64,000 nucleotides of DNA from a bacterium (GTDB lineage: Bacteria > UBA8248). Location of the stretch: contig CBDBEV010000001.1 in assembly GCA_965204535.1 (NCBI GenBank), positions 2,336,001-2,400,000 on the forward strand, written 5' to 3'. This document shows positions 1 to 64,000 of this stretch, in pieces (positions within the stretch are counted from its first letter, which is position 1; each line of letters starts with the position of its first letter). The position numbers were made by a program, and so were the translations under genes. The notes beneath the pieces were generated by a model. That model ran no database searches and had not been told where the DNA came from. It saw nothing but the letters and a program-made list of their open reading frames with translations.

Positions 1-597
1 TCGAACCTTGCGCTGGTTGTCAGCGCGCTCTCGGTGGGGATCGGTTTCGGACTGCAAAATGTGGTGAATAACTTTATTTCCGGTTTGATACTTTTGGTCG
101 AAAGACCCATTAAGGTTGGAGATTGGGTGCGCGTGGGCAGCGATGAGGGAATCGTGAAAAAGATACAGTTTCGCGCAACGGAGCTTGAAACTTGGCAACG
201 CGCTTCGGTCATAATTCCGAATGCTGAGATTATTTCGACATCGGTCACGAATCTAACGCATCGCGATCAATATGGCCGTGTGGAAGTCGGGGTTGGTGTG
301 GCGTATGGCTCTGATGTGGAGAAAGTTCGAGAGATTTTATTAGATGTCGCCGAGAAAAACCATCAGGTAAGTCGACAGCCCGTACCCACCGTCGTGTTTC
401 GTGATTTTGGCGCAAGCAGCTTGGATTTCGAGTTGCGGTGCTTTACTCCGAGTGTGATGAGCCGATTGGGGGTCGCGAGTGATTTAAGATTCGAGATTGA
501 ACGTCGGCTTCGAGAAGAGGGTATCGAAATACCCTTTCCGCAAAGAGTGGTTCACCTCACGAATCCGGAGGAAAATGACCCGGAAAAAGAATCGTAA
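1..597 (+). CDS. MscS-family mechanosensitive channel (5'-partial)
   Basis: GIGFGLQNVVNNFISG..ERPIKVGDW, IPNA, GVAYGSD and GIEIPFPQR motifs; frame is open from base 1. Confidence 0.92.
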   Translation, partial: SNLALVVSALSVGIGFGLQNVVNNFISGLILLVERPIKVGDWVRVGSDEGIVKKIQFRATELETWQRASVIIPNAEIISTSVTNLTHRDQYGRVEVGVGVAYGSDVEKVREILLDVAEKNHQVSRQPVPTVVFRDFGASSLDFELRCFTPSVMSRLGVASDLRFEIERRLREEGIEIPFPQRVVHLTNPEENDPEKES

Positions 598-599
598 GA

Positions 600-1616
600 T
601 TATTTGTACGTGTAGGGTTTGGGCTCCGGCTTTTGGCCGACCTTGTTTCTCATGACTCCCAGCGGCCCCATGTCAATTTCTACTGTATCCCCTGGTTGAA
701 TCCAGCGCTCCATTTCCATTCCGCATCCTCCGGGGACGGTGCCTGATCCCATCAGATCTCCCGTGACTAGGTTCTCGTCCCTGGCGGTGTAGGCGATGAT
801 TTGAGAGAAAGTCCAATACATCTCTCCGGGCGTGGTTTCCACCCACGTTTCTCCGTTGACCCTCGCGGCCATGGGAATGTTTTTCGGGTCGCCAACTTCA
901 TCGGGTGTGGCTATCCAGGGCCCAAGGCTCCAGCACCAGTCCTTGCTCTTGTATGGCCCGGTTCCCATCGCCATTTCGCCCCCCTGCGCGTCCCGGGCGC
1001 TCCAGTCGTTTAGTATTGAATAACCGAAGATGTGTTCATGCGCATCTTCTTCTGAAATATCCCGCCCCGGCACGCCGATCACACAGCAGAATTCGAGTTC
1101 GAAATCCATTTTCTCGGTAAAGCTGGGCCAGGGGACTTCCTCCTCGGGCCCGGCCATATGGGCGCAACTCGCCTTGAAAGCAAGGGGACGCTCGTACCAG
1201 ATTTTGGGAATTTCAAGGTTCATCACCTCGAATGTTTTTTTGAGATGGCGTTCGAAACCGGCAAAGCCGCGAATCAGCGGGGGTTGTTTGATGGGAGCGA
1301 GCAGCCGGGCTTCGCTCGGCGCATAGATGATTTGCTCCCCGCGAGGGCCGGTAGCGTCTTCATGCTCGAGTGCATATTCGAGCGCTTCTTCAGCGGCTTC
1401 GATGCCGCCTTTGCCCGATGCCGCGATGGCCAGCATGTCGGAAGGAATGAGGGCGTCCGCCATGGCTTGGGGTCGTGAGGAGCCACGCTGTTTGAACTTG
1501 GCCGCCGCTGCGAAATTGAGGTCGACGTATCGGAGGTTATCGCCTTCGGATACAACGGCGCCCAGACGATCGAATGGGCCTACAGGTGTTTGCACTTCAA
1601 AGGTGCAGAATTTCAT
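600..1616 (-). CDS. Fumarylacetoacetate hydrolase family protein
   Basis: DFELE, GYSILNDWSARD.Q, KSKD and GD..GSGT motifs. Confidence 0.9.
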   Translation of the reverse strand: MKFCTFEVQTPVGPFDRLGAVVSEGDNLRYVDLNFAAAAKFKQRGSSRPQAMADALIPSDMLAIAASGKGGIEAAEEALEYALEHEDATGPRGEQIIYAPSEARLLAPIKQPPLIRGFAGFERHLKKTFEVMNLEIPKIWYERPLAFKASCAHMAGPEEEVPWPSFTEKMDFELEFCCVIGVPGRDISEEDAHEHIFGYSILNDWSARDAQGGEMAMGTGPYKSKDWCWSLGPWIATPDEVGDPKNIPMAARVNGETWVETTPGEMYWTFSQIIAYTARDENLVTGDLMGSGTVPGGCGMEMERWIQPGDTVEIDMGPLGVMRNKVGQKPEPKPYTYK

Positions 1617-1662
1617 GGCTTCTCTCCGGGTTGATTTAGTAAATGGTGTCCATTTCTACTTA

Positions 1663-2184
1663 TTACAAATCGACTTTGTCCCGCTCATCTGTTTCCGGGA
1701 AAGGGCCTTCCTTTATTTCGATGACCTTTGAATCATCTTCCAAGAATTCAACTTCATGACCCTCGTACATCAGTATGAGGTCGTCACGGTGTAGAATAGC
1801 ATCGCCTAGATTTTCCCCTTCTTTGGTAAATACGCCGACTCGAACCTTCCCGCGTTGACACAAAAGAATTTGGTGTCGTGTGGTATTCGCGGTCCTGTCT
1901 TCCACCACGTGATAATGCGCTTTGGTTATCGCGCCTTTGGGTCTGTTCAAGACGATGATTTGCAGGGGCACGTCATCATCTGTCATATGAGCTTTGGTGT
2001 TGCGTTCCACTTCGATGTCCTGACCAGCGTATGCAGTTCGGATGTGTTCTTTCGCTTCCTCAGTGTCCAGATAGGGAGGAAACTTGGCGTAATCGTTGAA
2101 ATCTCCTTTGATGTGGATGGCAATGATGCGTCCATCTGAGGCCTTGTAATAATTCACGCTTTTAGAATCAACTTCTAAAGACAT
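1663..2184 (-). CDS. Cupin-fold hypothetical protein
   Basis: AHYH...Q...G motif and GH.VEFLED..VIEIKEGP; upstream GAGG. Confidence 0.6.
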   Translation of the reverse strand: MSLEVDSKSVNYYKASDGRIIAIHIKGDFNDYAKFPPYLDTEEAKEHIRTAYAGQDIEVERNTKAHMTDDDVPLQIIVLNRPKGAITKAHYHVVEDRTANTTRHQILLCQRGKVRVGVFTKEGENLGDAILHRDDLILMYEGHEVEFLEDDSKVIEIKEGPFPETDERDKVDL

Positions 2185-2257
2185 AATTTTCCTCGGAAGT
2201 GAGTAGAATCAAAGAAACGCCAACTGAGCATGAATAAAAAATAGTCGCTCAAGGGTA

Positions 2258-3142
2258 TCACAAATTCAATTTTGTGATCTTCATATGAAAATCAAGCGGA
2301 GGGGCGGAGCGGACAAGCGAACTGGTGGAGATGTAGTCCACCCCCGTCTCCGCAATGCTACGAATGTCGGTGTCGCCGATTCCGGAGGCCTCAAGCTCAT
2401 AGGGTTTTAGAGTTTTTGAGGCGATGCCAACCTCCCGGATTCGGGAAACGGCATTTTGGAGGCTTTCGATATCCATGTTATCGAGCAGAATCATGTGCAC
2501 TCGTCCGTCTTCGATGACTTCTTCCAGTTGGGCCAGATTTTGCACTTCGATTTGAGTTTCCGTCATGTAGCGGTTACCGAATTGTCTGTCGATGGCGGCG
2601 GGGATGGAACCAGCGGCAACGATGTCGTTGTCCTTTATCATTTCCCCGTCAAAAACCCCCAAGCGGTGATTCCGCCCGCCGCCTGCCCGGACCGCGTATT
2701 TTTCAAAAAAACGCAAGCCTGGACGATTTTTCCTGGTATCGATGATGCCCTTGAGAGTTTCGGGGAAGCCCCCGAAGCGGGCCAATGTATTTGCTGTGTG
2801 CGTGGCGATTTCAGAGATATGCGAAAGGAGATTTAGTGCGGTGCGCTCCGCCTTCAAGATGGTCTGGGTATGGCCGGAAATGTGCGCCAGAAGTTCGCCT
2901 TTGGAAATTCTGGCTCCTTCATCTTTCAACCAGTTGACCCCGGGCAATTGACTTTTCCCAAGAGCCAAAAGGTTTTGGGTTTCCTCCAGTATGAGAAGGA
3001 AAAACGGAGAACCTGCGAGAATGGCATCGCTTTTCGAGCGCAACTCGGCCATACACAAGGGATCTTCTTCAGGGTCGTACTGGAGGGGAGCGCTCCCAAA
3101 ATCCTCCAGGAGCCATTCGCGGACTTTAGAGCGGATATCCAT
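2258..3142 (-). CDS. nadC: Nicotinate-nucleotide diphosphorylase (quinolinate phosphoribosyltransferase)
   Basis: AERTALN, DTRK..PGLR..EKYAV..GGG.NHR.G, IKDN and LLDNM; downstream of nadA; start at MDIRS is inferred. Confidence 0.9.
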   Translation of the reverse strand: MDIRSKVREWLLEDFGSAPLQYDPEEDPLCMAELRSKSDAILAGSPFFLLILEETQNLLALGKSQLPGVNWLKDEGARISKGELLAHISGHTQTILKAERTALNLLSHISEIATHTANTLARFGGFPETLKGIIDTRKNRPGLRFFEKYAVRAGGGRNHRLGVFDGEMIKDNDIVAAGSIPAAIDRQFGNRYMTETQIEVQNLAQLEEVIEDGRVHMILLDNMDIESLQNAVSRIREVGIASKTLKPYELEASGIGDTDIRSIAETGVDYISTSSLVRSAPPLDFHMKITKLNL

Positions 3143-3159
3143 ATCTAGAGGTGTTTGGT

Positions 3160-4272
3160 TTATACGATTTCGAGCATACGCTCGATGGGTATTCGCGCGC
3201 GCCGAGCCAGTTCCGAGTCCACGGTAATTTCGTGTTTTAGATCCCGCAGGCATTCATACAGGTTTTGTAATGTGTTTTGTTTCATGTAGGCGCAAAGAGC
3301 TTCACGGCTCGCAGGAATCAGGGTTTTGCCCGGAACCGCCTTGGACATGGGATGGAGGTTCCCGACCTCGGTAGCCACAATGACTTCCGAATGAGGCACT
3401 TCCTCTACCAACTTAATCATGCCCTGAGTCGAACGGAACTGGAGCATATCTTCGGGCACGATGCCATCGTTTACTTGCCGCATGCAGGCGCTTGTGCATC
3501 CGCACTCAGGGTGAACCACCGTGATAGCTTCAGGATGTAGTTGTTGCTGCTCCAGAACATGGTGCGGGCGAATCCTCTCATGTACATGGCACGCACCCAT
3601 CATGAGATGGAGTCGCTCCAGAGAATGGCCTTTACTCTCCAGTAGCTTGGCTGCGTAGAAACCCAAGAAGACGTCGGGTAAAAACAGAATGGGTTGTTCG
3701 GGCCTTGAGTTTTCAAGAATGTGGAGGGTGACTTTGCCTGCATTGGCGGACGCACAACAGTAATCGCTCTCGGCTTTTACCTCGAGATACGTGTTTACAT
3801 AACTGATGACGATTCCGGCTGGATGCGCTTTTTTCCAGTCTCGAATTTTATTAACGTCAGCATGAGCGGCCAAAGAGCAGAGTGCATCGAGGCTGGGGGC
3901 CAAAACGGTTTGATGGGGTTTCTTGAGCGCGGCTAAAATCTGATTCATGAATAACACGGAAGGTTCGACGAGATAGTCTGCGTCCGAGGTGGCACCTTGT
4001 TGGGCCAGGAACAAAGAATCACCGATGACATCGGATACGTCCTGAATATCTCTTGGCACGTAATTGTGTGTCAGGATGAGAGCGTTTCTCTCTTTCTTGA
4101 GGCGCCTGACCTCACCTTGCAGAAATTTTCTTTTCTCTTCCGTGATGTTCTCAGGATGAGCGTTTGCGGGGATTTCAGGAACATCAATGGAAGGTCCGAG
4201 GTCAGCTTGGTCCATCAAAGCGATGGCATCTTTTGCAGGAAGGATGTCACCAGCTTCAATATCTAAAATCAT
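3160..4272 (-). CDS. nadA: Quinolinate synthase
   Basis: HNY, GDS..LA, CSLA, YVNT, C.VH, HPEC and C.YMK motifs; start at MILDIE is inferred. Confidence 0.93.
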   Translation of the reverse strand: MILDIEAGDILPAKDAIALMDQADLGPSIDVPEIPANAHPENITEEKRKFLQGEVRRLKKERNALILTHNYVPRDIQDVSDVIGDSLFLAQQGATSDADYLVEPSVLFMNQILAALKKPHQTVLAPSLDALCSLAAHADVNKIRDWKKAHPAGIVISYVNTYLEVKAESDYCCASANAGKVTLHILENSRPEQPILFLPDVFLGFYAAKLLESKGHSLERLHLMMGACHVHERIRPHHVLEQQQLHPEAITVVHPECGCTSACMRQVNDGIVPEDMLQFRSTQGMIKLVEEVPHSEVIVATEVGNLHPMSKAVPGKTLIPASREALCAYMKQNTLQNLYECLRDLKHEITVDSELARRARIPIERMLEIV

Positions 4273-4736
4273 TTGAAACTCCACTAATTTGGATGTCGTA
4301 AAGATACGTTTATTGCTACTAGGTAAGCTGCTTGCTCGCTTGCGCAAAAAATCACAAGCTGAAGCAAAAAATCATAAACCTCATTAAATTAACAGTTCGA
4401 CTCCTGATGAATAATACATGATACGGGACATGGAATCTCCTACCCCTTCCTCCTCTTATTATTCCAGTCTTGAGGAAATAAGTAAAATGGAAATATGGAA
4501 AAAGACGATTATTCCTTGCCGGGGAGTATAGTTTTTGTTAGGTTTCGTATCTGTAATTTCTGTTTTGGGTCATTGAAGAGACAGGGCGTCGGAATCGTCT
4601 CCCTGTATAGTAGTTCGAATCGCGGGTCGCCGAGCGAGACGACTCGTTTTTTTATTTGTATGAGCCAAAATTCAACGCGCCTCCTTCACCTGTAGTCATT
4701 TTGCTTGAGAAGCCGGGGTGATTTGAGGAATCCATC

Positions 4737-4931
4737 ATGAGCCGTGGTGTGATTTGGCTGTTGGGCACATTGCTTTTGTCTGGGCTTTTCATTTTTGCAC
4801 TAAGTGGGATCTGCTCGAATGCGTCGATTTTTCCATCACTAACTGGATATTTTTGTCCGAAACCCCGGATGAAATTGATAACTGTTCCGCAGAATCCTGC
4901 GTCCAAAGGGGTGGAACAGAAAAACAACTGA
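4737..4931 (+). CDS. Possible small membrane protein
   Basis: GAGG RBS and hydrophobic N-terminus; no recognised family. Confidence 0.3.
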   Translation: MSRGVIWLLGTLLLSGLFIFALSGICSNASIFPSLTGYFCPKPRMKLITVPQNPASKGVEQKNN

Positions 4932-4965
4932 TCGATTGTGAAAGATTTTACAGAAAGGTGAGGTT

Positions 4966-6372
4966 ATGAACGATTCAGATTCTCTCATCACAGATGCCAT
5001 CGTCGAATTTGTCTTGAATACGGAGTACGAAGACATTCCTGAAGACGTGAGAGTAATCATGCGCCGATGTTTCGTGGATGGAGTCGGTCTGATGGTGGCT
5101 GGTTCCACGGAAGAAAGCGGCCATATCATCCAAAACTACCTCAAGGAAATCGGAGGAGAACCCGAGGCGCGCGTTATCGGAACTGAAATGACAGTGCCCG
5201 CGCATCTCGCTGCTTTGGCCAATGGCATCGCCGGCCACGCAATGGATTATGACGATACGCAGTTGAGCAGCTATCCGGATCGTGTGTATGGCCTGTTGAC
5301 TCACCCCACATGTCCAGTGATGCCTGCAGCTCTGGCCCTTGCCGAGGCGCTGGGCGCAACAGGACAGGAGCTGCTCACTGCATTTGCGCTGGGTTTTGAA
5401 GTGGAATGCAAGGTGGCGGAAGCGATTCGGCCGGATCATTACATCAAAGGATTTCATTCAACGGGAACTATCGGCGCCATCGGGGCGGCGACTGCTGCAG
5501 CGAAATTGATGGGATTGAATGAACACCAGTTGCGCATGTGTTACGGCATCGTTTGTTCGGAAAGCGCCGGTCTGCGTGCGAATTTTGGAACGATGACGAA
5601 GCCATACCACTGCGGCCGAGCGGCGGAGAATGGCGTCGTGGCGGCGAGGCTGGCATCGGGTGGCTACACTTCGGACCCCACGGTATTTGATGGGCAGTGG
5701 GGATTTTTCCAGATTATGGGTGGCGGCTGCGATAAAGATTATATCGTCGGTAAACTCGGAAACGCATGGTCAGCTGTGGATCCGGGCGTGTCGATTAAAC
5801 CCTACCCTTGCGGTTCCCTTGCGCACCCCGCTATGGATGCCGCCAGGGACCTGATTTTGGAAAACGACATCAAACCCGGCCAGGTGAAAGAGTTGCGTTT
5901 TGGCACCACCTCGCGCGTACTGGAGCCACTGCGCTACAAGGAACCACAAAACGAACTGGAGGCGAAATTCTCTCTGCAGTTCGGTTTCGGCATCTTGCTG
6001 CTGGAGCGCGCGGCCGGCATCGCTCAATATAAAGACGAAGTCGTAAAACGCCCCGATGTCGTAGAAATGATGAAAAAGGTGAATCCCTTCATGGACGATG
6101 AAATCGAAGCCCAGGGTTACGCGCTCATTCGCGGCAAGGTGGCGATAGAGCTTGAAGACGGGACGGTGTATGAAAAAATGTCTGAAATCTCACGTGGCAC
6201 TCCTCAGCGCCCCATGGACCGCGAGGAGCTTTATGAGAAATTCACGGAATGCACCGGCTTAGTGTACGAGGGCGATCAGATCGCCTTGATTGAGGCGATG
6301 CTCTACAAAATCGATACGCTCGAAAATATCCATGGTCTTATCGATCTCTTGGGCGAAAAAGTGGAAGCCTAA
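4966..6372 (+). CDS. MmgE/PrpD family protein
   Basis: NG.AGHAMDYDD, HP, GFHSTG, GTMTKP.H.G, KPYPC...HP and AKFS motifs. Confidence 0.92.
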   Translation: MNDSDSLITDAIVEFVLNTEYEDIPEDVRVIMRRCFVDGVGLMVAGSTEESGHIIQNYLKEIGGEPEARVIGTEMTVPAHLAALANGIAGHAMDYDDTQLSSYPDRVYGLLTHPTCPVMPAALALAEALGATGQELLTAFALGFEVECKVAEAIRPDHYIKGFHSTGTIGAIGAATAAAKLMGLNEHQLRMCYGIVCSESAGLRANFGTMTKPYHCGRAAENGVVAARLASGGYTSDPTVFDGQWGFFQIMGGGCDKDYIVGKLGNAWSAVDPGVSIKPYPCGSLAHPAMDAARDLILENDIKPGQVKELRFGTTSRVLEPLRYKEPQNELEAKFSLQFGFGILLLERAAGIAQYKDEVVKRPDVVEMMKKVNPFMDDEIEAQGYALIRGKVAIELEDGTVYEKMSEISRGTPQRPMDREELYEKFTECTGLVYEGDQIALIEAMLYKIDTLENIHGLIDLLGEKVEA

Positions 6373-6434
6373 CGATTTATCCCTCAAAGTTGTTCATCTA
6401 TTGTTCGTGGGACTGACAGGCAAGGGGAAAGAAT

Positions 6435-6830
6435 TTGGGTTTTCATCGCTGGGAAGATATTCCGCAAACTCAAAACCTTCGCAAGGGGACCATGCGCCGT
6501 GCAGCCGCGTTGGATGGATTGACAATGCAGCACGGCGAAATAGCTCCCGATACGCTGTTCGATGAGAGCACGATTCATCGCCACTCAGAAGAGCAGTTTA
6601 TCGTCGTGCTTGAGGGTAAACTGAAAATCCACATCGATGGGGTCGAGGAGTGGATCGAGCCCGGTGGTTTCGCCTCTATTCCGGGCGGTGTGTTCCACAG
6701 CGCAACGGGCGTGGGATCAGAAGGCGCGAAGTACATTGAAATATTGTCTTCGGGACGCATCGACTACTTGCCCGGCTATCTGGGTGAGCCCAAAAACGAA
6801 TTTTTGCATGAGAAGAAAAGCGATTCATGA
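6435..6830 (+). CDS. Cupin domain protein
   Basis: HRHSEEQ..VVLEG and IPGGVFH motifs. Confidence 0.8.
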   Translation: MGFHRWEDIPQTQNLRKGTMRRAAALDGLTMQHGEIAPDTLFDESTIHRHSEEQFIVVLEGKLKIHIDGVEEWIEPGGFASIPGGVFHSATGVGSEGAKYIEILSSGRIDYLPGYLGEPKNEFLHEKKSDS

Positions 6831-7231
6831 TGGCAGAAGAGGCCAAAAGGGTTTTTGTTGTTTGCTCTGATTTGATGTTCTCCGCGGGCATTCGGGAAGC
6901 AGGGATATCCCGAGGCGTCAGATTGGAGTTCATCGATTCAGAGGAGAAATTTGACGAAGCTCTCGAAAAATATCGCGCCACATTATTCATGTCCGATTTG
7001 CATCACCACAAGCTAGGTGGTGAAAGAGCGGGCAAGCTCGTAAAAAAGCTAAAAGCCAGCCCCCAAAACCAAGACGCGTACACTATCGCTTGGGGCAAGC
7101 ATACCGAGCCGGAATTGCTCAAATCAGCGATGCAAGAGGGTTTTGACAAGGTGGTGCCCCGATCTTTGTTTGTGAAAGAAATGCCAGAGTACATTCGGCA
7201 AGCAGCGAGTCGAATTCAAGTGAGTGAATGA
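6827..7231 (+). CDS. Receiver-like (CheY-fold) hypothetical protein
   Basis: DLMF.., ..DL, AWGKH...L..A...GFD.V.PRS.F pattern; overlaps neighbours in an operon. Confidence 0.55.
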   Translation: MMAEEAKRVFVVCSDLMFSAGIREAGISRGVRLEFIDSEEKFDEALEKYRATLFMSDLHHHKLGGERAGKLVKKLKASPQNQDAYTIAWGKHTEPELLKSAMQEGFDKVVPRSLFVKEMPEYIRQAASRIQVSE

Positions 7232-7551
7232 CCTTCCATAGCGAAGAAAAAAGACTCAACCCGGAAATATTTGATGGTTCCCTCATCTGGTGGTTGCATG
7301 TGCCAACATCTCGGCAAAATTACCTGCAAGCGGTATTGGAAGGTTATGACGATTTAGGGTACTACCAAACTTTTCATGCTTGCGCCGAGAAAAACGAACA
7401 CGGCGAACCCATGTCTCTGGCACGGCTGACCTCAACCGTTGACGATGAAGTCGAGACAAAGACGCTTCTTAAGGCACTCTCTCGTGAAATCAATCTTAAA
7501 ATCCTGGATTGTGCGCCTCCAATCAAACCCTCAGAACAACCAAGAGTATAA
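7228..7551 (+). CDS. Hypothetical protein (DUF4911-like)
   Basis: YL..VLEGYD.LG pattern; ATGA overlap with upstream gene. Confidence 0.5.
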   Translation: MTFHSEEKRLNPEIFDGSLIWWLHVPTSRQNYLQAVLEGYDDLGYYQTFHACAEKNEHGEPMSLARLTSTVDDEVETKTLLKALSREINLKILDCAPPIKPSEQPRV

Positions 7552-7561
7552 AGGCATCTCG

Positions 7562-8389
7562 GTGACGCGTTGTTTTCTTACGCGGTTATTTTTGGCTCTT
7601 TTATTGGTTTTAGGATTTTGGACTTACTCTTCTGCGCTTGATCGCCTGAAACTCGCTACTACGACGAGTACGGAGAATTCCGGTTTGCTCAAGCAATTAC
7701 ATCCGGTATTCGAGAAAAGATATGGCGTTTCCGTGCACACCATATCTGTAGGTACGGGCAAGGCATTGCGCTTGGGGCAAAATGGCGATGTGGACGTTGT
7801 ACTCGTCCATGCGAAGAAAGCGGAAGATTTGTTCATGGCCAAGGGATACGGTGCTCACAGAAGAGGCGTCATGTATAACGATTTCGTGATTGTGGGCCCG
7901 GCATGGGACCCTGCCGGGGTTTTCAAGACATTCGATGTGTCCACAGCATTGCTTCAAATTAAAAATTCGAGAAGCCTTTGGTTCAGCAGGGGTGATGATT
8001 CCGGAACACACAAAAAAGAGTTGGAACTTTGGAGAGGCACCGGCGTTGGCGTGTTTGGTTCCTGGTATCGCGCTTTGGGTCAAGGAATGGGCAGGACGCT
8101 GATGGCGGCGGATGAGAAAAGCGGATACACGCTTACAGACAGGGGCACGTATATCGCTCTCGTTGCGAACAATAAGATTTCTCTCAAGATTCAAGGCCCG
8201 AGAGGAGAGCGTTTGCACAATCCCTATAGCGTAATTGCCGTGAACCCAAAGCGCCATCCGCATGTAAAATTTGATTTGGCGTTGAAATATATCGGTTTTC
8301 TTACATCCGGAGAAGGTCAAGGCATCATTCGTGATTTTCGGCTCTTGGGAAAGCAGCTATTTTATCCAAACGCGAAAAACCCCCGTTGA
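7562..8389 (+). CDS. tupA: Tungstate ABC transporter substrate-binding protein
   Basis: ATTTSTENSGLL, GTGKAL, SRGDDSGTH and GMG motifs; signal peptide after GTG start. Confidence 0.93.
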   Translation: MTRCFLTRLFLALLLVLGFWTYSSALDRLKLATTTSTENSGLLKQLHPVFEKRYGVSVHTISVGTGKALRLGQNGDVDVVLVHAKKAEDLFMAKGYGAHRRGVMYNDFVIVGPAWDPAGVFKTFDVSTALLQIKNSRSLWFSRGDDSGTHKKELELWRGTGVGVFGSWYRALGQGMGRTLMAADEKSGYTLTDRGTYIALVANNKISLKIQGPRGERLHNPYSVIAVNPKRHPHVKFDLALKYIGFLTSGEGQGIIRDFRLLGKQLFYPNAKNPR

Positions 8390-8410
8390 TAGGATTGGAG
8401 GAGGAGCGTT

Positions 8411-9097
8411 TTGGAATACTTGCTTGATGGATTTGCCGATGGATTGATGCGCGTACTTCGGGCGGATCCTCAAGTCATGCTCGCCGCCTGGGTGACCATC
8501 AAGGTGGGTTGCTGGGCTACGATTCTGGCGTCTCTCATCGGTTTGCCTGTTGGGTTTTTGCTGGCGGTGGGCCGTTTCAAAGGGCGCGGGTTCGCTATCA
8601 CACTGCTTCAGACTTCTTTGGGCTTGCCTACTGTCGTTATCGGTTTGCTCGCATACGGTTTTCTCTCCAGGCGAGGCCCTTTGGGATTCGCTGACTTGTT
8701 GTTTACGCCCTCGGCCATTGTTGTTGGATTGGTAGTTCTAGCGGTTCCACTCGTAGCGGTATTCTCCATGACGTCTGTGGCATCCGTTGATGAAAGGGTA
8801 CGGGAAACTGCTCTTACATTGGGTGCGCCGAACAGGCTTGTGGCATGGACGGTGCTTCGCGAAGCCCGCTTTGGAATGATGGCCGCAGTGTTGGCGGCGT
8901 TTGGCCGTGTATCCTCGGAAGTGGGAATCGCCATGATGCTCGGAGGGAATATAGAAGGATATACACGGACCCTGACCACAGCCATTGCGCTTGAAAGCAT
9001 GAAAGGTGAATTCGGTTTCGGAATCGCGTTGGGCGTTGTGCTTTTGGGAATTATTTTCGTGACGAATTTGCTTTCTCGCTACATTCAAAGGTCATGA
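8411..9097 (+). CDS. tupB: Tungstate ABC transporter permease
   Basis: LP.VV.GL, GPLG..LLFT and FGR..SEVG..MMLGGNI.GYTRTLTTAI. Confidence 0.92.
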   Translation: MEYLLDGFADGLMRVLRADPQVMLAAWVTIKVGCWATILASLIGLPVGFLLAVGRFKGRGFAITLLQTSLGLPTVVIGLLAYGFLSRRGPLGFADLLFTPSAIVVGLVVLAVPLVAVFSMTSVASVDERVRETALTLGAPNRLVAWTVLREARFGMMAAVLAAFGRVSSEVGIAMMLGGNIEGYTRTLTTAIALESMKGEFGFGIALGVVLLGIIFVTNLLSRYIQRS

Positions 9098-9098
9098 G

Positions 9099-9743
9099 AT
9101 GGAAGTGTTCTTTCTGGAAAACGTAAAATTTCGTTTTGAGACCGATTTGGTCCTGGACATCGAGAGGGTGACGGTCTCGTCCGGCGAGGTGGTGCTGCTC
9201 ACTGGCGCGAATGGTTCCGGGAAAACAACACTTTTGCGCGTGATGGCGGGTTTGCTTACGCCTGAAGATGGTGTGATCCAATATAAGAGTGAACCCGTCA
9301 TTTTCGGCAAAGCAGGACTTGAACACAGGAGAAGGGTCACACTCCTTGCCCAGGAGCCATATCTTTTTCGGGGAAACGTGTTGCTGAATGTTTCTTATGG
9401 GCCCCGTGCACGCGGGATGAGCAATTCGCAAGCGAATAAAATAGCTCAAGACGCCATTCTCAAAACGAGATGCGAAGGTTTGATTCACCGGGACGCTGCC
9501 AAACTCTCCGGGGGGGAGAAAAAGCGCGTAGCCCTCGCCAGGGCGTTGGCGGCGGGAGCGGAAACCCTTCTCCTGGATGAGCCCATCTCTCATCTGGATG
9601 AGGAAAACAGCAAACTGATTGCCCAAATAATCAAAGAGTTGGCCGCCTCTGGAATCACTCTGGTCGTGAGTACTCACATACCGGAATGGGCAAGTGCTCT
9701 CTCGGTGAAGGATGTGCGGCTTGCTTATGGCAGGATAGTCTAA
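9099..9743 (+). CDS. tupC: Tungstate ABC transporter ATPase
   Basis: GANGSGKT, LSGGEKKR and LLLDEP; follows tupAB. Confidence 0.88.
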   Translation: MEVFFLENVKFRFETDLVLDIERVTVSSGEVVLLTGANGSGKTTLLRVMAGLLTPEDGVIQYKSEPVIFGKAGLEHRRRVTLLAQEPYLFRGNVLLNVSYGPRARGMSNSQANKIAQDAILKTRCEGLIHRDAAKLSGGEKKRVALARALAAGAETLLLDEPISHLDEENSKLIAQIIKELAASGITLVVSTHIPEWASALSVKDVRLAYGRIV

Positions 9744-9744
9744 C

Positions 9745-10497
9745 TCAGGGCAATCCAGTTTCATCGGCATGGTGCGAATCCCCGAACAGATCGGCCTCGA
9801 GCGAACCTCCGCGCCAAACGGGGTGTTGCCTGACATAATAATCCACCAATCCCGCCTCAAACACTTTTGGTTGCGTGTAATCGGTAGCTTGTCTTTGGGA
9901 GCGGTGGCATGCGTGCGCTTTTCGTCTCGCGTGCGGATAGTTTCTCCCATCAATAATGGTCGTGTAGTCATCCCGATAAACGAGGTCGGAGCGATTATAT
10001 ATTTCGCGCCTTTTCGCTGGCGATATTCGGTGGTACAGGCGTTTGGGAGCATCTCCCGGATTTTTCCTCACAAGCCGATGGAAAGCTTTTGTGGTCCAGC
10101 CGCCGACGGTGATGTGGTCTGGGTGTCCCGTAACACCGTCTTCCCCGTATGTTACGACCACGTCGGGAGAAAAGTTTCGGATAAATTCTTCGAGCCGAGG
10201 AAGAATTTCCGAATCTTCAATTGATTTCAATCCTCCATCCGGGTAGTTCCAGAGCGTCATATCTTTCACGCCCAGCACACGGCAGGCGTCTTTGAGTTCC
10301 GCATGCCGAACATCACCCAACTCATCCGGTCTGCATACACCGTTCGTGAGGCCTGCTTCTCCTCGGGTCAGGGTAAGGAGGCCCATTCGCACGCCTTGGT
10401 TTGCGTAGAGTGTGAACGTGGCCGGGTTTCCGAAGGATTCATCATCCGGATGTGCGTAAACGTGGAGAATGGAACGCTGAGAGGTAGATTTATTCAT
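9745..10497 (-). CDS. PIG-L/LmbE family deacetylase
   Basis: AHPDDE, T.GEAG, GHPDH and H.SQ motifs. Confidence 0.9.
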   Translation of the reverse strand: MNKSTSQRSILHVYAHPDDESFGNPATFTLYANQGVRMGLLTLTRGEAGLTNGVCRPDELGDVRHAELKDACRVLGVKDMTLWNYPDGGLKSIEDSEILPRLEEFIRNFSPDVVVTYGEDGVTGHPDHITVGGWTTKAFHRLVRKNPGDAPKRLYHRISPAKRREIYNRSDLVYRDDYTTIIDGRNYPHARRKAHACHRSQRQATDYTQPKVFEAGLVDYYVRQHPVWRGGSLEADLFGDSHHADETGLP

Positions 10498-10796
10498 AAC
10501 GAAGAAATGAGTTAGAAAGCCTCCAAAAACAAGACCTGCATATTATCATTTCAAATCCATGGTTCAAGAATTACGCCCTCCGTTTTTCTTTTTGTGATGC
10601 AACTCATGGAATCAAATTTGATCGATCGACAAAAAGGTTTTTTCAAGAAATCCGTCCTCTTGCCCTGTATCCATCTTTGGTTTATATGAAACCTATGCCC
10701 AAGAGACCCTAAAATTTGTTATTATCAAGCCAATAACCAAGTTCGATGCCGCTCAATGATTCGGAAAGCCCTGTTCCATTACAAGGAGTCGGTACT

Positions 10797-11954
10797 GTGG
10801 AGTTAGCTATTTCAAGGGATACGTTGCTCAGAGCCCTACAGACGATACAAGGTGTCGTCGAAAACAGAAGCAGCGCAATGCCAATACTACAAAATGTGCT
10901 TGTCGAGACCGAAGGTGATCAGAATATCCGTTTATTGGGTACGAATCTTGATATCAGCATGCGGGGTATGTTTGAGGCTGAAGTAGAAAAAGCGGGGAAA
11001 ATTACGCTCAATGCAAGGAAATTGTTCGACATTGTCCGAGAACTTCCTGAAGCGGAAGTTCGTTTCACGGAAGAAGACGGACAGTGGATTGAAATGCGCT
11101 GTGAGCGCTCGAAATTTCGTTTTCCGGGATTGCCGCCTGCGGAATTTCCCGCACTTCCAGAATCGAAAGAATCAGGCGCACACACAATTTCTGCTTCGGT
11201 TTTATCTGAAATGATTCGAAAAACGATGTTTGCGATATCGCAGGATGAGACACGCTATACTTACAATGGCGTTTTCATGGAAACCGAAGCCGACACCCTG
11301 CGCCTTGTCGCAACGGATGGCCATCGATTGGCGATGATCGAGCGGCCGAGCGAAGGGTTGGTGCTTAATGAAGGAGTGATAGTCCACAAAAAAGCTTTGG
11401 GAGAACTCGTAAAGCTCTTGCAAGGCGTCGAGGGTGACGTATCCGTTTCTCTCACCCACGTCCCGAGCGGTCAGGGCTTGTCTCTTTCGGGAGACGAAGC
11501 TTCTGTCTCCCTCACTCCAAACCACATTATTTTTCAAATGGGGAATATTGCCTTATCGGCTCGGCTGATAGACGGTGAATTTCCAAAATACAGGCAAGTG
11601 ATTCCAGATAACAATGAGCACTCCATTTTGATGAACCGGGAAAGTTTAACGCAAGCACTCAGGCGGGTTTCCCTTTTTACCAACGAAACGCGCATGGTGA
11701 AGTTCGCGTTTTCCCCGGGCCAGTTGAAGTTGACGACGAACGGTTCAGAGGTGGGGGAAGCTGAGGAAATCATAGAATCGAACGCGCAGACTGACATTAC
11801 GATTGGATTTAACTCAAGGTATTGTCTGGATGCGCTCTCCATATTGGACGAAGAACAAGTCAGCATGGAGTTAAAGGATTCGCTGAGTCCCGGGGTACTC
11901 TCTCCCAAAGACTCGGACGGTTATACATATGTTGTAATGCCGATGCGTGTCTAA
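10797..11954 (+). CDS. dnaN: DNA polymerase III beta sliding clamp
   Basis: PILQN, ATDGHRLA, RLIDGEFP.Y, IGFN..Y and VVMPMRV; AAGGAG RBS before GTG. Confidence 0.95.
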   Translation: MELAISRDTLLRALQTIQGVVENRSSAMPILQNVLVETEGDQNIRLLGTNLDISMRGMFEAEVEKAGKITLNARKLFDIVRELPEAEVRFTEEDGQWIEMRCERSKFRFPGLPPAEFPALPESKESGAHTISASVLSEMIRKTMFAISQDETRYTYNGVFMETEADTLRLVATDGHRLAMIERPSEGLVLNEGVIVHKKALGELVKLLQGVEGDVSVSLTHVPSGQGLSLSGDEASVSLTPNHIIFQMGNIALSARLIDGEFPKYRQVIPDNNEHSILMNRESLTQALRRVSLFTNETRMVKFAFSPGQLKLTTNGSEVGEAEEIIESNAQTDITIGFNSRYCLDALSILDEEQVSMELKDSLSPGVLSPKDSDGYTYVVMPMRV

Positions 11955-12087
11955 GCATCTTTTCGATTTGCGTAAAGGTTCCATTATGTGTAGCTAATTT
12001 CCCAAAATGGAAATGTTTTGGAATCGTCGTTTCTGAGGCGCCTCTTTGGTGGGGCGCCTGTATTTTTTCTGTCGTGGATTCGGCTAG

Positions 12088-13323
12088 ATGAAGTTTTATT
12101 TTTCAGAGAAGACGAGTGAGAATTCTAGCCGCTATTATGGCTGGGTGATAGTGGGCCTCACCTTTTTCACCATGGCTGTCGGTGGCTCCATCGTCGGTAC
12201 TTTTCCTGTTTTCTACGTGGCTTTTCTCAATGAATTTGGGTGGTCTCGAGCAGACACCGCTCTGGCGTTTTCTTTTTCAATGGCCACGTTTGCGATTTCG
12301 GCCGGCTTTATCGGGGCAATGGTGGACCGATGGGGCCCGAGAGTGATCATCCCTACGGGCATCACGATTCTATGCATCGGCCTTGTATTAATGTCACAGG
12401 TTTCCAGTTTACCCACCTTGTATTTTTTCTATGGAGGCGTTGTGGCACTAGGCATTACCATGTTCGGGTTCATTCCTACGAGCACTGTTGTGAGTCAATG
12501 GTTTGTGCAACGCCGCTCTGTGGCAATGGGGATATCGTTATCGGGAAGGAGTTGTGGCGGTATCCTCATGGTTCCGTTTTCCGCCTACCTCATCGCGACT
12601 TTCGGGTGGCGTGCGGCGTATGTTTTGTTGGCGATTGGCATCATCGTCTTGTTGGTTCCCTTGAATCTGCTTTTACATCGTAGCCGCGTCGACATGACGG
12701 AAAGAAAAACAGGGGACGACCTCGGGCCGAGTTGGACCTTGAAAGAGGCCCTGTCTGATTCAGTCTTTTGGTTGTTGTTTCTGGCAGGGATATTTAATGG
12801 CGTTGGTTTCAGCATTGTCGGCGTGCATCAGGCGGCCCACATGGTTGATGTGGGAATGAGCACCATGAAAGCCGCCTCCTTGATAGGGGGTCTGGCTGTA
12901 GTCAGAGCCTTGGGAGGCATTTTGGGCGGATGGGTGGGGGATAGAATCGGGCGAACCCGAACCTTTTATCTGCTTAGCTTGGTTGCCATGTCGGGCGTTT
13001 TTTTGCTGATGAATCTATCTGAACGCCTTGCTTGGCTGGGATACGCTTATGTTCTGGTGTATGGCATTGGCGCCGGTGCTCGAGGTGCAATTTTCGTATC
13101 GCTGAAGGCGGATATTTTCGCTGGCAAGAGTTTTGGCCGAATCCTGGGTTTTAGTCAAACGGGAGGAGGATTGGCCTCAGCCGTCGGGCCTTGGATTGCG
13201 GGATATATTTTTGACTTATGGGAAAGCTATTACTGGGCGTTTATTCTCGTGTTGGCGGTTCAGGTTTTTTCGCTTATTGCAGTGGCGGCGGCGTCTTCTC
13301 AAGCAAAGAGAAGGAAAGGGTGA
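12088..13323 (+). CDS. MFS transporter
   Basis: About 12 hydrophobic segments; G..VDRWGPR and GW.GDRIGR motifs. Confidence 0.9.
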   Translation: MKFYFSEKTSENSSRYYGWVIVGLTFFTMAVGGSIVGTFPVFYVAFLNEFGWSRADTALAFSFSMATFAISAGFIGAMVDRWGPRVIIPTGITILCIGLVLMSQVSSLPTLYFFYGGVVALGITMFGFIPTSTVVSQWFVQRRSVAMGISLSGRSCGGILMVPFSAYLIATFGWRAAYVLLAIGIIVLLVPLNLLLHRSRVDMTERKTGDDLGPSWTLKEALSDSVFWLLFLAGIFNGVGFSIVGVHQAAHMVDVGMSTMKAASLIGGLAVVRALGGILGGWVGDRIGRTRTFYLLSLVAMSGVFLLMNLSERLAWLGYAYVLVYGIGAGARGAIFVSLKADIFAGKSFGRILGFSQTGGGLASAVGPWIAGYIFDLWESYYWAFILVLAVQVFSLIAVAAASSQAKRRKG

Positions 13324-13338
13324 TTTTCCTGACTGTAT

Positions 13339-13911
13339 TCAGGAAGCTGCTTTTTCTTTTTCTGCAATCATCGATTCGATGAAGGAAATCATACTTTCAG
13401 GTGATGTTTGTTCAATATTCAATGTGCTGTGATATAGAGTTGAATCGGCAAAATCGACATTGAAGAAATATTGGGAAAACAAACCCTGATCCCGGTCTGA
13501 CCTCTTGATGGTTTCCTCCGCCGCAGTTCTCGTTACGCCTGACGATTCCATGAAGTGTCGGATGCGGGCTTCCAGGCTGCCGACGATCCGAAGATGCAGG
13601 GCATCGGTTCGATCCTTGAGGAGTATCTGACCACCCCACCCGCCGATAACCACGTTCCCTTTGTCTGCCGCTTCGTTCATGCTTTCAGATAAAACGCTTC
13701 GTAAGCTGTCTCGTCCGACGCCAAAGGTGCGTTCTAGGATTGTTGGAGCACGGCCTTCTATTTTCTCTAAATCCAGGGTCAAGCCTCGTTGTTTGCAAAT
13801 TTCGACGAGTTCGTCACGTCCCAAAAACGCATAACCTAATTCGTCCGCGAGCTGGTGCGCAATGAAAATTCCACCGGTCCCGTATTGACGTGAAATGGTG
13901 ATGACGGCCAT
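13339..13911 (-). CDS. Cytidylate kinase-like family protein
   Basis: VITISRQYGTGG..IA..LA..LG, NVVI.G.G and LYH..LN. Confidence 0.85.
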   Translation of the reverse strand: MAVITISRQYGTGGIFIAHQLADELGYAFLGRDELVEICKQRGLTLDLEKIEGRAPTILERTFGVGRDSLRSVLSESMNEAADKGNVVIGGWGGQILLKDRTDALHLRIVGSLEARIRHFMESSGVTRTAAEETIKRSDRDQGLFSQYFFNVDFADSTLYHSTLNIEQTSPESMISFIESMIAEKEKAAS

Positions 13912-14090
13912 GTGAAATCTCCTATTTTATGAACTCTATTTTAATAATACTTGTTCCACCAATCTTATCAAAATTAATCATATCGCACGACCTTGATGAA
14001 CAGCGCGTTTTTTGACCTCACTTGGCGAGATGGAGGTGAAAGGTGTCTTCGGGTATTCTGTAGCCGAGAGTTTCGGAGCAACCTGCACCG

Positions 14091-14684
14091 ATGATCACCG
14101 ATGGAGAGATAGGTTTCGTGAAAATTCCACCCGACGAACTTCTTGAACGCCTTGGTGTGCATACTCCGCTGTATGCCGCGGATGAAAAAGGAATTTTCGC
14201 TGTCTTGAATGATCAGGAAAAGGGCCATTTTTTCGCAGTGGATCGCGAAAGCGGCAATTTCCGCTGGCGAGTGGAGAACACGGCGGGTTGGGTGATAGCG
14301 CCTCCTCTCATCTGGGGAGATTTATACATCGTGGGTACAAGCAGCGCGGAAATGAGAAGAGAAGAAAAAGGAGGGCCGTTTGCGACGGTGGACTGGAAGC
14401 GTGGAGGTTCCGTTTATGTTTTCGGCGCAAGCGATGGCGCTGTGCGGTTTTGGGATGAAAAAACTGGCGTGGTAAGAGATAGCCTCAGAGTAGAGGATGC
14501 CGTCTTGATCGTGGAGGGAGAAATTCGGGTAGGTGGTTTTCAGGACGAAGAGCCGTGGTCTTCATCTTGCGAGGTGGAAAGTCGTTTCTCTTTAATATCA
14601 AAACGCTTGATCGCCCGCCGTGTGCGCGGAGATGTTCCTTTTGGATATTTTGAGGGAGAAGCGTCGCCAACTGAGTGGGTGTGA
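14091..14684 (+). CDS. PQQ-like beta-propeller repeat hypothetical protein
   Basis: FAVD..SG..RWR and VY.F.A.DG..RFW repeats; start uncertain. Confidence 0.5.
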   Translation: MITDGEIGFVKIPPDELLERLGVHTPLYAADEKGIFAVLNDQEKGHFFAVDRESGNFRWRVENTAGWVIAPPLIWGDLYIVGTSSAEMRREEKGGPFATVDWKRGGSVYVFGASDGAVRFWDEKTGVVRDSLRVEDAVLIVEGEIRVGGFQDEEPWSSSCEVESRFSLISKRLIARRVRGDVPFGYFEGEASPTEWV

Positions 14685-14689
14685 GGTTC

Positions 14690-15568
14690 TCACCTTTTTT
14701 TTCTTAATTCCTTGGCCATTAACGTCGCGTTTTGCGGAACCAGGTTTGAGCGAAACCAATTCCGGTATTCATCCATGTGAACGCTCGGAACCGCCTTCGC
14801 GGTGGTTCGATGTTTTTTCAGGGCTGCGGCGGTGCGCGAGCGTAATTTCGTCATATAGCCCCTGAATTCATCCCATACCTTTGAGGCGGGCTGAGTGGGA
14901 ATGGGTCCATGCCCGGGGACGAGGAACTTGGCGGGAAATTTCTTTAGTCTCGGGATCGCATCTATCCAGTTGCCGAAATTCCCCAGTCTCGCCACGGGGT
15001 GGGTTCGATAATCGAGCAGGTCTCCCGTGAAGAGAATTTTCTCCTCCGGCATCCACACAACGGTGTCTCCCTTTGTATGACAGTGACCAATGTGGGCCAT
15101 CTCGAATAATCGCCCGCCGTAGCGGATGGAAATTTCGCCTTTGAACGTCACCATGGGCGGTGCGACGTGAAGCTTGTCAATCAGGTGCTCCACTTTTTGC
15201 GGCCTTCCCGCCATTTGCTTCACCCAGATGCCCTCGTTCTCCTCTCGTTCCATCTCCAAACGCACGTTTTGCTCACCGACGGAAACGGCCCCTCGCTTGT
15301 GGTAGTAACCGTTATCGGAGGTGTGGTCGAAATTGTGGTGGGTATTGAGCACTAGACCAGGCGATTTTTGCATGATTTCTTTCATTCCGGACACAAAAGC
15401 CTTTCGTATACGGATGTCGTTATCAACGATGACGGGTTTTTCGTTCGTAAGAACGAGGCCGAAATTCGTGCCTCCGTCTCCTCCAATGAAAATATGCACA
15501 CCCTCTGCAATTTCGACGAACCCTTGGGTTTTTGCCGGACCTGGCAATGCCTTTACACTACGTGCCAT
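14690..15568 (-). CDS. MBL-fold metallo-hydrolase (cyclase-like)
   Basis: THHNFDH, HTKGD, FTGD and PGHG motifs. Confidence 0.88.
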   Translation of the reverse strand: MARSVKALPGPAKTQGFVEIAEGVHIFIGGDGGTNFGLVLTNEKPVIVDNDIRIRKAFVSGMKEIMQKSPGLVLNTHHNFDHTSDNGYYHKRGAVSVGEQNVRLEMEREENEGIWVKQMAGRPQKVEHLIDKLHVAPPMVTFKGEISIRYGGRLFEMAHIGHCHTKGDTVVWMPEEKILFTGDLLDYRTHPVARLGNFGNWIDAIPRLKKFPAKFLVPGHGPIPTQPASKVWDEFRGYMTKLRSRTAAALKKHRTTAKAVPSVHMDEYRNWFRSNLVPQNATLMAKELRKKR

Positions 15569-15690
15569 TGGTTTCTCCTTGCGGGGGCAGCGATGATGAC
15601 GATATCTTTATGGAAATCTAAGCCAAGGTAGCAGAGTGCTTTTGAAGCAACAATATCGAGAATAAAATTTTCATAAATGAGACTCCTGAT

Positions 15691-16896
15691 ATGAATCCTT
15701 ATTCTGCATTCATAGGACTTGAGTGTTCAAAAACCGGAGAACAATTCGAACCCGGCGGCCTGATGAATCTAAGCCCCTGCGGTGCTCCGTTGCTGGCGCA
15801 ATATGACACCGAAGCCGCAGCGCTGACTTTGGACATCAAGAATATGGTGGGTCGCGCTCATTCCATGTGGCGTTACCATGAAATGCTCCCGGCTCCCGAT
15901 GAGGATGCCATCGTTACGCTCGGCGAAGGCATGACACCCTTGTTGAGGGCGCGTAGTTTTGAAAAAGTTTTGGGACTTTCCTGCCTGTTCGTGAAAGATG
16001 AGGGTTTGAATCCGACGGGAAGTTTCAAGTCCAGGGGATTGTCCGTTGCGATCACGATGGCGCGGCATCTGGGCGCGAAAAAAATCGCCATACCAACGGC
16101 CGGCAACGCTGGCGGTGCGGCGGCAGCTTACGCTTCACGAGCGGGAATCGAAGCGTCTGTGTTTGTCCCCGAGGAAGCGCCGAGCGTGCATAAAGTAGAA
16201 TGTGCGTTGGCGGGGGCCGATGTGACCGTTGTTCGCGGCTATATACATCATTGCGCTGAAATCGTGGCGCAAAGAACTCCGACGGAAGGTTGGTTCGAAT
16301 TGTCAACGTTCAAGGAGCCCTATCGAGCCGAAGGTAAAAAAACCATGGCTTATGAACTCGTCGAACAATTCGGCGGCGATGTCCCTGATGTGATTCTTTA
16401 CCCCACAGGGGGCGGGACGGGATTGGTGGCGATGTGGCGCGCCTTTGGCGAACTCGAGGCGTTGGGCTGGATTGGCGAAAAAAGACCTCGCATGATTTGC
16501 GTTCAAGCCGAGGGCTGCGCACCGATCGTGCGGGCATATGAGAACGGCGATGAAGTTTCGTCCCTGTGGGATAATCCGACGACGGTGGTATCCGGCTTGC
16601 GCGCGCCGAAGGTGCTGGCGGATTTTCTGTGCCTTCGGACCATACGAGAAAGTGGAGGCACAGCGATTGCTGTTTCGGATGAAATGATGTTCGAGGCGCA
16701 AAGAAAAGTGGGTGCTTCCGAGGGGATTCTTATCTGTCCGGAAGGCGGGGCATGTATTGCGGCCTTGGAAGTTTTGGTTGAGCAAGGTGCCATCGGACGC
16801 GATGAACGTATCGTGACGTTTAATACAGCCACAGGCTTAAAATATGCAGATATGGTAGAAACGGAGGTCTCTGTTATCGACCCGCTTTCAGCGTAG
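15691..16896 (+). CDS. thrC: Threonine synthase
   Basis: MWRY, TLGEG.TPL, NPTGSFK.RG, AGNAG, EGKKT and PTGGG. Confidence 0.88.
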   Translation: MNPYSAFIGLECSKTGEQFEPGGLMNLSPCGAPLLAQYDTEAAALTLDIKNMVGRAHSMWRYHEMLPAPDEDAIVTLGEGMTPLLRARSFEKVLGLSCLFVKDEGLNPTGSFKSRGLSVAITMARHLGAKKIAIPTAGNAGGAAAAYASRAGIEASVFVPEEAPSVHKVECALAGADVTVVRGYIHHCAEIVAQRTPTEGWFELSTFKEPYRAEGKKTMAYELVEQFGGDVPDVILYPTGGGTGLVAMWRAFGELEALGWIGEKRPRMICVQAEGCAPIVRAYENGDEVSSLWDNPTTVVSGLRAPKVLADFLCLRTIRESGGTAIAVSDEMMFEAQRKVGASEGILICPEGGACIAALEVLVEQGAIGRDERIVTFNTATGLKYADMVETEVSVIDPLSA

Positions 16897-16908
16897 GATG
16901 AACGGCAA

Positions 16909-17337
16909 ATGATTGAGATAACAAGGCGAGAGGAATTCTCCGCGGCGCACCGGTTGTTTCGTTCCGATTGGAGCGATGAGCGGAATGAGGCCATGTATGG
17001 AAAATGCGCGAATCCGCACTATCATGGCCACAATTATGTTTTTGAAGTAACCCTGCGATGCCGCGTAAACCCAGAAACGGGGATGGCTTATAATCTGGCC
17101 GATTTGAAAGAGCTCATGAGCCGGGAAGTCGTAGAAGCGCTCGATCACAAGAATTTGAACGAAGATGCTATGGATTTCATGAAAAACAGGATCCCCACGG
17201 CGGAGAACATAGCGATTTCGATTTGGGAGTGTTTGGCGGAATATATAGACACGGAAATTCTTTTTCGCGTTCGCTTGTATGAAAACGAGCGAAATTTCGT
17301 GGATTATTATGGAGAAAGTTCCGATGGCGTTCGGTGA
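16909..17337 (+). CDS. 6-pyruvoyl-tetrahydropterin synthase family protein (C-X5-HGH, PTPS-II-like)
   Basis: FSAAHRL, GKCANPHYHGHNY, LDHKNLN, PTAEN and RLYE. Confidence 0.9.
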   Translation: MIEITRREEFSAAHRLFRSDWSDERNEAMYGKCANPHYHGHNYVFEVTLRCRVNPETGMAYNLADLKELMSREVVEALDHKNLNEDAMDFMKNRIPTAENIAISIWECLAEYIDTEILFRVRLYENERNFVDYYGESSDGVR

Positions 17338-18055
17338 ACCGAGAAATCTGGAGAAAAGAAGAATCGTTCTCACCGGGGCTTCTCGGGGAATTGGCCGTGT
17401 GAGCGCGCTTCGTCTCGCAAAAGCGGGAGCGAAAGTCCTTGCCGTTTCGAGGGATGCCGATGCCTTGGCGAGATTGGCTTTTGATTCAAAAGAGTACGTG
17501 GGGCAGATTTTTCCGCACAGTTGCGACGTGACGAAAGCCGACGAAGTGGAAGCACTTGGCGAAATGGCTGAAAAACGACTGGAGGGCGTGGACGCCCTGA
17601 TAAACAATGCGGGTTCAGGAGTTTTCAAGGATATCGAAAGCCTCTCGGTGGGTGAATTTAACGCTACGGTTTCAGTGTGTCTCACCGCCCCTTTCATGTT
17701 GACGCGGGCGCTATGTTCCATGTTGGAATCGGCGAATGGCGATATCATAAATATATCTTCTATTAGCGCTGTATCGGGATTTCCGGGAGCGTCGGCATAT
17801 TGTGCCGCAAAAGCCGGTCTTGAGGGGCTCTCCAGAGCATTGGTCGAAGAATTGAGGCCCAAAGGGATACGCCTTACCATCCTCCGGCCCGGAGCCTGCG
17901 CAACGGACATGTGGAAATCCATTCCGGGGGAGTTCGATTTTGAGGCGATGATCCCTCCTGAACTGGTGGCGGAAACCATAGAGTTTTTGCTCTCTCAATC
18001 CCGCAGGGCTTGGACGGAATCGATGGTGGTTCTTCCCCCCGAAGGCACGGTTTAG
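17324..18055 (+). CDS. SDR family oxidoreductase
   Basis: TGASRGIG, NNAG and Y..AK; overlaps PTPS. Confidence 0.9.
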   Translation: MAFGEPRNLEKRRIVLTGASRGIGRVSALRLAKAGAKVLAVSRDADALARLAFDSKEYVGQIFPHSCDVTKADEVEALGEMAEKRLEGVDALINNAGSGVFKDIESLSVGEFNATVSVCLTAPFMLTRALCSMLESANGDIINISSISAVSGFPGASAYCAAKAGLEGLSRALVEELRPKGIRLTILRPGACATDMWKSIPGEFDFEAMIPPELVAETIEFLLSQSRRAWTESMVVLPPEGTV

Positions 18056-18261
18056 CCAATTCCCTCTTTTTCCTGGGAATCTGTTGGGCCGCGCGGGGCA
18101 TCGTCCAAAATGCAACACAAAAAGTGTCGAAGGCGCTTGTTTAACGGGGTGAAAAAGGGTAATAAATTTGCCGCTGTCCCTTGGCGAATGGGAGTTCGCA
18201 GCATTTCCTGTGAGTGTGCGATCTCGAAATTTTTTTCATCATTTCTTCAGGAGGTTGGTCG

Positions 18262-18561
18262 TTGAGCATTATTCGATATGAAAATCTCGATGTCGAATAT
18301 GAAACGGAGACCGGAGGTTCCATTCTTGATGCAGATTTGGATAACGGCATCGATCATACCTGCGATTGCGGCGGCAATTGCGCCTGTTCCACTTGTAAGA
18401 TTGTCGTGATTTCTGGAGCCGAACTACTCTCTCCACAACAGGAAGACGAAAAAGATACGCTGGATGCCTATGGATGGAATCCGGATGAATATCGTCTGGC
18501 TTGTCAATGTGTCGTCGAAGGAGAGGGCCGGATCGTATTGAATATGCCTGAACCCGAATAA
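18262..18561 (+). CDS. 2Fe-2S ferredoxin
   Basis: CGGNCACSTC ... RLACQ; GGAGG RBS before TTG. Confidence 0.88.
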   Translation: MSIIRYENLDVEYETETGGSILDADLDNGIDHTCDCGGNCACSTCKIVVISGAELLSPQQEDEKDTLDAYGWNPDEYRLACQCVVEGEGRIVLNMPEPE

Positions 18562-18579
18562 AATTTAGCGCGTCGGTTT

Positions 18580-19215
18580 TCAAGTTTTGTTCCATGCGCG
18601 AACCACCGAATCGAAATCAACCATACCCTCACGCAAGAGTTTTGGCTTCTCGCCTCTCGCGTCCACGATGGTGGAAGGCCGTGTGTTTTCAAGTCTTCCG
18701 CCGTCCAGAACCAGCCCTACCTCGTTTTGAAATCGGGATAGAATTTCCTGTGCGCTTTGGAGAGGAGGCTCGCCGGATATGTTCGCGCTCGTCGCCACGA
18801 ACGGACCGAAGGACATGGCCAGGATGCGGCATAGCGCTTGATCGGGCATGCGAATGGCGACGGACGAACCCTCTCCGGTCAGCAGGGTGGACAGAAAGGG
18901 GGATGCCGGCAGCGCCAGGGTCAAACCCGAAGGCCAAAGAGAATCCATCAGGGCCAAGGCGCGTCGCGGGATGTCGCAGGCGACTCTTTTCAACTGATAG
19001 AGGCCCCCGATGAGAACGGGCGCGCCTTTCTCGTCTTTTCTCCCCTTGGCTTCATAGAGTTTCTCGATGGCTTCGGGGTCGAAAGCGTAGGCGCACAGCC
19101 CGTAAATCGTATCCGTGGGCAAAGCGACGATGTTTCCCGCCTTCAGTTCTTCGCCGGTCTGTAGAATTATTTCTTTTTCTGGTGAATCAGGGTCCACCGG
19201 GAGGATTTTGCTCAC
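18580..19215 (-). CDS. tsaC: L-threonylcarbamoyladenylate synthase (YrdC/Sua5)
   Basis: PTDTIYGL, K.R, WP..LT, TSANISG and PSTIVD. Confidence 0.92.
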   Translation of the reverse strand: MSKILPVDPDSPEKEIILQTGEELKAGNIVALPTDTIYGLCAYAFDPEAIEKLYEAKGRKDEKGAPVLIGGLYQLKRVACDIPRRALALMDSLWPSGLTLALPASPFLSTLLTGEGSSVAIRMPDQALCRILAMSFGPFVATSANISGEPPLQSAQEILSRFQNEVGLVLDGGRLENTRPSTIVDARGEKPKLLREGMVDFDSVVRAWNKT

Positions 19216-19218
19216 CGT

Positions 19219-19848
19219 CTATTTTTTCCGATACGTTCTTTTGGCGCGGCTCCGCTTGGGTCTTGTTTTTTGCCCGGAACTTTTTCTGGCGTCATTTTGT
19301 GGTTGTTTCGAACCGTCTTTTTGTGTTCGGGCGGGTGGCGGAGAAATTTCCTTCTGCAGTTCGGCGTCTGCAATCAGAACCTTCTCGGTTTGTTGTTGCG
19401 CGAAACGCCGGTATTCCTTCGCCAGTTTCGGATCGGTCAAGGCGAGGATTCGGGCGGCGTGAAGGGCCGCATTCCTCGCGCCGGGACCGCCGATTCCCAT
19501 CGTCGCCACGGGAATCCCAGGGGGCATTTGCACTGTCGAGAGGAGAGAATCGAGCCCGCCGAGTGAGGAGCTGTCGATGGGAACGCCTATTACGGGCAGA
19601 TCCGTAGCGGCTCCGACGACGCCCGCCAGGTGCGCCGACATGCCCGCGCCCGCGATCAACACCCGGATTCCGCGCTCGGGCGCCAGTTTGACGTATTCGT
19701 GTACGGCGTCGGGCGTGCGGTGAGCCGATAATACTCTCATCTCGGAGGGAATGTTGAAGGTTTCCAGCGCCTTCGTGGCTTCTTCCATCACCGGTTTATC
19801 CGATGCGCTTCCCATCAGTATCCCGACCAGGGGTGCTCTTGTGGCCAA
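19219..19848 (-). CDS. purE: N5-carboxyaminoimidazole ribonucleotide mutase
   Basis: MGS.SD, SAHRTP, AG.SAHLAG and QMPPG.PVAT; basic C-terminal tail. Confidence 0.95.
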   Translation of the reverse strand: MATRAPLVGILMGSASDKPVMEEATKALETFNIPSEMRVLSAHRTPDAVHEYVKLAPERGIRVLIAGAGMSAHLAGVVGAATDLPVIGVPIDSSSLGGLDSLLSTVQMPPGIPVATMGIGGPGARNAALHAARILALTDPKLAKEYRRFAQQQTEKVLIADAELQKEISPPPARTQKDGSKQPQNDARKSSGQKTRPKRSRAKRTYRKK

Positions 19849-19863
19849 AAGGTTCTCCTAATT

Positions 19864-20253
19864 TTATTGGGGGATGAACGCGAGCAGTTCGATTTCGAGT
19901 TTTGCGCCCGCGATGATTTTCGCCGCCTGAAACGTCGTTCGCGCCGGGGGGTCTTCCGTCCCGAAGTACTCCTCGAACACGGCGTTCATTTCCCCCAGAT
20001 CCGCCAAATCTTCCATGAAAATGGTCACTTTTACGGCGTTTTTGAGCGCCGTGCCGCCCGCCTCGCAAACCGCCTTCAGATTCTCGATGACTTGCCGCGT
20101 CTGCTCGGCCACGCCGCCCGGGACTAGTTCCCCCGTCTTAGGGTCGAGGGGCAGCTGCCCCGAGCAGTGAAGCCACTCCCCCGCCTGAACCGCCTGGGAG
20201 AGCGGCACCTTGCCCGATGCGGCCTTGTCCGTATGAACCACTCTTTTCTTCAT
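19864..20253 (-). CDS. ridA: RidA/YjgF family protein
   Basis: SQAV, SGQLP.DP, N.V..YF..PPAR and EIE; AGGAGG RBS. Confidence 0.88.
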   Translation of the reverse strand: MKKRVVHTDKAASGKVPLSQAVQAGEWLHCSGQLPLDPKTGELVPGGVAEQTRQVIENLKAVCEAGGTALKNAVKVTIFMEDLADLGEMNAVFEEYFGTEDPPARTTFQAAKIIAGAKLEIELLAFIPQ

Positions 20254-20749
20254 GATCCCTCCTGTGCGCCTGAAGCGTGACGCCCCATCAAAACACAAAA
20301 CGAGGCCCGTGGGTATCTTTCGCGGCGTCTTTCGATATGCGCGAGATAACTTCATGTTTATCAATTGGTTGCAATGCTTCGCGCGCCGCTCTAAGGGCGA
20401 GGCTCCCCCGCAATTGCCCGCATTTGTCGTTATCGCGTGAGGCGCGAGCATGGCAGAATTCCTCTGTGCCGCGACCCGGCTGCGTCATTTCCCGAGAATT
20501 TAATTTTCATTTATTTATCGAAAGACACGTTCATAGTCCCACCCTATAGACAATCGTACGACTGGATACCCACAAGCACGATAAACCACTGTATTAAAAG
20601 CAGTAGTTATCATACTTTCTTTTTCGCCTCCCCTTGCACTTACGTCATATTTACGCTATAACGGACGCATATTTGATGCCGGACGTATGCGATTTGATTA
20701 CGGATCGTCCATATCCTCCGGCCCGTGACACGATTTCCTGGGAGTGCCC

Positions 20750-21931
20750 ATGCCCAAAAGAAGCGAACGCAAGCTTACCAAACGCGTCGTCGACGCGCTA
20801 TCCGTCGAGACGAACGACGCCGTCTTCTGGGACCGGGAGCTGGCGGGTTTCGGGGTGCGGGTATACGCCACGGGCCGGAAGGTCTACGTGGTGCAGTCAC
20901 GGGGTCCGTGGGGTCCCAAACGCGTGGCGCTGGGCAAACACGGCGAGATGTCCACTGATGAGGCGAGGAAGACGGCGGCCGGCGTCATCGACCGCATCAA
21001 GCGGGGGGAGGAGCCCGAGCCCGGGCCGCCCGAGGCCGCGCCCACGGTGGCGGGGCTTGCCGGGCGTTTCATGCGCGACCATGCCGAAACGCACTGCAAG
21101 CCCGACACCGTCAGACTGTACCGTTCCCTGCTCGGGAACCATGTCGTTCCGGCGCTGGGCGGGACCAGGCTCGCCGATGTCGGCCGGGCCGAAGTATCGG
21201 AGTTGCACCACCGGTTGTGTGAGACGCCCGCCGTGGCCAACGCGGTGGCGGGCCTTCTCTCCAGGATGTTCAAGATGGCCGAGGCGTGGGGACTGGTTCC
21301 GCCCGGGGAGAACCCCTGCCGGGGGGTGCGCCGCTACCGGACGCGCAAGCGGGAGCGATTCCTGACGCAAGAGGAGTTCCGCCGCCTGGGCCGGGCGCTC
21401 AGGGAGATCGAGGCCGAGGGGAATGCGTGGCCGGCCGCGGCCGCGGCGATCAGGCTCCTGGCGCTGACCGGGTGCAGGCGGGGCGAGATACTGGATCTCA
21501 GGTGGGACGACGTGGACCGCACGACGGGTGAACTCAGGCTCCGGGACGCCAAGGCGGGCCCGCGCATGGTGCCCCTGACCAAACCCGTATCGAAGGTGCT
21601 GGAGGGGATCCCCCGCTCGCCGGAGGACCCCTGGGTGATCTCCAGAGGGAACGGGAACGGCCGCCCGTTGAACCTCTCCTACTACTGGGAGGCCGTGAGG
21701 GAGCGGGCGGGGCTTCATGATGTCCGCATTCATGACCTCCGGCACTCGTACGCCAGCCGGGCGCTGGCGCTCGGCGAGAGTCTGCCGGCGATCGGCAGGC
21801 TGCTTGGACACCATCACGTGGTGAGCACGGCGCGCTACGCGCACCTGATGCGGGACGCCGAGAAGGCGGCGGCCGCCCGCGTGGGTGAGAGCATCGGCGT
21901 CCACGTCACGAACGGGAGGATGGAGCGATGA
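20750..21931 (+). CDS. Tyrosine integrase with N-terminal arm-binding domain (P4-like)
   Basis: FWD..L.GFGVRV arm domain; TGCR..E, K, HDLRH, LGH and RYAH catalytic residues. Confidence 0.93.
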   Translation: MPKRSERKLTKRVVDALSVETNDAVFWDRELAGFGVRVYATGRKVYVVQSRGPWGPKRVALGKHGEMSTDEARKTAAGVIDRIKRGEEPEPGPPEAAPTVAGLAGRFMRDHAETHCKPDTVRLYRSLLGNHVVPALGGTRLADVGRAEVSELHHRLCETPAVANAVAGLLSRMFKMAEAWGLVPPGENPCRGVRRYRTRKRERFLTQEEFRRLGRALREIEAEGNAWPAAAAAIRLLALTGCRRGEILDLRWDDVDRTTGELRLRDAKAGPRMVPLTKPVSKVLEGIPRSPEDPWVISRGNGNGRPLNLSYYWEAVRERAGLHDVRIHDLRHSYASRALALGESLPAIGRLLGHHHVVSTARYAHLMRDAEKAAAARVGESIGVHVTNGRMER

Positions 21932-23094
21932 CGAAGCCCGCCATGAAAACGCTATCGAACCGGCTGGTGAGGAAACTCACGGTCGAGAAGGACACTGTCT
22001 TCTGGGACCGCGATCTGACCGGCTTCGGGGTGCGGGTCTATCCCACCGGCTCAAAAGTCTACATCGCCCAGGCGCGGGGTCCCGAGGGCCCCAAACGCGT
22101 GGCAGTGGGCCGCCACGGCGTTATCCATGCCGATGAGGCCAGGAAGCGCGCGGCGCTCGTCATCGCGCGCATCAAGGCGGGCGAGGAACCTGTGCCCGAG
22201 CCGATGAAGCCGGCCTGCGGTCCCACGGTGGCCGGGCTGGCGAAGCGCTATCTCGAAGAATACGTTTCCGTGCGGTGCAAGCCGCGCACCGTGAAGACGC
22301 TCCGCTCCGTGGTCGGCAGGAACGTCGTCCCGGCGCTGGGCGCAATGCCGATATCCGCGGTCGAGCGCAAACACGTGGCGGAACTCCACGGGCGGCTGAA
22401 CGCCACGCCCGCGGCGGCGAACAATGCCGTCCGGGCGCTGTCCGCGATGTACCGCCTCGCAGGTGAATGGGGTCTCGTGCCCGAGGGCATGAACCCGTGC
22501 CGCGCCATCGCCGAATACCCGGTCGGCCGGCGGGAGCGCTTCCTCACCGAGGCGGAATTCGACCGACTGGGACGCGCACTCGACAAAGTCGAGACGGAGG
22601 GCGGCGCGTCCGCGTCAGCCGTGGCCGCCATCCGTCTCCTGATGCTGACCGGGTGCCGGAAATCGGAGATCCTCACGCTGCGCTGGGAGGAGGTGGCGCT
22701 CGATCAAGCGGAACTGCGGCTCACCGACTCCAAGACGGGCGCGCGGGTCGTTTCGCTCTCGGAGCCCGCGGTGAAACTCCTCGCGGGTCTGCCGCGCACC
22801 CCCGGGGTCCCCTGGGTCATTCCCGGCAGGAAGCCGGGAACGCACCTCCGGAAGCTCGATGACGCCTGGCAGTCCGTCCGCTCGCGTGCTGGGCTCGCCG
22901 ACGTGCGGCTTCATGACCTGCGCCATTCGTTCGCATCGCGCGCTCTCGCGCTCGGCGAGGGACTTTCTGTGATAGGCAAACTCCTTGGCCACGCCAGGAT
23001 CGAGACCACTTCGCGCTACGCCCATCTTGCGCGCGATTCGGTGCACGAGTCCGCCGAGCGGATAGCGCAGAGCATCGCCGAAGACATGCTGTAG
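21928..23094 (+). CDS. Second, paralogous tyrosine integrase
   Basis: Same motifs (TGCRKSE, SKTG, HDLRH, LGH, RYAH); ATGA overlap with the first. Confidence 0.93.
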   Translation: MTKPAMKTLSNRLVRKLTVEKDTVFWDRDLTGFGVRVYPTGSKVYIAQARGPEGPKRVAVGRHGVIHADEARKRAALVIARIKAGEEPVPEPMKPACGPTVAGLAKRYLEEYVSVRCKPRTVKTLRSVVGRNVVPALGAMPISAVERKHVAELHGRLNATPAAANNAVRALSAMYRLAGEWGLVPEGMNPCRAIAEYPVGRRERFLTEAEFDRLGRALDKVETEGGASASAVAAIRLLMLTGCRKSEILTLRWEEVALDQAELRLTDSKTGARVVSLSEPAVKLLAGLPRTPGVPWVIPGRKPGTHLRKLDDAWQSVRSRAGLADVRLHDLRHSFASRALALGEGLSVIGKLLGHARIETTSRYAHLARDSVHESAERIAQSIAEDML

Positions 23095-23517
23095 GCCACC
23101 GTGCGCAACTCCCGGGAAACCCGGCCGATGATGAACGGTTATCCTGTATCTCCATCCCCGGCCCCGAACGGGTCTTCTCCATCGCGTTTTCTCACGTTTT
23201 TCTGTCATACCCCTGCGCAGCGGAGCGTATCTGTGAGCGTATTCGGAACAATTCCGTAGGATATGAGCTATTAAAACCTGTTGCCGGCGACGCATTTTCG
23301 TATTACATACGCATCGATGAATGCGATCGAATCCCGCACCGGGACCACCCCGGCCTGTCAATCGAGACGCAGCATCGAGACCCGGCTCGCAAGCCGTCCG
23401 GCACCATCGCCGGGGATCGGTTGGCCGAACGCGTCTCCACCCCACCCGGGAGAGGCCGGCAAGTGACTCCCGGAGGAAAATCACGGCTATCCATCAAATC
23501 CTGAAAGGGAGAACCGA

Positions 23518-25602
23518 ATGACCATCGGAAACGCCACCCTGCGCGGCGGCCAGACGCTGCTCCACGACGCCAGGATGTGGGGCCAGCTCGCGCGCTGGGG
23601 GATTTTTGGACTCGTCCTGACTGTCGTCCTGACGCCCGCGGTCAGCGTCTTCACGACGACGAGCGCGCACGAGTGGCGCGTCATTGGCCTGGGCACGCTG
23701 GCCGAGGCCAAGCTCGCCATCGGGTATTCCCCCGATTCGGGACAGGTGTACGAGTGGGGCGCGCGTGAGCGGACGATCGAGCGGATCGAGCTCATCGCAA
23801 GCGATCCCAGGATCGAGCGGATCAGGAGGCGCATGCTCGATACCATTTATTCGAAAACCTGGCTGGGCCTCTGGCTCGGCTTGGGCGGCGTCGCACTCTT
23901 CGCGTTCTTTTTCTGGCTCCTGGGCCGGCGCATGGCGAGGGCGCACAGGGTGCGCGGCGCGGAGATGACCTCGGCTCAGGCGCTCGGGAGGCGCGTGCAA
24001 CCCGTTTTCTCCCGCCTGGCGGAGAAGTTCTCTCCGGCGGCGCGCAAGTCCAGACCCCGCATCGCGGGCGTCCCCTGGCCCGAGCGCGCCGAGACCCAGC
24101 ACACCATCGTCTCGGGCACGACGGGTTCGGGCAAGACCGTCCTGATCTCGGACCTGGTCGCCCAGATCAGGGAACGCGGCGAGCGCTGCATCCTCTACGA
24201 CAAGATGGGGAGCTACACGCGGGCCTTCTACGACCCCGCCCGCGACGTCCTCATGAATCCCCTGGACGCCCGCGCGCCGCGGTGGTCGCCCTTCCTGGAA
24301 GCCAGGACGCCCAGGGATTTCGACACGATGGCCGCCGCCCTGATACCCCAGCAGAAGGACACGGTGGACCCCTTCTGGGTCACGGCCGCGCGGCAGCTGT
24401 TCGCGAACGGCGCGGGCGTCCTGTGGAAGCGCGGCGTGACGGAGAACCGGATACTCGTCGAGCACCTGCTCAAGACAGAGCTCACCTCCCTGGCCGAGGC
24501 CATGGAGGGCACGGTGGCGCAGTCCATCGTGGACCCCGAAAACCCCAAGACCGCGCTCTCGGTGCGCGCCATGCTGACCGCGCACCTGGGCGCGCTCGAA
24601 TGCCTGCCCGACTCAGGCAAGCCCTTTTCCATCCGCGAATGGGTGGAGCGCGAGGACGAGACCGGCTTCCTGTTCCTGACCTCGCGAGGCGACCAGCACG
24701 CGAGCCTCAGGGGCCTTATCTCGACCTGGCTCGAGATCGCGGTGAACGCGCTGTTGTCCCTCGGCCGGGACGATGAGCGCAGGATATGGATTGTGCTCGA
24801 CGAGCTTCCCACCCTGCACCAGGTGCCGAGCCTGCAACCCGGGCTCGCCGAATCGCGCCAGTTCGGGGGGTGCTTCGTCCTGGGGATCCAGGTGATATCG
24901 GCTCTTCGCGATCTCTACGGGAGGAACGGCGCCGAGACCGTATCGGGCCTCTGCGGCACCCGGGTGGTGCTGGCGGCGCCCGACCAGGAGACGGCGCGCT
25001 GGTCGGCCGAGAGCCTCGGCCGCGGCGAGGTAACAGAATACGCGGAGGGGCTGAGCTACGGGGCGAGCGCCATGCGCGACGGCGTCTCGCTGACGCAGCG
25101 CCGCGAGATGCGGCCCCTGGCGCTGCCTTCGGAGATCATGCGCCTCGAGAATCTGCACGGCTACCTCAAGTTCCCCGGTCCCTGGCCGGTGGCGCGGGTC
25201 GAGCTCGACTACGTGAAAAGGCCCGGGGCGGCCGAGAGCTTCATACCGAGGGAGAATTTGCCGGACCTGGGAGCGAAAAGCGCCGAGACCGAACCCTCTC
25301 ATACCGCGAAAACGCACGCGTCCGGGAGGGCGACTGAATCCGGCGAGGCGGCGAATCGGCGGGAACCCGAATCGCCCGGCGATACGACCGCGAACGGTGG
25401 GGCGGAAGACGGGTGTGAACGACCCGCTCCGCCGCCGGACTCAGACCTGGCGGGGCCCGAGCAGGCCCCCGAAACAACCGGGCCGCCGCAATCCGTGGTC
25501 CACTCCGCGGATGGGGATGACGCCGGTGCGGCCGATGACGATGAGCAAAACCGGGGCGAAGACGGCGAAGAGGCCGGGTCCCGCACGCCGGACTGGTTGT
25601 GA
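23518..25602 (+). CDS. traD: Type IV coupling protein, TraD/TrwB family
   Basis: Two N-terminal TM helices, GTTGSGKT Walker A, NPLD.R..W, DPFW, LDELP.L; acidic tail. Confidence 0.92.
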   Translation: MTIGNATLRGGQTLLHDARMWGQLARWGIFGLVLTVVLTPAVSVFTTTSAHEWRVIGLGTLAEAKLAIGYSPDSGQVYEWGARERTIERIELIASDPRIERIRRRMLDTIYSKTWLGLWLGLGGVALFAFFFWLLGRRMARAHRVRGAEMTSAQALGRRVQPVFSRLAEKFSPAARKSRPRIAGVPWPERAETQHTIVSGTTGSGKTVLISDLVAQIRERGERCILYDKMGSYTRAFYDPARDVLMNPLDARAPRWSPFLEARTPRDFDTMAAALIPQQKDTVDPFWVTAARQLFANGAGVLWKRGVTENRILVEHLLKTELTSLAEAMEGTVAQSIVDPENPKTALSVRAMLTAHLGALECLPDSGKPFSIREWVEREDETGFLFLTSRGDQHASLRGLISTWLEIAVNALLSLGRDDERRIWIVLDELPTLHQVPSLQPGLAESRQFGGCFVLGIQVISALRDLYGRNGAETVSGLCGTRVVLAAPDQETARWSAESLGRGEVTEYAEGLSYGASAMRDGVSLTQRREMRPLALPSEIMRLENLHGYLKFPGPWPVARVELDYVKRPGAAESFIPRENLPDLGAKSAETEPSHTAKTHASGRATESGEAANRREPESPGDTTANGGAEDGCERPAPPPDSDLAGPEQAPETTGPPQSVVHSADGDDAGAADDDEQNRGEDGEEAGSRTPDWL

Positions 25603-28403
25603 TGGTCGTCTCGATCGGCGCCGTCGCCGCCCCCGCCCAGGGCGCCTCCTACTACGAGCGCGACGGCTATTACGCCAAGGACGATCCTGCCCACAGGGAG
25701 GTGAGCGCATGGGCCGGGAGGGGAGCGGAAGACCTCGGCCTCACGGGCACGGTCGACCCGGAAGTCTTCAAGGCGGTGCTCGAAGGCGAAGTGCCCGACG
25801 GTTCGGGGAGAAGGCTCGGTCGCAGGCGCAAGGACGGCGTCCTGGAGCACCGTCCCGGACGCGACCTCACCTTCTCGGCGCCCAAGTCCGTCTCGCTCGC
25901 CGCGCTGGTGGGCGGCGACGCCCGCGTCGTCGAGGCCCATGACCGGGCCGTCGAACGCACCCTCGCCTGGGTCGAGGGCCACGCCGCCGAGACCAGGATG
26001 AAGGACCCGGAGACGGGACGCATGGTCCGGGCCGGGGATCAGAAAACGGTGGCCGCGACCTTCCGCCACGATGCCTCGCGCAACCTCGACCCCCAGCTTC
26101 ACACCCACGCGGTGCTGGCCAACATGGTCCGGGGTCCGGACGGCAAGTGGAGGACGATGTCCAACGAGGCGCTCTACCGCCGCCAGAAGCTGATCGGCAT
26201 GCTCTACAGGAGCGAACTGGCGCAGGGACTGGGGAAGCTGGGCTACGGGATAGAGAAGACGCACGCCGACGGTCGGTTCGAGGTCGCCGGCGTCCGCCGC
26301 GAGGTGATCGAGGCGTTCTCGACCCGGCGGGCGGAGATCGAGGCCGCGATGGCCGAGCGGGGCCTGGGAACGACGGCGGAGAATCAGCGCATCGCCGAGC
26401 GCGCGGCGCTCATGACCCGCGCCCGCAAGCGTGACGTGGACAAGTCCGCGCTCAGGGGCATATGGGAGAAACAGGCCACGGACCTCGGATTCGACGCCAG
26501 GGCCCATGCAGCCGAAGCGACCTCAAGGGTCGCCGGCATTGAAGGCAAAGGAGAGGCCCGGGAGACCAGTCCGGCCAAAGAGGCCGTGGAGTGGGCCGTG
26601 GCGCATCTCGCGGAGCGCGAGGCCGTGTTCGCCCGTGCCGACGCTCTCGCCGCCGCGCTGGCCTGGCGGCCGGGCGCGGTGTCCGTCGAGGCGGCGGAGA
26701 GGGCGCTGGGCGATCTCGAAAGAGGGGGACGGCTTCACCCCGCGCCGGGGCTGCACGGGAGGGACGACCTGGCGACCGACAAGGCGCTCGCGGACGAGCG
26801 CGAGACGATCGGGCTGATGCGGGGCGGCCAGGGCCGGGGCCGGGTGGCGATGCGCAGCTGGATCGTGCAGGCGCATCTGCACAAGGGAGCGCTGACGCAG
26901 GGCCAGAGGGAAGCGGTCAAGCTCATCCTCTCGGCCAGGGACCGCGTCGTCGGCGTGCAGGGCTATGCCGGGACCGGCAAGACCACGATGCTCAACCGCG
27001 CCCGCGTGTTACTGGAAAAACGCGGGTTCGAGGTCAAGGGCCTTGCGCCCTCGGCCTCGGCGGTGAAGACGCTCGGGACCGAAGCCGGGATCGAGAGCGA
27101 GACCTTGCAGCGCTTTTTGGCGCGCCATGCCGGCGTTGCCGGGGAAAGGCTCACCAGAAAGGCCGAGCGACGGATGCGCACGGCCTGGGGCAAGACGGTG
27201 CTCGTGGTGGACGAGGGGTCCCTCGCCTCCACCCTGCAGGCCCGAGACCTCCTGCGGGTCGCCCGCGCCCTGCGCATCCCCAGGGTCGTGCTGGTGGGCG
27301 ATGAGAAACAACTCGGCGCCGTGGACGCCGGCAAGCCCTTCGCGCAACTCCAGCAAGCCGGCATGAAGACCGCCGTGATGGACGATATCCTGCGCCAGCG
27401 CGACCCGGACCTCAAGGCCGCGGTCGAGGCGAGCCTTGCCGGCGAGATCGGCCGCGCGTTTGAGAAGCTCGGGTCGAACGTCGCTCAGGTGAAGGCCGAC
27501 AACATCGCGGGCGCGGTGGCGGCGCGCTGGCTCGCGCTCTCGCCCGAGGCGCGCGAGAACACCGGCGTCATGGCGCCCAGTCATGAACTTCGCCAAAAGA
27601 TCAACGCCCATATACGCGAGCGTCTCTCGCGCGAGGGCAGTATCCACGGCCCCGCCTACCGGGGGGAGCGGCTCGTCTCCCGCGGTTATACGAACCCCGA
27701 GAAATCGCTCGCCGCGAATTACGCCCCGGGTGACGTCGTGGCCTTCCACCGCCCCTACAAGCGCCTGGGTGTGGAGAAGAGCGACGAACTCCGCGTATCG
27801 GGCGTGGATCACGAGAACCGGACGGTGGCGCTCGAAGGCAAGGACGGCGGGCGCGTCTTGTGGAAACCCGGGCGGATCGCCGGGCGGACGGGCGGCGCCG
27901 AGGTCTACCGGGCCGAAGAGGTCGAGCTTCGCGCCGGCGACCGTATCCGCTGGACCCGCAATGACAGGAAATTCGAGCTGGTCAACAGCCGGACCGCTGA
28001 GGTGATAGGCGTGAGGGACGACCGCGTGAGCTTCCGCCTTGAAGACGGGCGCAGGCTTGAACTCAGGCAAGACGACCCCCAGCTGCGCCACCTCGACCAT
28101 GCCTGGGCATCAACCGTGCACGCCTTCCAGGGCCGGACCGTCGACAACGTGATCGCCGCGATGCAGGCCAACCACCCGCACCTCACCACGCAGAAGAGCT
28201 TCTACGTGGAGATCAGCCGCGCCCGCGACCGGGCGGAACTCGTGACCGACGACGCAAAGGCGTTACGCGAGCGGCTCGAAACGGCCACGGGCGAACGGGT
28301 ATCGGCGCTCGAGGGGATCGGGGAAACTGTACGGGAAGTACCAGCGAAAGAGGGACGAACGACGGATCGCGAGAAGCAGACCGAGCGAGACCTCAGTTTA
28401 TGA
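25599..28403 (+). CDS. trwC: MOB-F conjugative relaxase-helicase (TrwC/TraI family)
   Basis: YYERDGYY, DLTFSAPKSVS, HDASRNLDPQLHTH, GYAGTGKT, VVDE and YVEISR. Confidence 0.95.
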   Translation: MMVVSIGAVAAPAQGASYYERDGYYAKDDPAHREVSAWAGRGAEDLGLTGTVDPEVFKAVLEGEVPDGSGRRLGRRRKDGVLEHRPGRDLTFSAPKSVSLAALVGGDARVVEAHDRAVERTLAWVEGHAAETRMKDPETGRMVRAGDQKTVAATFRHDASRNLDPQLHTHAVLANMVRGPDGKWRTMSNEALYRRQKLIGMLYRSELAQGLGKLGYGIEKTHADGRFEVAGVRREVIEAFSTRRAEIEAAMAERGLGTTAENQRIAERAALMTRARKRDVDKSALRGIWEKQATDLGFDARAHAAEATSRVAGIEGKGEARETSPAKEAVEWAVAHLAEREAVFARADALAAALAWRPGAVSVEAAERALGDLERGGRLHPAPGLHGRDDLATDKALADERETIGLMRGGQGRGRVAMRSWIVQAHLHKGALTQGQREAVKLILSARDRVVGVQGYAGTGKTTMLNRARVLLEKRGFEVKGLAPSASAVKTLGTEAGIESETLQRFLARHAGVAGERLTRKAERRMRTAWGKTVLVVDEGSLASTLQARDLLRVARALRIPRVVLVGDEKQLGAVDAGKPFAQLQQAGMKTAVMDDILRQRDPDLKAAVEASLAGEIGRAFEKLGSNVAQVKADNIAGAVAARWLALSPEARENTGVMAPSHELRQKINAHIRERLSREGSIHGPAYRGERLVSRGYTNPEKSLAANYAPGDVVAFHRPYKRLGVEKSDELRVSGVDHENRTVALEGKDGGRVLWKPGRIAGRTGGAEVYRAEEVELRAGDRIRWTRNDRKFELVNSRTAEVIGVRDDRVSFRLEDGRRLELRQDDPQLRHLDHAWASTVHAFQGRTVDNVIAAMQANHPHLTTQKSFYVEISRARDRAELVTDDAKALRERLETATGERVSALEGIGETVREVPAKEGRTTDREKQTERDLSL

Positions 28404-29129
28404 TTACTAGCTCTCATCGGAGACAGGTGGGAGCGAATGGACTACACGATAGCAGATTTATTGTGATGCCTTTTCGGGCCGTGCCAGATAGTAGCTGTCG
28501 ACCGGTTCCTAGATGGGAAAAACTGAACCTGTTTCGCTCAAACTAGGTGTTCGGAACGTGTGAGCTAAATGATGCGGCTGCCAAGCAGCGAGAGTAATAA
28601 CCCTCGCTATCGGATACAAAGCCGAGCTGCCGCCAAATTCGACAGAAGTCTAGAAAACAAGCCACTTCGAAAATGTCGAAAAAGTTTTGCTGTTAGATGA
28701 GTCGACCCATACGCTAAATAGAGTGTCGCCACCCGATTCGCCTCGACCGTCTGAGATTGTCACGATGACAAACCGACCCGATAGGGTGCCTGGACAGAAG
28801 CCGGAATGCGGTGCGGGAGAATCTGCCGAACGCTCCGGTATCAACTGGCTGTAAGCGTGTTTGCTATCGTGGAATACCGACACAACGATTCGCAACAACT
28901 CATAATTATTGCATCTTCGGCCAAGTTGACCAATACTATTGCTACTGCTGTCGGGGAGGGAATGCATATCCTGAGCGGCAAGTACGAAAAGTATGGTTAT
29001 GGGCGGCTGGTCAATATCGCCCGAGTTGTCGCTGTGATAGTGACCAAACAAGAGCGACCGATCATTGTCGTTCTGTAGCTGGAGAAATATGATCGACTGA
29101 ATTCGCAGGATATTCGTGAAGACCCCCGG

Positions 29130-29348
29130 ACGATGCGGAACGCAATGGCCGCACAGAAGGCGGCCGAGTCTGGAAAGTCGGAGTCGACGAGATCGAGGCG
29201 CACGAATACAATCTCGATATTAGAAACCTGCATACGACGGAGCCGGAACCCATAGAAACTGCTGAAGGAACTGGCCACAGTCGAAGCGGAAGTGACATTG
29301 GCAAGGGATTAATTGAAAAACACGCTGGCGGAAGGGCTATTGCGATGA
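29130..29348 (+). pseudogene. Remnant of a type I R-M methyltransferase (HsdM) C-terminus
   Basis: AERNGR...VWKV..DEI....YNLDIRN.H, then a frameshift to LL.E.....E....RD*LK..L; resembles HsdM C-termini. Confidence 0.6.
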
Positions 29349-29393
29349 CTTCGGGGAACTGCACCATTCATCCACGACGGAGGAGAACTGAGC

Positions 29394-29705
29394 ATGCACG
29401 CAGCCATTGCTGACAAACGCGATGAACTCGTAGCACTCTGTCGGCAATATCAGGTCGCTCGGCTTGAGGTCTTCGGCTCGGCGGCAAGGGGCACAGACTT
29501 CGACCCGGTATCCAGCGACGCCGACTTCCTGGTGGAATTCAGACTCCACGACGACCGGAAACCGCTCCAACAATACTTCGGCTTTTCCGAAGCGTTACGC
29601 CAGACGCTGGGCCGTCCGGTCGATTTGGTCGAAGCAGGGGCGATCCGCAACCCGTATCTTCGAGCGGCCATCGACAAGTCACGCGAGCTTGTCTATGCAG
29701 CGTGA
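29394..29705 (+). CDS. Minimal nucleotidyltransferase antitoxin (MntA-like)
   Basis: VFGSAARG.DF...SDADFLVEF and LGRPVDLV. Confidence 0.9.
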   Translation: MHAAIADKRDELVALCRQYQVARLEVFGSAARGTDFDPVSSDADFLVEFRLHDDRKPLQQYFGFSEALRQTLGRPVDLVEAGAIRNPYLRAAIDKSRELVYAA

Positions 29706-30051
29706 CCCAAGCGTCCTGCTGGCGGATGTGGATCAGGCCGCTGAGCACATTGTGCACTTCACTGAAAGCATGCATCGCGAGGCCTATCTAGCCGACGCGC
29801 GAACGCAAGCCGCCGTCGAACGCAAGTTCGAGATCATCGGCGAGGCGCTCAATTCCCTGTCTAAGGTCTCGCCCGAGATTGCCGAACGGATTCCCACCAT
29901 GCGTGTGGTCGTCGACTTCCGCAACGTGTTGATCCATGGCTATGCTGTCGTGATGCCCGAACGCGTCTGGGATTACGTCGTTAACGACTTGCCGGAACTG
30001 CATCGGATCATAAAGGTGCTGCTTTCTGAGATGGATCCGCCAGATGTATGA
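29695..30051 (+). CDS. HepT-like HEPN ribonuclease toxin (DUF86)
   Basis: AVERKFEIIGEA and FRNVLIHGY (RX4HXY); overlaps the MNT gene. Confidence 0.9.
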   Translation: MQRDPSVLLADVDQAAEHIVHFTESMHREAYLADARTQAAVERKFEIIGEALNSLSKVSPEIAERIPTMRVVVDFRNVLIHGYAVVMPERVWDYVVNDLPELHRIIKVLLSEMDPPDV

Positions 30052-30751
30052 ACACTGGGCGGTTGCGCACGAGATGCCCTGCAACATGGAGCCGTCCGAA
30101 TTGAGATACACTAAGACTCGCATCCTGAGCGACCAAGCCGGCACGGGAAGCCAAAGCTCGAATCAGTCCACTGTTGTGTCCGCCCGCTCCCTGTTACGGT
30201 ATTTGCTCTACCTGACTGGAGTGCAGGCCCTTCTCGCCACTATCCTGTACAATCGCCTGCTCGACGCCTTTCTGGATGTATCATCCTGCTCACTGCAGAT
30301 CCACCTGTGCACCACCATCAAGTCAATCGGCCAGACCGAGGTCGACGAGATTTACGTCGCAGTTGACAGCAACGGCAGACAGTTCGTACTACCTGTCCAG
30401 GCCCAAGGCGGTAGCGACGAGTTCTCCGTCGTCCGGTTCCAACAGCACCTCCTGTGGTGCCGCAAGCGACTTCCAGACATGATCTACCGCCCCATCCTGA
30501 CGCAGTTTGCCGTAGACGACCTGATCGCGATGTTCGAGATGACGACAAACCACGGCGAGTTCAAGATGGTGCAGGAGAAGCACTGCCGTCTCGTCCCATC
30601 GGCGGAGGTCATTCCCGGGATCTGTTTTGTTTTCGCAACGCCGCCTGAGAAAATCGAGAAGGCACATGGAATCGCATCTTCAAACCTCTTTGTCCCTACT
30701 TCTGCTCGATTCTGCCTTCGGCCATTTCCATCCGAGCCAGTTGCCGCATGA
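30044..30751 (+). pseudogene. Degenerate PD-(D/E)XK restriction-endonuclease-like ORF
   Basis: QALLA...YNRL.D.FL...SLQ.HL.TT.K.IGQ.E.DE.YV..D.....PVQAQGG; N-terminus appears unrelated and the expected QAK reads QAQ. Confidence 0.45.
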
Positions 30752-31650
30752 GCGAAACTGACCGAATCCGGCTGAAGTACGAGGATGACCGTCTTCTCGA
30801 CCGCCTCAATTCGCTCGACGATGTAAACCGGTTCGTACTCACTTTCTGCAGGGACGTGACCCGGATATTTCGCATGGTCACGCTACAACGCAACCCAAGT
30901 CGAAACCCCGATGGTTACGGCCTTGCTGACGCGCCGATCGTCGGTCTCCTGACTCGTGTCGCGAAGTTGTTCGAGCTAGTCACCAGATTCTACGAAATCA
31001 ACAATGGTGATTACCTTAACGTGTTTTCTCGTCCGCTGATCGAGTCGGCAATCGTCGCTACCTATCTCTTGCAAATGGGAGACGACGCTGTAGAGGACTT
31101 CCGAAGGTGCTCGTACAAGGACACGCTCAGGATACTGCGTGACCAGGAAAGCGGATCCGAGTTCTTTGGTAGCCCTGCGGGTCAGCGCGTTCTACGATCC
31201 GCCATTGAGGGCCTCGCTATCGAGGGGCTGTCCAAAGAGAGCTTCTCCGTGCAGAAGCGAAATCGTTGGCGCCTCCAAGGAAAGTCGCTATACGACATCT
31301 TTGGCCAAGTGGCTAGCCCAGCTGAATATCCGTTCGTCTACGGTATGATGTCCGAATCCATACACGGTTCGTGGAACGAATCCATGGATTGGTGTCTTTC
31401 GCGAAACGACGACGGTACCTTCTCCGCATTCGCTCTGTACCATGACGTTGACGCCAGGACAATCCTGCCCTTGATCCGATACGCGACGCCCCCGTACGTC
31501 CTATGGTTCGAGAGAATCCAGTTGCAGGACGATTCCTTACTCGAGGTTCTCTATCGGCTCCAAGACTACGGCCGTGCGATCTACTTCAAGTTCGACGAAC
31601 TCTATGACGGCCCTGCTGCTGGGGGTTCTGCAGCCCCCGCCACGAACTAA
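30748..31650 (+). CDS. DUF5677-like helical protein, paralogue 1
   Basis: R.LIE......YL and YG..SESIHGSW; collinear similarity to the next ORF. Confidence 0.65.
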   Translation: MSETDRIRLKYEDDRLLDRLNSLDDVNRFVLTFCRDVTRIFRMVTLQRNPSRNPDGYGLADAPIVGLLTRVAKLFELVTRFYEINNGDYLNVFSRPLIESAIVATYLLQMGDDAVEDFRRCSYKDTLRILRDQESGSEFFGSPAGQRVLRSAIEGLAIEGLSKESFSVQKRNRWRLQGKSLYDIFGQVASPAEYPFVYGMMSESIHGSWNESMDWCLSRNDDGTFSAFALYHDVDARTILPLIRYATPPYVLWFERIQLQDDSLLEVLYRLQDYGRAIYFKFDELYDGPAAGGSAAPATN

Positions 31651-31685
31651 GCTACATAGTTCTTCAAAGTGGGCCACGCAAACAC

Positions 31686-32561
31686 ATGAGCATGGACGAG
31701 ATACAGGACATCCTCGCTAAATACGACCGTGACTACCGTGCGCGGCTCCTTGCCTCCACGCCGGAGGCGGACCAACTGACGCTGACCTTTTACGAGGATG
31801 TCGCGGAGATTCTCGACGTCCTCTCCCGCCTGAAGAACATCGAAAGGAACCCGACGGGCTTCTCTATCGACGATGCCACGATACTCGGCCTGCTCGTCCG
31901 CACGTGGAAACTACTGAAACTCATCCTCTGGATCTACAGGGAGGACAGCGCGGAGTTCGCGGCCATCGCCGAACGATCGCTCATCGAGGTGGCCGTCACT
32001 GCTACCTATCTGCTCCGTTCGGACAAATTGACGTTGGAAGACTATCGGCGCTGTTCCTACAGAAACAGACTCCAGATGCTCGAACAAGCGGCTTCCGGGT
32101 CCGAATACTATAACAGCAAACCTGGGCGCCGGCTCTTACGATCGATCAACGAAAAGCTCGCCCGAGAGGGGTTGGACGAACACAGCTTCGAGAAACAGAT
32201 TCGAAACAACTGGCGCGTTCAGGGCAAGACGTTCCATCAGATATTCAAGGAGGTAGTAGGCGAAGACTTCTATGCCGTGGCATACGGCACCTTCTCGCAA
32301 TCTGTCCACGGTTCTTGGCAAGATGTCATCAACTTCTCCTTGCGCGGGAACGTCGCTCGAGGTTACTCGCCGTTGTACGAACCGCTTCACGTCAGCGTCG
32401 GCCACGTATCGCTGATCCTCCCGTTTGCTACACTGCCGTTTCGAGGGTGGGCAAGAAGAGTCAAGTTAGACAATCCGTACATCAAGGAAGTGTTGGACTT
32501 TATCGACAAACTCAATAGAGGATTGTTCGAGAAATACGGGAACCTCTTTTACGGTTATTGA
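31686..32561 (+). CDS. DUF5677-like helical protein, paralogue 2
   Basis: RSLIE......YL and YG..SQSVHGSW. Confidence 0.65.
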   Translation: MSMDEIQDILAKYDRDYRARLLASTPEADQLTLTFYEDVAEILDVLSRLKNIERNPTGFSIDDATILGLLVRTWKLLKLILWIYREDSAEFAAIAERSLIEVAVTATYLLRSDKLTLEDYRRCSYRNRLQMLEQAASGSEYYNSKPGRRLLRSINEKLAREGLDEHSFEKQIRNNWRVQGKTFHQIFKEVVGEDFYAVAYGTFSQSVHGSWQDVINFSLRGNVARGYSPLYEPLHVSVGHVSLILPFATLPFRGWARRVKLDNPYIKEVLDFIDKLNRGLFEKYGNLFYGY

Positions 32562-32940
32562 CGTCGCCTTCGGACACAAACGCCGACAGAACAAGCTCAA
32601 TTACGTCCCGTCCTTTAACCTCTTGCGAGGCCAACGTTTTCAGTCGGTAGGGGTGTGCAGGAAAGAACTGCCCACTTGCCCCCAGACGGAGTTATTTTCA
32701 AAGCCGACGCAACGCTGATGCTCTTCCGGCAACACCCGCCATCACATGAAACGGCGGAAATGCTCTTGAATTCAAGAATTTGTAACTTGCTTCGTCCCAC
32801 ACCACCGCACGACCCCTTGAGACAAACGCCGTGGCGACCGCTTCATTCCCGGATTGCAGATCGCTCCGATTAACCCATCAGCTTCATCAAGAATTTTTGG
32901 AGAAACGGGAGCGAGTTGCGAACCCTCCGATATTGCAAAA

Positions 32941-33780
32941 TCATTCTTCAGCATCAAAGGTTTCGAACTCCCTTCTCTTGTCAAAAACCGGCAAGTCGAA
33001 ATTTTCCGGAGGAACATCTGAAAAATAGTATTTTGTTTCTTTTCCTTTGAAACAATATAGATCGTGCCGCCCTCTATAGTCCGGCCCCCAGAAAATTTCC
33101 AGCCTGTCACCGAGTTCATCCCATCCGTCAGAGTTCATCCTGATATGTAACCAGTTTCTATATTTCTTTTGCCGCACATTTTGTAACCGCCAGCTATGAG
33201 TGCATCGAAAAGGGTCGAACATATCGTTCTCCGCGGATTCGATGATTTTGATGCACCCGAAGACGATTTCGTGCAAATAATCCACGCTGACCAATGGTAT
33301 CTTCTGGCTTCGCTTTTCCTCGATGAGGAAGTACCGCCAGTCGAAAGAGCCAATGTAGTCTCCGCGTTCATTCTTGTCGCCGTCGAGATTTACAAGGAAG
33401 TCGTCGAGAGACTTGAATGGAAACCTCCCTGTGTTCCCACCGATGGTTGCTTGGTAGTCGGTATAGTATTCGCGGAGGACCGTCTTGTCATTTTCTTCCA
33501 ACAAATCGAATAGAGTAGATAGCGAGTGTTCTTTGGGCACCTCCTTCCCGCGAACGTATAGAAGCGCCTTGAAAGACTCTTCGACCAGGAAATAGCCAAC
33601 GACAACGTAGCCCCATCCTTGCGCCTCTACATGACCGGGAGCCATGTCCGGCAATACCGGACATCTTTCGTATTTCTCCTTCTCTTTTTTCAAGGCCGTA
33701 TCCAACCATGCCGTGATAAGCAACGGATATTTGAAGTCAATGGGTTGGTTCGCCGCCACGATAACGCTCCTTTGTGTCAT
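32941..33780 (-). CDS. HEPN-like domain protein
   Basis: F.VE..FKAL.......EH.L..LF..L and F.WRY HEPN-type pattern. Confidence 0.6.
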   Translation of the reverse strand: MTQRSVIVAANQPIDFKYPLLITAWLDTALKKEKEKYERCPVLPDMAPGHVEAQGWGYVVVGYFLVEESFKALLYVRGKEVPKEHSLSTLFDLLEENDKTVLREYYTDYQATIGGNTGRFPFKSLDDFLVNLDGDKNERGDYIGSFDWRYFLIEEKRSQKIPLVSVDYLHEIVFGCIKIIESAENDMFDPFRCTHSWRLQNVRQKKYRNWLHIRMNSDGWDELGDRLEIFWGPDYRGRHDLYCFKGKETKYYFSDVPPENFDLPVFDKRREFETFDAEE

Positions 33781-33871
33781 TCTCAGCGCACAAAAATCAC
33801 TGATAGATAATAATTCCCCAATAATACCGTACTGAATCTGTCAGTTTCCCCTCCTTCGTCCCCCTCTCCCA

Positions 33872-34057
33872 CGCCTCAAGCGGTGCGCGCATTTTTTCGT
33901 AAAGGGCGAAGAGGTGCTCAACGCGCTTGCGCTCAGAGGCGATACCGCTTCGGCGATAGAGTCTGCCCACAGTGCGGTCAAGAGTATGATGGGCCCGGCG
34001 CAGATCGGGCGGCATGCAGTACAACTCATAGAGGCGGTCAAAGTTGCGTCTGGGTGC
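33872..34057 (-). pseudogene. Fragment of an MmeI-type gene 3' end
   Basis: HPDATL / LY...MPPDLRRAHHTLDRTVGRLYRRSGIASERKRVEHLFALYEKMRAPLE matches the C-terminus of 36288-39074. Confidence 0.9.
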
Positions 34058-34209
34058 ACCAGACCGTGATGTCCGGCGAAAACCTGCCCTTGATCGGAAG
34101 GTTACTCGGACATAAGCGGCATAGAACCACGGCGGGGTATGCCCACTTCGTCGACTCGCACCTTGTCGAAGCGGCAGAGAAGGTGCAGACGTTATCAACG
34201 AGACGATAA
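34058..34209 (+). pseudogene. Fragment of a tyrosine integrase C-terminus
   Basis: GENLPLIGRLLGH....TAGYAH resembles the ends of the integrases at 20.7-23.1 kb. Confidence 0.85.
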
Positions 34210-35049
34210 ATTCTGAGCGGAATATTCTCCAATTGTCGCTCGCAAAGCATTCATAAACTCGCTCGCAACATTACAGTAATTCACGAGAGCAAAATCTCTC
34301 GACTTATCTGCTGGGAAATTGGCCAAAGTCCATTTTCTTAAGAATCCTGAGCCGTGCGCTTCGGGTGTTCTAATGTTATCCACCATCCCGATCACGTCCC
34401 TCATTATTTTCAAGAATGGATCTGGAAACGGGATAATTAAATTGAGATTGTCAATTACTTTAGCCGCGTTCCTATGTTTTGCATGAATAAGCCAAGTCCT
34501 AATGACATTCGTTAGACATTTTCGGAAATGCAACGAAATTTAGGGCCAGTCTTGGGAGTGCTTGACAAAGTAGTCCTTTCGGCTTTTTGCCTTGATAAAT
34601 TTCTCGTACTTTTGATATTCGTAAAGCAGAAACAAAATCCCCATGAATTTGTCCCAAAATGCACGAATTCGGAACGATAAAGCCGATAAAACGTAAAGAA
34701 TATTTGCTTTTCCGGAGAATAGCTCGAAATCTTCGAGCACTGACCCCGACGCAATCTTTCCTCTATTGTTCAGTTGATTATGTAAACCGCCAGCTAAATT
34801 CACATCTTTCATCATGAACAGGTAGGTCAACTCAAGATCGACATAGGCATTCAACAGCTTGCCGTTAATGCGATCATCATCGCAGTGTATGCGGGAGTAC
34901 TTGTAGATGTTGCGAATGTCGTCGCATACGTTATATCCAGGAATAGTTGCCTCTCCGTAGCGGCTAATGCATGTCGCAAAGTCTTCTGCATCTTGAAGAG
35001 AAGTAATACGGAATGGTTCCGGCTCCTGAAACACACCTTCTCCAATCAT
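34195..35049 (-). pseudogene. HEPN-like gene interrupted by an in-frame TAA
   Basis: ORFs 34540-35049 and 34195-34533 share a frame, separated by one stop at 34540-34542; IRTPEAHG (RX4H). Confidence 0.6.
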
Positions 35050-35103
35050 GATTGTATTGTCCTAGAGGTTGGCTTGCTTCTTGTCAGACGTACCGCTTTT
35101 TCC

Positions 35104-35175
35104 TCAATCCACCTCCAGCGGCGTGCGCATTTTCTCAAAGAGCGCGAACAAATGTTCCACGCGGTCGAGCTCGGA
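35104..35175 (-). pseudogene. Short fragment of an MmeI-type gene 3' end
   Basis: Translates SELDRVEHLFALFEKMRTPLEVD*. Confidence 0.85.
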
Positions 35176-35197
35176 GGGGTAATGGGCTGTGAGTTCC

Positions 35198-36241
35198 TCA
35201 TTCAGAGGCAGTCTCTACAACTCCGAATAGTCTATAAATTTCCTGCCTCAATTGATCATTGCAATCAAACTCCACCGACTTCAAAGATATCATGTAATCT
35301 ACCTGTTCTTTGCTGCGAAACGGCTTGCGGCGTATTTCACGGACTTCTTCGGAACTAAAGTATCGATGGAGGTAATCATACGGGTTTTTGCCCTTCCCTA
35401 TTTGTGTAACAAGAATTGTGATCCATTGCGCAGCGCCTTTGCGTCTCTTCAAATCTTCAATTTCAAAGAAATCTCTTTCCTCGTCCGTTACGTTTCGGGC
35501 AAATAGGTTTTCGATTTTTTCATATAAATCTTTCAACATTTTGAAATGTTCCCCTACAACTACAGGCAAATCTATACTCTCACCTATGGAACGCTCGATA
35601 TAAGCCTTCGATACGCTATTCCATCTCCCAATTTTCAGATTTTCTTTGCCAATCTTCAAAGTGCCAATCGATATCCCGTCTCTCCAAGATATTTGCCATT
35701 CCGGAACGATAACGGCCCCATGAGATAAATTATTTCTCAACTCCCTTATGAATACGGCAACATCACAACCAAAATTTTCTGTTTTGATTTCCTCGATTAT
35801 GGTATTTATATCATCAGGGCACTCTCGCTGAATATTTTCAAGTGTTTGTTGCAGGCCAACTACCAAAGCGCAATAAGCCATCATGTCCTTTTGCGCCGCG
35901 TGCCCTACGACATGGGCTACATGTGTTTCGAAATCAGCGTCCTTCGAAAAGGCTCCAAGGGCGGCAGCATGACGGCAAATATCAATGTATGCCTGGTGAG
36001 CCGCCGAGTACAGCGCTTTCAAACTTTCCTTCAATCTGTTCTTTTTCCAGTAGACATGATGACGCATTAAGCTCATTCGCTCCGGCTCAATGCGCCAGTT
36101 AATGATGTTTCGAATTTCGTCACAAGTGGGGATATCACCACGCTTCAGGTATGAAATAACTTTACGATTTTCAACGTCCCTTTGTTGGCGTTTCATCTCC
36201 GAAGATCTCTTGAAAAGCTCCCAATTATCCGGTTCTTTCAT
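35198..36241 (-). CDS. Hypothetical protein with HEPN-like RX4H motif
   Basis: FIRELRNNLSHG; GAGG RBS before ATG at 36241; low GC. Confidence 0.6.
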   Translation of the reverse strand: MKEPDNWELFKRSSEMKRQQRDVENRKVISYLKRGDIPTCDEIRNIINWRIEPERMSLMRHHVYWKKNRLKESLKALYSAAHQAYIDICRHAAALGAFSKDADFETHVAHVVGHAAQKDMMAYCALVVGLQQTLENIQRECPDDINTIIEEIKTENFGCDVAVFIRELRNNLSHGAVIVPEWQISWRDGISIGTLKIGKENLKIGRWNSVSKAYIERSIGESIDLPVVVGEHFKMLKDLYEKIENLFARNVTDEERDFFEIEDLKRRKGAAQWITILVTQIGKGKNPYDYLHRYFSSEEVREIRRKPFRSKEQVDYMISLKSVEFDCNDQLRQEIYRLFGVVETASE

Positions 36242-36287
36242 TACGACCTCACAAATATCATCGTCATGAATAATCAAGTTTTTGCTA

Positions 36288-39074
36288 TTACCCCCTCCTC
36301 CTCCGCCGCTTCCCACTCACCCCCGCCTCCAAGGGCGCGCGCGATTTCTCGTACAGGGCGAAGAGGTGCTCCACGCGCTCGCGTTCCGAGGCGAAGCCGG
36401 AGCGGCGGTAGAGCCTGTCCACGGCGTGGTCGAGGGCTTGGTGGGCGCGACGCAGAGCGGGCGGCATGAGGTCGGGGGCGTAGAGATCGGCCAGCGTCTC
36501 TTCGGGGTGCGCCGCGCGGGCGTCGAGAACAGCCTGGGCGAGCGGCTCTAGCGCCGAGAGGTCGGCGTCTCCCGGCGGCAATGGATAAGTGTTGTAGACG
36601 AGGCCGCTGGAATAGCGATAGCGACTCTCCAGCCGTCCGCCGATATGACGCAGCCACGCCATGTGCATGGCGGAAGTGAGCAGTGCGAATTGCCATAACT
36701 CGGCGTTTTGAACGACCAGCAGCTGATTGCTCGGAATGGTAGGCGGAGTCAGCCAGCCAATGGGTACATATCGCCTACGTTCCGAGCTCACTTCGGGAAT
36801 GACCAAAAACGGACTCTCCGGGACAACGGAAACGTGATAGTCGGTGGGTTGCTCCGCTAGCGACCGGCCGAGTTTACCAGCTTCGTTCATCCGATAATTT
36901 CTAACTGCGCGAACCCTCTCCATGACGTTGGGCAATGACCGCAAAAGCGACGGCGATTCTCCCGATACATGAAGAATCCAGCGCTTCTTGTTGTTGATGT
37001 ATTCGTCTCCGCCGAGAAACGGCCTTAGTAGATTGGCCGCGCTTGGTTCCCTAGAGATGAACGCCTCCCTTTCTTCCGCTCCGAAAAGGTAGTGGCCGCC
37101 GTCAACGGGTTTCGTCCCTACACTGATTTTCGGAAAATCGGCGATGGGAGTCCTGCGTCTTTGAACGACGAGGTGGGAATCATCCAATCGACCCACGTCG
37201 ATGAGATACGGACTGATCGTGGCAACCCGAATTTCCTGAGAATCACCCGCAGGAGTTTCGTATGCGAACAAACGTCGCTCATTAGACGCGGAGTTCCGGT
37301 CGGACATACCGATAATCACCACATGCACGTGAGCAACGCCGCGGGCATCGGAACCCCATGCAAACGTCCGATGAGCAAAAACGAGCTCCAAGCCGTATCG
37401 ATCGAACAAGGCGGGCCATAATTGCGCTACCTGTTCACCCTGCGTGATGGAATTCGTCGCCACGAAACCGATGCGAGCGCGATTTCCCTGAAGATATGCG
37501 CCCGCTTTCAGAAACCATGCGGCGACATAATCCAGCCTCGATCCTGATGCGCCGAGTTGTTTCATCAATTCTTTCGCCTGTGTTTGCTTCTCCTCAATCC
37601 GCATGACAAAACCCCCAAACGGCGGATTGCCGAAGACGAAAGAACATTCCGCAGGCGGGAGAAGTTCGGCCCAGTCGGTTTCTAGCGCGTCGTCGCACAG
37701 GATGTGCGGGGAGGTGGTGAGTGGAATGCGCGTGTAGGTTTGGCCGAACTCCAGGCTAAGCCGGTTGTTCATGATGTGATCCATCATCCAGAGCGCCGTC
37801 TCGGCGATGCGCGCCGGGAATTCGCCGAGTTCGATCCCGTAGAACTGATCTACGGTGATATGGGAGAGTTCGGCGGCGTCGAGTTCGCGTTGGGCCTCAT
37901 CAGCACGCAGTTCACGGATGACCTCCATCTCCAGTTCGCGCAGTTCGCGATAGGCGATGATGAGGAAGTTGCCGCACCCACAAGCCGGGTCGAAGAACTT
38001 CATCTCGCCGAGGCGTCGCTGAAATGCTTCGAGTTCGACCCGTCGTCGGCTGTCCCTGCGGGCTTTCAACCGCTCGAATTCCGCGCGCAAGTCATCCAGA
38101 AAGAGCGGCTCGATAACTTTCAGGATGTTCTTTTCTGTCGTGTAGTGCGCCCCTTGCGCGCGGCGCTCCGCAGGCTCCATCACGGATTGAAAGAGTGCGC
38201 CGAAGATAGCGGGCGAGATGTTCGACCAGTCGAAGCGGCAGGTTTCGAGCAGGGCGTTTCGCATGGCGGCGTTGAACGACGGAATGCGCAGGGCATCCCG
38301 GAACAAGTCGCCGTTCACGTAAGGAAAGCGCGCGAGGTCCTCATCCAGCGTCCTCTGGCGCTCGTTCTCCGGCGTATCCAGCACCTGGAAAAGTTCGGCC
38401 AGCCGCGAGCCGCTATCCGAGCCGTCCTCGCTCGTGCGCTCTTCGATGTAGTTCAAAAAGATGTCGCGCGGCTCGAAGATGCCCGTATCGTCCGCGAACA
38501 GGCAGAAGACGACGCGCACCAGAAAACGCTCCAGATCGTCCCCCGTATAGCCCGCCTCCGCCAGGGCGTCGTGCAGGTTCCCCGCGAGTTCGGCGGCCTT
38601 GATGTTAGCGGGGTCCTGATCGCGAAAGGCGCGGCGTCGTACGCCCAGGATGAAGCCGAATTTCTCGATGTTGGCGGGCAGATCGGCGAGGGAGAAGGCG
38701 GTGCGCTCGCGTTCGTCCAGATCGTAAAGTTCAAACGTCTGGAAATCGCTCACGAGTATGTGGCCGGGTCTTTCCCGTTCGGGGAGAGCGTCGAAGTATT
38801 CGCCCGCCTGCCCGTAGGCTCGATCGAGTTTGCGGCCCTCGCTTTTCTGCTCGACGAGCAGGACGCGCGGCCAGAAGAGGTCGATGTAGCCGTGGGTGTT
38901 ATCAAGGCGCCTTACGTGCTCCTCGAAGCGCGCGACGGAGCGGCGCCGGACGCCGAAAATCTCGAAGAAATCGTTATAGAAACTCTGTGTCTCGCCTCTT
39001 TCGTATGCTGCGCCCACCCACGCGCGGGCGAAACGTGCCGCGCGGACGCGCATCTCGTTCCAGGACAGGCGCAC
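36288..39074 (-). CDS. MmeI-like type IIL restriction-modification enzyme
   Basis: N-terminal GYIDLFW...LVEQKS nuclease; GAHYT, DPACGCGNF and GNPPF MTase motifs; PEVSSERR.Y.P and YRYS..LVYNTYP target-recognition region. Confidence 0.93.
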   Translation of the reverse strand: MRLSWNEMRVRAARFARAWVGAAYERGETQSFYNDFFEIFGVRRRSVARFEEHVRRLDNTHGYIDLFWPRVLLVEQKSEGRKLDRAYGQAGEYFDALPERERPGHILVSDFQTFELYDLDERERTAFSLADLPANIEKFGFILGVRRRAFRDQDPANIKAAELAGNLHDALAEAGYTGDDLERFLVRVVFCLFADDTGIFEPRDIFLNYIEERTSEDGSDSGSRLAELFQVLDTPENERQRTLDEDLARFPYVNGDLFRDALRIPSFNAAMRNALLETCRFDWSNISPAIFGALFQSVMEPAERRAQGAHYTTEKNILKVIEPLFLDDLRAEFERLKARRDSRRRVELEAFQRRLGEMKFFDPACGCGNFLIIAYRELRELEMEVIRELRADEAQRELDAAELSHITVDQFYGIELGEFPARIAETALWMMDHIMNNRLSLEFGQTYTRIPLTTSPHILCDDALETDWAELLPPAECSFVFGNPPFGGFVMRIEEKQTQAKELMKQLGASGSRLDYVAAWFLKAGAYLQGNRARIGFVATNSITQGEQVAQLWPALFDRYGLELVFAHRTFAWGSDARGVAHVHVVIIGMSDRNSASNERRLFAYETPAGDSQEIRVATISPYLIDVGRLDDSHLVVQRRRTPIADFPKISVGTKPVDGGHYLFGAEEREAFISREPSAANLLRPFLGGDEYINNKKRWILHVSGESPSLLRSLPNVMERVRAVRNYRMNEAGKLGRSLAEQPTDYHVSVVPESPFLVIPEVSSERRRYVPIGWLTPPTIPSNQLLVVQNAELWQFALLTSAMHMAWLRHIGGRLESRYRYSSGLVYNTYPLPPGDADLSALEPLAQAVLDARAAHPEETLADLYAPDLMPPALRRAHQALDHAVDRLYRRSGFASERERVEHLFALYEKSRAPLEAGVSGKRRRRRG

Positions 39075-39571
39075 GTTCTACCTCAGGCGTAACTGCGCAG
39101 GGCGGCGGCGGGTGTATTACAGAGCAATGCTTTTCTCATGATGTTCATGGGACGGACTTTCTCATATTTTTGGGAGCGGTTCCTAGTTCATCGGTCGCAA
39201 ACTCTCCTTCAAAAGTTGAGATTGACCTCGTTCTTCGCTCAGAATTAATTCCGCACGACGACTTAACGCGGGATGGCTAAGGTGCGAATCATTTTGATTT
39301 TAGCGCGCTTTGGGCGAGACTAGCTAGCAAATTGCTCCATGGAAACGAACCTGAGAAAATAGAGTAACAGCATGAGAAGCCACAAGCCTTGACCTGCAAC
39401 AAGCTGACCTTACGGCGTAACCAGTCCAATTATGGGTCGTCGCCATCGCCGGGGCTGCTCAATGCAACCTGACGGGTATGAACTCTACATCATGCGACAG
39501 GCCGCGAAACACTATAAAGCCCAGCATCAGGAAGCTATGGTGCAGCTTGAATCTCTGTAAAAGTTTTGGTT

Positions 39572-40618
39572 TCACTGCGACTTGTGCTGCATACGAGCGT
39601 CTTGAGGGACGACCCAAGCCCTCAGTAAATTTGACCCCTCTACACGATCAAATGAGACCGTTTGATTTGTAGCCAGTAAATTAGCCACGCGGTTTGCCGT
39701 TTCTCGCGATGGCGGCCAATACATTTGAGGCCCAATGATGCGGGGCGTACGTAACTCCAATCGAATAGTACCTTGCGATATCTTTTTCTCCATCTCTTCA
39801 GCATTAGCATAACGTACAAGTTGGATTGCGCCACCCCTCAAACAAAGCTCCAAACCAATATGTTGCTTGTCAAAAGTACTGTTTCTCGCATCGGTCAAAG
39901 CAGCAGACTGAACCTGTCCAAGAAGACATGCTCCATGAGCGCTTACCTCGATGGTCCAAATCGCGAGTTTGTTCGGTTGTATTTTGACCGTGACCTCATG
40001 ATCTCCAATAGCGCATGGAATTTCGCCTCGTAACCACAATTGCCAAATAAGATCAAGCGAGCCTGTTTCCCAAGAAGCGCCAGGCGGTAAATCCACGGCG
40101 ATCGATCCGCTTGGACCATCAGATATTGGTGCAACAGACAAATAGCTGGTACTTTTCCATTCAGCAACCCAAAACACGAGAGAGTGTAAGACTTTCTGTA
40201 CTTCCAATGCCAAACGATCTTCAGTCAGACCTTCGGCCACAAGAGTCTTTATGCCAGCGGCTTCAGCTCTTTCGATAGCCCCGGACGTATAGCCTGAAGC
40301 AGCCACATAGATTCCAAGATTTGTATTAATACCAATATCCTGTAACTTGCCGACAAATGCATCAATTAGCTCTACACCGACACGTTCTCCATAATTCTTA
40401 CATTCAATCGGAATATGGACGGGGCAACCGAATAACTCCTCTGACGCCACCTTCAGCAATACATCTACTTCTCGTACTCGTTCCGATCCGTCAGCGGTTG
40501 GTAAACGAGCATTGCGTTCAACATCATCGCCAGCAATCTTATACAGAAATTCGACTAGGGTTTCCAGAAATTTGCCTTTTGAGTTTGCATCGTGATTTGT
40601 CATCAGATTCCGTTTCAC
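39572..40618 (-). CDS. Mrr-like restriction endonuclease domain protein
   Basis: KG..LE.LV, REVDV, IECKNY...V....IDAF.GKL.D and G....SGYT..A. Confidence 0.8.
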   Translation of the reverse strand: MKRNLMTNHDANSKGKFLETLVEFLYKIAGDDVERNARLPTADGSERVREVDVLLKVASEELFGCPVHIPIECKNYGERVGVELIDAFVGKLQDIGINTNLGIYVAASGYTSGAIERAEAAGIKTLVAEGLTEDRLALEVQKVLHSLVFWVAEWKSTSYLSVAPISDGPSGSIAVDLPPGASWETGSLDLIWQLWLRGEIPCAIGDHEVTVKIQPNKLAIWTIEVSAHGACLLGQVQSAALTDARNSTFDKQHIGLELCLRGGAIQLVRYANAEEMEKKISQGTIRLELRTPRIIGPQMYWPPSRETANRVANLLATNQTVSFDRVEGSNLLRAWVVPQDARMQHKSQ

Positions 40619-40726
40619 TATTCAGGTAGGTTTCGAAACATTTTATACTCAGTCTCTGGTCAATTGATACTATTCTAAATTGATCTTCGACTGCGCTACT
40701 CCTTTTATGTGGGCACTAGCCTAGTA

Positions 40727-40776
40727 TCCAACAGCTTACGCATTATCTCATATGACATGAACAGGTTCTCCACGCG
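40727..40776 (-). pseudogene. Degenerate MmeI 3'-end fragment
   Basis: RVENLFMSYEIMRKLLD aligns without gaps to RVEHLFALYEKMRAPLE. Confidence 0.6.
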
Positions 40777-41242
40777 CAGAATCCATCTCCGAGCAACTGG
40801 CTCGATAGCCATAAACCCGCTACCGAAGACGGCTGAATTCCCTTCATATTGCACAAGTTAAACAATCGCTAAAATCTTTTGGAGGTGGCTTACTCAAATC
40901 TGCGGACCACTCACGCGTACAGTATTGGTGGGGCGCGATCGGCCTGTTAGCGCAAAAGAGTCGGCATTGTGAGTGATGTCCCGCCGGGGGGCGGCTCACC
41001 GGCCCTGCGCCATCCTTCCAGATTCCATCTGCGCGAGAAGATAGCGATGCCGTACAATAACTGGAGATGCGGCGCTCGCACTCGCGCGCATGCCACAGGC
41101 GGCGTAGTTCAGACCTCCGCGTGTTGAGGTTGTGCCTGACATACGGATTATGTGGAACTCCACATAATCCGCATTGTGTCCACTGGCCACGGCGTTTCCG
41201 CACGTTGGAGGCGTGGACGAGAGCAACAGATTTGAGATGAGA

Positions 41243-41293
41243 GGTCCTATGGGGGTCCTATAAGGGTCTATTGGAGTCTTATGGAGGCCTAAT
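41243..41293 (+). repeat. Degenerate short tandem repeat (~11 bp unit, GGTCCTAT-like)
   Basis: ggtcctatggg ggtcctataag ggtctattgga gtcttatggag gcctaat. Confidence 0.5.
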
Positions 41294-41874
41294 CAGAGAG
41301 ACGTTGACGATTCGGTGATTCGGAATAGCGATAATCCAGTCTAGTGCCATGGAGCTCATTTCAAAAAATCCGACCATTCATGCATGATGCGAGAATCGGC
41401 GCAAATACTCTTCGGGCCTCAAGATATATTCGAGGCATTGGAAATCCCTAGAATGACACGGTCGAGGGTAAGGTTTTTTGCATTGATGCGGGATGCCAAT
41501 CAGGGCGGGGTGTCCTGGGTACCTACAAGACTTTTCTATTACATGCGGCTGGTGAATCTGCCCATTTGCAACCAAATTATCGGCACGCACGTTACCCAAT
41601 GCACGGGAATGTGGAAGGCAGCAATCCGCTGAAAGTAACAAGTGAAAAAATGGATAAGGTACAAAAAGAAACTCTCTGACATTTTGTTTTTGGGCTCGTT
41701 GATCTTTGAATCTATTGAGTATTAAGGAAGCGAATATCGCGATTTGTCTGTGACCTCATTCGATCGGCCCGAGTTGCTGTCATGAATCACCCTGCGATCC
41801 GGCGGCCAAACATGTCGAACACACCCGCCATATTGATGAGAACCTTCGAATTCAATGTTGATAAATCAACTGTG

Positions 41875-42633
41875 TTATTGGATGTAAGCTCGAATCGTGG
41901 CAATAATCCGGGCGACATCAACCCATGCATCTGAATAGGTTAAACCTCTTCTCCACCCCAAATGCCAACTTGTTTTCGGCATGGTTGAGTGAGTCCCCTT
42001 TATGAAGGGCACACTATCGATTACATCAGAATTTGAACTGATGGTTTCGCTTTGCTTTTTGAAATAATTCTCCCAAATGATTTCCTTCAATTCTGGCCAA
42101 GAGTCAATTTCCCGTAAAATTTTTTGCAAGTCGCGGCAGCCGGGAGCTTCTGCGTCCCAAGGGCTGATTTTGTCGGTTTTTCCACTCAATGATCTTTCGG
42201 CCAATGCGCAAGCCACTAGGCAAATATCCTCACGTGTCAGAACCAGACGTTCAATTTGTTGCAAAAACACATCACGAGCAACAATTATTCTCTCGTTCGA
42301 ATCGTTGGAAACGTCCAGTTTCTCAGCATGAAAGTGAAGGTAGTGCATGTGGATAATCATTCCAAGAATACGCTTCAGAGGTATTTGGACTTCGTTTTGG
42401 TATTCGTCCATCCCTTTAATGTTCCATCCCCGTAAATGTACAGGGAGGAGTCTTCCACTCGGGTCAGCATCTTGAATCGTTGTGATGATATCCCGAGCCG
42501 GGAGGACAAGATGTGCAAAATGGTATGCCGTCCTCGTGTCGCTGTATCCGCCTCCTAGTGGCAGAACACACTTAATCCGTTTAATTTCGGGCAAGTTTTT
42601 GCGCAAGATTTCTACCTGATCGGCAATAAGCAT
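41875..42633 (-). CDS. Hypothetical protein
   Basis: 252-aa low-GC ORF with GAGGT RBS; no family recognised. Confidence 0.65.
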   Translation of the reverse strand: MLIADQVEILRKNLPEIKRIKCVLPLGGGYSDTRTAYHFAHLVLPARDIITTIQDADPSGRLLPVHLRGWNIKGMDEYQNEVQIPLKRILGMIIHMHYLHFHAEKLDVSNDSNERIIVARDVFLQQIERLVLTREDICLVACALAERSLSGKTDKISPWDAEAPGCRDLQKILREIDSWPELKEIIWENYFKKQSETISSNSDVIDSVPFIKGTHSTMPKTSWHLGWRRGLTYSDAWVDVARIIATIRAYIQ

Positions 42634-42701
42634 TTTCGTTTACCTCTTCGGAATTTCGCTGTTTCGTGTGACTGTAGCGAGAAAAACAGCCCGTGAAAAA
42701 C

Positions 42702-43085
42702 TCATTCGGAAGCATTTTCCATGATGGATTCCTGTGACTCGCGGGCGTCTTTTATGGTCCGGTCGAGTTCATTCTTGCGTCCTTCGCGCACCAATTCATC
42801 CCGCTTCAGCGTGGAAAGAAGGTATACGCCTCGATAGATCCGCTCGAGCTGGGCTGCGATTTCAGGTGGAAACCCCGGAGAATTTGCGGTCAGCTTGCCC
42901 GTAGCGAAACCCATTGCGGCATGACGAACGAGTTCGGCGGCCGTCATTCCGCGCTCCCTGGCCTCCTTTTCAATGCAAGTCCACTCGAAATCGGAGAACC
43001 GGATCGAGCGTGGCGAACGCGATTCGCCATGTTTTTCGTCGGGATTCTCGCTGGAATCGCCGGCGACGGAATGGTTTTCGGTCAT
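42702..43085 (-). CDS. Ribbon-helix-helix protein, probable relaxosome accessory factor
   Basis: PRSIRFSD.EW..IE..A..RGM...ELVR; GGAGGT RBS; adjacent to the oriT candidate. Confidence 0.7.
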   Translation of the reverse strand: MTENHSVAGDSSENPDEKHGESRSPRSIRFSDFEWTCIEKEARERGMTAAELVRHAAMGFATGKLTANSPGFPPEIAAQLERIYRGVYLLSTLKRDELVREGRKNELDRTIKDARESQESIMENASE

Positions 43086-43379
43086 GTTTTTACCTCCAAT
43101 GGTTCGATTTTTTCAGCCGGGAAATCACCGGTATCGTTGCATTTACGGATCAAATCCGGTCGCTCCGGGCACAGATTCTCTCGTATTCTCATAGCACACA
43201 TATCTGGGAAATACTATTTCCAGCGTATGCCATGAGCATACGCCTCTTGTGAGACTCAAGGAATTCAATGAGATACGGGCGTATTACGTCGTAACACGCT
43301 CTCCCAGCGAAAGCAGGGCGGTATTTGAGGGCGTTTGAGCAAGGAACGCCATGCCTGGCGCACGATTGGCCTGCATCCA

Positions 43380-43401
43380 GCAGCCCGCTGCGTGGGGTGT
43401 G
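43380..43401 (+). promoter_or_regulatory. oriT / nic site, F-plasmid type
   Basis: GCAGCccGCTGC inverted repeat running into TGCGTGGGGTGT^G, which matches the F nic sequence as I recall it; MOB-F relaxase in the same island. Confidence 0.75.
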
Positions 43402-43662
43402 AAACCCGAAGCGCCGAAGGGCGTCAGATTGCCGAATTCGTGAGAACGAGAGATGGTGGAACCGGCGCCGGAGAGAATGGCGAGCGGGAGCCGCCGCGGC
43501 GAGTGAGCGGACAGAGCGAGGGGCAAGAGGGGTGAGGGTGCTGAACCTTGCGCCTGGATTCACAAGCGGCGGGCGCACGGGGCGCTGTAGTTTGCGCTTT
43601 TAATCACAAGCAGGCGAACGACACGGGAAGCGACGGGCCGCGCCGCCGGTGGTGCGGGGATG

Positions 43663-45444
43663 GAGACTGTGAAAGTATTCCCACGATTCTGGTGGGTGAC
43701 GCTGGCGAGCGATGCCCGGGTTGTCTGTACATGCTATCTTTACCGGTGAGTGAGATAACCACATAAAGGGTCACCACCATGTCCGAGAGACGTTATCAGG
43801 AGGTGCAGTCCCGAAGCCAGATGATGCTGCTTCCGCCGTGTCTGGACGACTACGTGTCCGAGCACAATGCGGTGCGCGCGATCGATGCGTTCGTCGGCAC
43901 GCTGGACCTGGAGGCGCTGGGGTTCGCGCATGCCGAAGCGAACTGCGGCGCCGGTCAGCCGGCTTTCGACCCGGCGCTGCTGCTGAAGCTGTATCTGTAC
44001 GGCTACCAGCACCGGGTACGGAGTTCGCGCCGTCTCGAAGCGGAGACGCGGCGCAATCTGGAAGTGATCTGGCTGTGCCAGGGTGCGACGCCGAGCTACA
44101 AGACGATTGCGGATTTTCGCAAGAACAATGTGGCTGCGCTGCAGGAGGCCAACCGGGAGTTCGTGCTGCTGTGCCGCGAACTCTCGCTGCTGGGCGGCAG
44201 CCGGGTGGCGGTCGACGGGACTTTTTTGAAGGCCGATGCGAACCTGGACAGCTTCCAAACCAAGCGGTCCCTGGCAAGGGACCTGAGGCGTTTGGAGAAG
44301 AGGATTGCGGCGTATCACCGGCAGTTGGACGAGGCGGATGCGCGCGGGGAGGAGTGTGGGGACGGTTCGGAGGATCCGGACCTGCCGGTGAAGCTCAAGG
44401 CCTTGATCGAGAGGCAACAAAAGAAGAAGGCACTGCAAGAGCATTTGCAGGAAAGCGGAGAGCGTCAGGTATCGGGGGTCGATGCAGATGCTCGACTTCT
44501 GAGGAACGGCGATATAATGGTGGGCGGATACAACTGCCAGATCGCGGTGGACGACAAGCACAAGCTGATTGTCGCGGAGGATGTGGTGCAGGACGGCAAT
44601 GACTCCGCTCAGTTGGAGCCGATGATGACGAAAGCCGGCGAAGCCATGGGCAGCGAACGCCTGGTCGGCCTGGCGGATTCGGGCTACTTCAACGGCGCAC
44701 AGTTGAAGAGTTGCGAAGACAAGGGAATGGAGGTGTATGTTCCGATACCGAACCAGACGGCCCGCAAGGGCAAGGACGGACGATTCGGCAGCGATGAATT
44801 CCGTTACGATGCGCAGGATGACACGTATGTCTGTCCGGCCGGAGAGCGTCTGGTTCGAGGCGGCACGACCACCGTCAGGGGCAGGCTGTATTACTTTTAT
44901 CGCGGGACGGCGGCGGTTTGCCGGGACTGTTCGTTGTCGGGCCGATGCCTGACAAAGTCGAGATCGACGCGCAGGATACAACGCTGGGAGCATGAGGACG
45001 TGGTGGACCGGCATCGCAAGAAGATGAACGCCCGTGTGCCATTGATGCGCGGGCGAAGCACACTCGTCGAACATCCATTCGGTACGATCAAGCGCTGGGC
45101 GGGGATGGATCATTTTGTGATGCGCGGACTCGGCAAATGCCGCGGCGAATTCAGCCTGATGACGCTGGGTTACAACTTCAAGCGGGTCATGCGTGTGCTG
45201 GGCGGAGCTGCATTTGTGGAGCATTGTCTGCAAAAACAGCGGTTGGGGACGAATGGCGTGTGAACTTGAAGCCGATTCTTCGAGGACTTGACCGCGACCC
45301 CGAGCTGACCGGCCGCCGAGACGTTTCTCTCCCGGCTCTGCGGTGTTGTTGCTCCCGAAGTTGAAGACAGTGTCCGGCCATCGGGCTGCAAGCGTAAGCG
45401 AGCCCTGTTCCGGAGACTGTGAAATCCAATACTCTCACAGTCTC
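43663..45444 (+). mobile_element. IS1182-family insertion sequence
   Basis: 17-bp IRs GAGACTGTGAAAGTATT / AATACTCTCACAGTCTC (1 mismatch); 16-bp direct repeat CGGTGGTGCGGGGATG at 43647-43662 and 45445-45460. Confidence 0.92.
43779..45263 (+). CDS. IS1182-family transposase
   Basis: P..LLKLYLYGY....SSRRLE, P.YKTIADFR, AVDGT, GYN.Q.AVD, ADSGY and VEHPFG.IK. Confidence 0.95.
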   Translation: MSERRYQEVQSRSQMMLLPPCLDDYVSEHNAVRAIDAFVGTLDLEALGFAHAEANCGAGQPAFDPALLLKLYLYGYQHRVRSSRRLEAETRRNLEVIWLCQGATPSYKTIADFRKNNVAALQEANREFVLLCRELSLLGGSRVAVDGTFLKADANLDSFQTKRSLARDLRRLEKRIAAYHRQLDEADARGEECGDGSEDPDLPVKLKALIERQQKKKALQEHLQESGERQVSGVDADARLLRNGDIMVGGYNCQIAVDDKHKLIVAEDVVQDGNDSAQLEPMMTKAGEAMGSERLVGLADSGYFNGAQLKSCEDKGMEVYVPIPNQTARKGKDGRFGSDEFRYDAQDDTYVCPAGERLVRGGTTTVRGRLYYFYRGTAAVCRDCSLSGRCLTKSRSTRRIQRWEHEDVVDRHRKKMNARVPLMRGRSTLVEHPFGTIKRWAGMDHFVMRGLGKCRGEFSLMTLGYNFKRVMRVLGGAAFVEHCLQKQRLGTNGV

Positions 45445-45483
45445 CGGTGGTGCGGGGATGGCGACGCGACCCGTGAGTGCGGC

Positions 45484-46437
45484 TCAAGCCGCGACGCGCT
45501 GGACGGGGATGCCGAGCGAGCGGGCCTTGTCGACGAGGTTGTCCGTGATGCCCGAGCCCGGGAAAGCGATCACGCCCTTGGGGAGGAGGGAGAGCAGCTC
45601 GTCGTTGCGCCGGAAGGGAGCGGCCCTGCCGTGGGCGTCCCAGTCGGGCTTGCAGACGACCTGGTGGACGCCGTTGCGCTCCGCCCATCCCGCCGCTATC
45701 TTCTCCGCACCCGGGCCGCCGCCGTGGACGAGGACGACGTCGGCGTACTTGGCTTTCAGCTTGTCGAGCTGGCCGATGATTTTACCGGCGTCGGTGGCCT
45801 CCTTGCCTCCCGCGACGGCGACGAGGGTTCCCTGGGGAAGGTGGGCCGTGTTCTCGCGGTCCTTTCTCGCGCGCTGGAAGTCCCGCGCCTCGATCACCGC
45901 CGATGTGAGCTTGCCGGTCTGCGAGACGTGCGATCCTCGCCGGGGCCGCCATACCTCGCCGGTCTCGACGCGGTAGGCCTCTGCGGCGGCGTCACGGAGC
46001 CCTTCGAACGCGTCGCGGCGGGCGGTGAGGTTCTCCGCCCGGTCGGTCGCGAGTTCGAGCTCGCGCGACCTGATCTCGGAGCCGTCCTGCTCGCGCTGCA
46101 TTTCACGGATGCCGGGGATGAGCTTGTCGGCGGCGCGGTCGAGCCGCTGTGTCTGGGCGTCCAGGGTGTTGACGAAACCCCACAGGAGGTTTCTTCGCTC
46201 ATCGGCCAGCTGCGTGCCGTCGGGCGCGGCTTCCGCGAGTGCGCCGAAGGCCTTGAGGACGGCGGCGGTGGACTCCGCCTCGCCCCAGACGGGCCGGTTG
46301 TCGAACTCGTCCGGGCCGGGGGTCGCGCCGAAGAGCTGGGCCTGTTCGCAGACCATGGCGGTGAAGGACTCGTTCTGGGCTTCGATGGTGTCGACCTCGT
46401 GCATGATCATCTCCTTGTGTGTCGCGGTGGCAGTCAT
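45484..46437 (-). CDS. DUF2493 / SLOG (YspA-like) domain protein
   Basis: C-terminal V.V.GG, LVHGG..GAE.IA..WA, PDW..HGRAAPFRRN and AFPG.G.T. Confidence 0.85.
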   Translation of the reverse strand: MTATATHKEMIMHEVDTIEAQNESFTAMVCEQAQLFGATPGPDEFDNRPVWGEAESTAAVLKAFGALAEAAPDGTQLADERRNLLWGFVNTLDAQTQRLDRAADKLIPGIREMQREQDGSEIRSRELELATDRAENLTARRDAFEGLRDAAAEAYRVETGEVWRPRRGSHVSQTGKLTSAVIEARDFQRARKDRENTAHLPQGTLVAVAGGKEATDAGKIIGQLDKLKAKYADVVLVHGGGPGAEKIAAGWAERNGVHQVVCKPDWDAHGRAAPFRRNDELLSLLPKGVIAFPGSGITDNLVDKARSLGIPVQRVAA

Positions 46438-46458
46438 CGTTCACTCCTTTCGTTGTCC

Positions 46459-46833
46459 TCAAGCGAGGGGATGGTTGAATTCGGGAAGAGCGTAGCCACG
46501 CTCGTTGCGCCCCACTTCTTTCGGCATTTCGTCGAGATACCCGGCGGCCCACTCGGCGGCGCGCGCGAGTACGTCGCCGTGGCACGGGAGGGGATGGCAG
46601 TGGCAGCCGAGCTCGCAGCCTTGGAGGTCGGCGAGTTCGTGGAGGTCCAGCTCCTCGCGCCGGATTTTTTCCCAGAGCCATCGCCGGTATTTCTCGATGA
46701 CCTCGCTGCGCGATCCATCCTTGCCGATGCGGAAGGGGTTTCCCCACTTCGTCCTGCGGTCGATCCTGACCAGCAATCCGCCGCCGAATTGAGGCGCAAC
46801 GTAGTCGTTCAGGTTCACCACGGTGGTTTCCAT
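46459..46833 (-). CDS. DUF4326 domain protein
   Basis: IDR.TKWGNPF.IG.DG.R.EVI.KY..WL, L.G..LGC.C.P.PCHGDVL. Confidence 0.88.
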   Translation of the reverse strand: METTVVNLNDYVAPQFGGGLLVRIDRRTKWGNPFRIGKDGSRSEVIEKYRRWLWEKIRREELDLHELADLQGCELGCHCHPLPCHGDVLARAAEWAAGYLDEMPKEVGRNERGYALPEFNHPLA

Positions 46834-46868
46834 GCCTTTCTCCTTCGTAGAGAGTTAACGGATGCGCT

Positions 46869-47059
46869 TCTTAGCGTCCCATTTTCAGCACGTGGTAGGC
46901 GTGGGCGTCAGGGGCGGTTTTCAGTCTTTTTTCACCCGGAGGGCGCGCAGCGGAAAAAATCGGCGCTTCACCGATTTTTTCTGAAAAAAGATGCTTTTGC
47001 GTATTTTGCAAAAGCACCCTTGACCCCGCGCCGTGCGTGCTAAAATGGGGACGCTAAGA
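46869..47059 (+). promoter_or_regulatory. Frpo/ssi-like single-stranded DNA hairpin promoter
   Basis: Long imperfect IR (46869-46914 pairs with 47017-47059); the right arm holds TTGACC (47020) and TAAAAT (47041); nested inner hairpins. Confidence 0.7.
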
Positions 47060-47344
47060 GAGAGAGGGTAGTACCGCCACCGGGACACAAGAGCCTTTGG
47101 TGTTTCACGATGAAGGCGAAGCTCATCGGGAAACAATCTCTCATGCTGCGGAAAGGGTCATTTCGGGCCGTCTTTTCCGGCCCGAAATTCCCGCAGCGGG
47201 GGGTGGACCGAGCCACTATCCGGAACATGGAATGAGTGCAGGTGCATGCCGATCTTCCGGGAACATGGTTCATCGTTCACGGAACCGGAGGATTTACCAG
47301 GTGTTCCCGGTAGACGAGATAGCAGGCACCTCTGGATAACGATC

Positions 47345-47378
47345 AAAAAAAGGGGCCGACGCCGAAGCGCCGACCCCT
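47345..47378 (-). terminator. Intrinsic terminator after ssb
   Basis: AGGGGTCGGCGC-TTCG-GCGTCGGCCCCT hairpin followed by a T-run on the minus strand. Confidence 0.8.
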
Positions 47379-47385
47379 GGTGAGC

Positions 47386-47832
47386 CTAGAACGGGATGTC
47401 GTCCCCGACTACGCCTGCGGGCACCGCCGTCGTCTCGGCGTGCGCGCCGTTGCCGTTACCGTTGCCATTGCCGTTCCCGTTCACCTTGTCGAGGAACTGG
47501 ATGCGCCCGCCCGGCGCGATGAGGATCTCGGTGGAAAAGCGATCGGAGTCCTCCTCGTCCTTCTTCCAGCGGCGGGTCTGCAGCTTGCCCGCGACGTAGA
47601 CCAGGCGGCCCTTCTTCGCGTGCTTCTCAAACATGTCCACCAAGCCGGGCTGGAAGGTCACGACCCGGTGCCACTCGGTCCTGTCCACTCGCTCGCCGGA
47701 CTGCTTGTCGACGTAGCCCTCGTCGGTGGCGATCGAGAGGTTGGCGACGCGCCCCCCGCTCGCGAGATGGTTGATGGTGACGTCGGCGCCGAGACGCCCG
47801 ATCAGTTCCGCTCTGTTGAGTCCGAAAGCCAT
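47386..47832 (-). CDS. ssb: Single-stranded DNA-binding protein
   Basis: N...LIGRLG.D, TEWHRVV, KG.LVYV.G.L.TR.W and DDIPF C-terminus; (NG)n linker. Confidence 0.95.
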   Translation of the reverse strand: MAFGLNRAELIGRLGADVTINHLASGGRVANLSIATDEGYVDKQSGERVDRTEWHRVVTFQPGLVDMFEKHAKKGRLVYVAGKLQTRRWKKDEEDSDRFSTEILIAPGGRIQFLDKVNGNGNGNGNGNGAHAETTAVPAGVVGDDIPF

Positions 47833-47912
47833 TGTAATACTCCTTCATGGTGTGGTGTGGATGATGAAGTGGAAGGGCCGGGAAGCCTCTCTCCCCGATC
47901 CCCCGATCTGCC

Positions 47913-48044
47913 CTATTCCCTCCTGAACTCCTCCTCGCCCCCCGCCTCGTCGCGGATCTTGCGGATCGTGTACGCGTCGAGTCCGAGTTCTGCGAGCAGT
48001 TCGTCCGTGGTGGGAACATCGACGTCGAAGTCGTTCTCGTACAT
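47913..48044 (-). CDS. Small acidic protein (43 aa)
   Basis: GGAGG RBS; 14 of 43 residues are D/E; directly upstream of ssb. Confidence 0.6.
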   Translation of the reverse strand: MYENDFDVDVPTTDELLAELGLDAYTIRKIRDEAGGEEEFRRE

Positions 48045-48230
48045 GGCCAAGCCTCCTGTCGGGGTTGTCGCCGGCGGCGGGAGCTGGAGACCGTCTCCCT
48101 CTCCCCTGCCGGGCCTTTGCCCGGCTCCCCGCTTCGCTCTCACTCTCGGGGGGAGGTCCTCACCCGGCGGGGACCGCTTGCAGACGATGTCGGGACTTGC
48201 CTACGCCCCGGGTTCGTGTCAGATGGAGGC

Positions 48231-49025
48231 ATGGGCAGGCGAAAGGGTATTGACAGGGGCAGCTTGAATTCGCTGGTGGTGGAGGCCTGGAAGGCGTTCG
48301 AACGCGCTGCTCCGGCTTCGCGCGTCCATCCCGCCATGCCGATTCTCTTCTTCGGCGATTTCGAGGCGTACTCTGCCTCGTCAGTTCGGGTAGTGACCGT
48401 GGGCTCGAATCCTTCGCATCACGAATTCCCCAAGGATTCTCCGTTCCGGAGGTTTCCGGGATGCGTCGGGGTCACGGCAACCGACGGCGGGCGCTACGTG
48501 CAAGGCCTGTGTTCCTACTTCCGCGCCGATCCCTACCGCAGATGGTTCCGGCTCTACGACGTCGCGCTCGGGGGAGCGAGGGTCAGTTACTATCCGGGCC
48601 AACCCTCGACGGCCCTGCATACGGACTTTGGTTCGCCCGTCGCCACGAATCCGACGTGGAGCGGACTTGGGGAGCCGGAGCGCCGTGCGCTCCAGGAAGA
48701 AGGCGGCGTCCTGTGGCGCCGGTTGATGGAAATCCTGAAGCCGCAAATCGTCCTGTTGAGCGTCGCGGGGAAAGACCGCGAGTACATCGGGCGCCACTTC
48801 CCGGCATTGAACGACTGGCGGCGGATTCATGAGTTTCGGTGCAAGAAAAACGGGGAGCCTAGAAAACGCCCATACCCGGTCGATGCGAGGTGGTACGCGA
48901 TAATGGGCGAACCTTCGCTGTTCGTATACGGCGCCAAGGCCCAGACACCGTTCGGCTCGCTGAGCGATGAGCAGAAACGACAAGTGGGAGAGTTGACGCG
49001 CCGGACATACGGCAAAGGTCCGTAG
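48231..49025 (+). CDS. Hypothetical protein, possibly uracil-DNA-glycosylase-like fold
   Basis: VVTVGSNPS, YF...PY..WF, HTD..SPVAT.P.W..L and LKP..V; fold call is inference, start uncertain. Confidence 0.5.
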   Translation: MGRRKGIDRGSLNSLVVEAWKAFERAAPASRVHPAMPILFFGDFEAYSASSVRVVTVGSNPSHHEFPKDSPFRRFPGCVGVTATDGGRYVQGLCSYFRADPYRRWFRLYDVALGGARVSYYPGQPSTALHTDFGSPVATNPTWSGLGEPERRALQEEGGVLWRRLMEILKPQIVLLSVAGKDREYIGRHFPALNDWRRIHEFRCKKNGEPRKRPYPVDARWYAIMGEPSLFVYGAKAQTPFGSLSDEQKRQVGELTRRTYGKGP

Positions 49026-49148
49026 ATTTCGCTTGTCACTACCCCCCCCCCGCCGACGACGGGCCGGCTGCGCAGCAGGGCGGCGCTATCCCTACCCCCC
49101 GCCAGACGTATAAAGGCCGGCGGCACGTGCAGGCGCGGCCGCCGGCCC

Positions 49149-49958
49149 TCAGACCCATGCGGTCAGAGTCGACATGAGGGGCTCATCCACCACGACCTCG
49201 ACCTGATCTCGCGAGAGCTTCTCGAAGGCGAGGCACATGGCGACCTCCTCCCAGGAGTCGAGGGGTCCGTGCTCGATGCCGGTGGCTAGTTCGACCACGG
49301 TGAAGCGCGGCGGATAGACGGGCAGGCCCTTGTGCTCTCCCGATGAGTGGTACGATCGGTTCGCGCAGGGAGTGCATCTCACCCCTGCGTCCGCATGGGC
49401 GCCGCAGTCGACGCAAACCGACCGTGCCCGCCTGTCGCGATAGCGTTTCCTGCTCGCGGCGTTCTTGCGCGGACGGCGTTTTTCTTGTTTTGCGGCGCAC
49501 GAAGCGCACGTCGAAGCCTCATCGACGACTTCCGCACCGCACCGTCCGCAAAGCCCTTTCACTCTCCTGGCGGCGTAGAGTTTCTTCTCGGCCGCCCGCC
49601 TCGTCTCCCGGCAGGGTTCGCAGACGGCGCCGGCCTCGACGGGCTCGCGTCCGCAGCGCGGGCACAAGCCGGCCTCCACCCGCTCGCGCCTGCGCTTCCT
49701 CGCCCTCTCGCGCGCCATGCGGCGGCGGCTCTCGGGGCAGCGGCCGCCATATGGGGCTCCCCCCGCTCGGGCTTCGGCGTATCGGGCGCGTCGGGTCTCC
49801 CGGTCCCTCTCTCCGCAGGGCTCGCACAGACTGCGCCCCGGCGCGGGAGGAATCTTTCCGCACCGGGGGCACAGGCCACGCGCGAGTCGGTCGGCGGTGC
49901 GCCGGTGGTGGCGCTCGCGCTCATAAGCGCGTCGTCTCTCCGGGTCCCTGTGTGGCAC
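49149..49958 (-). CDS. Protein with four tandem CxxC-CxxC zinc-finger repeats
   Basis: GLCPRCG..CEPC twice, GLCGRCG..CASC and VCVDCG..CTPC, separated by Arg-rich helices. Confidence 0.75.
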   Translation of the reverse strand: MPHRDPERRRAYERERHHRRTADRLARGLCPRCGKIPPAPGRSLCEPCGERDRETRRARYAEARAGGAPYGGRCPESRRRMARERARKRRRERVEAGLCPRCGREPVEAGAVCEPCRETRRAAEKKLYAARRVKGLCGRCGAEVVDEASTCASCAAKQEKRRPRKNAASRKRYRDRRARSVCVDCGAHADAGVRCTPCANRSYHSSGEHKGLPVYPPRFTVVELATGIEHGPLDSWEEVAMCLAFEKLSRDQVEVVVDEPLMSTLTAWV

Positions 49959-50051
49959 TCCGTCTCCCTCCCTGGGGTGGATGGAATCGTGCGGCCGGCG
50001 CCGGGCCGGCGAGACGTCTTGCGGGCGGAAGTTCTCCCCGGTGGGAGTTCC

Positions 50052-50348
50052 TCACCGGGTGAGCATCCGGGCCCACACGAGGTGCTCGCCCCAGAGTTGC
50101 AGCCCGCTGCCGGGGACCCGGAGCCCCGTGCAGACGATGAGTTCGTCGCGCGCGGGCCGCATCTCGCGTACGGCTTTCCGCGAGGCCGTCGCTCTCTTCG
50201 TCTTGCGCCTCCCGCTCTCCCTGTCGGGCACGGGCCTGATGTCGCCGTCGGCGGACTTGTAGCGTTTCACTTCGTAGCGCTCGTCCTCGAGGCCTCGGCC
50301 GAACAGGTGGGTGAGGAAAGTACTCGCTTCGGGTCCGGGTTTCCGCAT
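50052..50348 (-). CDS. Hypothetical protein (98 aa)
   Basis: AAGGAGG RBS; co-oriented with leading-region genes. Confidence 0.45.
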   Translation of the reverse strand: MRKPGPEASTFLTHLFGRGLEDERYEVKRYKSADGDIRPVPDRESGRRKTKRATASRKAVREMRPARDELIVCTGLRVPGSGLQLWGEHLVWARMLTR

Positions 50349-50536
50349 CGCGCGCCTCCTTGGGTGGGTGGATGATGGCGGCGGAGACGAGCCACGAACA
50401 CGGGAAGACTCCCTCCCGGCTCCCCTCCGCCGCCACCTCCCGGCCGGACTCCGCCTCCCGGTGGCGCAGAGCCACCGCCGGTGGGAAAGAAGGCGCTCCG
50501 TTCGTTCAGGGGAGTCTTCGTTCGGCCCGGGGCCTT

Positions 50537-50713
50537 CTAGGGGAAGGGTGCGTCCGGGTCCTGGCCGAACAGCTCCTGCTCCTCCAGCTCGCGGCGCCAG
50601 GCGTAGCGTCCCGTCCGGGCGGACCACTCGAAGTCCTCCTCCCGCCCGTCGGGCAGTTCGTAGCGAGCGAAGGCCGTCCAGTCCCCGCGGCGGGACGGTT
50701 TCCGGTTACTCAT
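50537..50713 (-). CDS. Small hypothetical protein (58 aa)
   Basis: MSNRKPSRRGDWTAFARYELPDG...; co-oriented with leading-region genes. Confidence 0.45.
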   Translation of the reverse strand: MSNRKPSRRGDWTAFARYELPDGREEDFEWSARTGRYAWRRELEEQELFGQDPDAPFP

Positions 50714-51364
50714 GAGTCGCGCCTTCGGGATTGTGAGAAAGGGGATCGCGGGCGCCTCACGGCCAGGCTCCGCCTCTCGCCGGCGCGGGGCCCGGGGGAG
50801 GCGCGCGATGAACGCCCCGGCGCCCGGGCGCTGGAATGCGGATATCGAAACCCCTTGCAAGCGGGCGGTTTTTCAGTTTGTTTCCGTGCGGTGCGGACTA
50901 CCGTATGCACCCGGGATGAGCGAAAGGGACGAAAGGGGAGACGCGCATGGACAAGAACGCCGGAAGTGGCTCGATCACGCCCCAGGCGGAGCGCGTCCTT
51001 CAGAAGGTCATCAACGTTGCGGAGTACCGGTGTATTGCCGCGATCAGGCTGTCCGGGCCGGCCGGAAGAGGGGGATGGCGCAATGATCCGGCAGGCACGC
51101 CCCGGGATGCGCGGAGGCTCGATTCCCCTCGTTTGCGTTTTGATTGCTTGCTGCGGAAGGTGGATTCCGGCCGAGACCCGGGGGAAATGAATGCTTCTCG
51201 ATGATATCAACGGGATCAGGAGATTTTACTTCCGCCGGCAATCCCCCACCGCCTGAAAACACGCGGGAGAGCGGGATGCGCGCCCCCTCCCGTCACCCGC
51301 CGGGAGGGGGACCGCGGTGAAGCGGGCCGGGAGGAACGGCCTGCGCTTCCCCCCGGGTCCGCCC

Positions 51365-54300
51365 CTACCACCGCATCGAGCCCCTGAGCGCCACGCCGTG
51401 GACGGAAGCGCCCCCGTCCCTCTCGCGCAGGTCGCCCTCGAGGCTCATGGTGAGGGACTCGGCGAGCCGGAAGCGCCCGCCGGCGCGGTACGTCTCCCCG
51501 CTCCCGGTGAGCGTGAAGCCGGTGTAGGGCGTCAGGAGTCCGCCCCAGGCGTCGAGGCCCCAGCCCGCCTCGGCGTCGAGGCCCGCCACGGGGTCGAACG
51601 CTCCTCCCCCGAAGCTGCCCCCGGCCCGGGACCAGAGCCGCTCCACGCCGCCCGCGGCCGCGCCCCAGGACGAACCCGCCCGGAGCGAGAGCCCGCGCCC
51701 GTCCGAGCCCGGCGCGTACCCCACCGAGGCGCTCACGCCCCATTCCTCATAACCGCCCTCGTTGTGGGAGAGCAGGCCGCGCGCTCTCACCTCCGCCGTC
51801 AGGGCGCCCGAGGACCAGCGCAGGCCGCCGCCCGCCTCGACGCCCCCGCCCGTCTCCGCGTCGCCCGAATCGTTCCGGAACCCTATCTCCACCGAGGGCG
51901 TCAGCACCGCATCGCCCATCTTGTACGAGCGCGAACCCTCGAGGGCGAGCCGCACCCGGCTCGTCCCCGCTTCGGTCTCCGCCAGGCCCGCCGCGGCGTC
52001 CGAGCGCGTGTCCGTCACGAGGACGTCCGCGCGGAGCGCGAGCTCGAACCCGCCCGGCGCCCGCGCGGGCAGGAGGACGCCGCGCGCCCCTCCCGCCGCC
52101 ACCCCCATATCGAGGTCGGCGTCCATCGACTCAGCCCCCCCGGGCGTGAGCGTCATCCCGCCCGAACCCAGGCCCACCACGCCCCAGAGCGAGAACGACC
52201 CGCTCACCCGGTAGCGCGCGTAGGGCCAGACGCCCGTGAGGGTGCTCTCCACCTCGCCCGCGCAGCCCGTATCGCACGCGCCGCCCATTTTGTACGAGCC
52301 GTCGCCCGAACTCCGCGAGAGCGCCACGCCCACCAGCCAGCGCGACCGCTCGTAGTCGAAGCCCACGGTCGCCGTCGTCACGTCGCCATCCAGCGAGAGA
52401 TCGCCCCCGGCGCCCTCGAACGAGGAGCGCGCGCCCCGGCCCCACAGCGACCAGCGCCCTCCCGGCGCGTCCCCGCCGCCGGCCGAGGCCATGTGAAACG
52501 AACTCGCGAGCAGGAGTTCGCTCATCGAGACCTCGCGCACCGAAGATACCGGCGCCTCCTCGCCGCGCCCGAGCCGGGCCTCCCTCTCCTTCAAGAGGGC
52601 CTCGGCGAGGCGCGACTCGATGGCCTCGCGCTCCGCCTTGCCGCCCGTGAGGCTGTGGCCGCCCAGCACGACGCCCGCGGCGCCGCCCGACAGGCGTCCG
52701 TCAATCGCCCCGGCGACGTGGCCCGCCGCCGTCCGCCCGAAGCGCGAGAGCCACGCCCCCGGCATCGGGTCGTCGTTCCGGATCACCCCCTTCGCCTCGC
52801 GGTGCATCGCGCGCAGGAACGCCCCCCGCGGGTTCGAGAGCGTGAGCTTGAACGTCTCCTTGCCCTCGTCGATGGCGTCGTCGAGAAGCGCCACGCTCAC
52901 CGTGTGAGACGTCTCGCCCGGCGCAAAGGTGAGCGTGCCCGACGCGGCCGTGTAGTCCGCCCCCGCCGCCGCCGTGCCGTCGGCCGTCGCGTAGTCCACC
53001 GAGACCTCGTGCGCCGCCGCGCGGTGGAGCGTCACCGCGAAGTCGAGCGAGGCGTCCTTGCCTTCCTTCGCCCGCGCGTCCGCGACCCGGATGCGCGCCG
53101 GGCCCCGGACCGTCGCCGACGCCTCGCCGAGCGCAACCGTCACGTCCTTCCAGGACTTCGGCATGACGCGGACCCGCCACAGCACCGGGTCCAGCGGCTC
53201 CACGCCCGTCACCTTCCCGGCCGTCACCGTGAACGCCTCCGGGGCGGGCTTCGAGCCCGACTGCACGTCCAGCGCGAACGCCGTCCGCCCGTCATGCTCC
53301 GGCGGGACGTTGCCGAACTCTACCGCCACGGTCTGGGCCTCTTCTTCCGGCGTGGTCTGTTCCTCGGGCGCCTGCGCCTGCGTCTGCGCCTCGGTCACCT
53401 CGATGCGGTAGGTCGTCATGCCGCCCGAACCGCCGCTCGCCATCACCCACAGCTCGGTCGCGCCGCCGTCCGGCGCGAGCGCCAGATCGACCGCCGTGCC
53501 CGAGGGCCGCACCCGCGACGGGCGCGTGAAGGTCGTCCCGCCCCGGCGCGAGCCCGCGAACACGCTCGCCCCGCCGCTCCAGTGCGGCGCCAGCGTCACG
53601 CCCGCCGTCCCCGCCGGGACCTCCGCCCGGTACGACAGCACATCCGTCGAGAAGGCCGGGCTCAGCGCCACCGCTCCCGAACCCGCCGTGAGCGCGAGCC
53701 CGGTCACGCTCAGCGCGTCGCGCTCGTGCGTCCTCGCCGCGTTCTGTTCGTCCTGGACAATGACGGTCACCCGGCCGCCCAGGTAATCCGCCGGGACCTC
53801 CGGCGAGTCGACGCTGTGGTCGACAACCAGGACCTCGTTACGGGAGTTCGCGTCCCTTCCGGCGCTGACCGTGAACGTCTTCGGGCTCGTGTCTCCCGCT
53901 TCGACCCGGATCCGCTCGGGAGAGACCGTGATCGCGCCGGGGTCGCTGTCGCCGGGGACGCTGATGCGCGGGGAAATGTACGCGGCGTCCTCGAGCGGCG
54001 TCTTCAGACGGACGGTGTAGGTCGCGCTGGCGCCCTCCTCCGGCGACACCTGGCCCGGGGAAGCGGCCAGATATTTGCAGTCGTCGTCGATGATTTCGAT
54101 CGAGATCACCAGGCCATGGTGCCGGTCCTGCCGGTCCCACCCGCCCCAGTCGGGACCGCCGCCGCTGCCGTGGTGCCTGATCCAGTACCGGGTGCCGGGC
54201 GGCGACTTGCACTCGTTGTCGTCCACCGCGGTGAGCCCGACCGATTTGGCCTGCTGCCAGTCCCCGCTCAGGTAGTTGGGGTGCGGGGCGGCTTTCCAGG

Positions 54301-55126
54301 TGACCGCGTTGTGGATCGTGAGCAGGCTGTTGTCGACGTTGGGGTAGTCGCTGCCGTCCGGTCGGACGTTGTGGTGTCGCGGCGTGATGGTCAGATCCAG
54401 GGTCGGCGGCTGGTGGATCACGATGCCGTAGGTGATCGATGTGCCCTCGGCGATCTTCATGCGTCCGGGTCCCATCGGGTGGAACCCATCGACGGACATG
54501 CTGCCGGCGCGGCCCAGCGAGGGCACCACCAGACTCACCGTGACCTGCTGGTTGTCGGTCCATTGCGGGTTGACACCCGTCCATTGGTAACGTCCTTCAG
54601 CGCCGAAATCACCAAGGGTCAACCGCGTATTGCCGAGATGCAACACCAGCCCGGCAAGCTTCGCGCGTGGTGTCGGATCGGTGCTCATCTGAAACCGATT
54701 AGTGGAAGAGATGTAAGATAACCGGCTGATTCGATAGGTCCTACCGTTGTACTCGAAGTCATCGTCCGTGAGCGCCGAGGAGCAGGGTTCTTGCGTAGCG
54801 GCGGTTTCGCAGCCGTAATAAATTCCGTCCTTACTGACTGTCAGCGTCGCCGACCAGATGTGGGACTGCGCCTGGGCGGGCGCGGCCGCGAACAGGCCGA
54901 GCGCGCCGAGCAGCAGCGCGAGGACGGGGAGTAAGACGAGGCGGCGGGCGCGGGCGCGCCCGGTGCGGGCGTCAGGCCGTCTGGAGCCCCTCGATAAACT
55001 CGGGACAGGCTCTGCCGATGTCGGGGAAGTCGGCTCGCGCACTCCGGCCGGGTTCACTTCACGCCGCCGGGCCGCGCTGCAGAACGCCGCCGCCGGCAGC
55101 ATGGAAATCAGTGCAATGTTCTTCAT
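51365..55126 (-). CDS. Autotransporter-like adhesin with Ig/cadherin-like and Calx-beta domains
   Basis: Signal peptide ..AAAPAQA; LSPAF....SY cadherin-like domain; VDYATADGTA.AGADY..SGTLTFAPGE....V.LLDD..DEG.E.F Calx-beta; C-terminal beta-barrel ending in W. Confidence 0.88.
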   Translation of the reverse strand: MKNIALISMLPAAAFCSAARRREVNPAGVREPTSPTSAEPVPSLSRGSRRPDARTGRARARRLVLLPVLALLLGALGLFAAAPAQAQSHIWSATLTVSKDGIYYGCETAATQEPCSSALTDDDFEYNGRTYRISRLSYISSTNRFQMSTDPTPRAKLAGLVLHLGNTRLTLGDFGAEGRYQWTGVNPQWTDNQQVTVSLVVPSLGRAGSMSVDGFHPMGPGRMKIAEGTSITYGIVIHQPPTLDLTITPRHHNVRPDGSDYPNVDNSLLTIHNAVTWKAAPHPNYLSGDWQQAKSVGLTAVDDNECKSPPGTRYWIRHHGSGGGPDWGGWDRQDRHHGLVISIEIIDDDCKYLAASPGQVSPEEGASATYTVRLKTPLEDAAYISPRISVPGDSDPGAITVSPERIRVEAGDTSPKTFTVSAGRDANSRNEVLVVDHSVDSPEVPADYLGGRVTVIVQDEQNAARTHERDALSVTGLALTAGSGAVALSPAFSTDVLSYRAEVPAGTAGVTLAPHWSGGASVFAGSRRGGTTFTRPSRVRPSGTAVDLALAPDGGATELWVMASGGSGGMTTYRIEVTEAQTQAQAPEEQTTPEEEAQTVAVEFGNVPPEHDGRTAFALDVQSGSKPAPEAFTVTAGKVTGVEPLDPVLWRVRVMPKSWKDVTVALGEASATVRGPARIRVADARAKEGKDASLDFAVTLHRAAAHEVSVDYATADGTAAAGADYTAASGTLTFAPGETSHTVSVALLDDAIDEGKETFKLTLSNPRGAFLRAMHREAKGVIRNDDPMPGAWLSRFGRTAAGHVAGAIDGRLSGGAAGVVLGGHSLTGGKAEREAIESRLAEALLKEREARLGRGEEAPVSSVREVSMSELLLASSFHMASAGGGDAPGGRWSLWGRGARSSFEGAGGDLSLDGDVTTATVGFDYERSRWLVGVALSRSSGDGSYKMGGACDTGCAGEVESTLTGVWPYARYRVSGSFSLWGVVGLGSGGMTLTPGGAESMDADLDMGVAAGGARGVLLPARAPGGFELALRADVLVTDTRSDAAAGLAETEAGTSRVRLALEGSRSYKMGDAVLTPSVEIGFRNDSGDAETGGGVEAGGGLRWSSGALTAEVRARGLLSHNEGGYEEWGVSASVGYAPGSDGRGLSLRAGSSWGAAAGGVERLWSRAGGSFGGGAFDPVAGLDAEAGWGLDAWGGLLTPYTGFTLTGSGETYRAGGRFRLAESLTMSLEGDLRERDGGASVHGVALRGSMRW

Positions 55127-55240
55127 TTGGAATACCCCCTGTTCCGAGATTTCGAGTTCAAGCTGACGCAACCGGCAGTGAGTCTTTCCGCGAGAGGCGG
55201 ATTCCTGCGGTATGCGCCCACCTCGAACCCGGGCTGGTGT

Positions 55241-55440
55241 CCGCTAATTGCCATTATCGGAAAGTTAAACACCTCTCACGGCCATGTCAAGCGCAATTCC
55301 GGGGTCCCCGGAGGGGTTTCGGGCGCCGTTTTGCGCCTTTTTTCGCTCATGTTTCGCTCATTTGCGGCCCGTATGCCCCCCCGAAACGGGTTTTTCGGCG
55401 GAAAACAAGGCTTCTGGGGGCCAATAATGGCAATTATCGG
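55241..55440 (-). promoter_or_regulatory. Invertible promoter A, pointing at the autotransporter (ON)
   Basis: Sites CCGCTAA-TTGCCA-TTATCGG (55241-55260) and CCAATAA-TGGCAA-TTATCGG (55421-55440); TTGACA(55290-55285)-N17-TAACTT on the minus strand. Confidence 0.88.
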
Positions 55441-55555
55441 ACTCCAGAAACCCGCCGTTTCGCCGGTATTCCCCTGCGAAACGGCTTTTTTTGTGGAAAT
55501 TCCCCGTCGTCGTCCATACTTGGCAATCGAGGAGGCGCTCGGGCGGCCCCGGGCA

Positions 55556-55753
55556 ATGGACACGGCCGCCGACCTGGCGAAGGCGTCGATGTCTGAGAAC
55601 ACGCGGCGGGCGTACGGGACGGCGCTCAGGGGATTCGAGTGTTCGGGAAACCCCGAGACCGACGCCGGGATAGCGGCGTACCTGGGGAATCTCTACGAGG
55701 GGGAGTACGCGGCGGCCGTGGCCGCGATGGCGAGGCTGCGCTACGGGCGGTGA
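55556..55753 (+). pseudogene. Internally deleted tyrosine recombinase
   Basis: N- and C-terminal ends of the 61418-62290 protein are fused at CGCGATGGCG; catalytic domain missing. Confidence 0.9.
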
Positions 55754-55841
55754 GGTCCGCCCGGCGTTTCGTCGTGAGCATGTCCTTCGCTCCGGGCAGG
55801 TCCGCCGCGTGCGGGACGCCCGTCTTCTCCCGAATATCTCT

Positions 55842-56561
55842 CTACCGCCTCTTCTTTCTGCGGGCGGCTCTCTCCCCGGACGTGGAGGTCCACCTCCGGG
55901 CGGAGGCCCACTTCTCGAGGTCTTCGAGCAGGTAGCGCACCCGGTATCCGGTGCGAAGAAAATCCGGCCCCTCGCCGCTCACGCGGTAGCGCTCGAGCGT
56001 CCTGGGCGAGAGGCCGAGCCAGGCGGCCGCCTCCCGCGTGTCCAGGCGGTTCTCCCCCGCGCGTTCATCGACGTCTCCCGCGGGACCGGGTTCCCCGGCG
56101 GCGTCCCACGTCCCGTCGAACGGGTCGGAGAGATCCGCGAGCCTCTCGCGTATGGCGCGGACCTCCTCTCGGGTCGCGCCCGCCGCCATCCAGGCGCGCA
56201 CCCGGTCGAAGGTCTTGAGATACGGCGAGGCGCCCCGGCGCAGCCTTCCCACGAAGGAGGGATTCCCCACGGTCTCCTCGCCCAGGATCGAGACCTTGGT
56301 CCCGCTCACCGCGAGAAACGCCTCGACCTCGGCCCGCAGGAACGGTCCCAGGGGCGGATACCCCATGAACGCGAGCACCCGGTCCGCCGTGTCGACCCGC
56401 AGGGGCCGCCCCCGGGCGTGCAGTCCCACGAAGCCGGGAATCCCCAGCGCGCCCACCCCGAAGCGCCGCGCGCTCATCCCCCGGCGCGCGCGCCAGAGCG
56501 CAATGCTCCGGCGCAGCCGCTCGTCCAGCGGGGCGCCGGTATCGTCGTCGAACGCGGTCAT
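55842..56561 (-). CDS. Triple-HTH protein (two Cro-like repeats plus excisionase-like HTH_17)
   Basis: Repeat ..F....G.P.FV....RG......T.DRV.A.M twice; LDTREAAAWLGLSPRTLE.YR..G.GP.F.....RVRY. Confidence 0.82.
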   Translation of the reverse strand: MTAFDDDTGAPLDERLRRSIALWRARRGMSARRFGVGALGIPGFVGLHARGRPLRVDTADRVLAFMGYPPLGPFLRAEVEAFLAVSGTKVSILGEETVGNPSFVGRLRRGASPYLKTFDRVRAWMAAGATREEVRAIRERLADLSDPFDGTWDAAGEPGPAGDVDERAGENRLDTREAAAWLGLSPRTLERYRVSGEGPDFLRTGYRVRYLLEDLEKWASARRWTSTSGERAARRKKRR

Positions 56562-56792
56562 GGCGCGCGAACATAAGGAAAGTGCGAGCGCCCGTTCAAT
56601 CGTTGTTTCTAGCGCGGAAGGTACACCCGGGAAGAGTCCGCGACCGCGTCCGTGCGCGGGTCGCTCATCGGTTCAGCCTGAAATCACGGGCGTTTTCCAG
56701 AAAACGAGGGTCGCCGGAGAACGCGCAGCGAGGCGCTACGGAAAAAAAGGAAGGACGCCGCCCCCCGGCGCGCGCTCGAAAGCCTCTCTCGT

Positions 56793-56933
56793 TCACGCCG
56801 CGGTGGGCTGTTTCGCGAGTCGTCGCTGCGAATGGCGCTCCGGCATGACCGGCGATTGGCGGTGAACGGCGAGTTGCATCTCGACCGGAGAAGCCGCTGC
56901 CGCGGCAAGGCGCTGCGCGCTGCCCGTCCGCAG
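56793..56933 (-). pseudogene. Remnant of a recombinase C-terminus
   Basis: LRTGSAQRLA...SPVEMQLA..RQSPVMPERHSQRRLAKQ matches the C-terminus of 61418-62290. Confidence 0.8.
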
Positions 56934-57140
56934 GTCGAAACGGCGCCGATTCCCTTGTTTCATTCGTTTTTATCGCATCGTATGCTGATGTTCCGGGTCG
57001 TCCGCCAAATACAATACGGCCAAGCCGAAACAGGCGGACATTCCTTCGTGGATTGTATGCCAACGGCCCGGATTTTCCCGGTCCTGTCCGATTGACCGTT
57101 ATGCCTTACACGTCTTTCGATGATTGGTCGGGCATGGTGG

Positions 57141-58193
57141 TCACGCCGGTGTTTCCGTCAGATCGGACAATTCGCCTTTCTCGAAGGTTTTGGGAGCCCA
57201 CCCCGGCAAGAAGGGCGTATCCATGTGGTCGAGTTGCAAGGCGTCGCGCATCCCCTGGGGGATGCTGGCAAGCCATTCGGGTATACCCAGTAGGGGCGAT
57301 GGATCGGGGTCGTAGTAGAAGCGACCCATTTCGGGCATTCCGGTGTCAGGCCAATGGGCCTCGTCGCGCTTGAGCAGCTGCACCGACCAGCGTTCCATGC
57401 GGGTTTCCACCAGGAAGATCTCGTCCGGCGCATTTGTGCACGCTGATAGCAGCGAAGGGAGAAGGTCTTCGCGGAATTCGAAACTCGTAAGGCCCGGATC
57501 ACCGCTTTCCAAAACCAGAACGGTACGTGCGCCATCCGCCTTGCAGTCCTGAAGCTTGGGGCATTTCCTGGAAAAGGTATCCCGGAGACTGTCCAAGCGC
57601 GGGCTTTCCGGATCGTCCGGAGGAATGAACCTGAACGAGAATGATCCCGGCTTTTTTTGCACGAGCCGTGCAATCGGCCATTGCAGCAGTTCGAATTCAC
57701 ACTCAAATCCCGGCGGGGTTCCATGGATACGATCATCGGACCAATAAGGATCGCGGATTGATAAGATTTGGCCGGAGTTCCGCTTGCGCAGAGTTTTCTC
57801 GCTTGCCTGGATCCATTCGACGAGAGCACCAAGTGCTCGTTCTCTTTTTTTGACTCGCCCTTTGGGCAGGGAAACGTCGGTTGGGAATTGCAGTTCGTAG
57901 TAGGCCAGGCTTGAGAATGGCTCCGGGATAGCTTTTTTGATGTGCTCGATGATTTGGTTCGCGACGACCACGGTCGCGATCTGATTTTCGATCGACTCTA
58001 CCCGAGTGTGCTCAATCGCATATTCCCGGGAGCCGAGCTTCAGACGCAGATCGACGGGAGGACCGCCTCCCTCCTTATCGGGATGACGGACATTCGAGCG
58101 CGTCTCGCGTGTCCATTTTTCGAGGGTCCTGACGACTGCATCGCATACCCGCCCCTCGTTGTTCGGCACTACCATGACTGACGAATCCCTCAT
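57141..58193 (-). CDS. Hypothetical protein with possible PD-(D/E)XK-like N-terminus
   Basis: 350-aa ORF; HPD...PPVDL......YAIEHT; nuclease call is inference. Confidence 0.55.
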   Translation of the reverse strand: MRDSSVMVVPNNEGRVCDAVVRTLEKWTRETRSNVRHPDKEGGGPPVDLRLKLGSREYAIEHTRVESIENQIATVVVANQIIEHIKKAIPEPFSSLAYYELQFPTDVSLPKGRVKKRERALGALVEWIQASEKTLRKRNSGQILSIRDPYWSDDRIHGTPPGFECEFELLQWPIARLVQKKPGSFSFRFIPPDDPESPRLDSLRDTFSRKCPKLQDCKADGARTVLVLESGDPGLTSFEFREDLLPSLLSACTNAPDEIFLVETRMERWSVQLLKRDEAHWPDTGMPEMGRFYYDPDPSPLLGIPEWLASIPQGMRDALQLDHMDTPFLPGWAPKTFEKGELSDLTETPA

Positions 58194-58647
58194 TTTCCCT
58201 GATTTACCCGTTCCCGCTCACGGGCCATATATTCTATCATGCCGCGTTTGTCTGCATCGACTCGCCAAGTGCGGTTATATGCCGGTCACCGCATCTCTAT
58301 GTCCTATGCTGGTGTCCATGTACGTCCACATACGGTCATCGATACGGGATCGGGAAAACGGTACTCGAACGGAAAACTTTCAAGCTCGCGTAATCGATTC
58401 GGACCGGTCCTTGCATCTTCATACGGGCCTGAGGACCGATGACTCGCGCACGCCGGGATGCTCTGGAGTTGTAATGAACCCGCTTTCGTTTTGATTACGG
58501 GCCTGCCAGGGAAAATTCATGGCAACCTGTTAACTAATCTTATAACAGCACCTTACAGGATAATCGAAAATGCCCGAAACTGCTCTTGTCTCTAGGACGG
58601 CCAAAATCCGAAACCGGGCGGCGACGCAGGCTCTCGCCTTGAAAGGC

Positions 58648-58779
58648 AACCCCCCCTACCCCCCCTTGTCAGGGGGGTATAAAAAAGCAACCCCCCGACG
58701 AGGGGTTAAAAACAAAAAGGTCCCCCCGACAGGGGGGAGCAAAAAAAGACCCCCCTGTGATAAGGGGGGGTTGGGGGTC
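58648..58779. repeat. Cluster of C-run/G-run palindromes (REP-like)
   Basis: CCCCCCTTGTCAGGGGGG, AACCCCCCGACGAGGGGTT, TCCCCCCGACAGGGGGGA and CCCCCTGTGATAAGGGGG separated by A-tracts. Confidence 0.75.
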
Positions 58780-59126
58780 AAACCCGATCGATGAGGGAGG
58801 GTTTGCCTTTCAAGGAAAAAAGGGCCGACACCCCGCAAAGGGCTGCTTTAAGGGGTTGAAAAAACCCCTGAAGATGGGAATTGCTGCGACACGATCCCCG
58901 AGGTGCAGGCCGAGTCGGGGTGTCGGCTGCTTTCATGAAGCGAAAACAGGGGCCGCCCGTTGTTCCCCCTCCCGGCTCGAGGACTCAAACTCACAGCCAG
59001 GAGCGGTACAATTTGCTCTCACGAGGGAAGCAACCAACGGGCAACCCCCTTTTCGCTCTCCTCATGCCGCCCCGGCCCCGGGGCCGTGAAGCCCCGAAGC
59101 CATAGGCGTCGTGCTCTTCGCTGCTC

Positions 59127-60878
59127 CTACTGCTTCTTCGCGCCGAAGGCGCCGACCATCCTGCCGGCCGTGCCGTACTCGGTGTAGAACGTGCCGGTCG
59201 CGACCTTCGGAACGCTGCTGTCGTCGGTATTGGTGACAGCGGTGTCTTTCAGCATTCCTGACCACTCGCCGGAGGGGTCAGCGGCCGTGTCGCCGATGGT
59301 CCAGACTGTTTCCTGGGCCACGTCACTGCCGGCTAGGGGAGCTACCGAAATAACGATTCCGTCGCGGGTGCGGTCACCAATCATCTGCCCGTTACCGAAG
59401 AGCGCAGACTTCTTCAACTCGACGGTCCAATCCTTCGACTCGCCGTCCGCCATGAACTGGTCGATGGTGCCGGTGACCTCGTCCTTCTCGAAATCGGCCT
59501 CCAGCGTCGCCGTCGCGGTGAAGTGGCCGGCGTCGTTCGTGCCGCCCGTGGCGCTGCTCAAAGCGTACTTGCCGGCGGCGCCGCCGCGATACGTGGCGCT
59601 TCCTCCCACCAAGCCAGCGATGTTGAGTGTGTCGGGAGTGGGGCCCTTGTCATCCACAAAGGCGCCCGCGGTCAGCGAGCCGTCCGCCTTCGTGAGGAGC
59701 CACCAGCCGTAAGAGGCGTACTCGCTGTCCGCCATCTCCGTCACCCTAGCTGCGGGATTCGTCGCCTTGAAAACCCAAGCAGTAGGGTCAAGAAACGTAT
59801 AGCCCACCGGCGCCTTGCGGACGGCGCAACCATTGCCGGTGGCGGGCGTGCAGATGTAGGTGCCCGCCACACCGTAGTAGGTGCCGAGGATGGGGATCGT
59901 GTCCTGCCCGGTCAAGTCATTGGCCGGCAATTTGGGGACGTAGTTCCCCGCTTTATGCGTGAACCTCGGGCTGGCGATCCTTGGGCCGAGGTTCAATGCG
60001 TCCGTCATCGTCACCGTGTCCGAGTCGTCGCCCGTGAGCGCAAACCCGACATTGCCGTCACCGGTACCGGAATTGAACTTCGCACCCATCGTCGGCGCGC
60101 CGACATCCGAGTAGACGACCGCTTCGTACATGTCGCCCTTGTTGGCGCCAGTCGTCACCGAATGCGTGTACCTCTTGCCCTTCCAGCCATGGAGATCGGC
60201 GACCATCGTCTTCTTGTCTTCCGACAGGGTGGCGGTAGCCGCAGTAGCCGCCGGGTCGGTGCCGATCTGCACCGCGATCTGGCTATCGTTGGTTCCAGCA
60301 TAGCCCGCGATGCGGTCAGTGGTTGCGTAGGTGCCGACCTCGCCCATTGGCTTCCCGATCCCCGCGTACAGCTTCGCCGCCGTGGCGGCCATGGCGGCAT
60401 CCGCAGCCTTCTGTGCATCGTCCATCGCGGCCATGCGGGCCGTCTTGGCGTCGGCAAGCTGCGCTTCGAGCGCGGTGACGGTTCCGGTGTTCGCGGTTTT
60501 CTCCGCCGCCGGTACATCTTCGGCCGCCGCTATCGCCGCCTTCGCGGCCGCGATCGCCGCATCGGCGGCGCTCACCTCGGCAGCGGTCGAGTCGTTGTCC
60601 ACCATGCCGACCTTCGTCTGGGCGTCCGCCAGTTTCGCTTTGATGTCCGCACGTTCCATAGCCAATTTCTCTGCCGCCAAATCTGCGGCTGAAGTGCATG
60701 TCTCATTGTCATTCCATCGGCCCCCCGCGTCCTCGCACGCCATCCGCGAGTCATCAGGCATCTCGGCCGGCGCTTGCGTAGAGCCGCCGCCACCGCCGCA
60801 TCCAGCCAGCGCGATGGCGAACACGGCCGCCAGCGCGAAAGCGTAAAGCTTGTTTATCGGTTTCTCTTTGAACGTCAT
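59127..60878 (-). CDS. Surface lipoprotein with TbpB-like C-terminal beta-barrel
   Basis: Lipobox LAGC then GGGGGS; Ala-rich helical region; ATY.G.AAG.Y, F.A.A.L.ADF...V.G.I and G.F.......VGAFGA end. Confidence 0.8.
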   Translation of the reverse strand: MTFKEKPINKLYAFALAAVFAIALAGCGGGGGSTQAPAEMPDDSRMACEDAGGRWNDNETCTSAADLAAEKLAMERADIKAKLADAQTKVGMVDNDSTAAEVSAADAAIAAAKAAIAAAEDVPAAEKTANTGTVTALEAQLADAKTARMAAMDDAQKAADAAMAATAAKLYAGIGKPMGEVGTYATTDRIAGYAGTNDSQIAVQIGTDPAATAATATLSEDKKTMVADLHGWKGKRYTHSVTTGANKGDMYEAVVYSDVGAPTMGAKFNSGTGDGNVGFALTGDDSDTVTMTDALNLGPRIASPRFTHKAGNYVPKLPANDLTGQDTIPILGTYYGVAGTYICTPATGNGCAVRKAPVGYTFLDPTAWVFKATNPAARVTEMADSEYASYGWWLLTKADGSLTAGAFVDDKGPTPDTLNIAGLVGGSATYRGGAAGKYALSSATGGTNDAGHFTATATLEADFEKDEVTGTIDQFMADGESKDWTVELKKSALFGNGQMIGDRTRDGIVISVAPLAGSDVAQETVWTIGDTAADPSGEWSGMLKDTAVTNTDDSSVPKVATGTFYTEYGTAGRMVGAFGAKKQ

Positions 60879-61105
60879 TTAGCGAGTCCTCCTGAATACA
60901 CAGTAGAAAAAGGGATTTTCAGTGAATTTCCGGCTTTCTCCGATTAACCTCCTTTCGTCAGCTTTTTTTCGGGCCTTCACAAACTGGTGATTCGTATTTC
61001 GGGCCGCCTGGAATACGGCGGACTTGAACCCTTTCATCGTCCGGGCCGGTCGTTCCGCGAGAGGCGGATTCCTGCGGTATGCGTCCCCCTTTCCCGGCCT
61101 GGCCG

Positions 61106-61304
61106 CCGTTAATTGATGTTATCGGTCCCCAGAAACCCCGTTTTCCGCCGAAAAACCCGATTCGGGGCGCATTCGGGCCGCAAACGAGCGAAATGTAAGC
61201 GAAAAAAGGCGCAAAACGGCCTTCGAAACCCTTCCGGAGACCCCGGAATTGCGCTTGACATGGCCGTGAGAGGTGTTATATTTTCTGATAACATCAATTA
61301 TCGG
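61106..61304 (+). promoter_or_regulatory. Invertible promoter B, pointing away from the lipoprotein (OFF) and toward the recombinase
   Basis: Perfect 14-bp IR TAATTGATGTTATC (61110-61123) / GATAACATCAATTA (61287-61300); TTGACA(61255)-N16-TATATT(61277) on the plus strand. Confidence 0.9.
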
Positions 61305-61417
61305 ACTCCAGCACAGCCGTTTCGCCAGTATTCCCCTGCGAAACGGCTTTTTTTGTGGAAATCCCCCGTCGTCGTCTATACTTGGTAATCAAGGAGGCGC
61401 TCGATCGGCCTCAGGGA

Positions 61418-62290
61418 ATGGAAACGGCCGCCGACCTGGCGAAGGCGTCGATGTCTGAGAACACGCGGCGAGTGTACGAGACTGCCCTGCGGAGGTTCGA
61501 GCGATCGGGAAACCCCGAGACCGACGCCGGGATAGCGGCGCACCTGGGGGACCTCTACGAGGGGGGGCACGCGGCGGCCGTGGCCGCGATGGCGGTCGCG
61601 GCGCTTCGCTTCCGGGCGAAGCTGAACGGCCGGCCCTCCCCGGTGGGGGCGGCCTCGGAGCGGGTGCTGGCCGGCTTCCGGCGCCTGGCCGCAGAGCGGG
61701 GCCGGGGCCAGGTGGCGGGGGTGCGCTGGGAGCAGGCGGACCGGGCGGCGGCGCTGGCCGAGGGAACGGGGACCCTGGCCGGTCTGCGCGACGCGGCGAT
61801 CGTGGCGGTGGCGAGCGACGCCCTGCTCCGGGTGTCGGAGGTCGAGGCGCTCGACGTCGCCGACGTGGACCTCGACGAGCAGACGGTGCTGATCCGCCGC
61901 TCGAAGACGGACCAGGAGGCCGAGGGCGTCGTACAGTTTCTGGGCGAGCCGACGGTGGCGCGCGTCGGGGCCTGGCTGGCGCGCGCGGGTCTTGAGGAGG
62001 GAGCGCTCTTCCGGGGCGTGTACAAGGGGGGACGGCTTCGGCCGGGGCGCCTGACGGAGAGGAGCATCCGGAGCATCATCGCGCGGTGGGGGAAGGCCGC
62101 GGGCGTGGAGGGGCGCATCAGCGGGCACAGCCTTCGCGTGGGCAGCGCCCAGAGCCTGGCCACGGCGGGGGCGTCGCTGGTCGAGATGCAGATTGCCGGG
62201 CGCTGGCAGTCGCCGGTCATGCCGGGGCGCTACGCGCAGGGACAGCTCGCGAAACAGGGCGCGATGGCGAGGCTGCGCTACGGGCGGTGA
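61418..62290 (+). CDS. Cre-like tyrosine recombinase (candidate invertase)
   Basis: RDAA......LLRVSE, SKTDQ..EG, SGHSLRVG, GRW.S..M..RY: R-K-H-R-W-Y catalytic set; no arm-binding domain. Confidence 0.92.
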   Translation: METAADLAKASMSENTRRVYETALRRFERSGNPETDAGIAAHLGDLYEGGHAAAVAAMAVAALRFRAKLNGRPSPVGAASERVLAGFRRLAAERGRGQVAGVRWEQADRAAALAEGTGTLAGLRDAAIVAVASDALLRVSEVEALDVADVDLDEQTVLIRRSKTDQEAEGVVQFLGEPTVARVGAWLARAGLEEGALFRGVYKGGRLRPGRLTERSIRSIIARWGKAAGVEGRISGHSLRVGSAQSLATAGASLVEMQIAGRWQSPVMPGRYAQGQLAKQGAMARLRYGR

Positions 62291-62484
62291 GGTCCGCCCG
62301 GCGTTTCGTCGAACACGGAACAGGCACGAAGAGAATTCGCGGCGGGCGCGACCCGCCCGCGTCCGGAATTCAGGAGGACGATGGTCTCGCGCTCCTGCGC
62401 CGCGGCCTCCTCCGTCGTGAGCATGTCCCTGGTTCCCGCAAGGTCCGCCGCGTGCGGGACGCCCGTCTTCTCCCGAATACCTCT

Positions 62485-63186
62485 CTACCGCCTCTTCTTT
62501 CTCCGGGCGGCTCTCTCCTCGGACGTGGAAGTCCACCTCCGGGCGGAGGCCCACTTCTCGAGGTCTTCGAGCAGGTAGCGCACCCGGTATCCGGTGCGAA
62601 GAAAATCCGGCCCCTCGCCGCTCACGCGGTAGCGCTCGAGCGTCCTGGGCGAGAGGCCGAGCCAGGCGGCCGCCTCCCGCGTGTCCAGCTGGTTCTCCCC
62701 CGCGCGCTCATCGGCGTCTCCCGCGGCGTCCCACGTCCCGTCGAACGGGTCGGGCAAGTCCGCGAGCCTCTCGCGTATGGCGCGGACCTCCTCTCCCGTC
62801 GCGTTGGCCGCCATCCAGGCGCGCACCCGGTCGAAGGTCTTGAGATACGGCGAGGCGCCCCGGCGCAGCCTCCCCACGAAGGAGGGATTCCCCACGGTCT
62901 CCTCGCCCAGGATCGAGACCTTGGTCCCGCTCACCGCGAGAAACGCCTCGACCTCGGCCCGCAGGAGCGGTCCCAGGGGCGGGTACCCCATGAACGCGAG
63001 CACCCGGTCCGCCGTGTCGACCCGCAGGGGCCGCCCCCGGGCCTGCAGTCCCACGAAGCCGGGAATGCCCAGCGCGCCCACCCCGAAGCGCCGCGCGCTC
63101 ATCCCGCGGCGCGCGCGCCAGAGCGCAATGCTCCGGCGCAGCCGCTCGTCCAGCGGGGTGTCGGTATCGTCTTTGAACGCGGTCAT
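62485..63186 (-). CDS. Triple-HTH protein, copy B
   Basis: Near-identical to 55842-56561. Confidence 0.82.
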   Translation of the reverse strand: MTAFKDDTDTPLDERLRRSIALWRARRGMSARRFGVGALGIPGFVGLQARGRPLRVDTADRVLAFMGYPPLGPLLRAEVEAFLAVSGTKVSILGEETVGNPSFVGRLRRGASPYLKTFDRVRAWMAANATGEEVRAIRERLADLPDPFDGTWDAAGDADERAGENQLDTREAAAWLGLSPRTLERYRVSGEGPDFLRTGYRVRYLLEDLEKWASARRWTSTSEERAARRKKRR

Positions 63187-63386
63187 GGCGCGCGAACATA
63201 AGGAAAGGACGAGCGCCCGTTCAATCGTTGTTTCTAGCGCGGAAGGTACACCCGTGAAGAGTCCGCGACCGCTCCCGCGAGCGGGTCGCTCATCGGTTCA
63301 GCCTGAAATCAAGGGGGTTTCCCGGAAAACGAAGGTCGCCGGAGAACGTGCAGCGAGGCGCTACGGAAAAAAAGGAAGGATGTTGC

Positions 63387-63483
63387 TCACACCGCGGCGC
63401 CCTGTTTCGCGAGTCGCCCCTGCGAATGGCGCTCCGGCATGACCGGCGATTGGCGGCGCCCGGCGAGTTGCATCTCGACCGGA
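63387..63483 (-). pseudogene. Remnant of a recombinase C-terminus, copy B
   Basis: PVEMQLAGRRQSPVMPERHSQGRLAKQGAAV. Confidence 0.8.
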
Positions 63484-64000
63484 TTCGTTTGCCTCGTGAC
63501 GAAGTAGGCATTACCGCCGACCGGTTCCGGCCTGACGCCGGCATCCATGAGATGAAAGCCGGTACCGGTATGCTGCTCAGGCACCTCGAATGCCTGCAAC
63601 TCCTGGTGAATCGGATAGCAAGGAAAGTATCGAGCCGAACCGATTGCGTTCGAACAGCATCTCGAACTGCAGCTGTTCAGGAACTGCCGTCATGGCTTGT
63701 TTGAACGGTAACTTCGAACCTTCACGGACGCGCGTCCGCCGTGATACGCTGGAGTTTGAATGAGTCCGCTTTCGGCTTGATTACGGCTCGCGGAAGGCGA
63801 ATTCCGGCAGGCATGAGCGAACCATATAACCGACATTATATCAATGAGTTATTTGGATTTCATCGCCGATGAGAACGGCCCGGAATATCCGATGAGGTTG
63901 ATTTATCGAAAAACATCGTGAATTTATCTAATTTTATCGAATTTTTCAGAAATTCCATCGGTGCCGAACGAGTCGGACGGCTTCACCATCATACTGGAAT

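What the first reader, a model, noticed from the sequence alone, without database searches (positions are those of the whole stretch)
32941..40776. Candidate defence-gene array punctuated by repeated MmeI 3' ends
Seen: the last codons of the MmeI-type gene (RVEHLFALYEK.R.PLE) occur four times on the minus strand: 40727-40776 (degenerate), the intact end at 36288, 35104-35175 and 33872-34057. Each lies about 50-110 bp upstream of a different lower-GC gene (Mrr-like nuclease, RX4H protein, RX4H pseudogene, HEPN-like protein). The copies differ from one another, suggesting separate donors. Inference: the MmeI 3' end acts as a recombination anchor for serial capture of downstream defence genes, giving an integron-like hotspot without attC sites.
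Basis: partly seen in the sequence, partly recalled or inferred. Interest (0 to 1): 0.72.

Follow-up and report, generated by a model that had tools for sequence, protein, structure and literature searches.

The report
Gene-tail scars stacking defence-like genes
Behind a restriction-enzyme gene, unrelated and probably defensive genes are stacked between leftover copies of that gene's last codons, and 18 ordinary genes in the same genome carry the same scar, so this is likely a general recombination-driven way of inserting genes rather than a dedicated integron-like system.

Summary
An intact MmeI-family gene and three decayed same-strand copies of its last 70-215 bases each precede a different low-GC gene; the weakest copy scores E=4e-5 genome-wide. 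Relatives show these neighbours are exchanged at the copies: one copy switches from a G020-type left side to a G008-type right side inside its last 80 bases, and another strain swaps the first cassette between two tail copies. It is not an MmeI-specific, integron-like site: left junctions vary (86-359 nt before the stop), there is no attC-like fold and no integron integrase, and 18 other genes in this genome carry the same tail duplication (21 tail-then-downstream pairs, 0 upstream), several around restriction or toxin-antitoxin inserts, with empty sites in relatives. This is a serial form of the known but unexplained 'insertion with long target duplication'. The likely mechanism is homology-anchored insertion with one illegitimate joint, then spread by ordinary recombination using the scar as second arm. 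Defence roles of the four cassettes are inferred only. The scan noted similar gene-tail scars earlier on other DNA.

The parts
40709..40777 (-). Degenerate MmeI 3'-end remnant (c0), upstream of the intact gene; relic of an older array
   Evidence: E 4e-5 genome-wide
39572..40600 (-). Mrr_cat-domain nuclease gene following c0 (GC 0.47)
   Evidence: PF04471 E 7.5e-7; type IV REase E 0.0098
36288..39074 (-). Intact MmeI-family type IIL restriction-modification gene, 928 aa; target-recognition part has foreign GC3 (0.57-0.58 vs 0.71-0.83)
36288..36560 (-). Conserved 3' block of the MmeI gene (about 87% mean identity among 10 genus alleles), source of the remnants
35198..36241 (-). Cassette 1: 347-aa helical protein, HEPN-like, R169-NNLS-H174 at the end of a helix
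35093..35182 (-). MmeI 3'-end remnant c2; carries a 45-nt internal deletion relative to the G020 copy
34195..35049 (-). Cassette 2: 284-codon HEPN-like gene (invariant R-TPEA-H in family), broken here by one in-frame stop at 34540-34542
34060..34209 (+). Inverted 3' stub of a tyrosine integrase gene, fused to remnant c3; same junction in two G020 copies
33846..34059 (-). MmeI 3'-end remnant c3 (about 215 nt, frameshifted); exchange point lies within 33940-33860
32941..33780 (-). Cassette 3: 279-aa protein with weak HEPN similarity; follows the intact MmeI gene in G008, G022 and L069
   Evidence: (PF05168 E 0.0014, below cut-off)
20744..43085 (+). Host element: paired tyrosine integrases, TrwB, TrwC relaxase, 14-kb variable cargo (28336-42701), NikA-like gene; outer ends not mapped

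Best explanation
The array is a record of repeated gene insertions just behind the MmeI gene, each likely made by homologous pairing in the gene plus one illegitimate joint that lands 90-360 bases before the stop codon, which leaves an old gene tail and its old neighbour pushed downstream. Step 1 (inferred): incoming DNA with another allele of the gene and that allele's own neighbour pairs by RecA; the far end joins at a non-homologous point, either directly or through a small circle. The gene stays whole and a tail is duplicated. Step 2 (shown comparatively, enzyme inferred): once a gene-insert-tail unit exists, the tail serves as a second homology arm, so units are added, swapped or carried into empty sites by ordinary recombination, junction included. 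The process is genome-wide. MmeI collects many rounds probably because it is mobile, its conserved tail flanks a frequently swapped specificity domain, and its neighbours are accessory. The cassettes are probably RNase/nuclease defence or addiction genes (inferred).
For: Remnant c3 is 85-97% identical to G020 copy r2 from 34300 to 33900, sharing the integrase junction and a 1-nt deletion, then 80-87% to G008 where the same gene follows the intact MmeI. In run X4 one contig matches 31500-35119 and 36317-36579 with 1406 other letters between, both breaks inside tail copies. Three passenger families occur both after intact genes and after remnants. Genome census: 21 tail-then-downstream pairs at 19 genes, 0 tail-upstream, 1 among 11 inverted pairs (19:0, p 4e-6); most repeats end at the stop codon. 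Empty sites in relatives: 1 of 22, 2 of 22 and 4 of 23 loci for three ordinary genes; one insert plus junction sits before different right-hand contexts in G000/G012 and G020. Mismatches are third-position biased (75/59/147; remnants 228/181/406). MmeI alleles are conserved-variable-conserved mosaics. RecA, ComEC, DprA and ComM are present.
Against: No junction microhomology could be established. The codon bias exceeds a fresh-copy-then-decay null at 1.7:1 (p 0.007, 0.001) but not at 2:1 (p 0.09, 0.11). Competence genes are common (ComEC and DprA over cut-off in 10 of 14 control genomes), so they are weak support. Homology-facilitated illegitimate recombination is described as rare (PMC5361080). 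Short remnants of 70-90 nt at 74-83% identity are poor RecA substrates today (own knowledge). Remnants follow only 11 of 139 MmeI genes, 7 of them in this genus. No age gradient along the array was seen.
Confidence: 0.68

Rival explanations
1. Fresh duplication at a DNA break: a cut (for example by a restriction enzyme) is repaired so that the resident sequence is copied on both sides of the insert, as proposed for insertion with long target duplication; allele differences arose later.
For: The scar has the same shape (PMC2853133). Several inserts are restriction systems. Third-position bias does not exclude a 2:1 null. At one site empty relatives resemble the gene copy more than the remnant (0.96-0.97 vs 0.91-0.92).
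Against: It does not explain why repeats stop at the stop codon, the natural end of homology between alleles with different neighbours. Many inserts have no restriction enzyme. It does not account for exchange inside remnants.
Confidence: 0.12
2. Decay of larger duplicates: whole MmeI-plus-neighbour blocks were duplicated or stacked, then deletions removed all but the tail, kept because it carries expression signals or abuts the next gene.
For: Whole tandem MmeI genes exist (L214, L221). Remnants do erode (45-nt deletion in c2). Lone remnants mark loci that lost or replaced MmeI.
Against: Single-copy housekeeping genes show the same 50-450-nt repeats at up to 97% identity around foreign inserts, with empty sites. 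Many remnants precede convergent genes. No consensus promoter lies in the tails. Internal MmeI segments are almost never left.
Confidence: 0.12
3. A dedicated integron-like system: a tyrosine recombinase of the host element recognises a site in the MmeI tail and captures cassettes.
For: Two tyrosine integrases and a relaxase lie 8-15 kb away. One junction contains an integrase stub. All remnants keep the same last ~60 nt core.
Against: Left ends range from 86 to 359 nt before the stop in 33 remnants. No fold better than shuffles (z -1.45 to +1.18). No integron integrase over cut-off. Arrays also occur at a chromosomal locus with no integrase in the 20 kb fetched (G008, G022). Unrelated gene tails behave alike.
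Confidence: 0.06

Closest known systems
Insertion with long target duplication (Furuta, Abe and Kobayashi 2010, PMC2853133; introduction, discussion and passages read)
   Same: Long, variable direct repeats around inserts under 20 kb, no mobility gene in the insert, empty sites in relatives, restriction genes among the cargo, mostly naturally competent hosts.
   Different: There the RM system is the cargo and tabulated repeats are about 45 bp and nearly identical. Here the RM gene's own tail is the repeated target, rounds are serial, repeats are 50-450 nt and 72-97% identical, end at stop codons, and serve as exchange points.
Sequential displacement arrays: Vibrio T6SS effector-immunity clusters and Rhs/CDI orphan modules (Kirchberger et al. 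2017, PMC5361080; passages read)
   Same: A conserved upstream part anchors incoming DNA, the old neighbour is shifted back, arrays then spread by normal recombination, no integrase is known.
   Different: Those arrays keep immunity genes of one secretion system. Here cassettes are unrelated genes, a gene tail is routinely left, and the same scar occurs behind ordinary genes.
Integrons and attC arrays (recalled; compared with T6SS arrays in PMC5361080)
   Same: Co-oriented, mostly single-gene units separated by a repeated sequence.
   Different: No IntI, no attC-like hairpin, no fixed crossover.
MmeI-family type IIL/IIG enzymes with allelic target-recognition domains (allelic TRDs of type IIG in PMC2853133)
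   Same: All five Pfam MmeI domains; mosaic specificity region between conserved blocks.
   Different: Nothing unusual in the enzyme; the interest lies in its 3' flank.

Membership tests
Insertion with long target duplication | Direct repeat longer than 30 bp, variable in length, flanking an insert under 20 kb | tested here: met
   Repeats of 53-450 nt around 0.6-7.2 kb; window copies 70-215 nt
Insertion with long target duplication | Empty site with a single copy in a relative | tested here: met
   Three ordinary genes: 1 of 22, 2 of 22, 4 of 23 loci. MmeI directly followed by the displaced gene in G008, G022, G004, G001, G007
Insertion with long target duplication | No mobility gene inside the insert | tested here: met
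   No intact recombinase or transposase between the window's tail copies, only a stub; none named among the insert proteins scanned from 14 sites
Insertion with long target duplication | Insert carries both R and M genes (criterion used in PMC2853133) | tested here: not met
   The window cassettes are single non-RM genes; met at one other site (Eco29kI plus MTase) and partly at a second. Hence variant, not strict member
Integron / attC array | Integron integrase IntI | tested here: not met
   TIGR02249: no match over cut-off in the genome (95.7% complete)
Integron / attC array | attC sites that fold as single-strand hairpins with a fixed crossover | tested here: not met
   8 strands folded, z -1.45 to +1.18; left ends vary 86-359 nt
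T6SS/Rhs-type displacement array | Polymorphic toxin gene with orphan immunity or tip modules | tested here: not met
   Anchor gene is an MmeI enzyme; it works like these arrays but is not one
Homology-facilitated illegitimate recombination | RecA-dependent anchor plus microhomology at the illegitimate joint | tested here: inconclusive
   Donor sequences at junctions not available; the integrase junction could not be resolved; RecA dependence needs experiment
MmeI family type IIL RM | Nuclease, helical spacer, MTase, TRD and C-terminal domains with catalytic motifs | tested here: met
   PF20464, 20465, 20473, 20466, 20467 over cut-off; D..EQK, DPACGCG, NPPF
HEPN RNases | Rx4-6H at the end of helix 3 of a four-helix bundle (PMC3710099, passages) | tested here: inconclusive
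   Cassettes 1 and 2 have a conserved motif at a helix end; HEPN structures appear but tie with unrelated bundles (3jrt Z 8.9, rmsd 3.7, 142 aligned; 1jog Z 7.0, rmsd 3.9, 130 aligned). Cassette 3 lacks the motif
Anti-phage defence system | Protection against phage | not testable with these tools
   Window cassettes have no PADLOC hit better than 0.0098 and no NCBIfam hit

The most novel reading that the evidence does not exclude
Some bacteria run a genome-wide, recombinase-free capture route in which any conserved gene's 3' end is an entry site, each capture leaves a tail that becomes a reusable second arm, and mobile genes with a conserved tail such as MmeI thereby grow integron-like libraries of unknown defence genes that travel between species.
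Probability: 0.35. Interest if true: 0.75.

Novelty: new variant of a known kind. Interest (0 to 1): 0.5.

Why it matters
How defence hotspots gain genes without an integrase is poorly understood, and insertion with long target duplication still has no demonstrated mechanism (PMC2853133). This genome offers about 20 sites with a strict polarity, empty sites in relatives and crossovers mapped inside the scars, which gives specific predictions (repeats end where allele homology ends; junctions travel with the insert). Tail scars are also a simple marker for finding recently acquired, unannotated defence and toxin-antitoxin genes.

Tried and rejected
attC-like folding, promoter/terminator consensus and Rfam matches: none. 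No tRNA in the window. Foldseek gave no PDB match at E<=0.001 for either model. Profile comparison of cassettes 1 and 2 was not significant. The Atlas gave only hypothetical clusters plus one cluster 11% HEPN for cassette 3, with recognition below threshold; no Atlas answer was obtained for cassette 2. No RNA holder listed. comM looked like a tail scar, but its repeat extends into the next gene, so the empty-site test was uninformative (15 of 22 'both'). The first census was swamped by REP-like repeats and was replaced by a low-copy filter. Allele origin of the remnant (linear versus circle route) could not be settled. A 3-4-fold higher depth over 33263-36477 in run X3 may be co-occurring strains and was not resolved. 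Literature searches for MmeI-tail arrays listed nothing that describes them, judged from listings and abstract starts; subscription papers and supplements were not seen. The Rhs displacement and pneumococcal recombination papers could not be read.

Full report
Observation. The four copies are real. They form one repeat family, and a profile built from 11 relatives' gene ends, without the window, finds all four in the whole genome, the weakest at E 4e-5. On the minus strand the order is remnant c0, Mrr-like gene, intact MmeI gene (all five Pfam domains and catalytic motifs), cassette 1, remnant c2, cassette 2 (one in-frame stop), an inverted integrase stub fused to remnant c3, cassette 3. The region is cargo of an element with paired tyrosine integrases, TrwB and TrwC. 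Short-read contigs reproduce most of it without differences. A related strain was laid from a run labelled sponge metagenome.

Recurrence. Twenty of 61 genomes had an MmeI match. In 38 stretches examined, 33 remnants were found, starting 86-359 nt before the stop and with about 21 different left-hand contexts (grouped by hand). Among 139 full-length MmeI loci from relatives, metagenomes and other genomes, each gene's last 300 nt gave 19 same-strand downstream hits in 11 loci; three internal segments gave 1, in a partial duplicate. Seven of the 11 are among 11 loci of this genus (L096 assigned by flank identity) and 4 among the other 128; kin are not independent. The first gene downstream fell into 126 families in 151 loci (automatic ORF choice, so some calls are wrong).

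Exchange happens inside the tails. G020 has the same array up to c3, then different genes. Window c3 follows G020 at 85-97%, including the integrase junction and a shared deletion, and switches within 33940-33860 to G008, where cassette 3 sits directly behind the intact gene. A contig of run X4 replaces cassette 1 by 1406 other letters between 35119 and 36317, both inside tail copies. Cassette 3, a 260-270-aa family and DUF1902 each occur both after intact genes and after remnants. The tail is the conserved block behind a mosaic specificity region, and the window gene's specificity part has foreign GC3.

The scar is not specific to MmeI. A census of low-copy local repeats in the genome found 121 direct pairs: 21 join a gene's 3' end to a downstream copy (19 genes, MmeI one of them), none to an upstream copy, 4 join a 5' end to an upstream copy, 3 are mid-gene, 55 lie between paralogues and 38 outside long genes; of 11 inverted pairs 1 fell in the tail class (my own gene calls). 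Most repeats end at the stop codon. Host genes include thiolase, two MFS transporters, cobalamin adenosyltransferase, asparaginase and an amidohydrolase; inserts include Eco29kI with a methyltransferase, MNT-HepT, YafQ-RelB, AbiEii, DarT with NADAR and an Eco57I-like methyltransferase, but also metabolic and unknown genes (41 proteins from 14 sites that I chose). Relatives hold empty sites for three genes tested; comM was uninformative, and most relatives had some other sequence there. At the adenosyltransferase site one insert and junction precede different right-hand contexts that match different empty relatives. In 2.46 Mb around MmeI genes of other taxa 9 such pairs were found, 3.7 per Mb against 4.6 per Mb here; 0.32 Mb from the same family and class gave none.

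Mechanism. Differences between copies favour third codon positions, more than a 1.7:1 fresh-copy null allows but not clearly more than 2:1, so two alleles are likely but not proven. Repeats that end where allele homology ends, variable left joints, no attC-like fold and no integron integrase point to a homologous anchor plus one illegitimate joint, followed by ordinary recombination through the scar. RecA, ComEC, DprA and ComM are present. The enzymes, and whether the donor is linear or circular, are inferred. Against this reading: no microhomology was shown, short old remnants are poor substrates now, and at one site empty relatives resemble the gene copy more than the remnant.

Cassette function. 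Cassettes 1 and 2 keep an R-x4-H motif at a helix end of a helical bundle, as described for HEPN RNases (PMC3710099, passages), but fold matches tie with unrelated bundles. Cassette 3 has only a sub-threshold HEPN match and no such motif. Of 71 neighbours from other loci scanned (58 of the 81 same-strand first genes, short and duplicate ones dropped, plus 13 others), 16 hit PADLOC at E<=1e-5, some only through shared domains; Pfam adds HEPN_LA2681, SIR2, Mrr, GmrSD, ApeA and AlbA_2, and also housekeeping genes. A defence bias is plausible but no control set was scanned.

Known kinds. The shape matches insertion with long target duplication (PMC2853133; introduction, discussion and passages read), whose mechanism is open. 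The serial displacement matches the model for Vibrio T6SS immunity arrays (PMC5361080; passages). Six searches listed no paper on MmeI-tail arrays (listings only). Earlier scan notes report similar gene-tail scars in other genomes; they are unchecked and not counted as evidence.

Verdict. Real feature; first reading partly right; a new, serial variant of a known but unexplained insertion mode. Interest 0.5.

Noticed in passing
window 20744-28403; G000 genome-wide: The element belongs to a family with tandem tyrosine integrases and TrwC; 7 near-full TrwC genes and about 12 integrase pairs are in this genome. A sibling at C2:1664000-1693000 is 92-96% identical in the backbone with different cargo.
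   Followed up: partly
L001:6906-12944 (G000 C2 sibling element): SIR2-like and Swt1-HEPN genes, then an MmeI tail remnant before a 717-aa NERD/SEC-C gene, with no MmeI gene nearby.
   Followed up: partly
window 29394-32561: Other cargo on the + strand: MNT-HepT pair, a type II REase fragment and two DUF5677 genes.
   Followed up: no
L003:11682-14486 (G000 C1): Second MmeI gene with one internal stop; its specificity region is 97-99% identical to that of G012 while its N-terminal half follows G002.
   Followed up: partly
L063:13500-18786 (G006): Three stacked tyrosine-integrase 3' stubs, suggesting the same tail-scar process at integrase genes.
   Followed up: no
L036, L037, L038, L045, L058 and others: A family of small predicted coiled-coil genes (17 copies in the mapped loci) often abuts MmeI remnants, frequently convergently.
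   Followed up: no
L214, L221: Two or three full MmeI genes in tandem in Rhodothermales MAGs.
   Followed up: no
L043:7908-10576 (G044): MmeI followed by a CapP-like peptidase gene and a CD-NTase gene, probably a CBASS locus.
   Followed up: no
window 43779-45263; 51365-55171: A DDE transposase (DUF772 plus DDE_Tnp_1_6) and a 1268-aa Calx-beta/cadherin-like protein.
   Followed up: no

Follow-up and report, generated by a model that had tools for sequence, protein, structure and literature searches.

Paralogous promoter modules between inverted lox-like sites with spacers matched within loci in a sponge-associated bacterium

Two promoter modules and their neighbouring genes

Within the window, the whole 64,000-nucleotide stretch of the genome of a sponge-associated bacterium that was analysed, four 34-bp sites (14+6+14) bound two promoter-bearing segments of 173-174 bp, A and B (Table 1). 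A search of the window with the pattern CCGATAA-N6-TTATCGG, allowing at most two mismatches, finds matches at 55241, 55421, 61106, and 61285, against 0.26 expected, and four were reached in 0 of 100 shuffles. The sites that the first-pass annotation fitted to this palindrome are thus real, but none of the four carries it perfectly, with one left-arm mismatch in each. Its reading of the spacers holds, as these are exact inverse copies inside each locus, and A and B differ at positions 4-6 (three of six), or by four mismatches in antiparallel alignment. Bases 1-3 are common to both, the difference being confined to one end, and a shared spacer end may permit the first strand exchange there. The arms of the sites of this genome are degenerate (8-11 of 14 palindromic positions), and further out CTGG-N3 occurs in three of four arm classes, the promoter-side arm being AT-rich instead.

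Table 1. Features at loci A and B (positions in the window)
Feature	Position	Strand	Description
Putative autotransporter-like surface protein, 1253 aa	51365..55126	-	ORF; Calx-beta, cadherin-like domains; C-terminal Trp
Site A-left, 34 bp	55234..55267	+	Spacer TTGCCA at 55248-55253
Invertible segment A	55254..55427	.	Promoter toward surface gene (ON), from orientation table
Promoter-like site of A	55262..55290	-	TTGACA, 17 nt, TAACTT; read from sequence
Site A-right	55414..55447	-	Spacer TGGCAA at 55428-55433, inverse of A-left
Terminator-like hairpin, right of switch A	55454..55492	+	T7 tail; z -5.9
Recombinase remnant at A, 65 aa	55556..55753	+	Residues 1-59 joined in frame to 285-290
HTH_17-type gene, copy A	55842..56561	-	ORF
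Lipoprotein, 583 aa	59127..60878	-	LAGC lipobox, helical stalk; predicted to be under switch B
Site B-left, 34 bp	61099..61132	+	Spacer TTGATG at 61113-61118
Invertible segment B	61119..61291	.	Promoter away from lipoprotein gene (OFF)
Sigma-70-like promoter of B	61255..61284	+	TTGACA, 16 nt, TATATT with TG; 11/12
Site B-right	61278..61311	-	Spacer CATCAA at 61292-61297, inverse of B-left
Terminator-like hairpin, between switch B and recombinase	61316..61354	+	T7 tail; z -4.7
Candidate Cre-type tyrosine recombinase, 290 aa, locus B	61418..62290	+	Intact; domain, sequence, profile, fold matches
HTH_17 gene, copy B	62485..63186	-	Domain match

Segments A and B are inverse copies of each other (84% over 162 nt), and inverted repeats flank a promoter upstream of a gene, as in invertons. 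The promoter-like site of A, whose -10 box overlaps the inner arm, falls under the cut-off of the promoter scan, which lists only B. The hairpin of switch A is found again at many loci, and a hairpin plus T run occurs at 32 of 59 homologous loci under a loose filter that admits some weak cases. Since such a hairpin sits between the OFF promoter and the recombinase at A and B, the idea of a feedback in which this promoter drives the recombinase was dropped. Rfam gave no structured leader RNA at gathering level, and the leader folds have z of 0.0 and -2.2.

We infer that the surface protein, at which switch A points, is autotransporter-like; it has no barrel family match. The C-terminal part of the lipoprotein gives a TbpB-like match, to be taken as a lead only, and the single-sequence structure model of the protein is of low confidence (pLDDT 40) and unusable. 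The HTH_17 copies are repeats 95-96% identical, and a 158-bp perfect repeat allows homologous A/B deletion despite the unlike spacers. An att repeat for the TrwC element was looked for and not found.

A candidate Cre-type recombinase and its relatives

Residues R138, K163, H237, R240, W263, and Y272 of the recombinase align with R173, K201, H289, R292, W315, and Y324 of Cre (numbering from PMC10250229), so that the R-K-H-R-W-Y catalytic set is complete. Cre is the best PDB match by sequence (E 7e-13) and by profile (2e-21 vs 2e-10 for Xer), and is also the top Foldseek match of the structure model (E 8e-10, TM 0.45), where the rmsd of 15 stems from domain placement and the last 55 residues are of low confidence. 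The model thus predicts a two-domain fold nearest Cre, without an arm-binding domain, and XerC/D and Fim models scored far below the cut-off against this protein. The gene adjoins a 34-bp palindromic site and is one of eight full-length copies in this genome, rather than a single one. In the remnant at A, an internal deletion at a short repeat has taken the catalytic domain, and switch A, its recombinase lost, would be flipped in trans.

Named homologues come from Nitrospinota MAGs. Among 65 loci that carry more distant homologues, 24 have a related palindrome upstream, with perfect 14-bp arms in some and 13-14 of 14 palindromic arm positions in several, which links the site to this enzyme family. 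None of these 24 had a matched partner site within the fetched locus, while five of five controls were positive. These lone-site loci, which resemble resolvase cassettes, show 22 spacers, and three relatives with near-identical arms show three spacers across four loci. Scanning 50 loci for paired switches outside the genus gave only three pairs of the known type and one weak unmatched pair, with a filter that also missed one known pair (L099).

Spacers match within switches and both orientations occur

This genome holds 17 inverted-site pairs of this type, not two. The co-variation that the first-pass annotation proposed to look for in homologous modules is borne out, as the spacer is identical at both switch ends in 58 of 59 loci from 12 genomes of the genus, with 23 different spacers among them; in this genome, all 17 loci match, against 1.5 expected by shuffling. 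All six spacer positions co-vary, and in four of four orthologous loci with one changed spacer base the change is present at both ends. The block identical between partner sites is exactly TAA-N6-TTA. Only 3/59 pairs agree at the arm base adjoining TAA, so the homogenised block spans no more than 12 bp; the crossover would lie somewhere within TAA-N6-TTA, the only bound that this block sets. The one mismatched locus, in genome G002, has a right flank unlike that of its near-twin. Of the 174 interior columns, 119 are without polymorphism.

Seven of the 59 loci are ON and 52 have the other orientation, with the outer arms fixed and the inner arms swapped in ON, and one locus in synteny with G002 is OFF here but ON there. 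Both orientations thus exist between loci and between genomes, and the switches likely flip the promoter, turning surface-protein genes on and off. Contigs of four runs over 54000-63000 gave nine joints, none at a site and none strand-changing, in a search without a positive control, and contigs of two runs over switch B gave none. As within-locus flips are likewise unseen in contigs, the absence of A x B joints carries no meaning. A mosaic scan found a two-parent pattern in 7 of 33 loci, where two breaks touch the right spacer and none the left, a pattern indistinguishable from homologous recombination.

Spacers are shared between switches and turn over rapidly

The 17 loci of this genome carry 13 spacers and the 16 loci of G002 carry eight. 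Eight of the 17 share their spacer with another locus and the remaining nine are one base from another, so that every locus has a neighbour within one base, and the pattern of an own spacer for each switch applies to the A/B pair alone and not genome-wide. Most G002 loci share a spacer (14 identical pairs), four of them having one in common. Identical pairs are slightly rarer than in column shuffles (4 vs 6.7 here, 14 vs 17.1 in G002), a deficit that is not significant (P 0.15, 0.16), and neither is a greater difference between nearby loci (P 0.08-0.85) nor the absence of a common spacer in all 14 locus pairs within 120 kb. In G002, two loci 28.6 kb apart again carry the spacers of A and B. 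No rearrangement relative to G002 was found for the two TTGCTG loci of this genome; a candidate at this shared spacer, a contig (C1) that starts and ends in it, was rejected, as the sequences on its two sides lie next to each other in G002.

The distance between spacers follows the descent of the modules (Spearman 0.38, 0.52, from non-independent pairs). The spacers require 54 parsimony steps over six columns, against a mean of 3.0 per interior column (P 0.00025, or 0.001 against variable interior columns only), and degenerate arm columns, left out of tree building, vary about equally (14, 8, and 7 steps). In 91 non-independent pairs, divergence is 0.38 in the spacer and 0.16 at the fourfold sites of the recombinase linked to it, and spacers changed in all four orthologues (P 0.036; per site 4/24 vs 0.091, P 0.17), a turnover 2-4x that of linked synonymous sites, which also fits selection for new spacers.

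Interpretation

With a probability of about 0.65, A and B belong to a set of 17 copies of one promoter module, each flanked by inverted lox-like sites and likely flipped by a Cre-type recombinase that switches surface-protein genes. Their spacers, matched within and unlike between the loci, would on this reading likely block site-specific A x B exchange, as a side effect of divergence rather than through a unique code. Given near-perfect matching within loci and a Cre-type enzyme, three mismatches should hinder this exchange, and site-specific A x B recombination is likely poor, judging from Cre; an in vitro Cre screen counts against this, since a preference for identical spacers was not found in it, according to the account in PMC1479339. 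The proposal of the first-pass annotation that unlike spacers let the switches work independently is therefore retained as likely for A and B, but not as a unique, selected code.

Each module presents a promoter between two inverse 34-bp sites. By analogy with Cre, the recombinase would bind the arms and cut at the edges of the 6-bp spacer, matching spacers being needed to finish. The two ends would be forced to be identical, as a change at one end would lock the switch or be copied across via heteroduplex. The spacer would also be free of binding constraint, and one-end gene conversion from a paralogue would lock the switch; unconstrained and protected in this way, it could thus drift faster than the rest of the module. 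Recent copies retain the parental spacer and, thus, genome-wide insulation is only partial.

A selected spacer code, already proposed for RecV (PMC12282940), is a less probable alternative. New or incoming switches would be favoured if their spacer differs from those of residents, because loci with the same spacer suffer deletions and inversions. Fast spacer turnover, the slight deficit of identical pairs, the lack of sharing within 120 kb, and the recurrent A/B pair in G002 agree with this. However, the sharing and distance tests are all non-significant, four G002 loci have one spacer in common, degenerate arm columns are about as variable, lone-site relatives with near-identical arms also differ in spacer, and the two TTGCTG loci persist without rearrangement. 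An equally speculative extension is that one genus turned a lone lox-plus-resolvase cassette, widespread in sponge-associated bacteria, into a portable element-borne promoter switch, with the 6-bp spacer selected to differ from residents. The 23 spacers would then make up a natural library serving an uncharacterised enzyme of the Cre type.

It is improbable that the spacers insulate poorly and mainly tune rates, independence being due to distance (170 bp vs at least 6 kb) or to a topology filter that an accessory protein sets up in the conserved interior. The largely invariant interior, the A/B difference at one spacer end only, leaky single-base lox variants such as lox511 (PMC1479339), the mismatched G002 locus with its odd right flank as a possible cross-locus product, and pdif sites with unlike spacers inferred to have fused once (PMC9947245) point that way, but two-base lox variants are incompatible (PMC1479339), and the matching of 58/59 loci with 23 spacers, which suggests that mismatches are purged quickly, is hard to square with tolerance. 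The preponderance of one orientation, the lack of strand-changing joints, and the cassette-like lone-site relatives would suit sites that no longer invert today, as relics of mobile-element resolvases or binding sites of the HTH protein; exact arm exchange between the orientations, the flipped orthologue, paired spacer changes in orthologues, and eight intact enzymes make this highly implausible. An origin of the spacers from integration targets was also considered, in line with right flanks that change just after the right site.

These switches bear on how one recombinase could flip many switches without scrambling the chromosome, a question for which the spacer-code answer rests on six C. 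difficile switches (PMC12282940). The 59 homologous switches uphold the within-switch rule in all but one case and show that uniqueness is dispensable, and thus the rule and its limits could be examined using a single enzyme and naturally occurring spacers that are one, two, or three bases apart. If the selected-spacer reading were true, they would form a population-scale test bed for that hypothesis. The modules also suggest that a sponge-associated bacterium switches up to 17 surface loci on and off in combination, and they supply a candidate Cre-type enzyme whose site is compact. Before activity and orthogonality figures, this enzyme adds little as a genetic tool, given the engineered lox variants and the other Cre-type systems found in nature.

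Comparison with known systems

The spacer-code idea itself is not new, having been proposed for RecV of Clostridioides difficile (PMC12282940). As here, this tyrosine recombinase acts on several scattered switches (PMC12282940, PMC5903667), with ~13-bp arms and a 6-bp spacer identical within and different between switches, and the insulation argument is likewise a proposal there (PMC12282940). RecV is a single master gene, reportedly without the N-terminal domain, that serves six switches with unrelated interiors, whereas the present system has eight copies of a two-domain Cre-type enzyme and 17 paralogous modules with one promoter, among which spacers are shared; moreover, the Cdi2 and Cdi5 repeats are called identical (PMC5903667).

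Cre/loxP provides the closest solved structures, the six catalytic residues, and a 34-bp palindromic site upstream of the gene, and heterospecific lox sites tolerate a spacer change if both copies match (PMC1479339, PMC11260471, PMC10250229). However, the enzyme is only ~22% identical to Cre and its activity is predicted, the arms are degenerate and of another sequence, and paired inverted sites surround a promoter in place of the one resolution site of Cre. Gut invertons (Bacteroides Mpi and tyrosine invertases, Akkermansia) likewise occur as many promoter invertons per genome before surface genes, with a neighbouring invertase that the switch promoter does not drive and, in Akkermansia, a motif written with a variable centre (PMC11892184, PMC13343947, PMC5903667), but differ in motif, enzyme family, and host group. 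The mpl system of Mycoplasma penetrans also combines one tyrosine recombinase with many lipoprotein genes under independent, adjacent invertible promoters, although with an Xer-like enzyme in a reduced genome (cited in PMC2268961, PMC3599477). Finally, Acinetobacter pdif sites, several per recombinase system, act through a XerC/D heterotetramer on plasmid gene modules without a promoter switch, yet there too reversibly active pairs share their 6-bp spacer (PMC9947245).

Sites, spacers and organization of the switch modules

A palindrome search tolerating up to two mismatches found exactly four sites in the window (0.26 expected), two at each of the promoter switches A and B, which lie about 6 kb apart. 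The full site is 34 bp long; CTGG-N3-CCGNTAA is common to three arm classes, and the arm on the promoter side, which is AT-rich, overlaps with the -10 box. The first-pass annotation had all four sites fitting the palindrome CCGATAA-N6-TTATCGG, but the left arm of each carries one mismatch and none is perfect. Its description of the spacers, the central 6 bp of each site, is borne out: they are exactly inverse-repeated at the two ends of A (TTGCCA/TGGCAA) and likewise of B (TTGATG/CATCAA), and A and B are unlike in their last three bases (positions 4-6), by one transversion and two transitions, or at four positions in antiparallel alignment.

Each module runs from a surface gene on the minus strand through a leader, the left site, a segment of 173-174 bp with a sigma-70-like promoter, the right site and a terminator-like hairpin to the recombinase and an HTH_17 gene. 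Segments A and B are inverse copies of one another: A is ON, facing the gene of a 1253-aa Calx-beta/cadherin-like protein, and B is OFF, its promoter turned from a 583-aa lipoprotein gene and into the hairpin. The B recombinase has Cre as its best match in sequence, profile and fold comparison and contains all six catalytic residues. The A copy is reduced by in-frame deletion to 65 aa, so that switch A would depend on recombinase supplied in trans. In both modules, the 3' end of the recombinase is also copied in inverse about 1.1 kb downstream.

Coordinates of features in the window (W), the genome under study (G000) and a second genome of its genus (G002)
Feature	Position	Remarks
Integrative element	W 20744-28403 and 45484-49958	Two tandem integrases, TrwB, TrwC
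Integrative element, other genes		MmeI-type and Mrr-type restriction genes, SLOG, DUF4326, SSB
Switch A	W 55234-55447	
Switch B	W 61099-61311	
Inverted recombinase 3'-end copies	W 62131-62262 vs 56808-56934 and 63397-63480	77-85% identity
G/C-run palindromes	W 58652-58777	REP-like or MITE-like repeat, very deep in metagenome contigs; also ends the lipoprotein transcript region
Lone left site	G000:C2:561247	Leader truncated, another switch 6 kb away; remnant-like
Two facing switches, spacers as A and B	G002:C1:2556925-2585527	28.6 kb between them, absent at the corresponding G000 place

Distribution of the switch family

The switch family is real. A DNA search of 41 genomes gave matches in 13, one of which had no site pair (G032); with two partial matches in another genome (G003) left out, the set comprises 59 loci from a single genus, spread over 12 genomes (17 in G000, 16 in G002 and 26 in ten others), and the same search found no match in 11 of the 22 genomes of the genus other than G000. 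Among the 17 site pairs of G000, 15 are OFF and 2 ON, and full-length recombinases, 80-95% identical to that of B, occur at 8 loci. Nitrospinota MAGs are among the named homologues, and the named holders among sequencing runs are for the most part sponge metagenomes.

One G000 pair is divided between both ends of contig C1, whose first and last bases fall inside the spacer, which may reflect mixed orientations among reads; the flanks of this switch are syntenic in G002, where it is absent. About 30 kb at >99.6% identity are common to C1 (G000:C1:183067-215427) and both ends of contig C2, and thus the two may be one chromosome joined via a repeated element.

Switch A sits at the far end of the integrative element, whose TrwC has 8 matches in G000 and which is multicopy in G002. 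On the gene side, 2 of the 16 loci tested in G000, plus B (behind A), and 5 of 16 in G002 have backbone genes of the element no more than 11 kb away; the element is likely a route by which the switches spread.

Spacer matching within loci

Co-variation of the spacers in homologous modules, which the first-pass annotation had proposed as a check, was found: the two ends match at 58 of the 59 loci, 23 spacers are represented, and all six positions co-vary, position 1 included. Shuffling of partners yields only 1.5 of 17 (G000) and 2.5 of 16 (G002) matches. Compared base by base, left and partner sites agree over the 12 bases of TAA-N6-TTA at 58-59 of the 59 loci, and directly beyond at 3 on one side and 30 on the other. 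At the seven ON loci, the inner arms are exchanged and the outer arms unmoved. Moreover, four loci are syntenic between G000 and G002 (one firmly so on the recombinase side only), each with one spacer base changed at both ends, and one of them is flipped. The matching rule is real, and heteroduplex across the six spacer bases predicts such matching of ends (PMC12282940, PMC11260471). At the mismatched locus, in G002, the left part is as in a near-twin 0.6% apart, and the right site and flank belong to another type; it is possibly a cross-locus product of one-base neighbours, or else an effect of assembly or homologous recombination.

Possible insulation between switches

The proposal that spacers insulate A from B stands in part: judging from two-base variants of lox (PMC1479339), three mismatches are expected to reduce exchange strongly, and insulation against site-specific exchange is thus probable (about 0.8). 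Sharing of spacers speaks against a unique code: it is seen at 8 of 17 loci in G000, where the other 9, A and B included, are one base from another; in G002, 16 loci have only 8 spacers. Variation at positions 2, 5 and 6 is almost all transitions across the 59 loci, and positions 1-2 are T at 54, so that the usable code is small. In addition, A and B are 90% identical across 1120 bp and have in common a perfect direct repeat of 158 bp; irrespective of the spacers, homologous recombination there could remove the intervening DNA.

That spacers were selected to insulate switches would account for their fast change, which amounts to 54 parsimony steps (mean 3.0 per interior column; 0 of 157 interior six-column windows reach 54). 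Fourfold sites of the linked recombinase have diverged by 0.16 and the spacer by 0.38; for the closest pairs the figures are 0.075 and 0.33 (pairs not independent in either comparison). The spacer changed in all four orthologues (P 0.036). However, pairs of loci with identical spacers are not significantly rarer than chance, at 4 against 6.7 expected in G000 (P 0.15) and 14 against 17.1 in G002 (P 0.16). Nearby loci do not exceed chance in spacer distance at any of three thresholds in either genome (P 0.08-0.85), although all 14 pairs of loci no more than 120 kb apart have differing spacers; spacer distance tracks module descent.

Lone sites also vary, with 22 spacers among 24 and no neighbouring switch, although most come from distant taxa. 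Furthermore, gene conversion likely homogenises paralogous modules except for the spacer, which is expected to be spared, since conversion at one end would lock the switch; this alone would yield excess change. Selection for insulation is possible, though less likely than not.

Lone sites of related recombinases

Outside the genus, 24 of 65 homologue loci have a related palindrome upstream (one match downstream of the recombinase was excluded), with an identical core and perfect 13-14-bp arms at three. No matched partner was found at any of the 24 in the fetched surrounding DNA, against 5 of 5 controls. The site belongs to this recombinase family. Among the loci examined, site pairs occurred in the genus alone, and lone sites in other phyla. 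In Latescibacterota homologues (L108, L109, L110, L161), the 34-bp site upstream is a perfect palindrome or close to one, which makes them cleaner candidates for a new Cre-type tool than the switches with their degenerate sites. In L095, from another family of the class, a recombinase with 77% identity has a very different palindrome about 460 bases upstream of the match, which suggests changed specificity.

Comparison with known systems

Literature searches that covered few subscription papers found none on this system. Related work is available (PMC5903667, PMC9947245, PMC10250229, PMC11892184, PMC13343947, PMC11260471, PMC2268961, PMC3599477, PMC1479339), and a "spacer code" of the same kind has already been proposed for RecV, a recombinase of C. 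difficile (PMC12282940).
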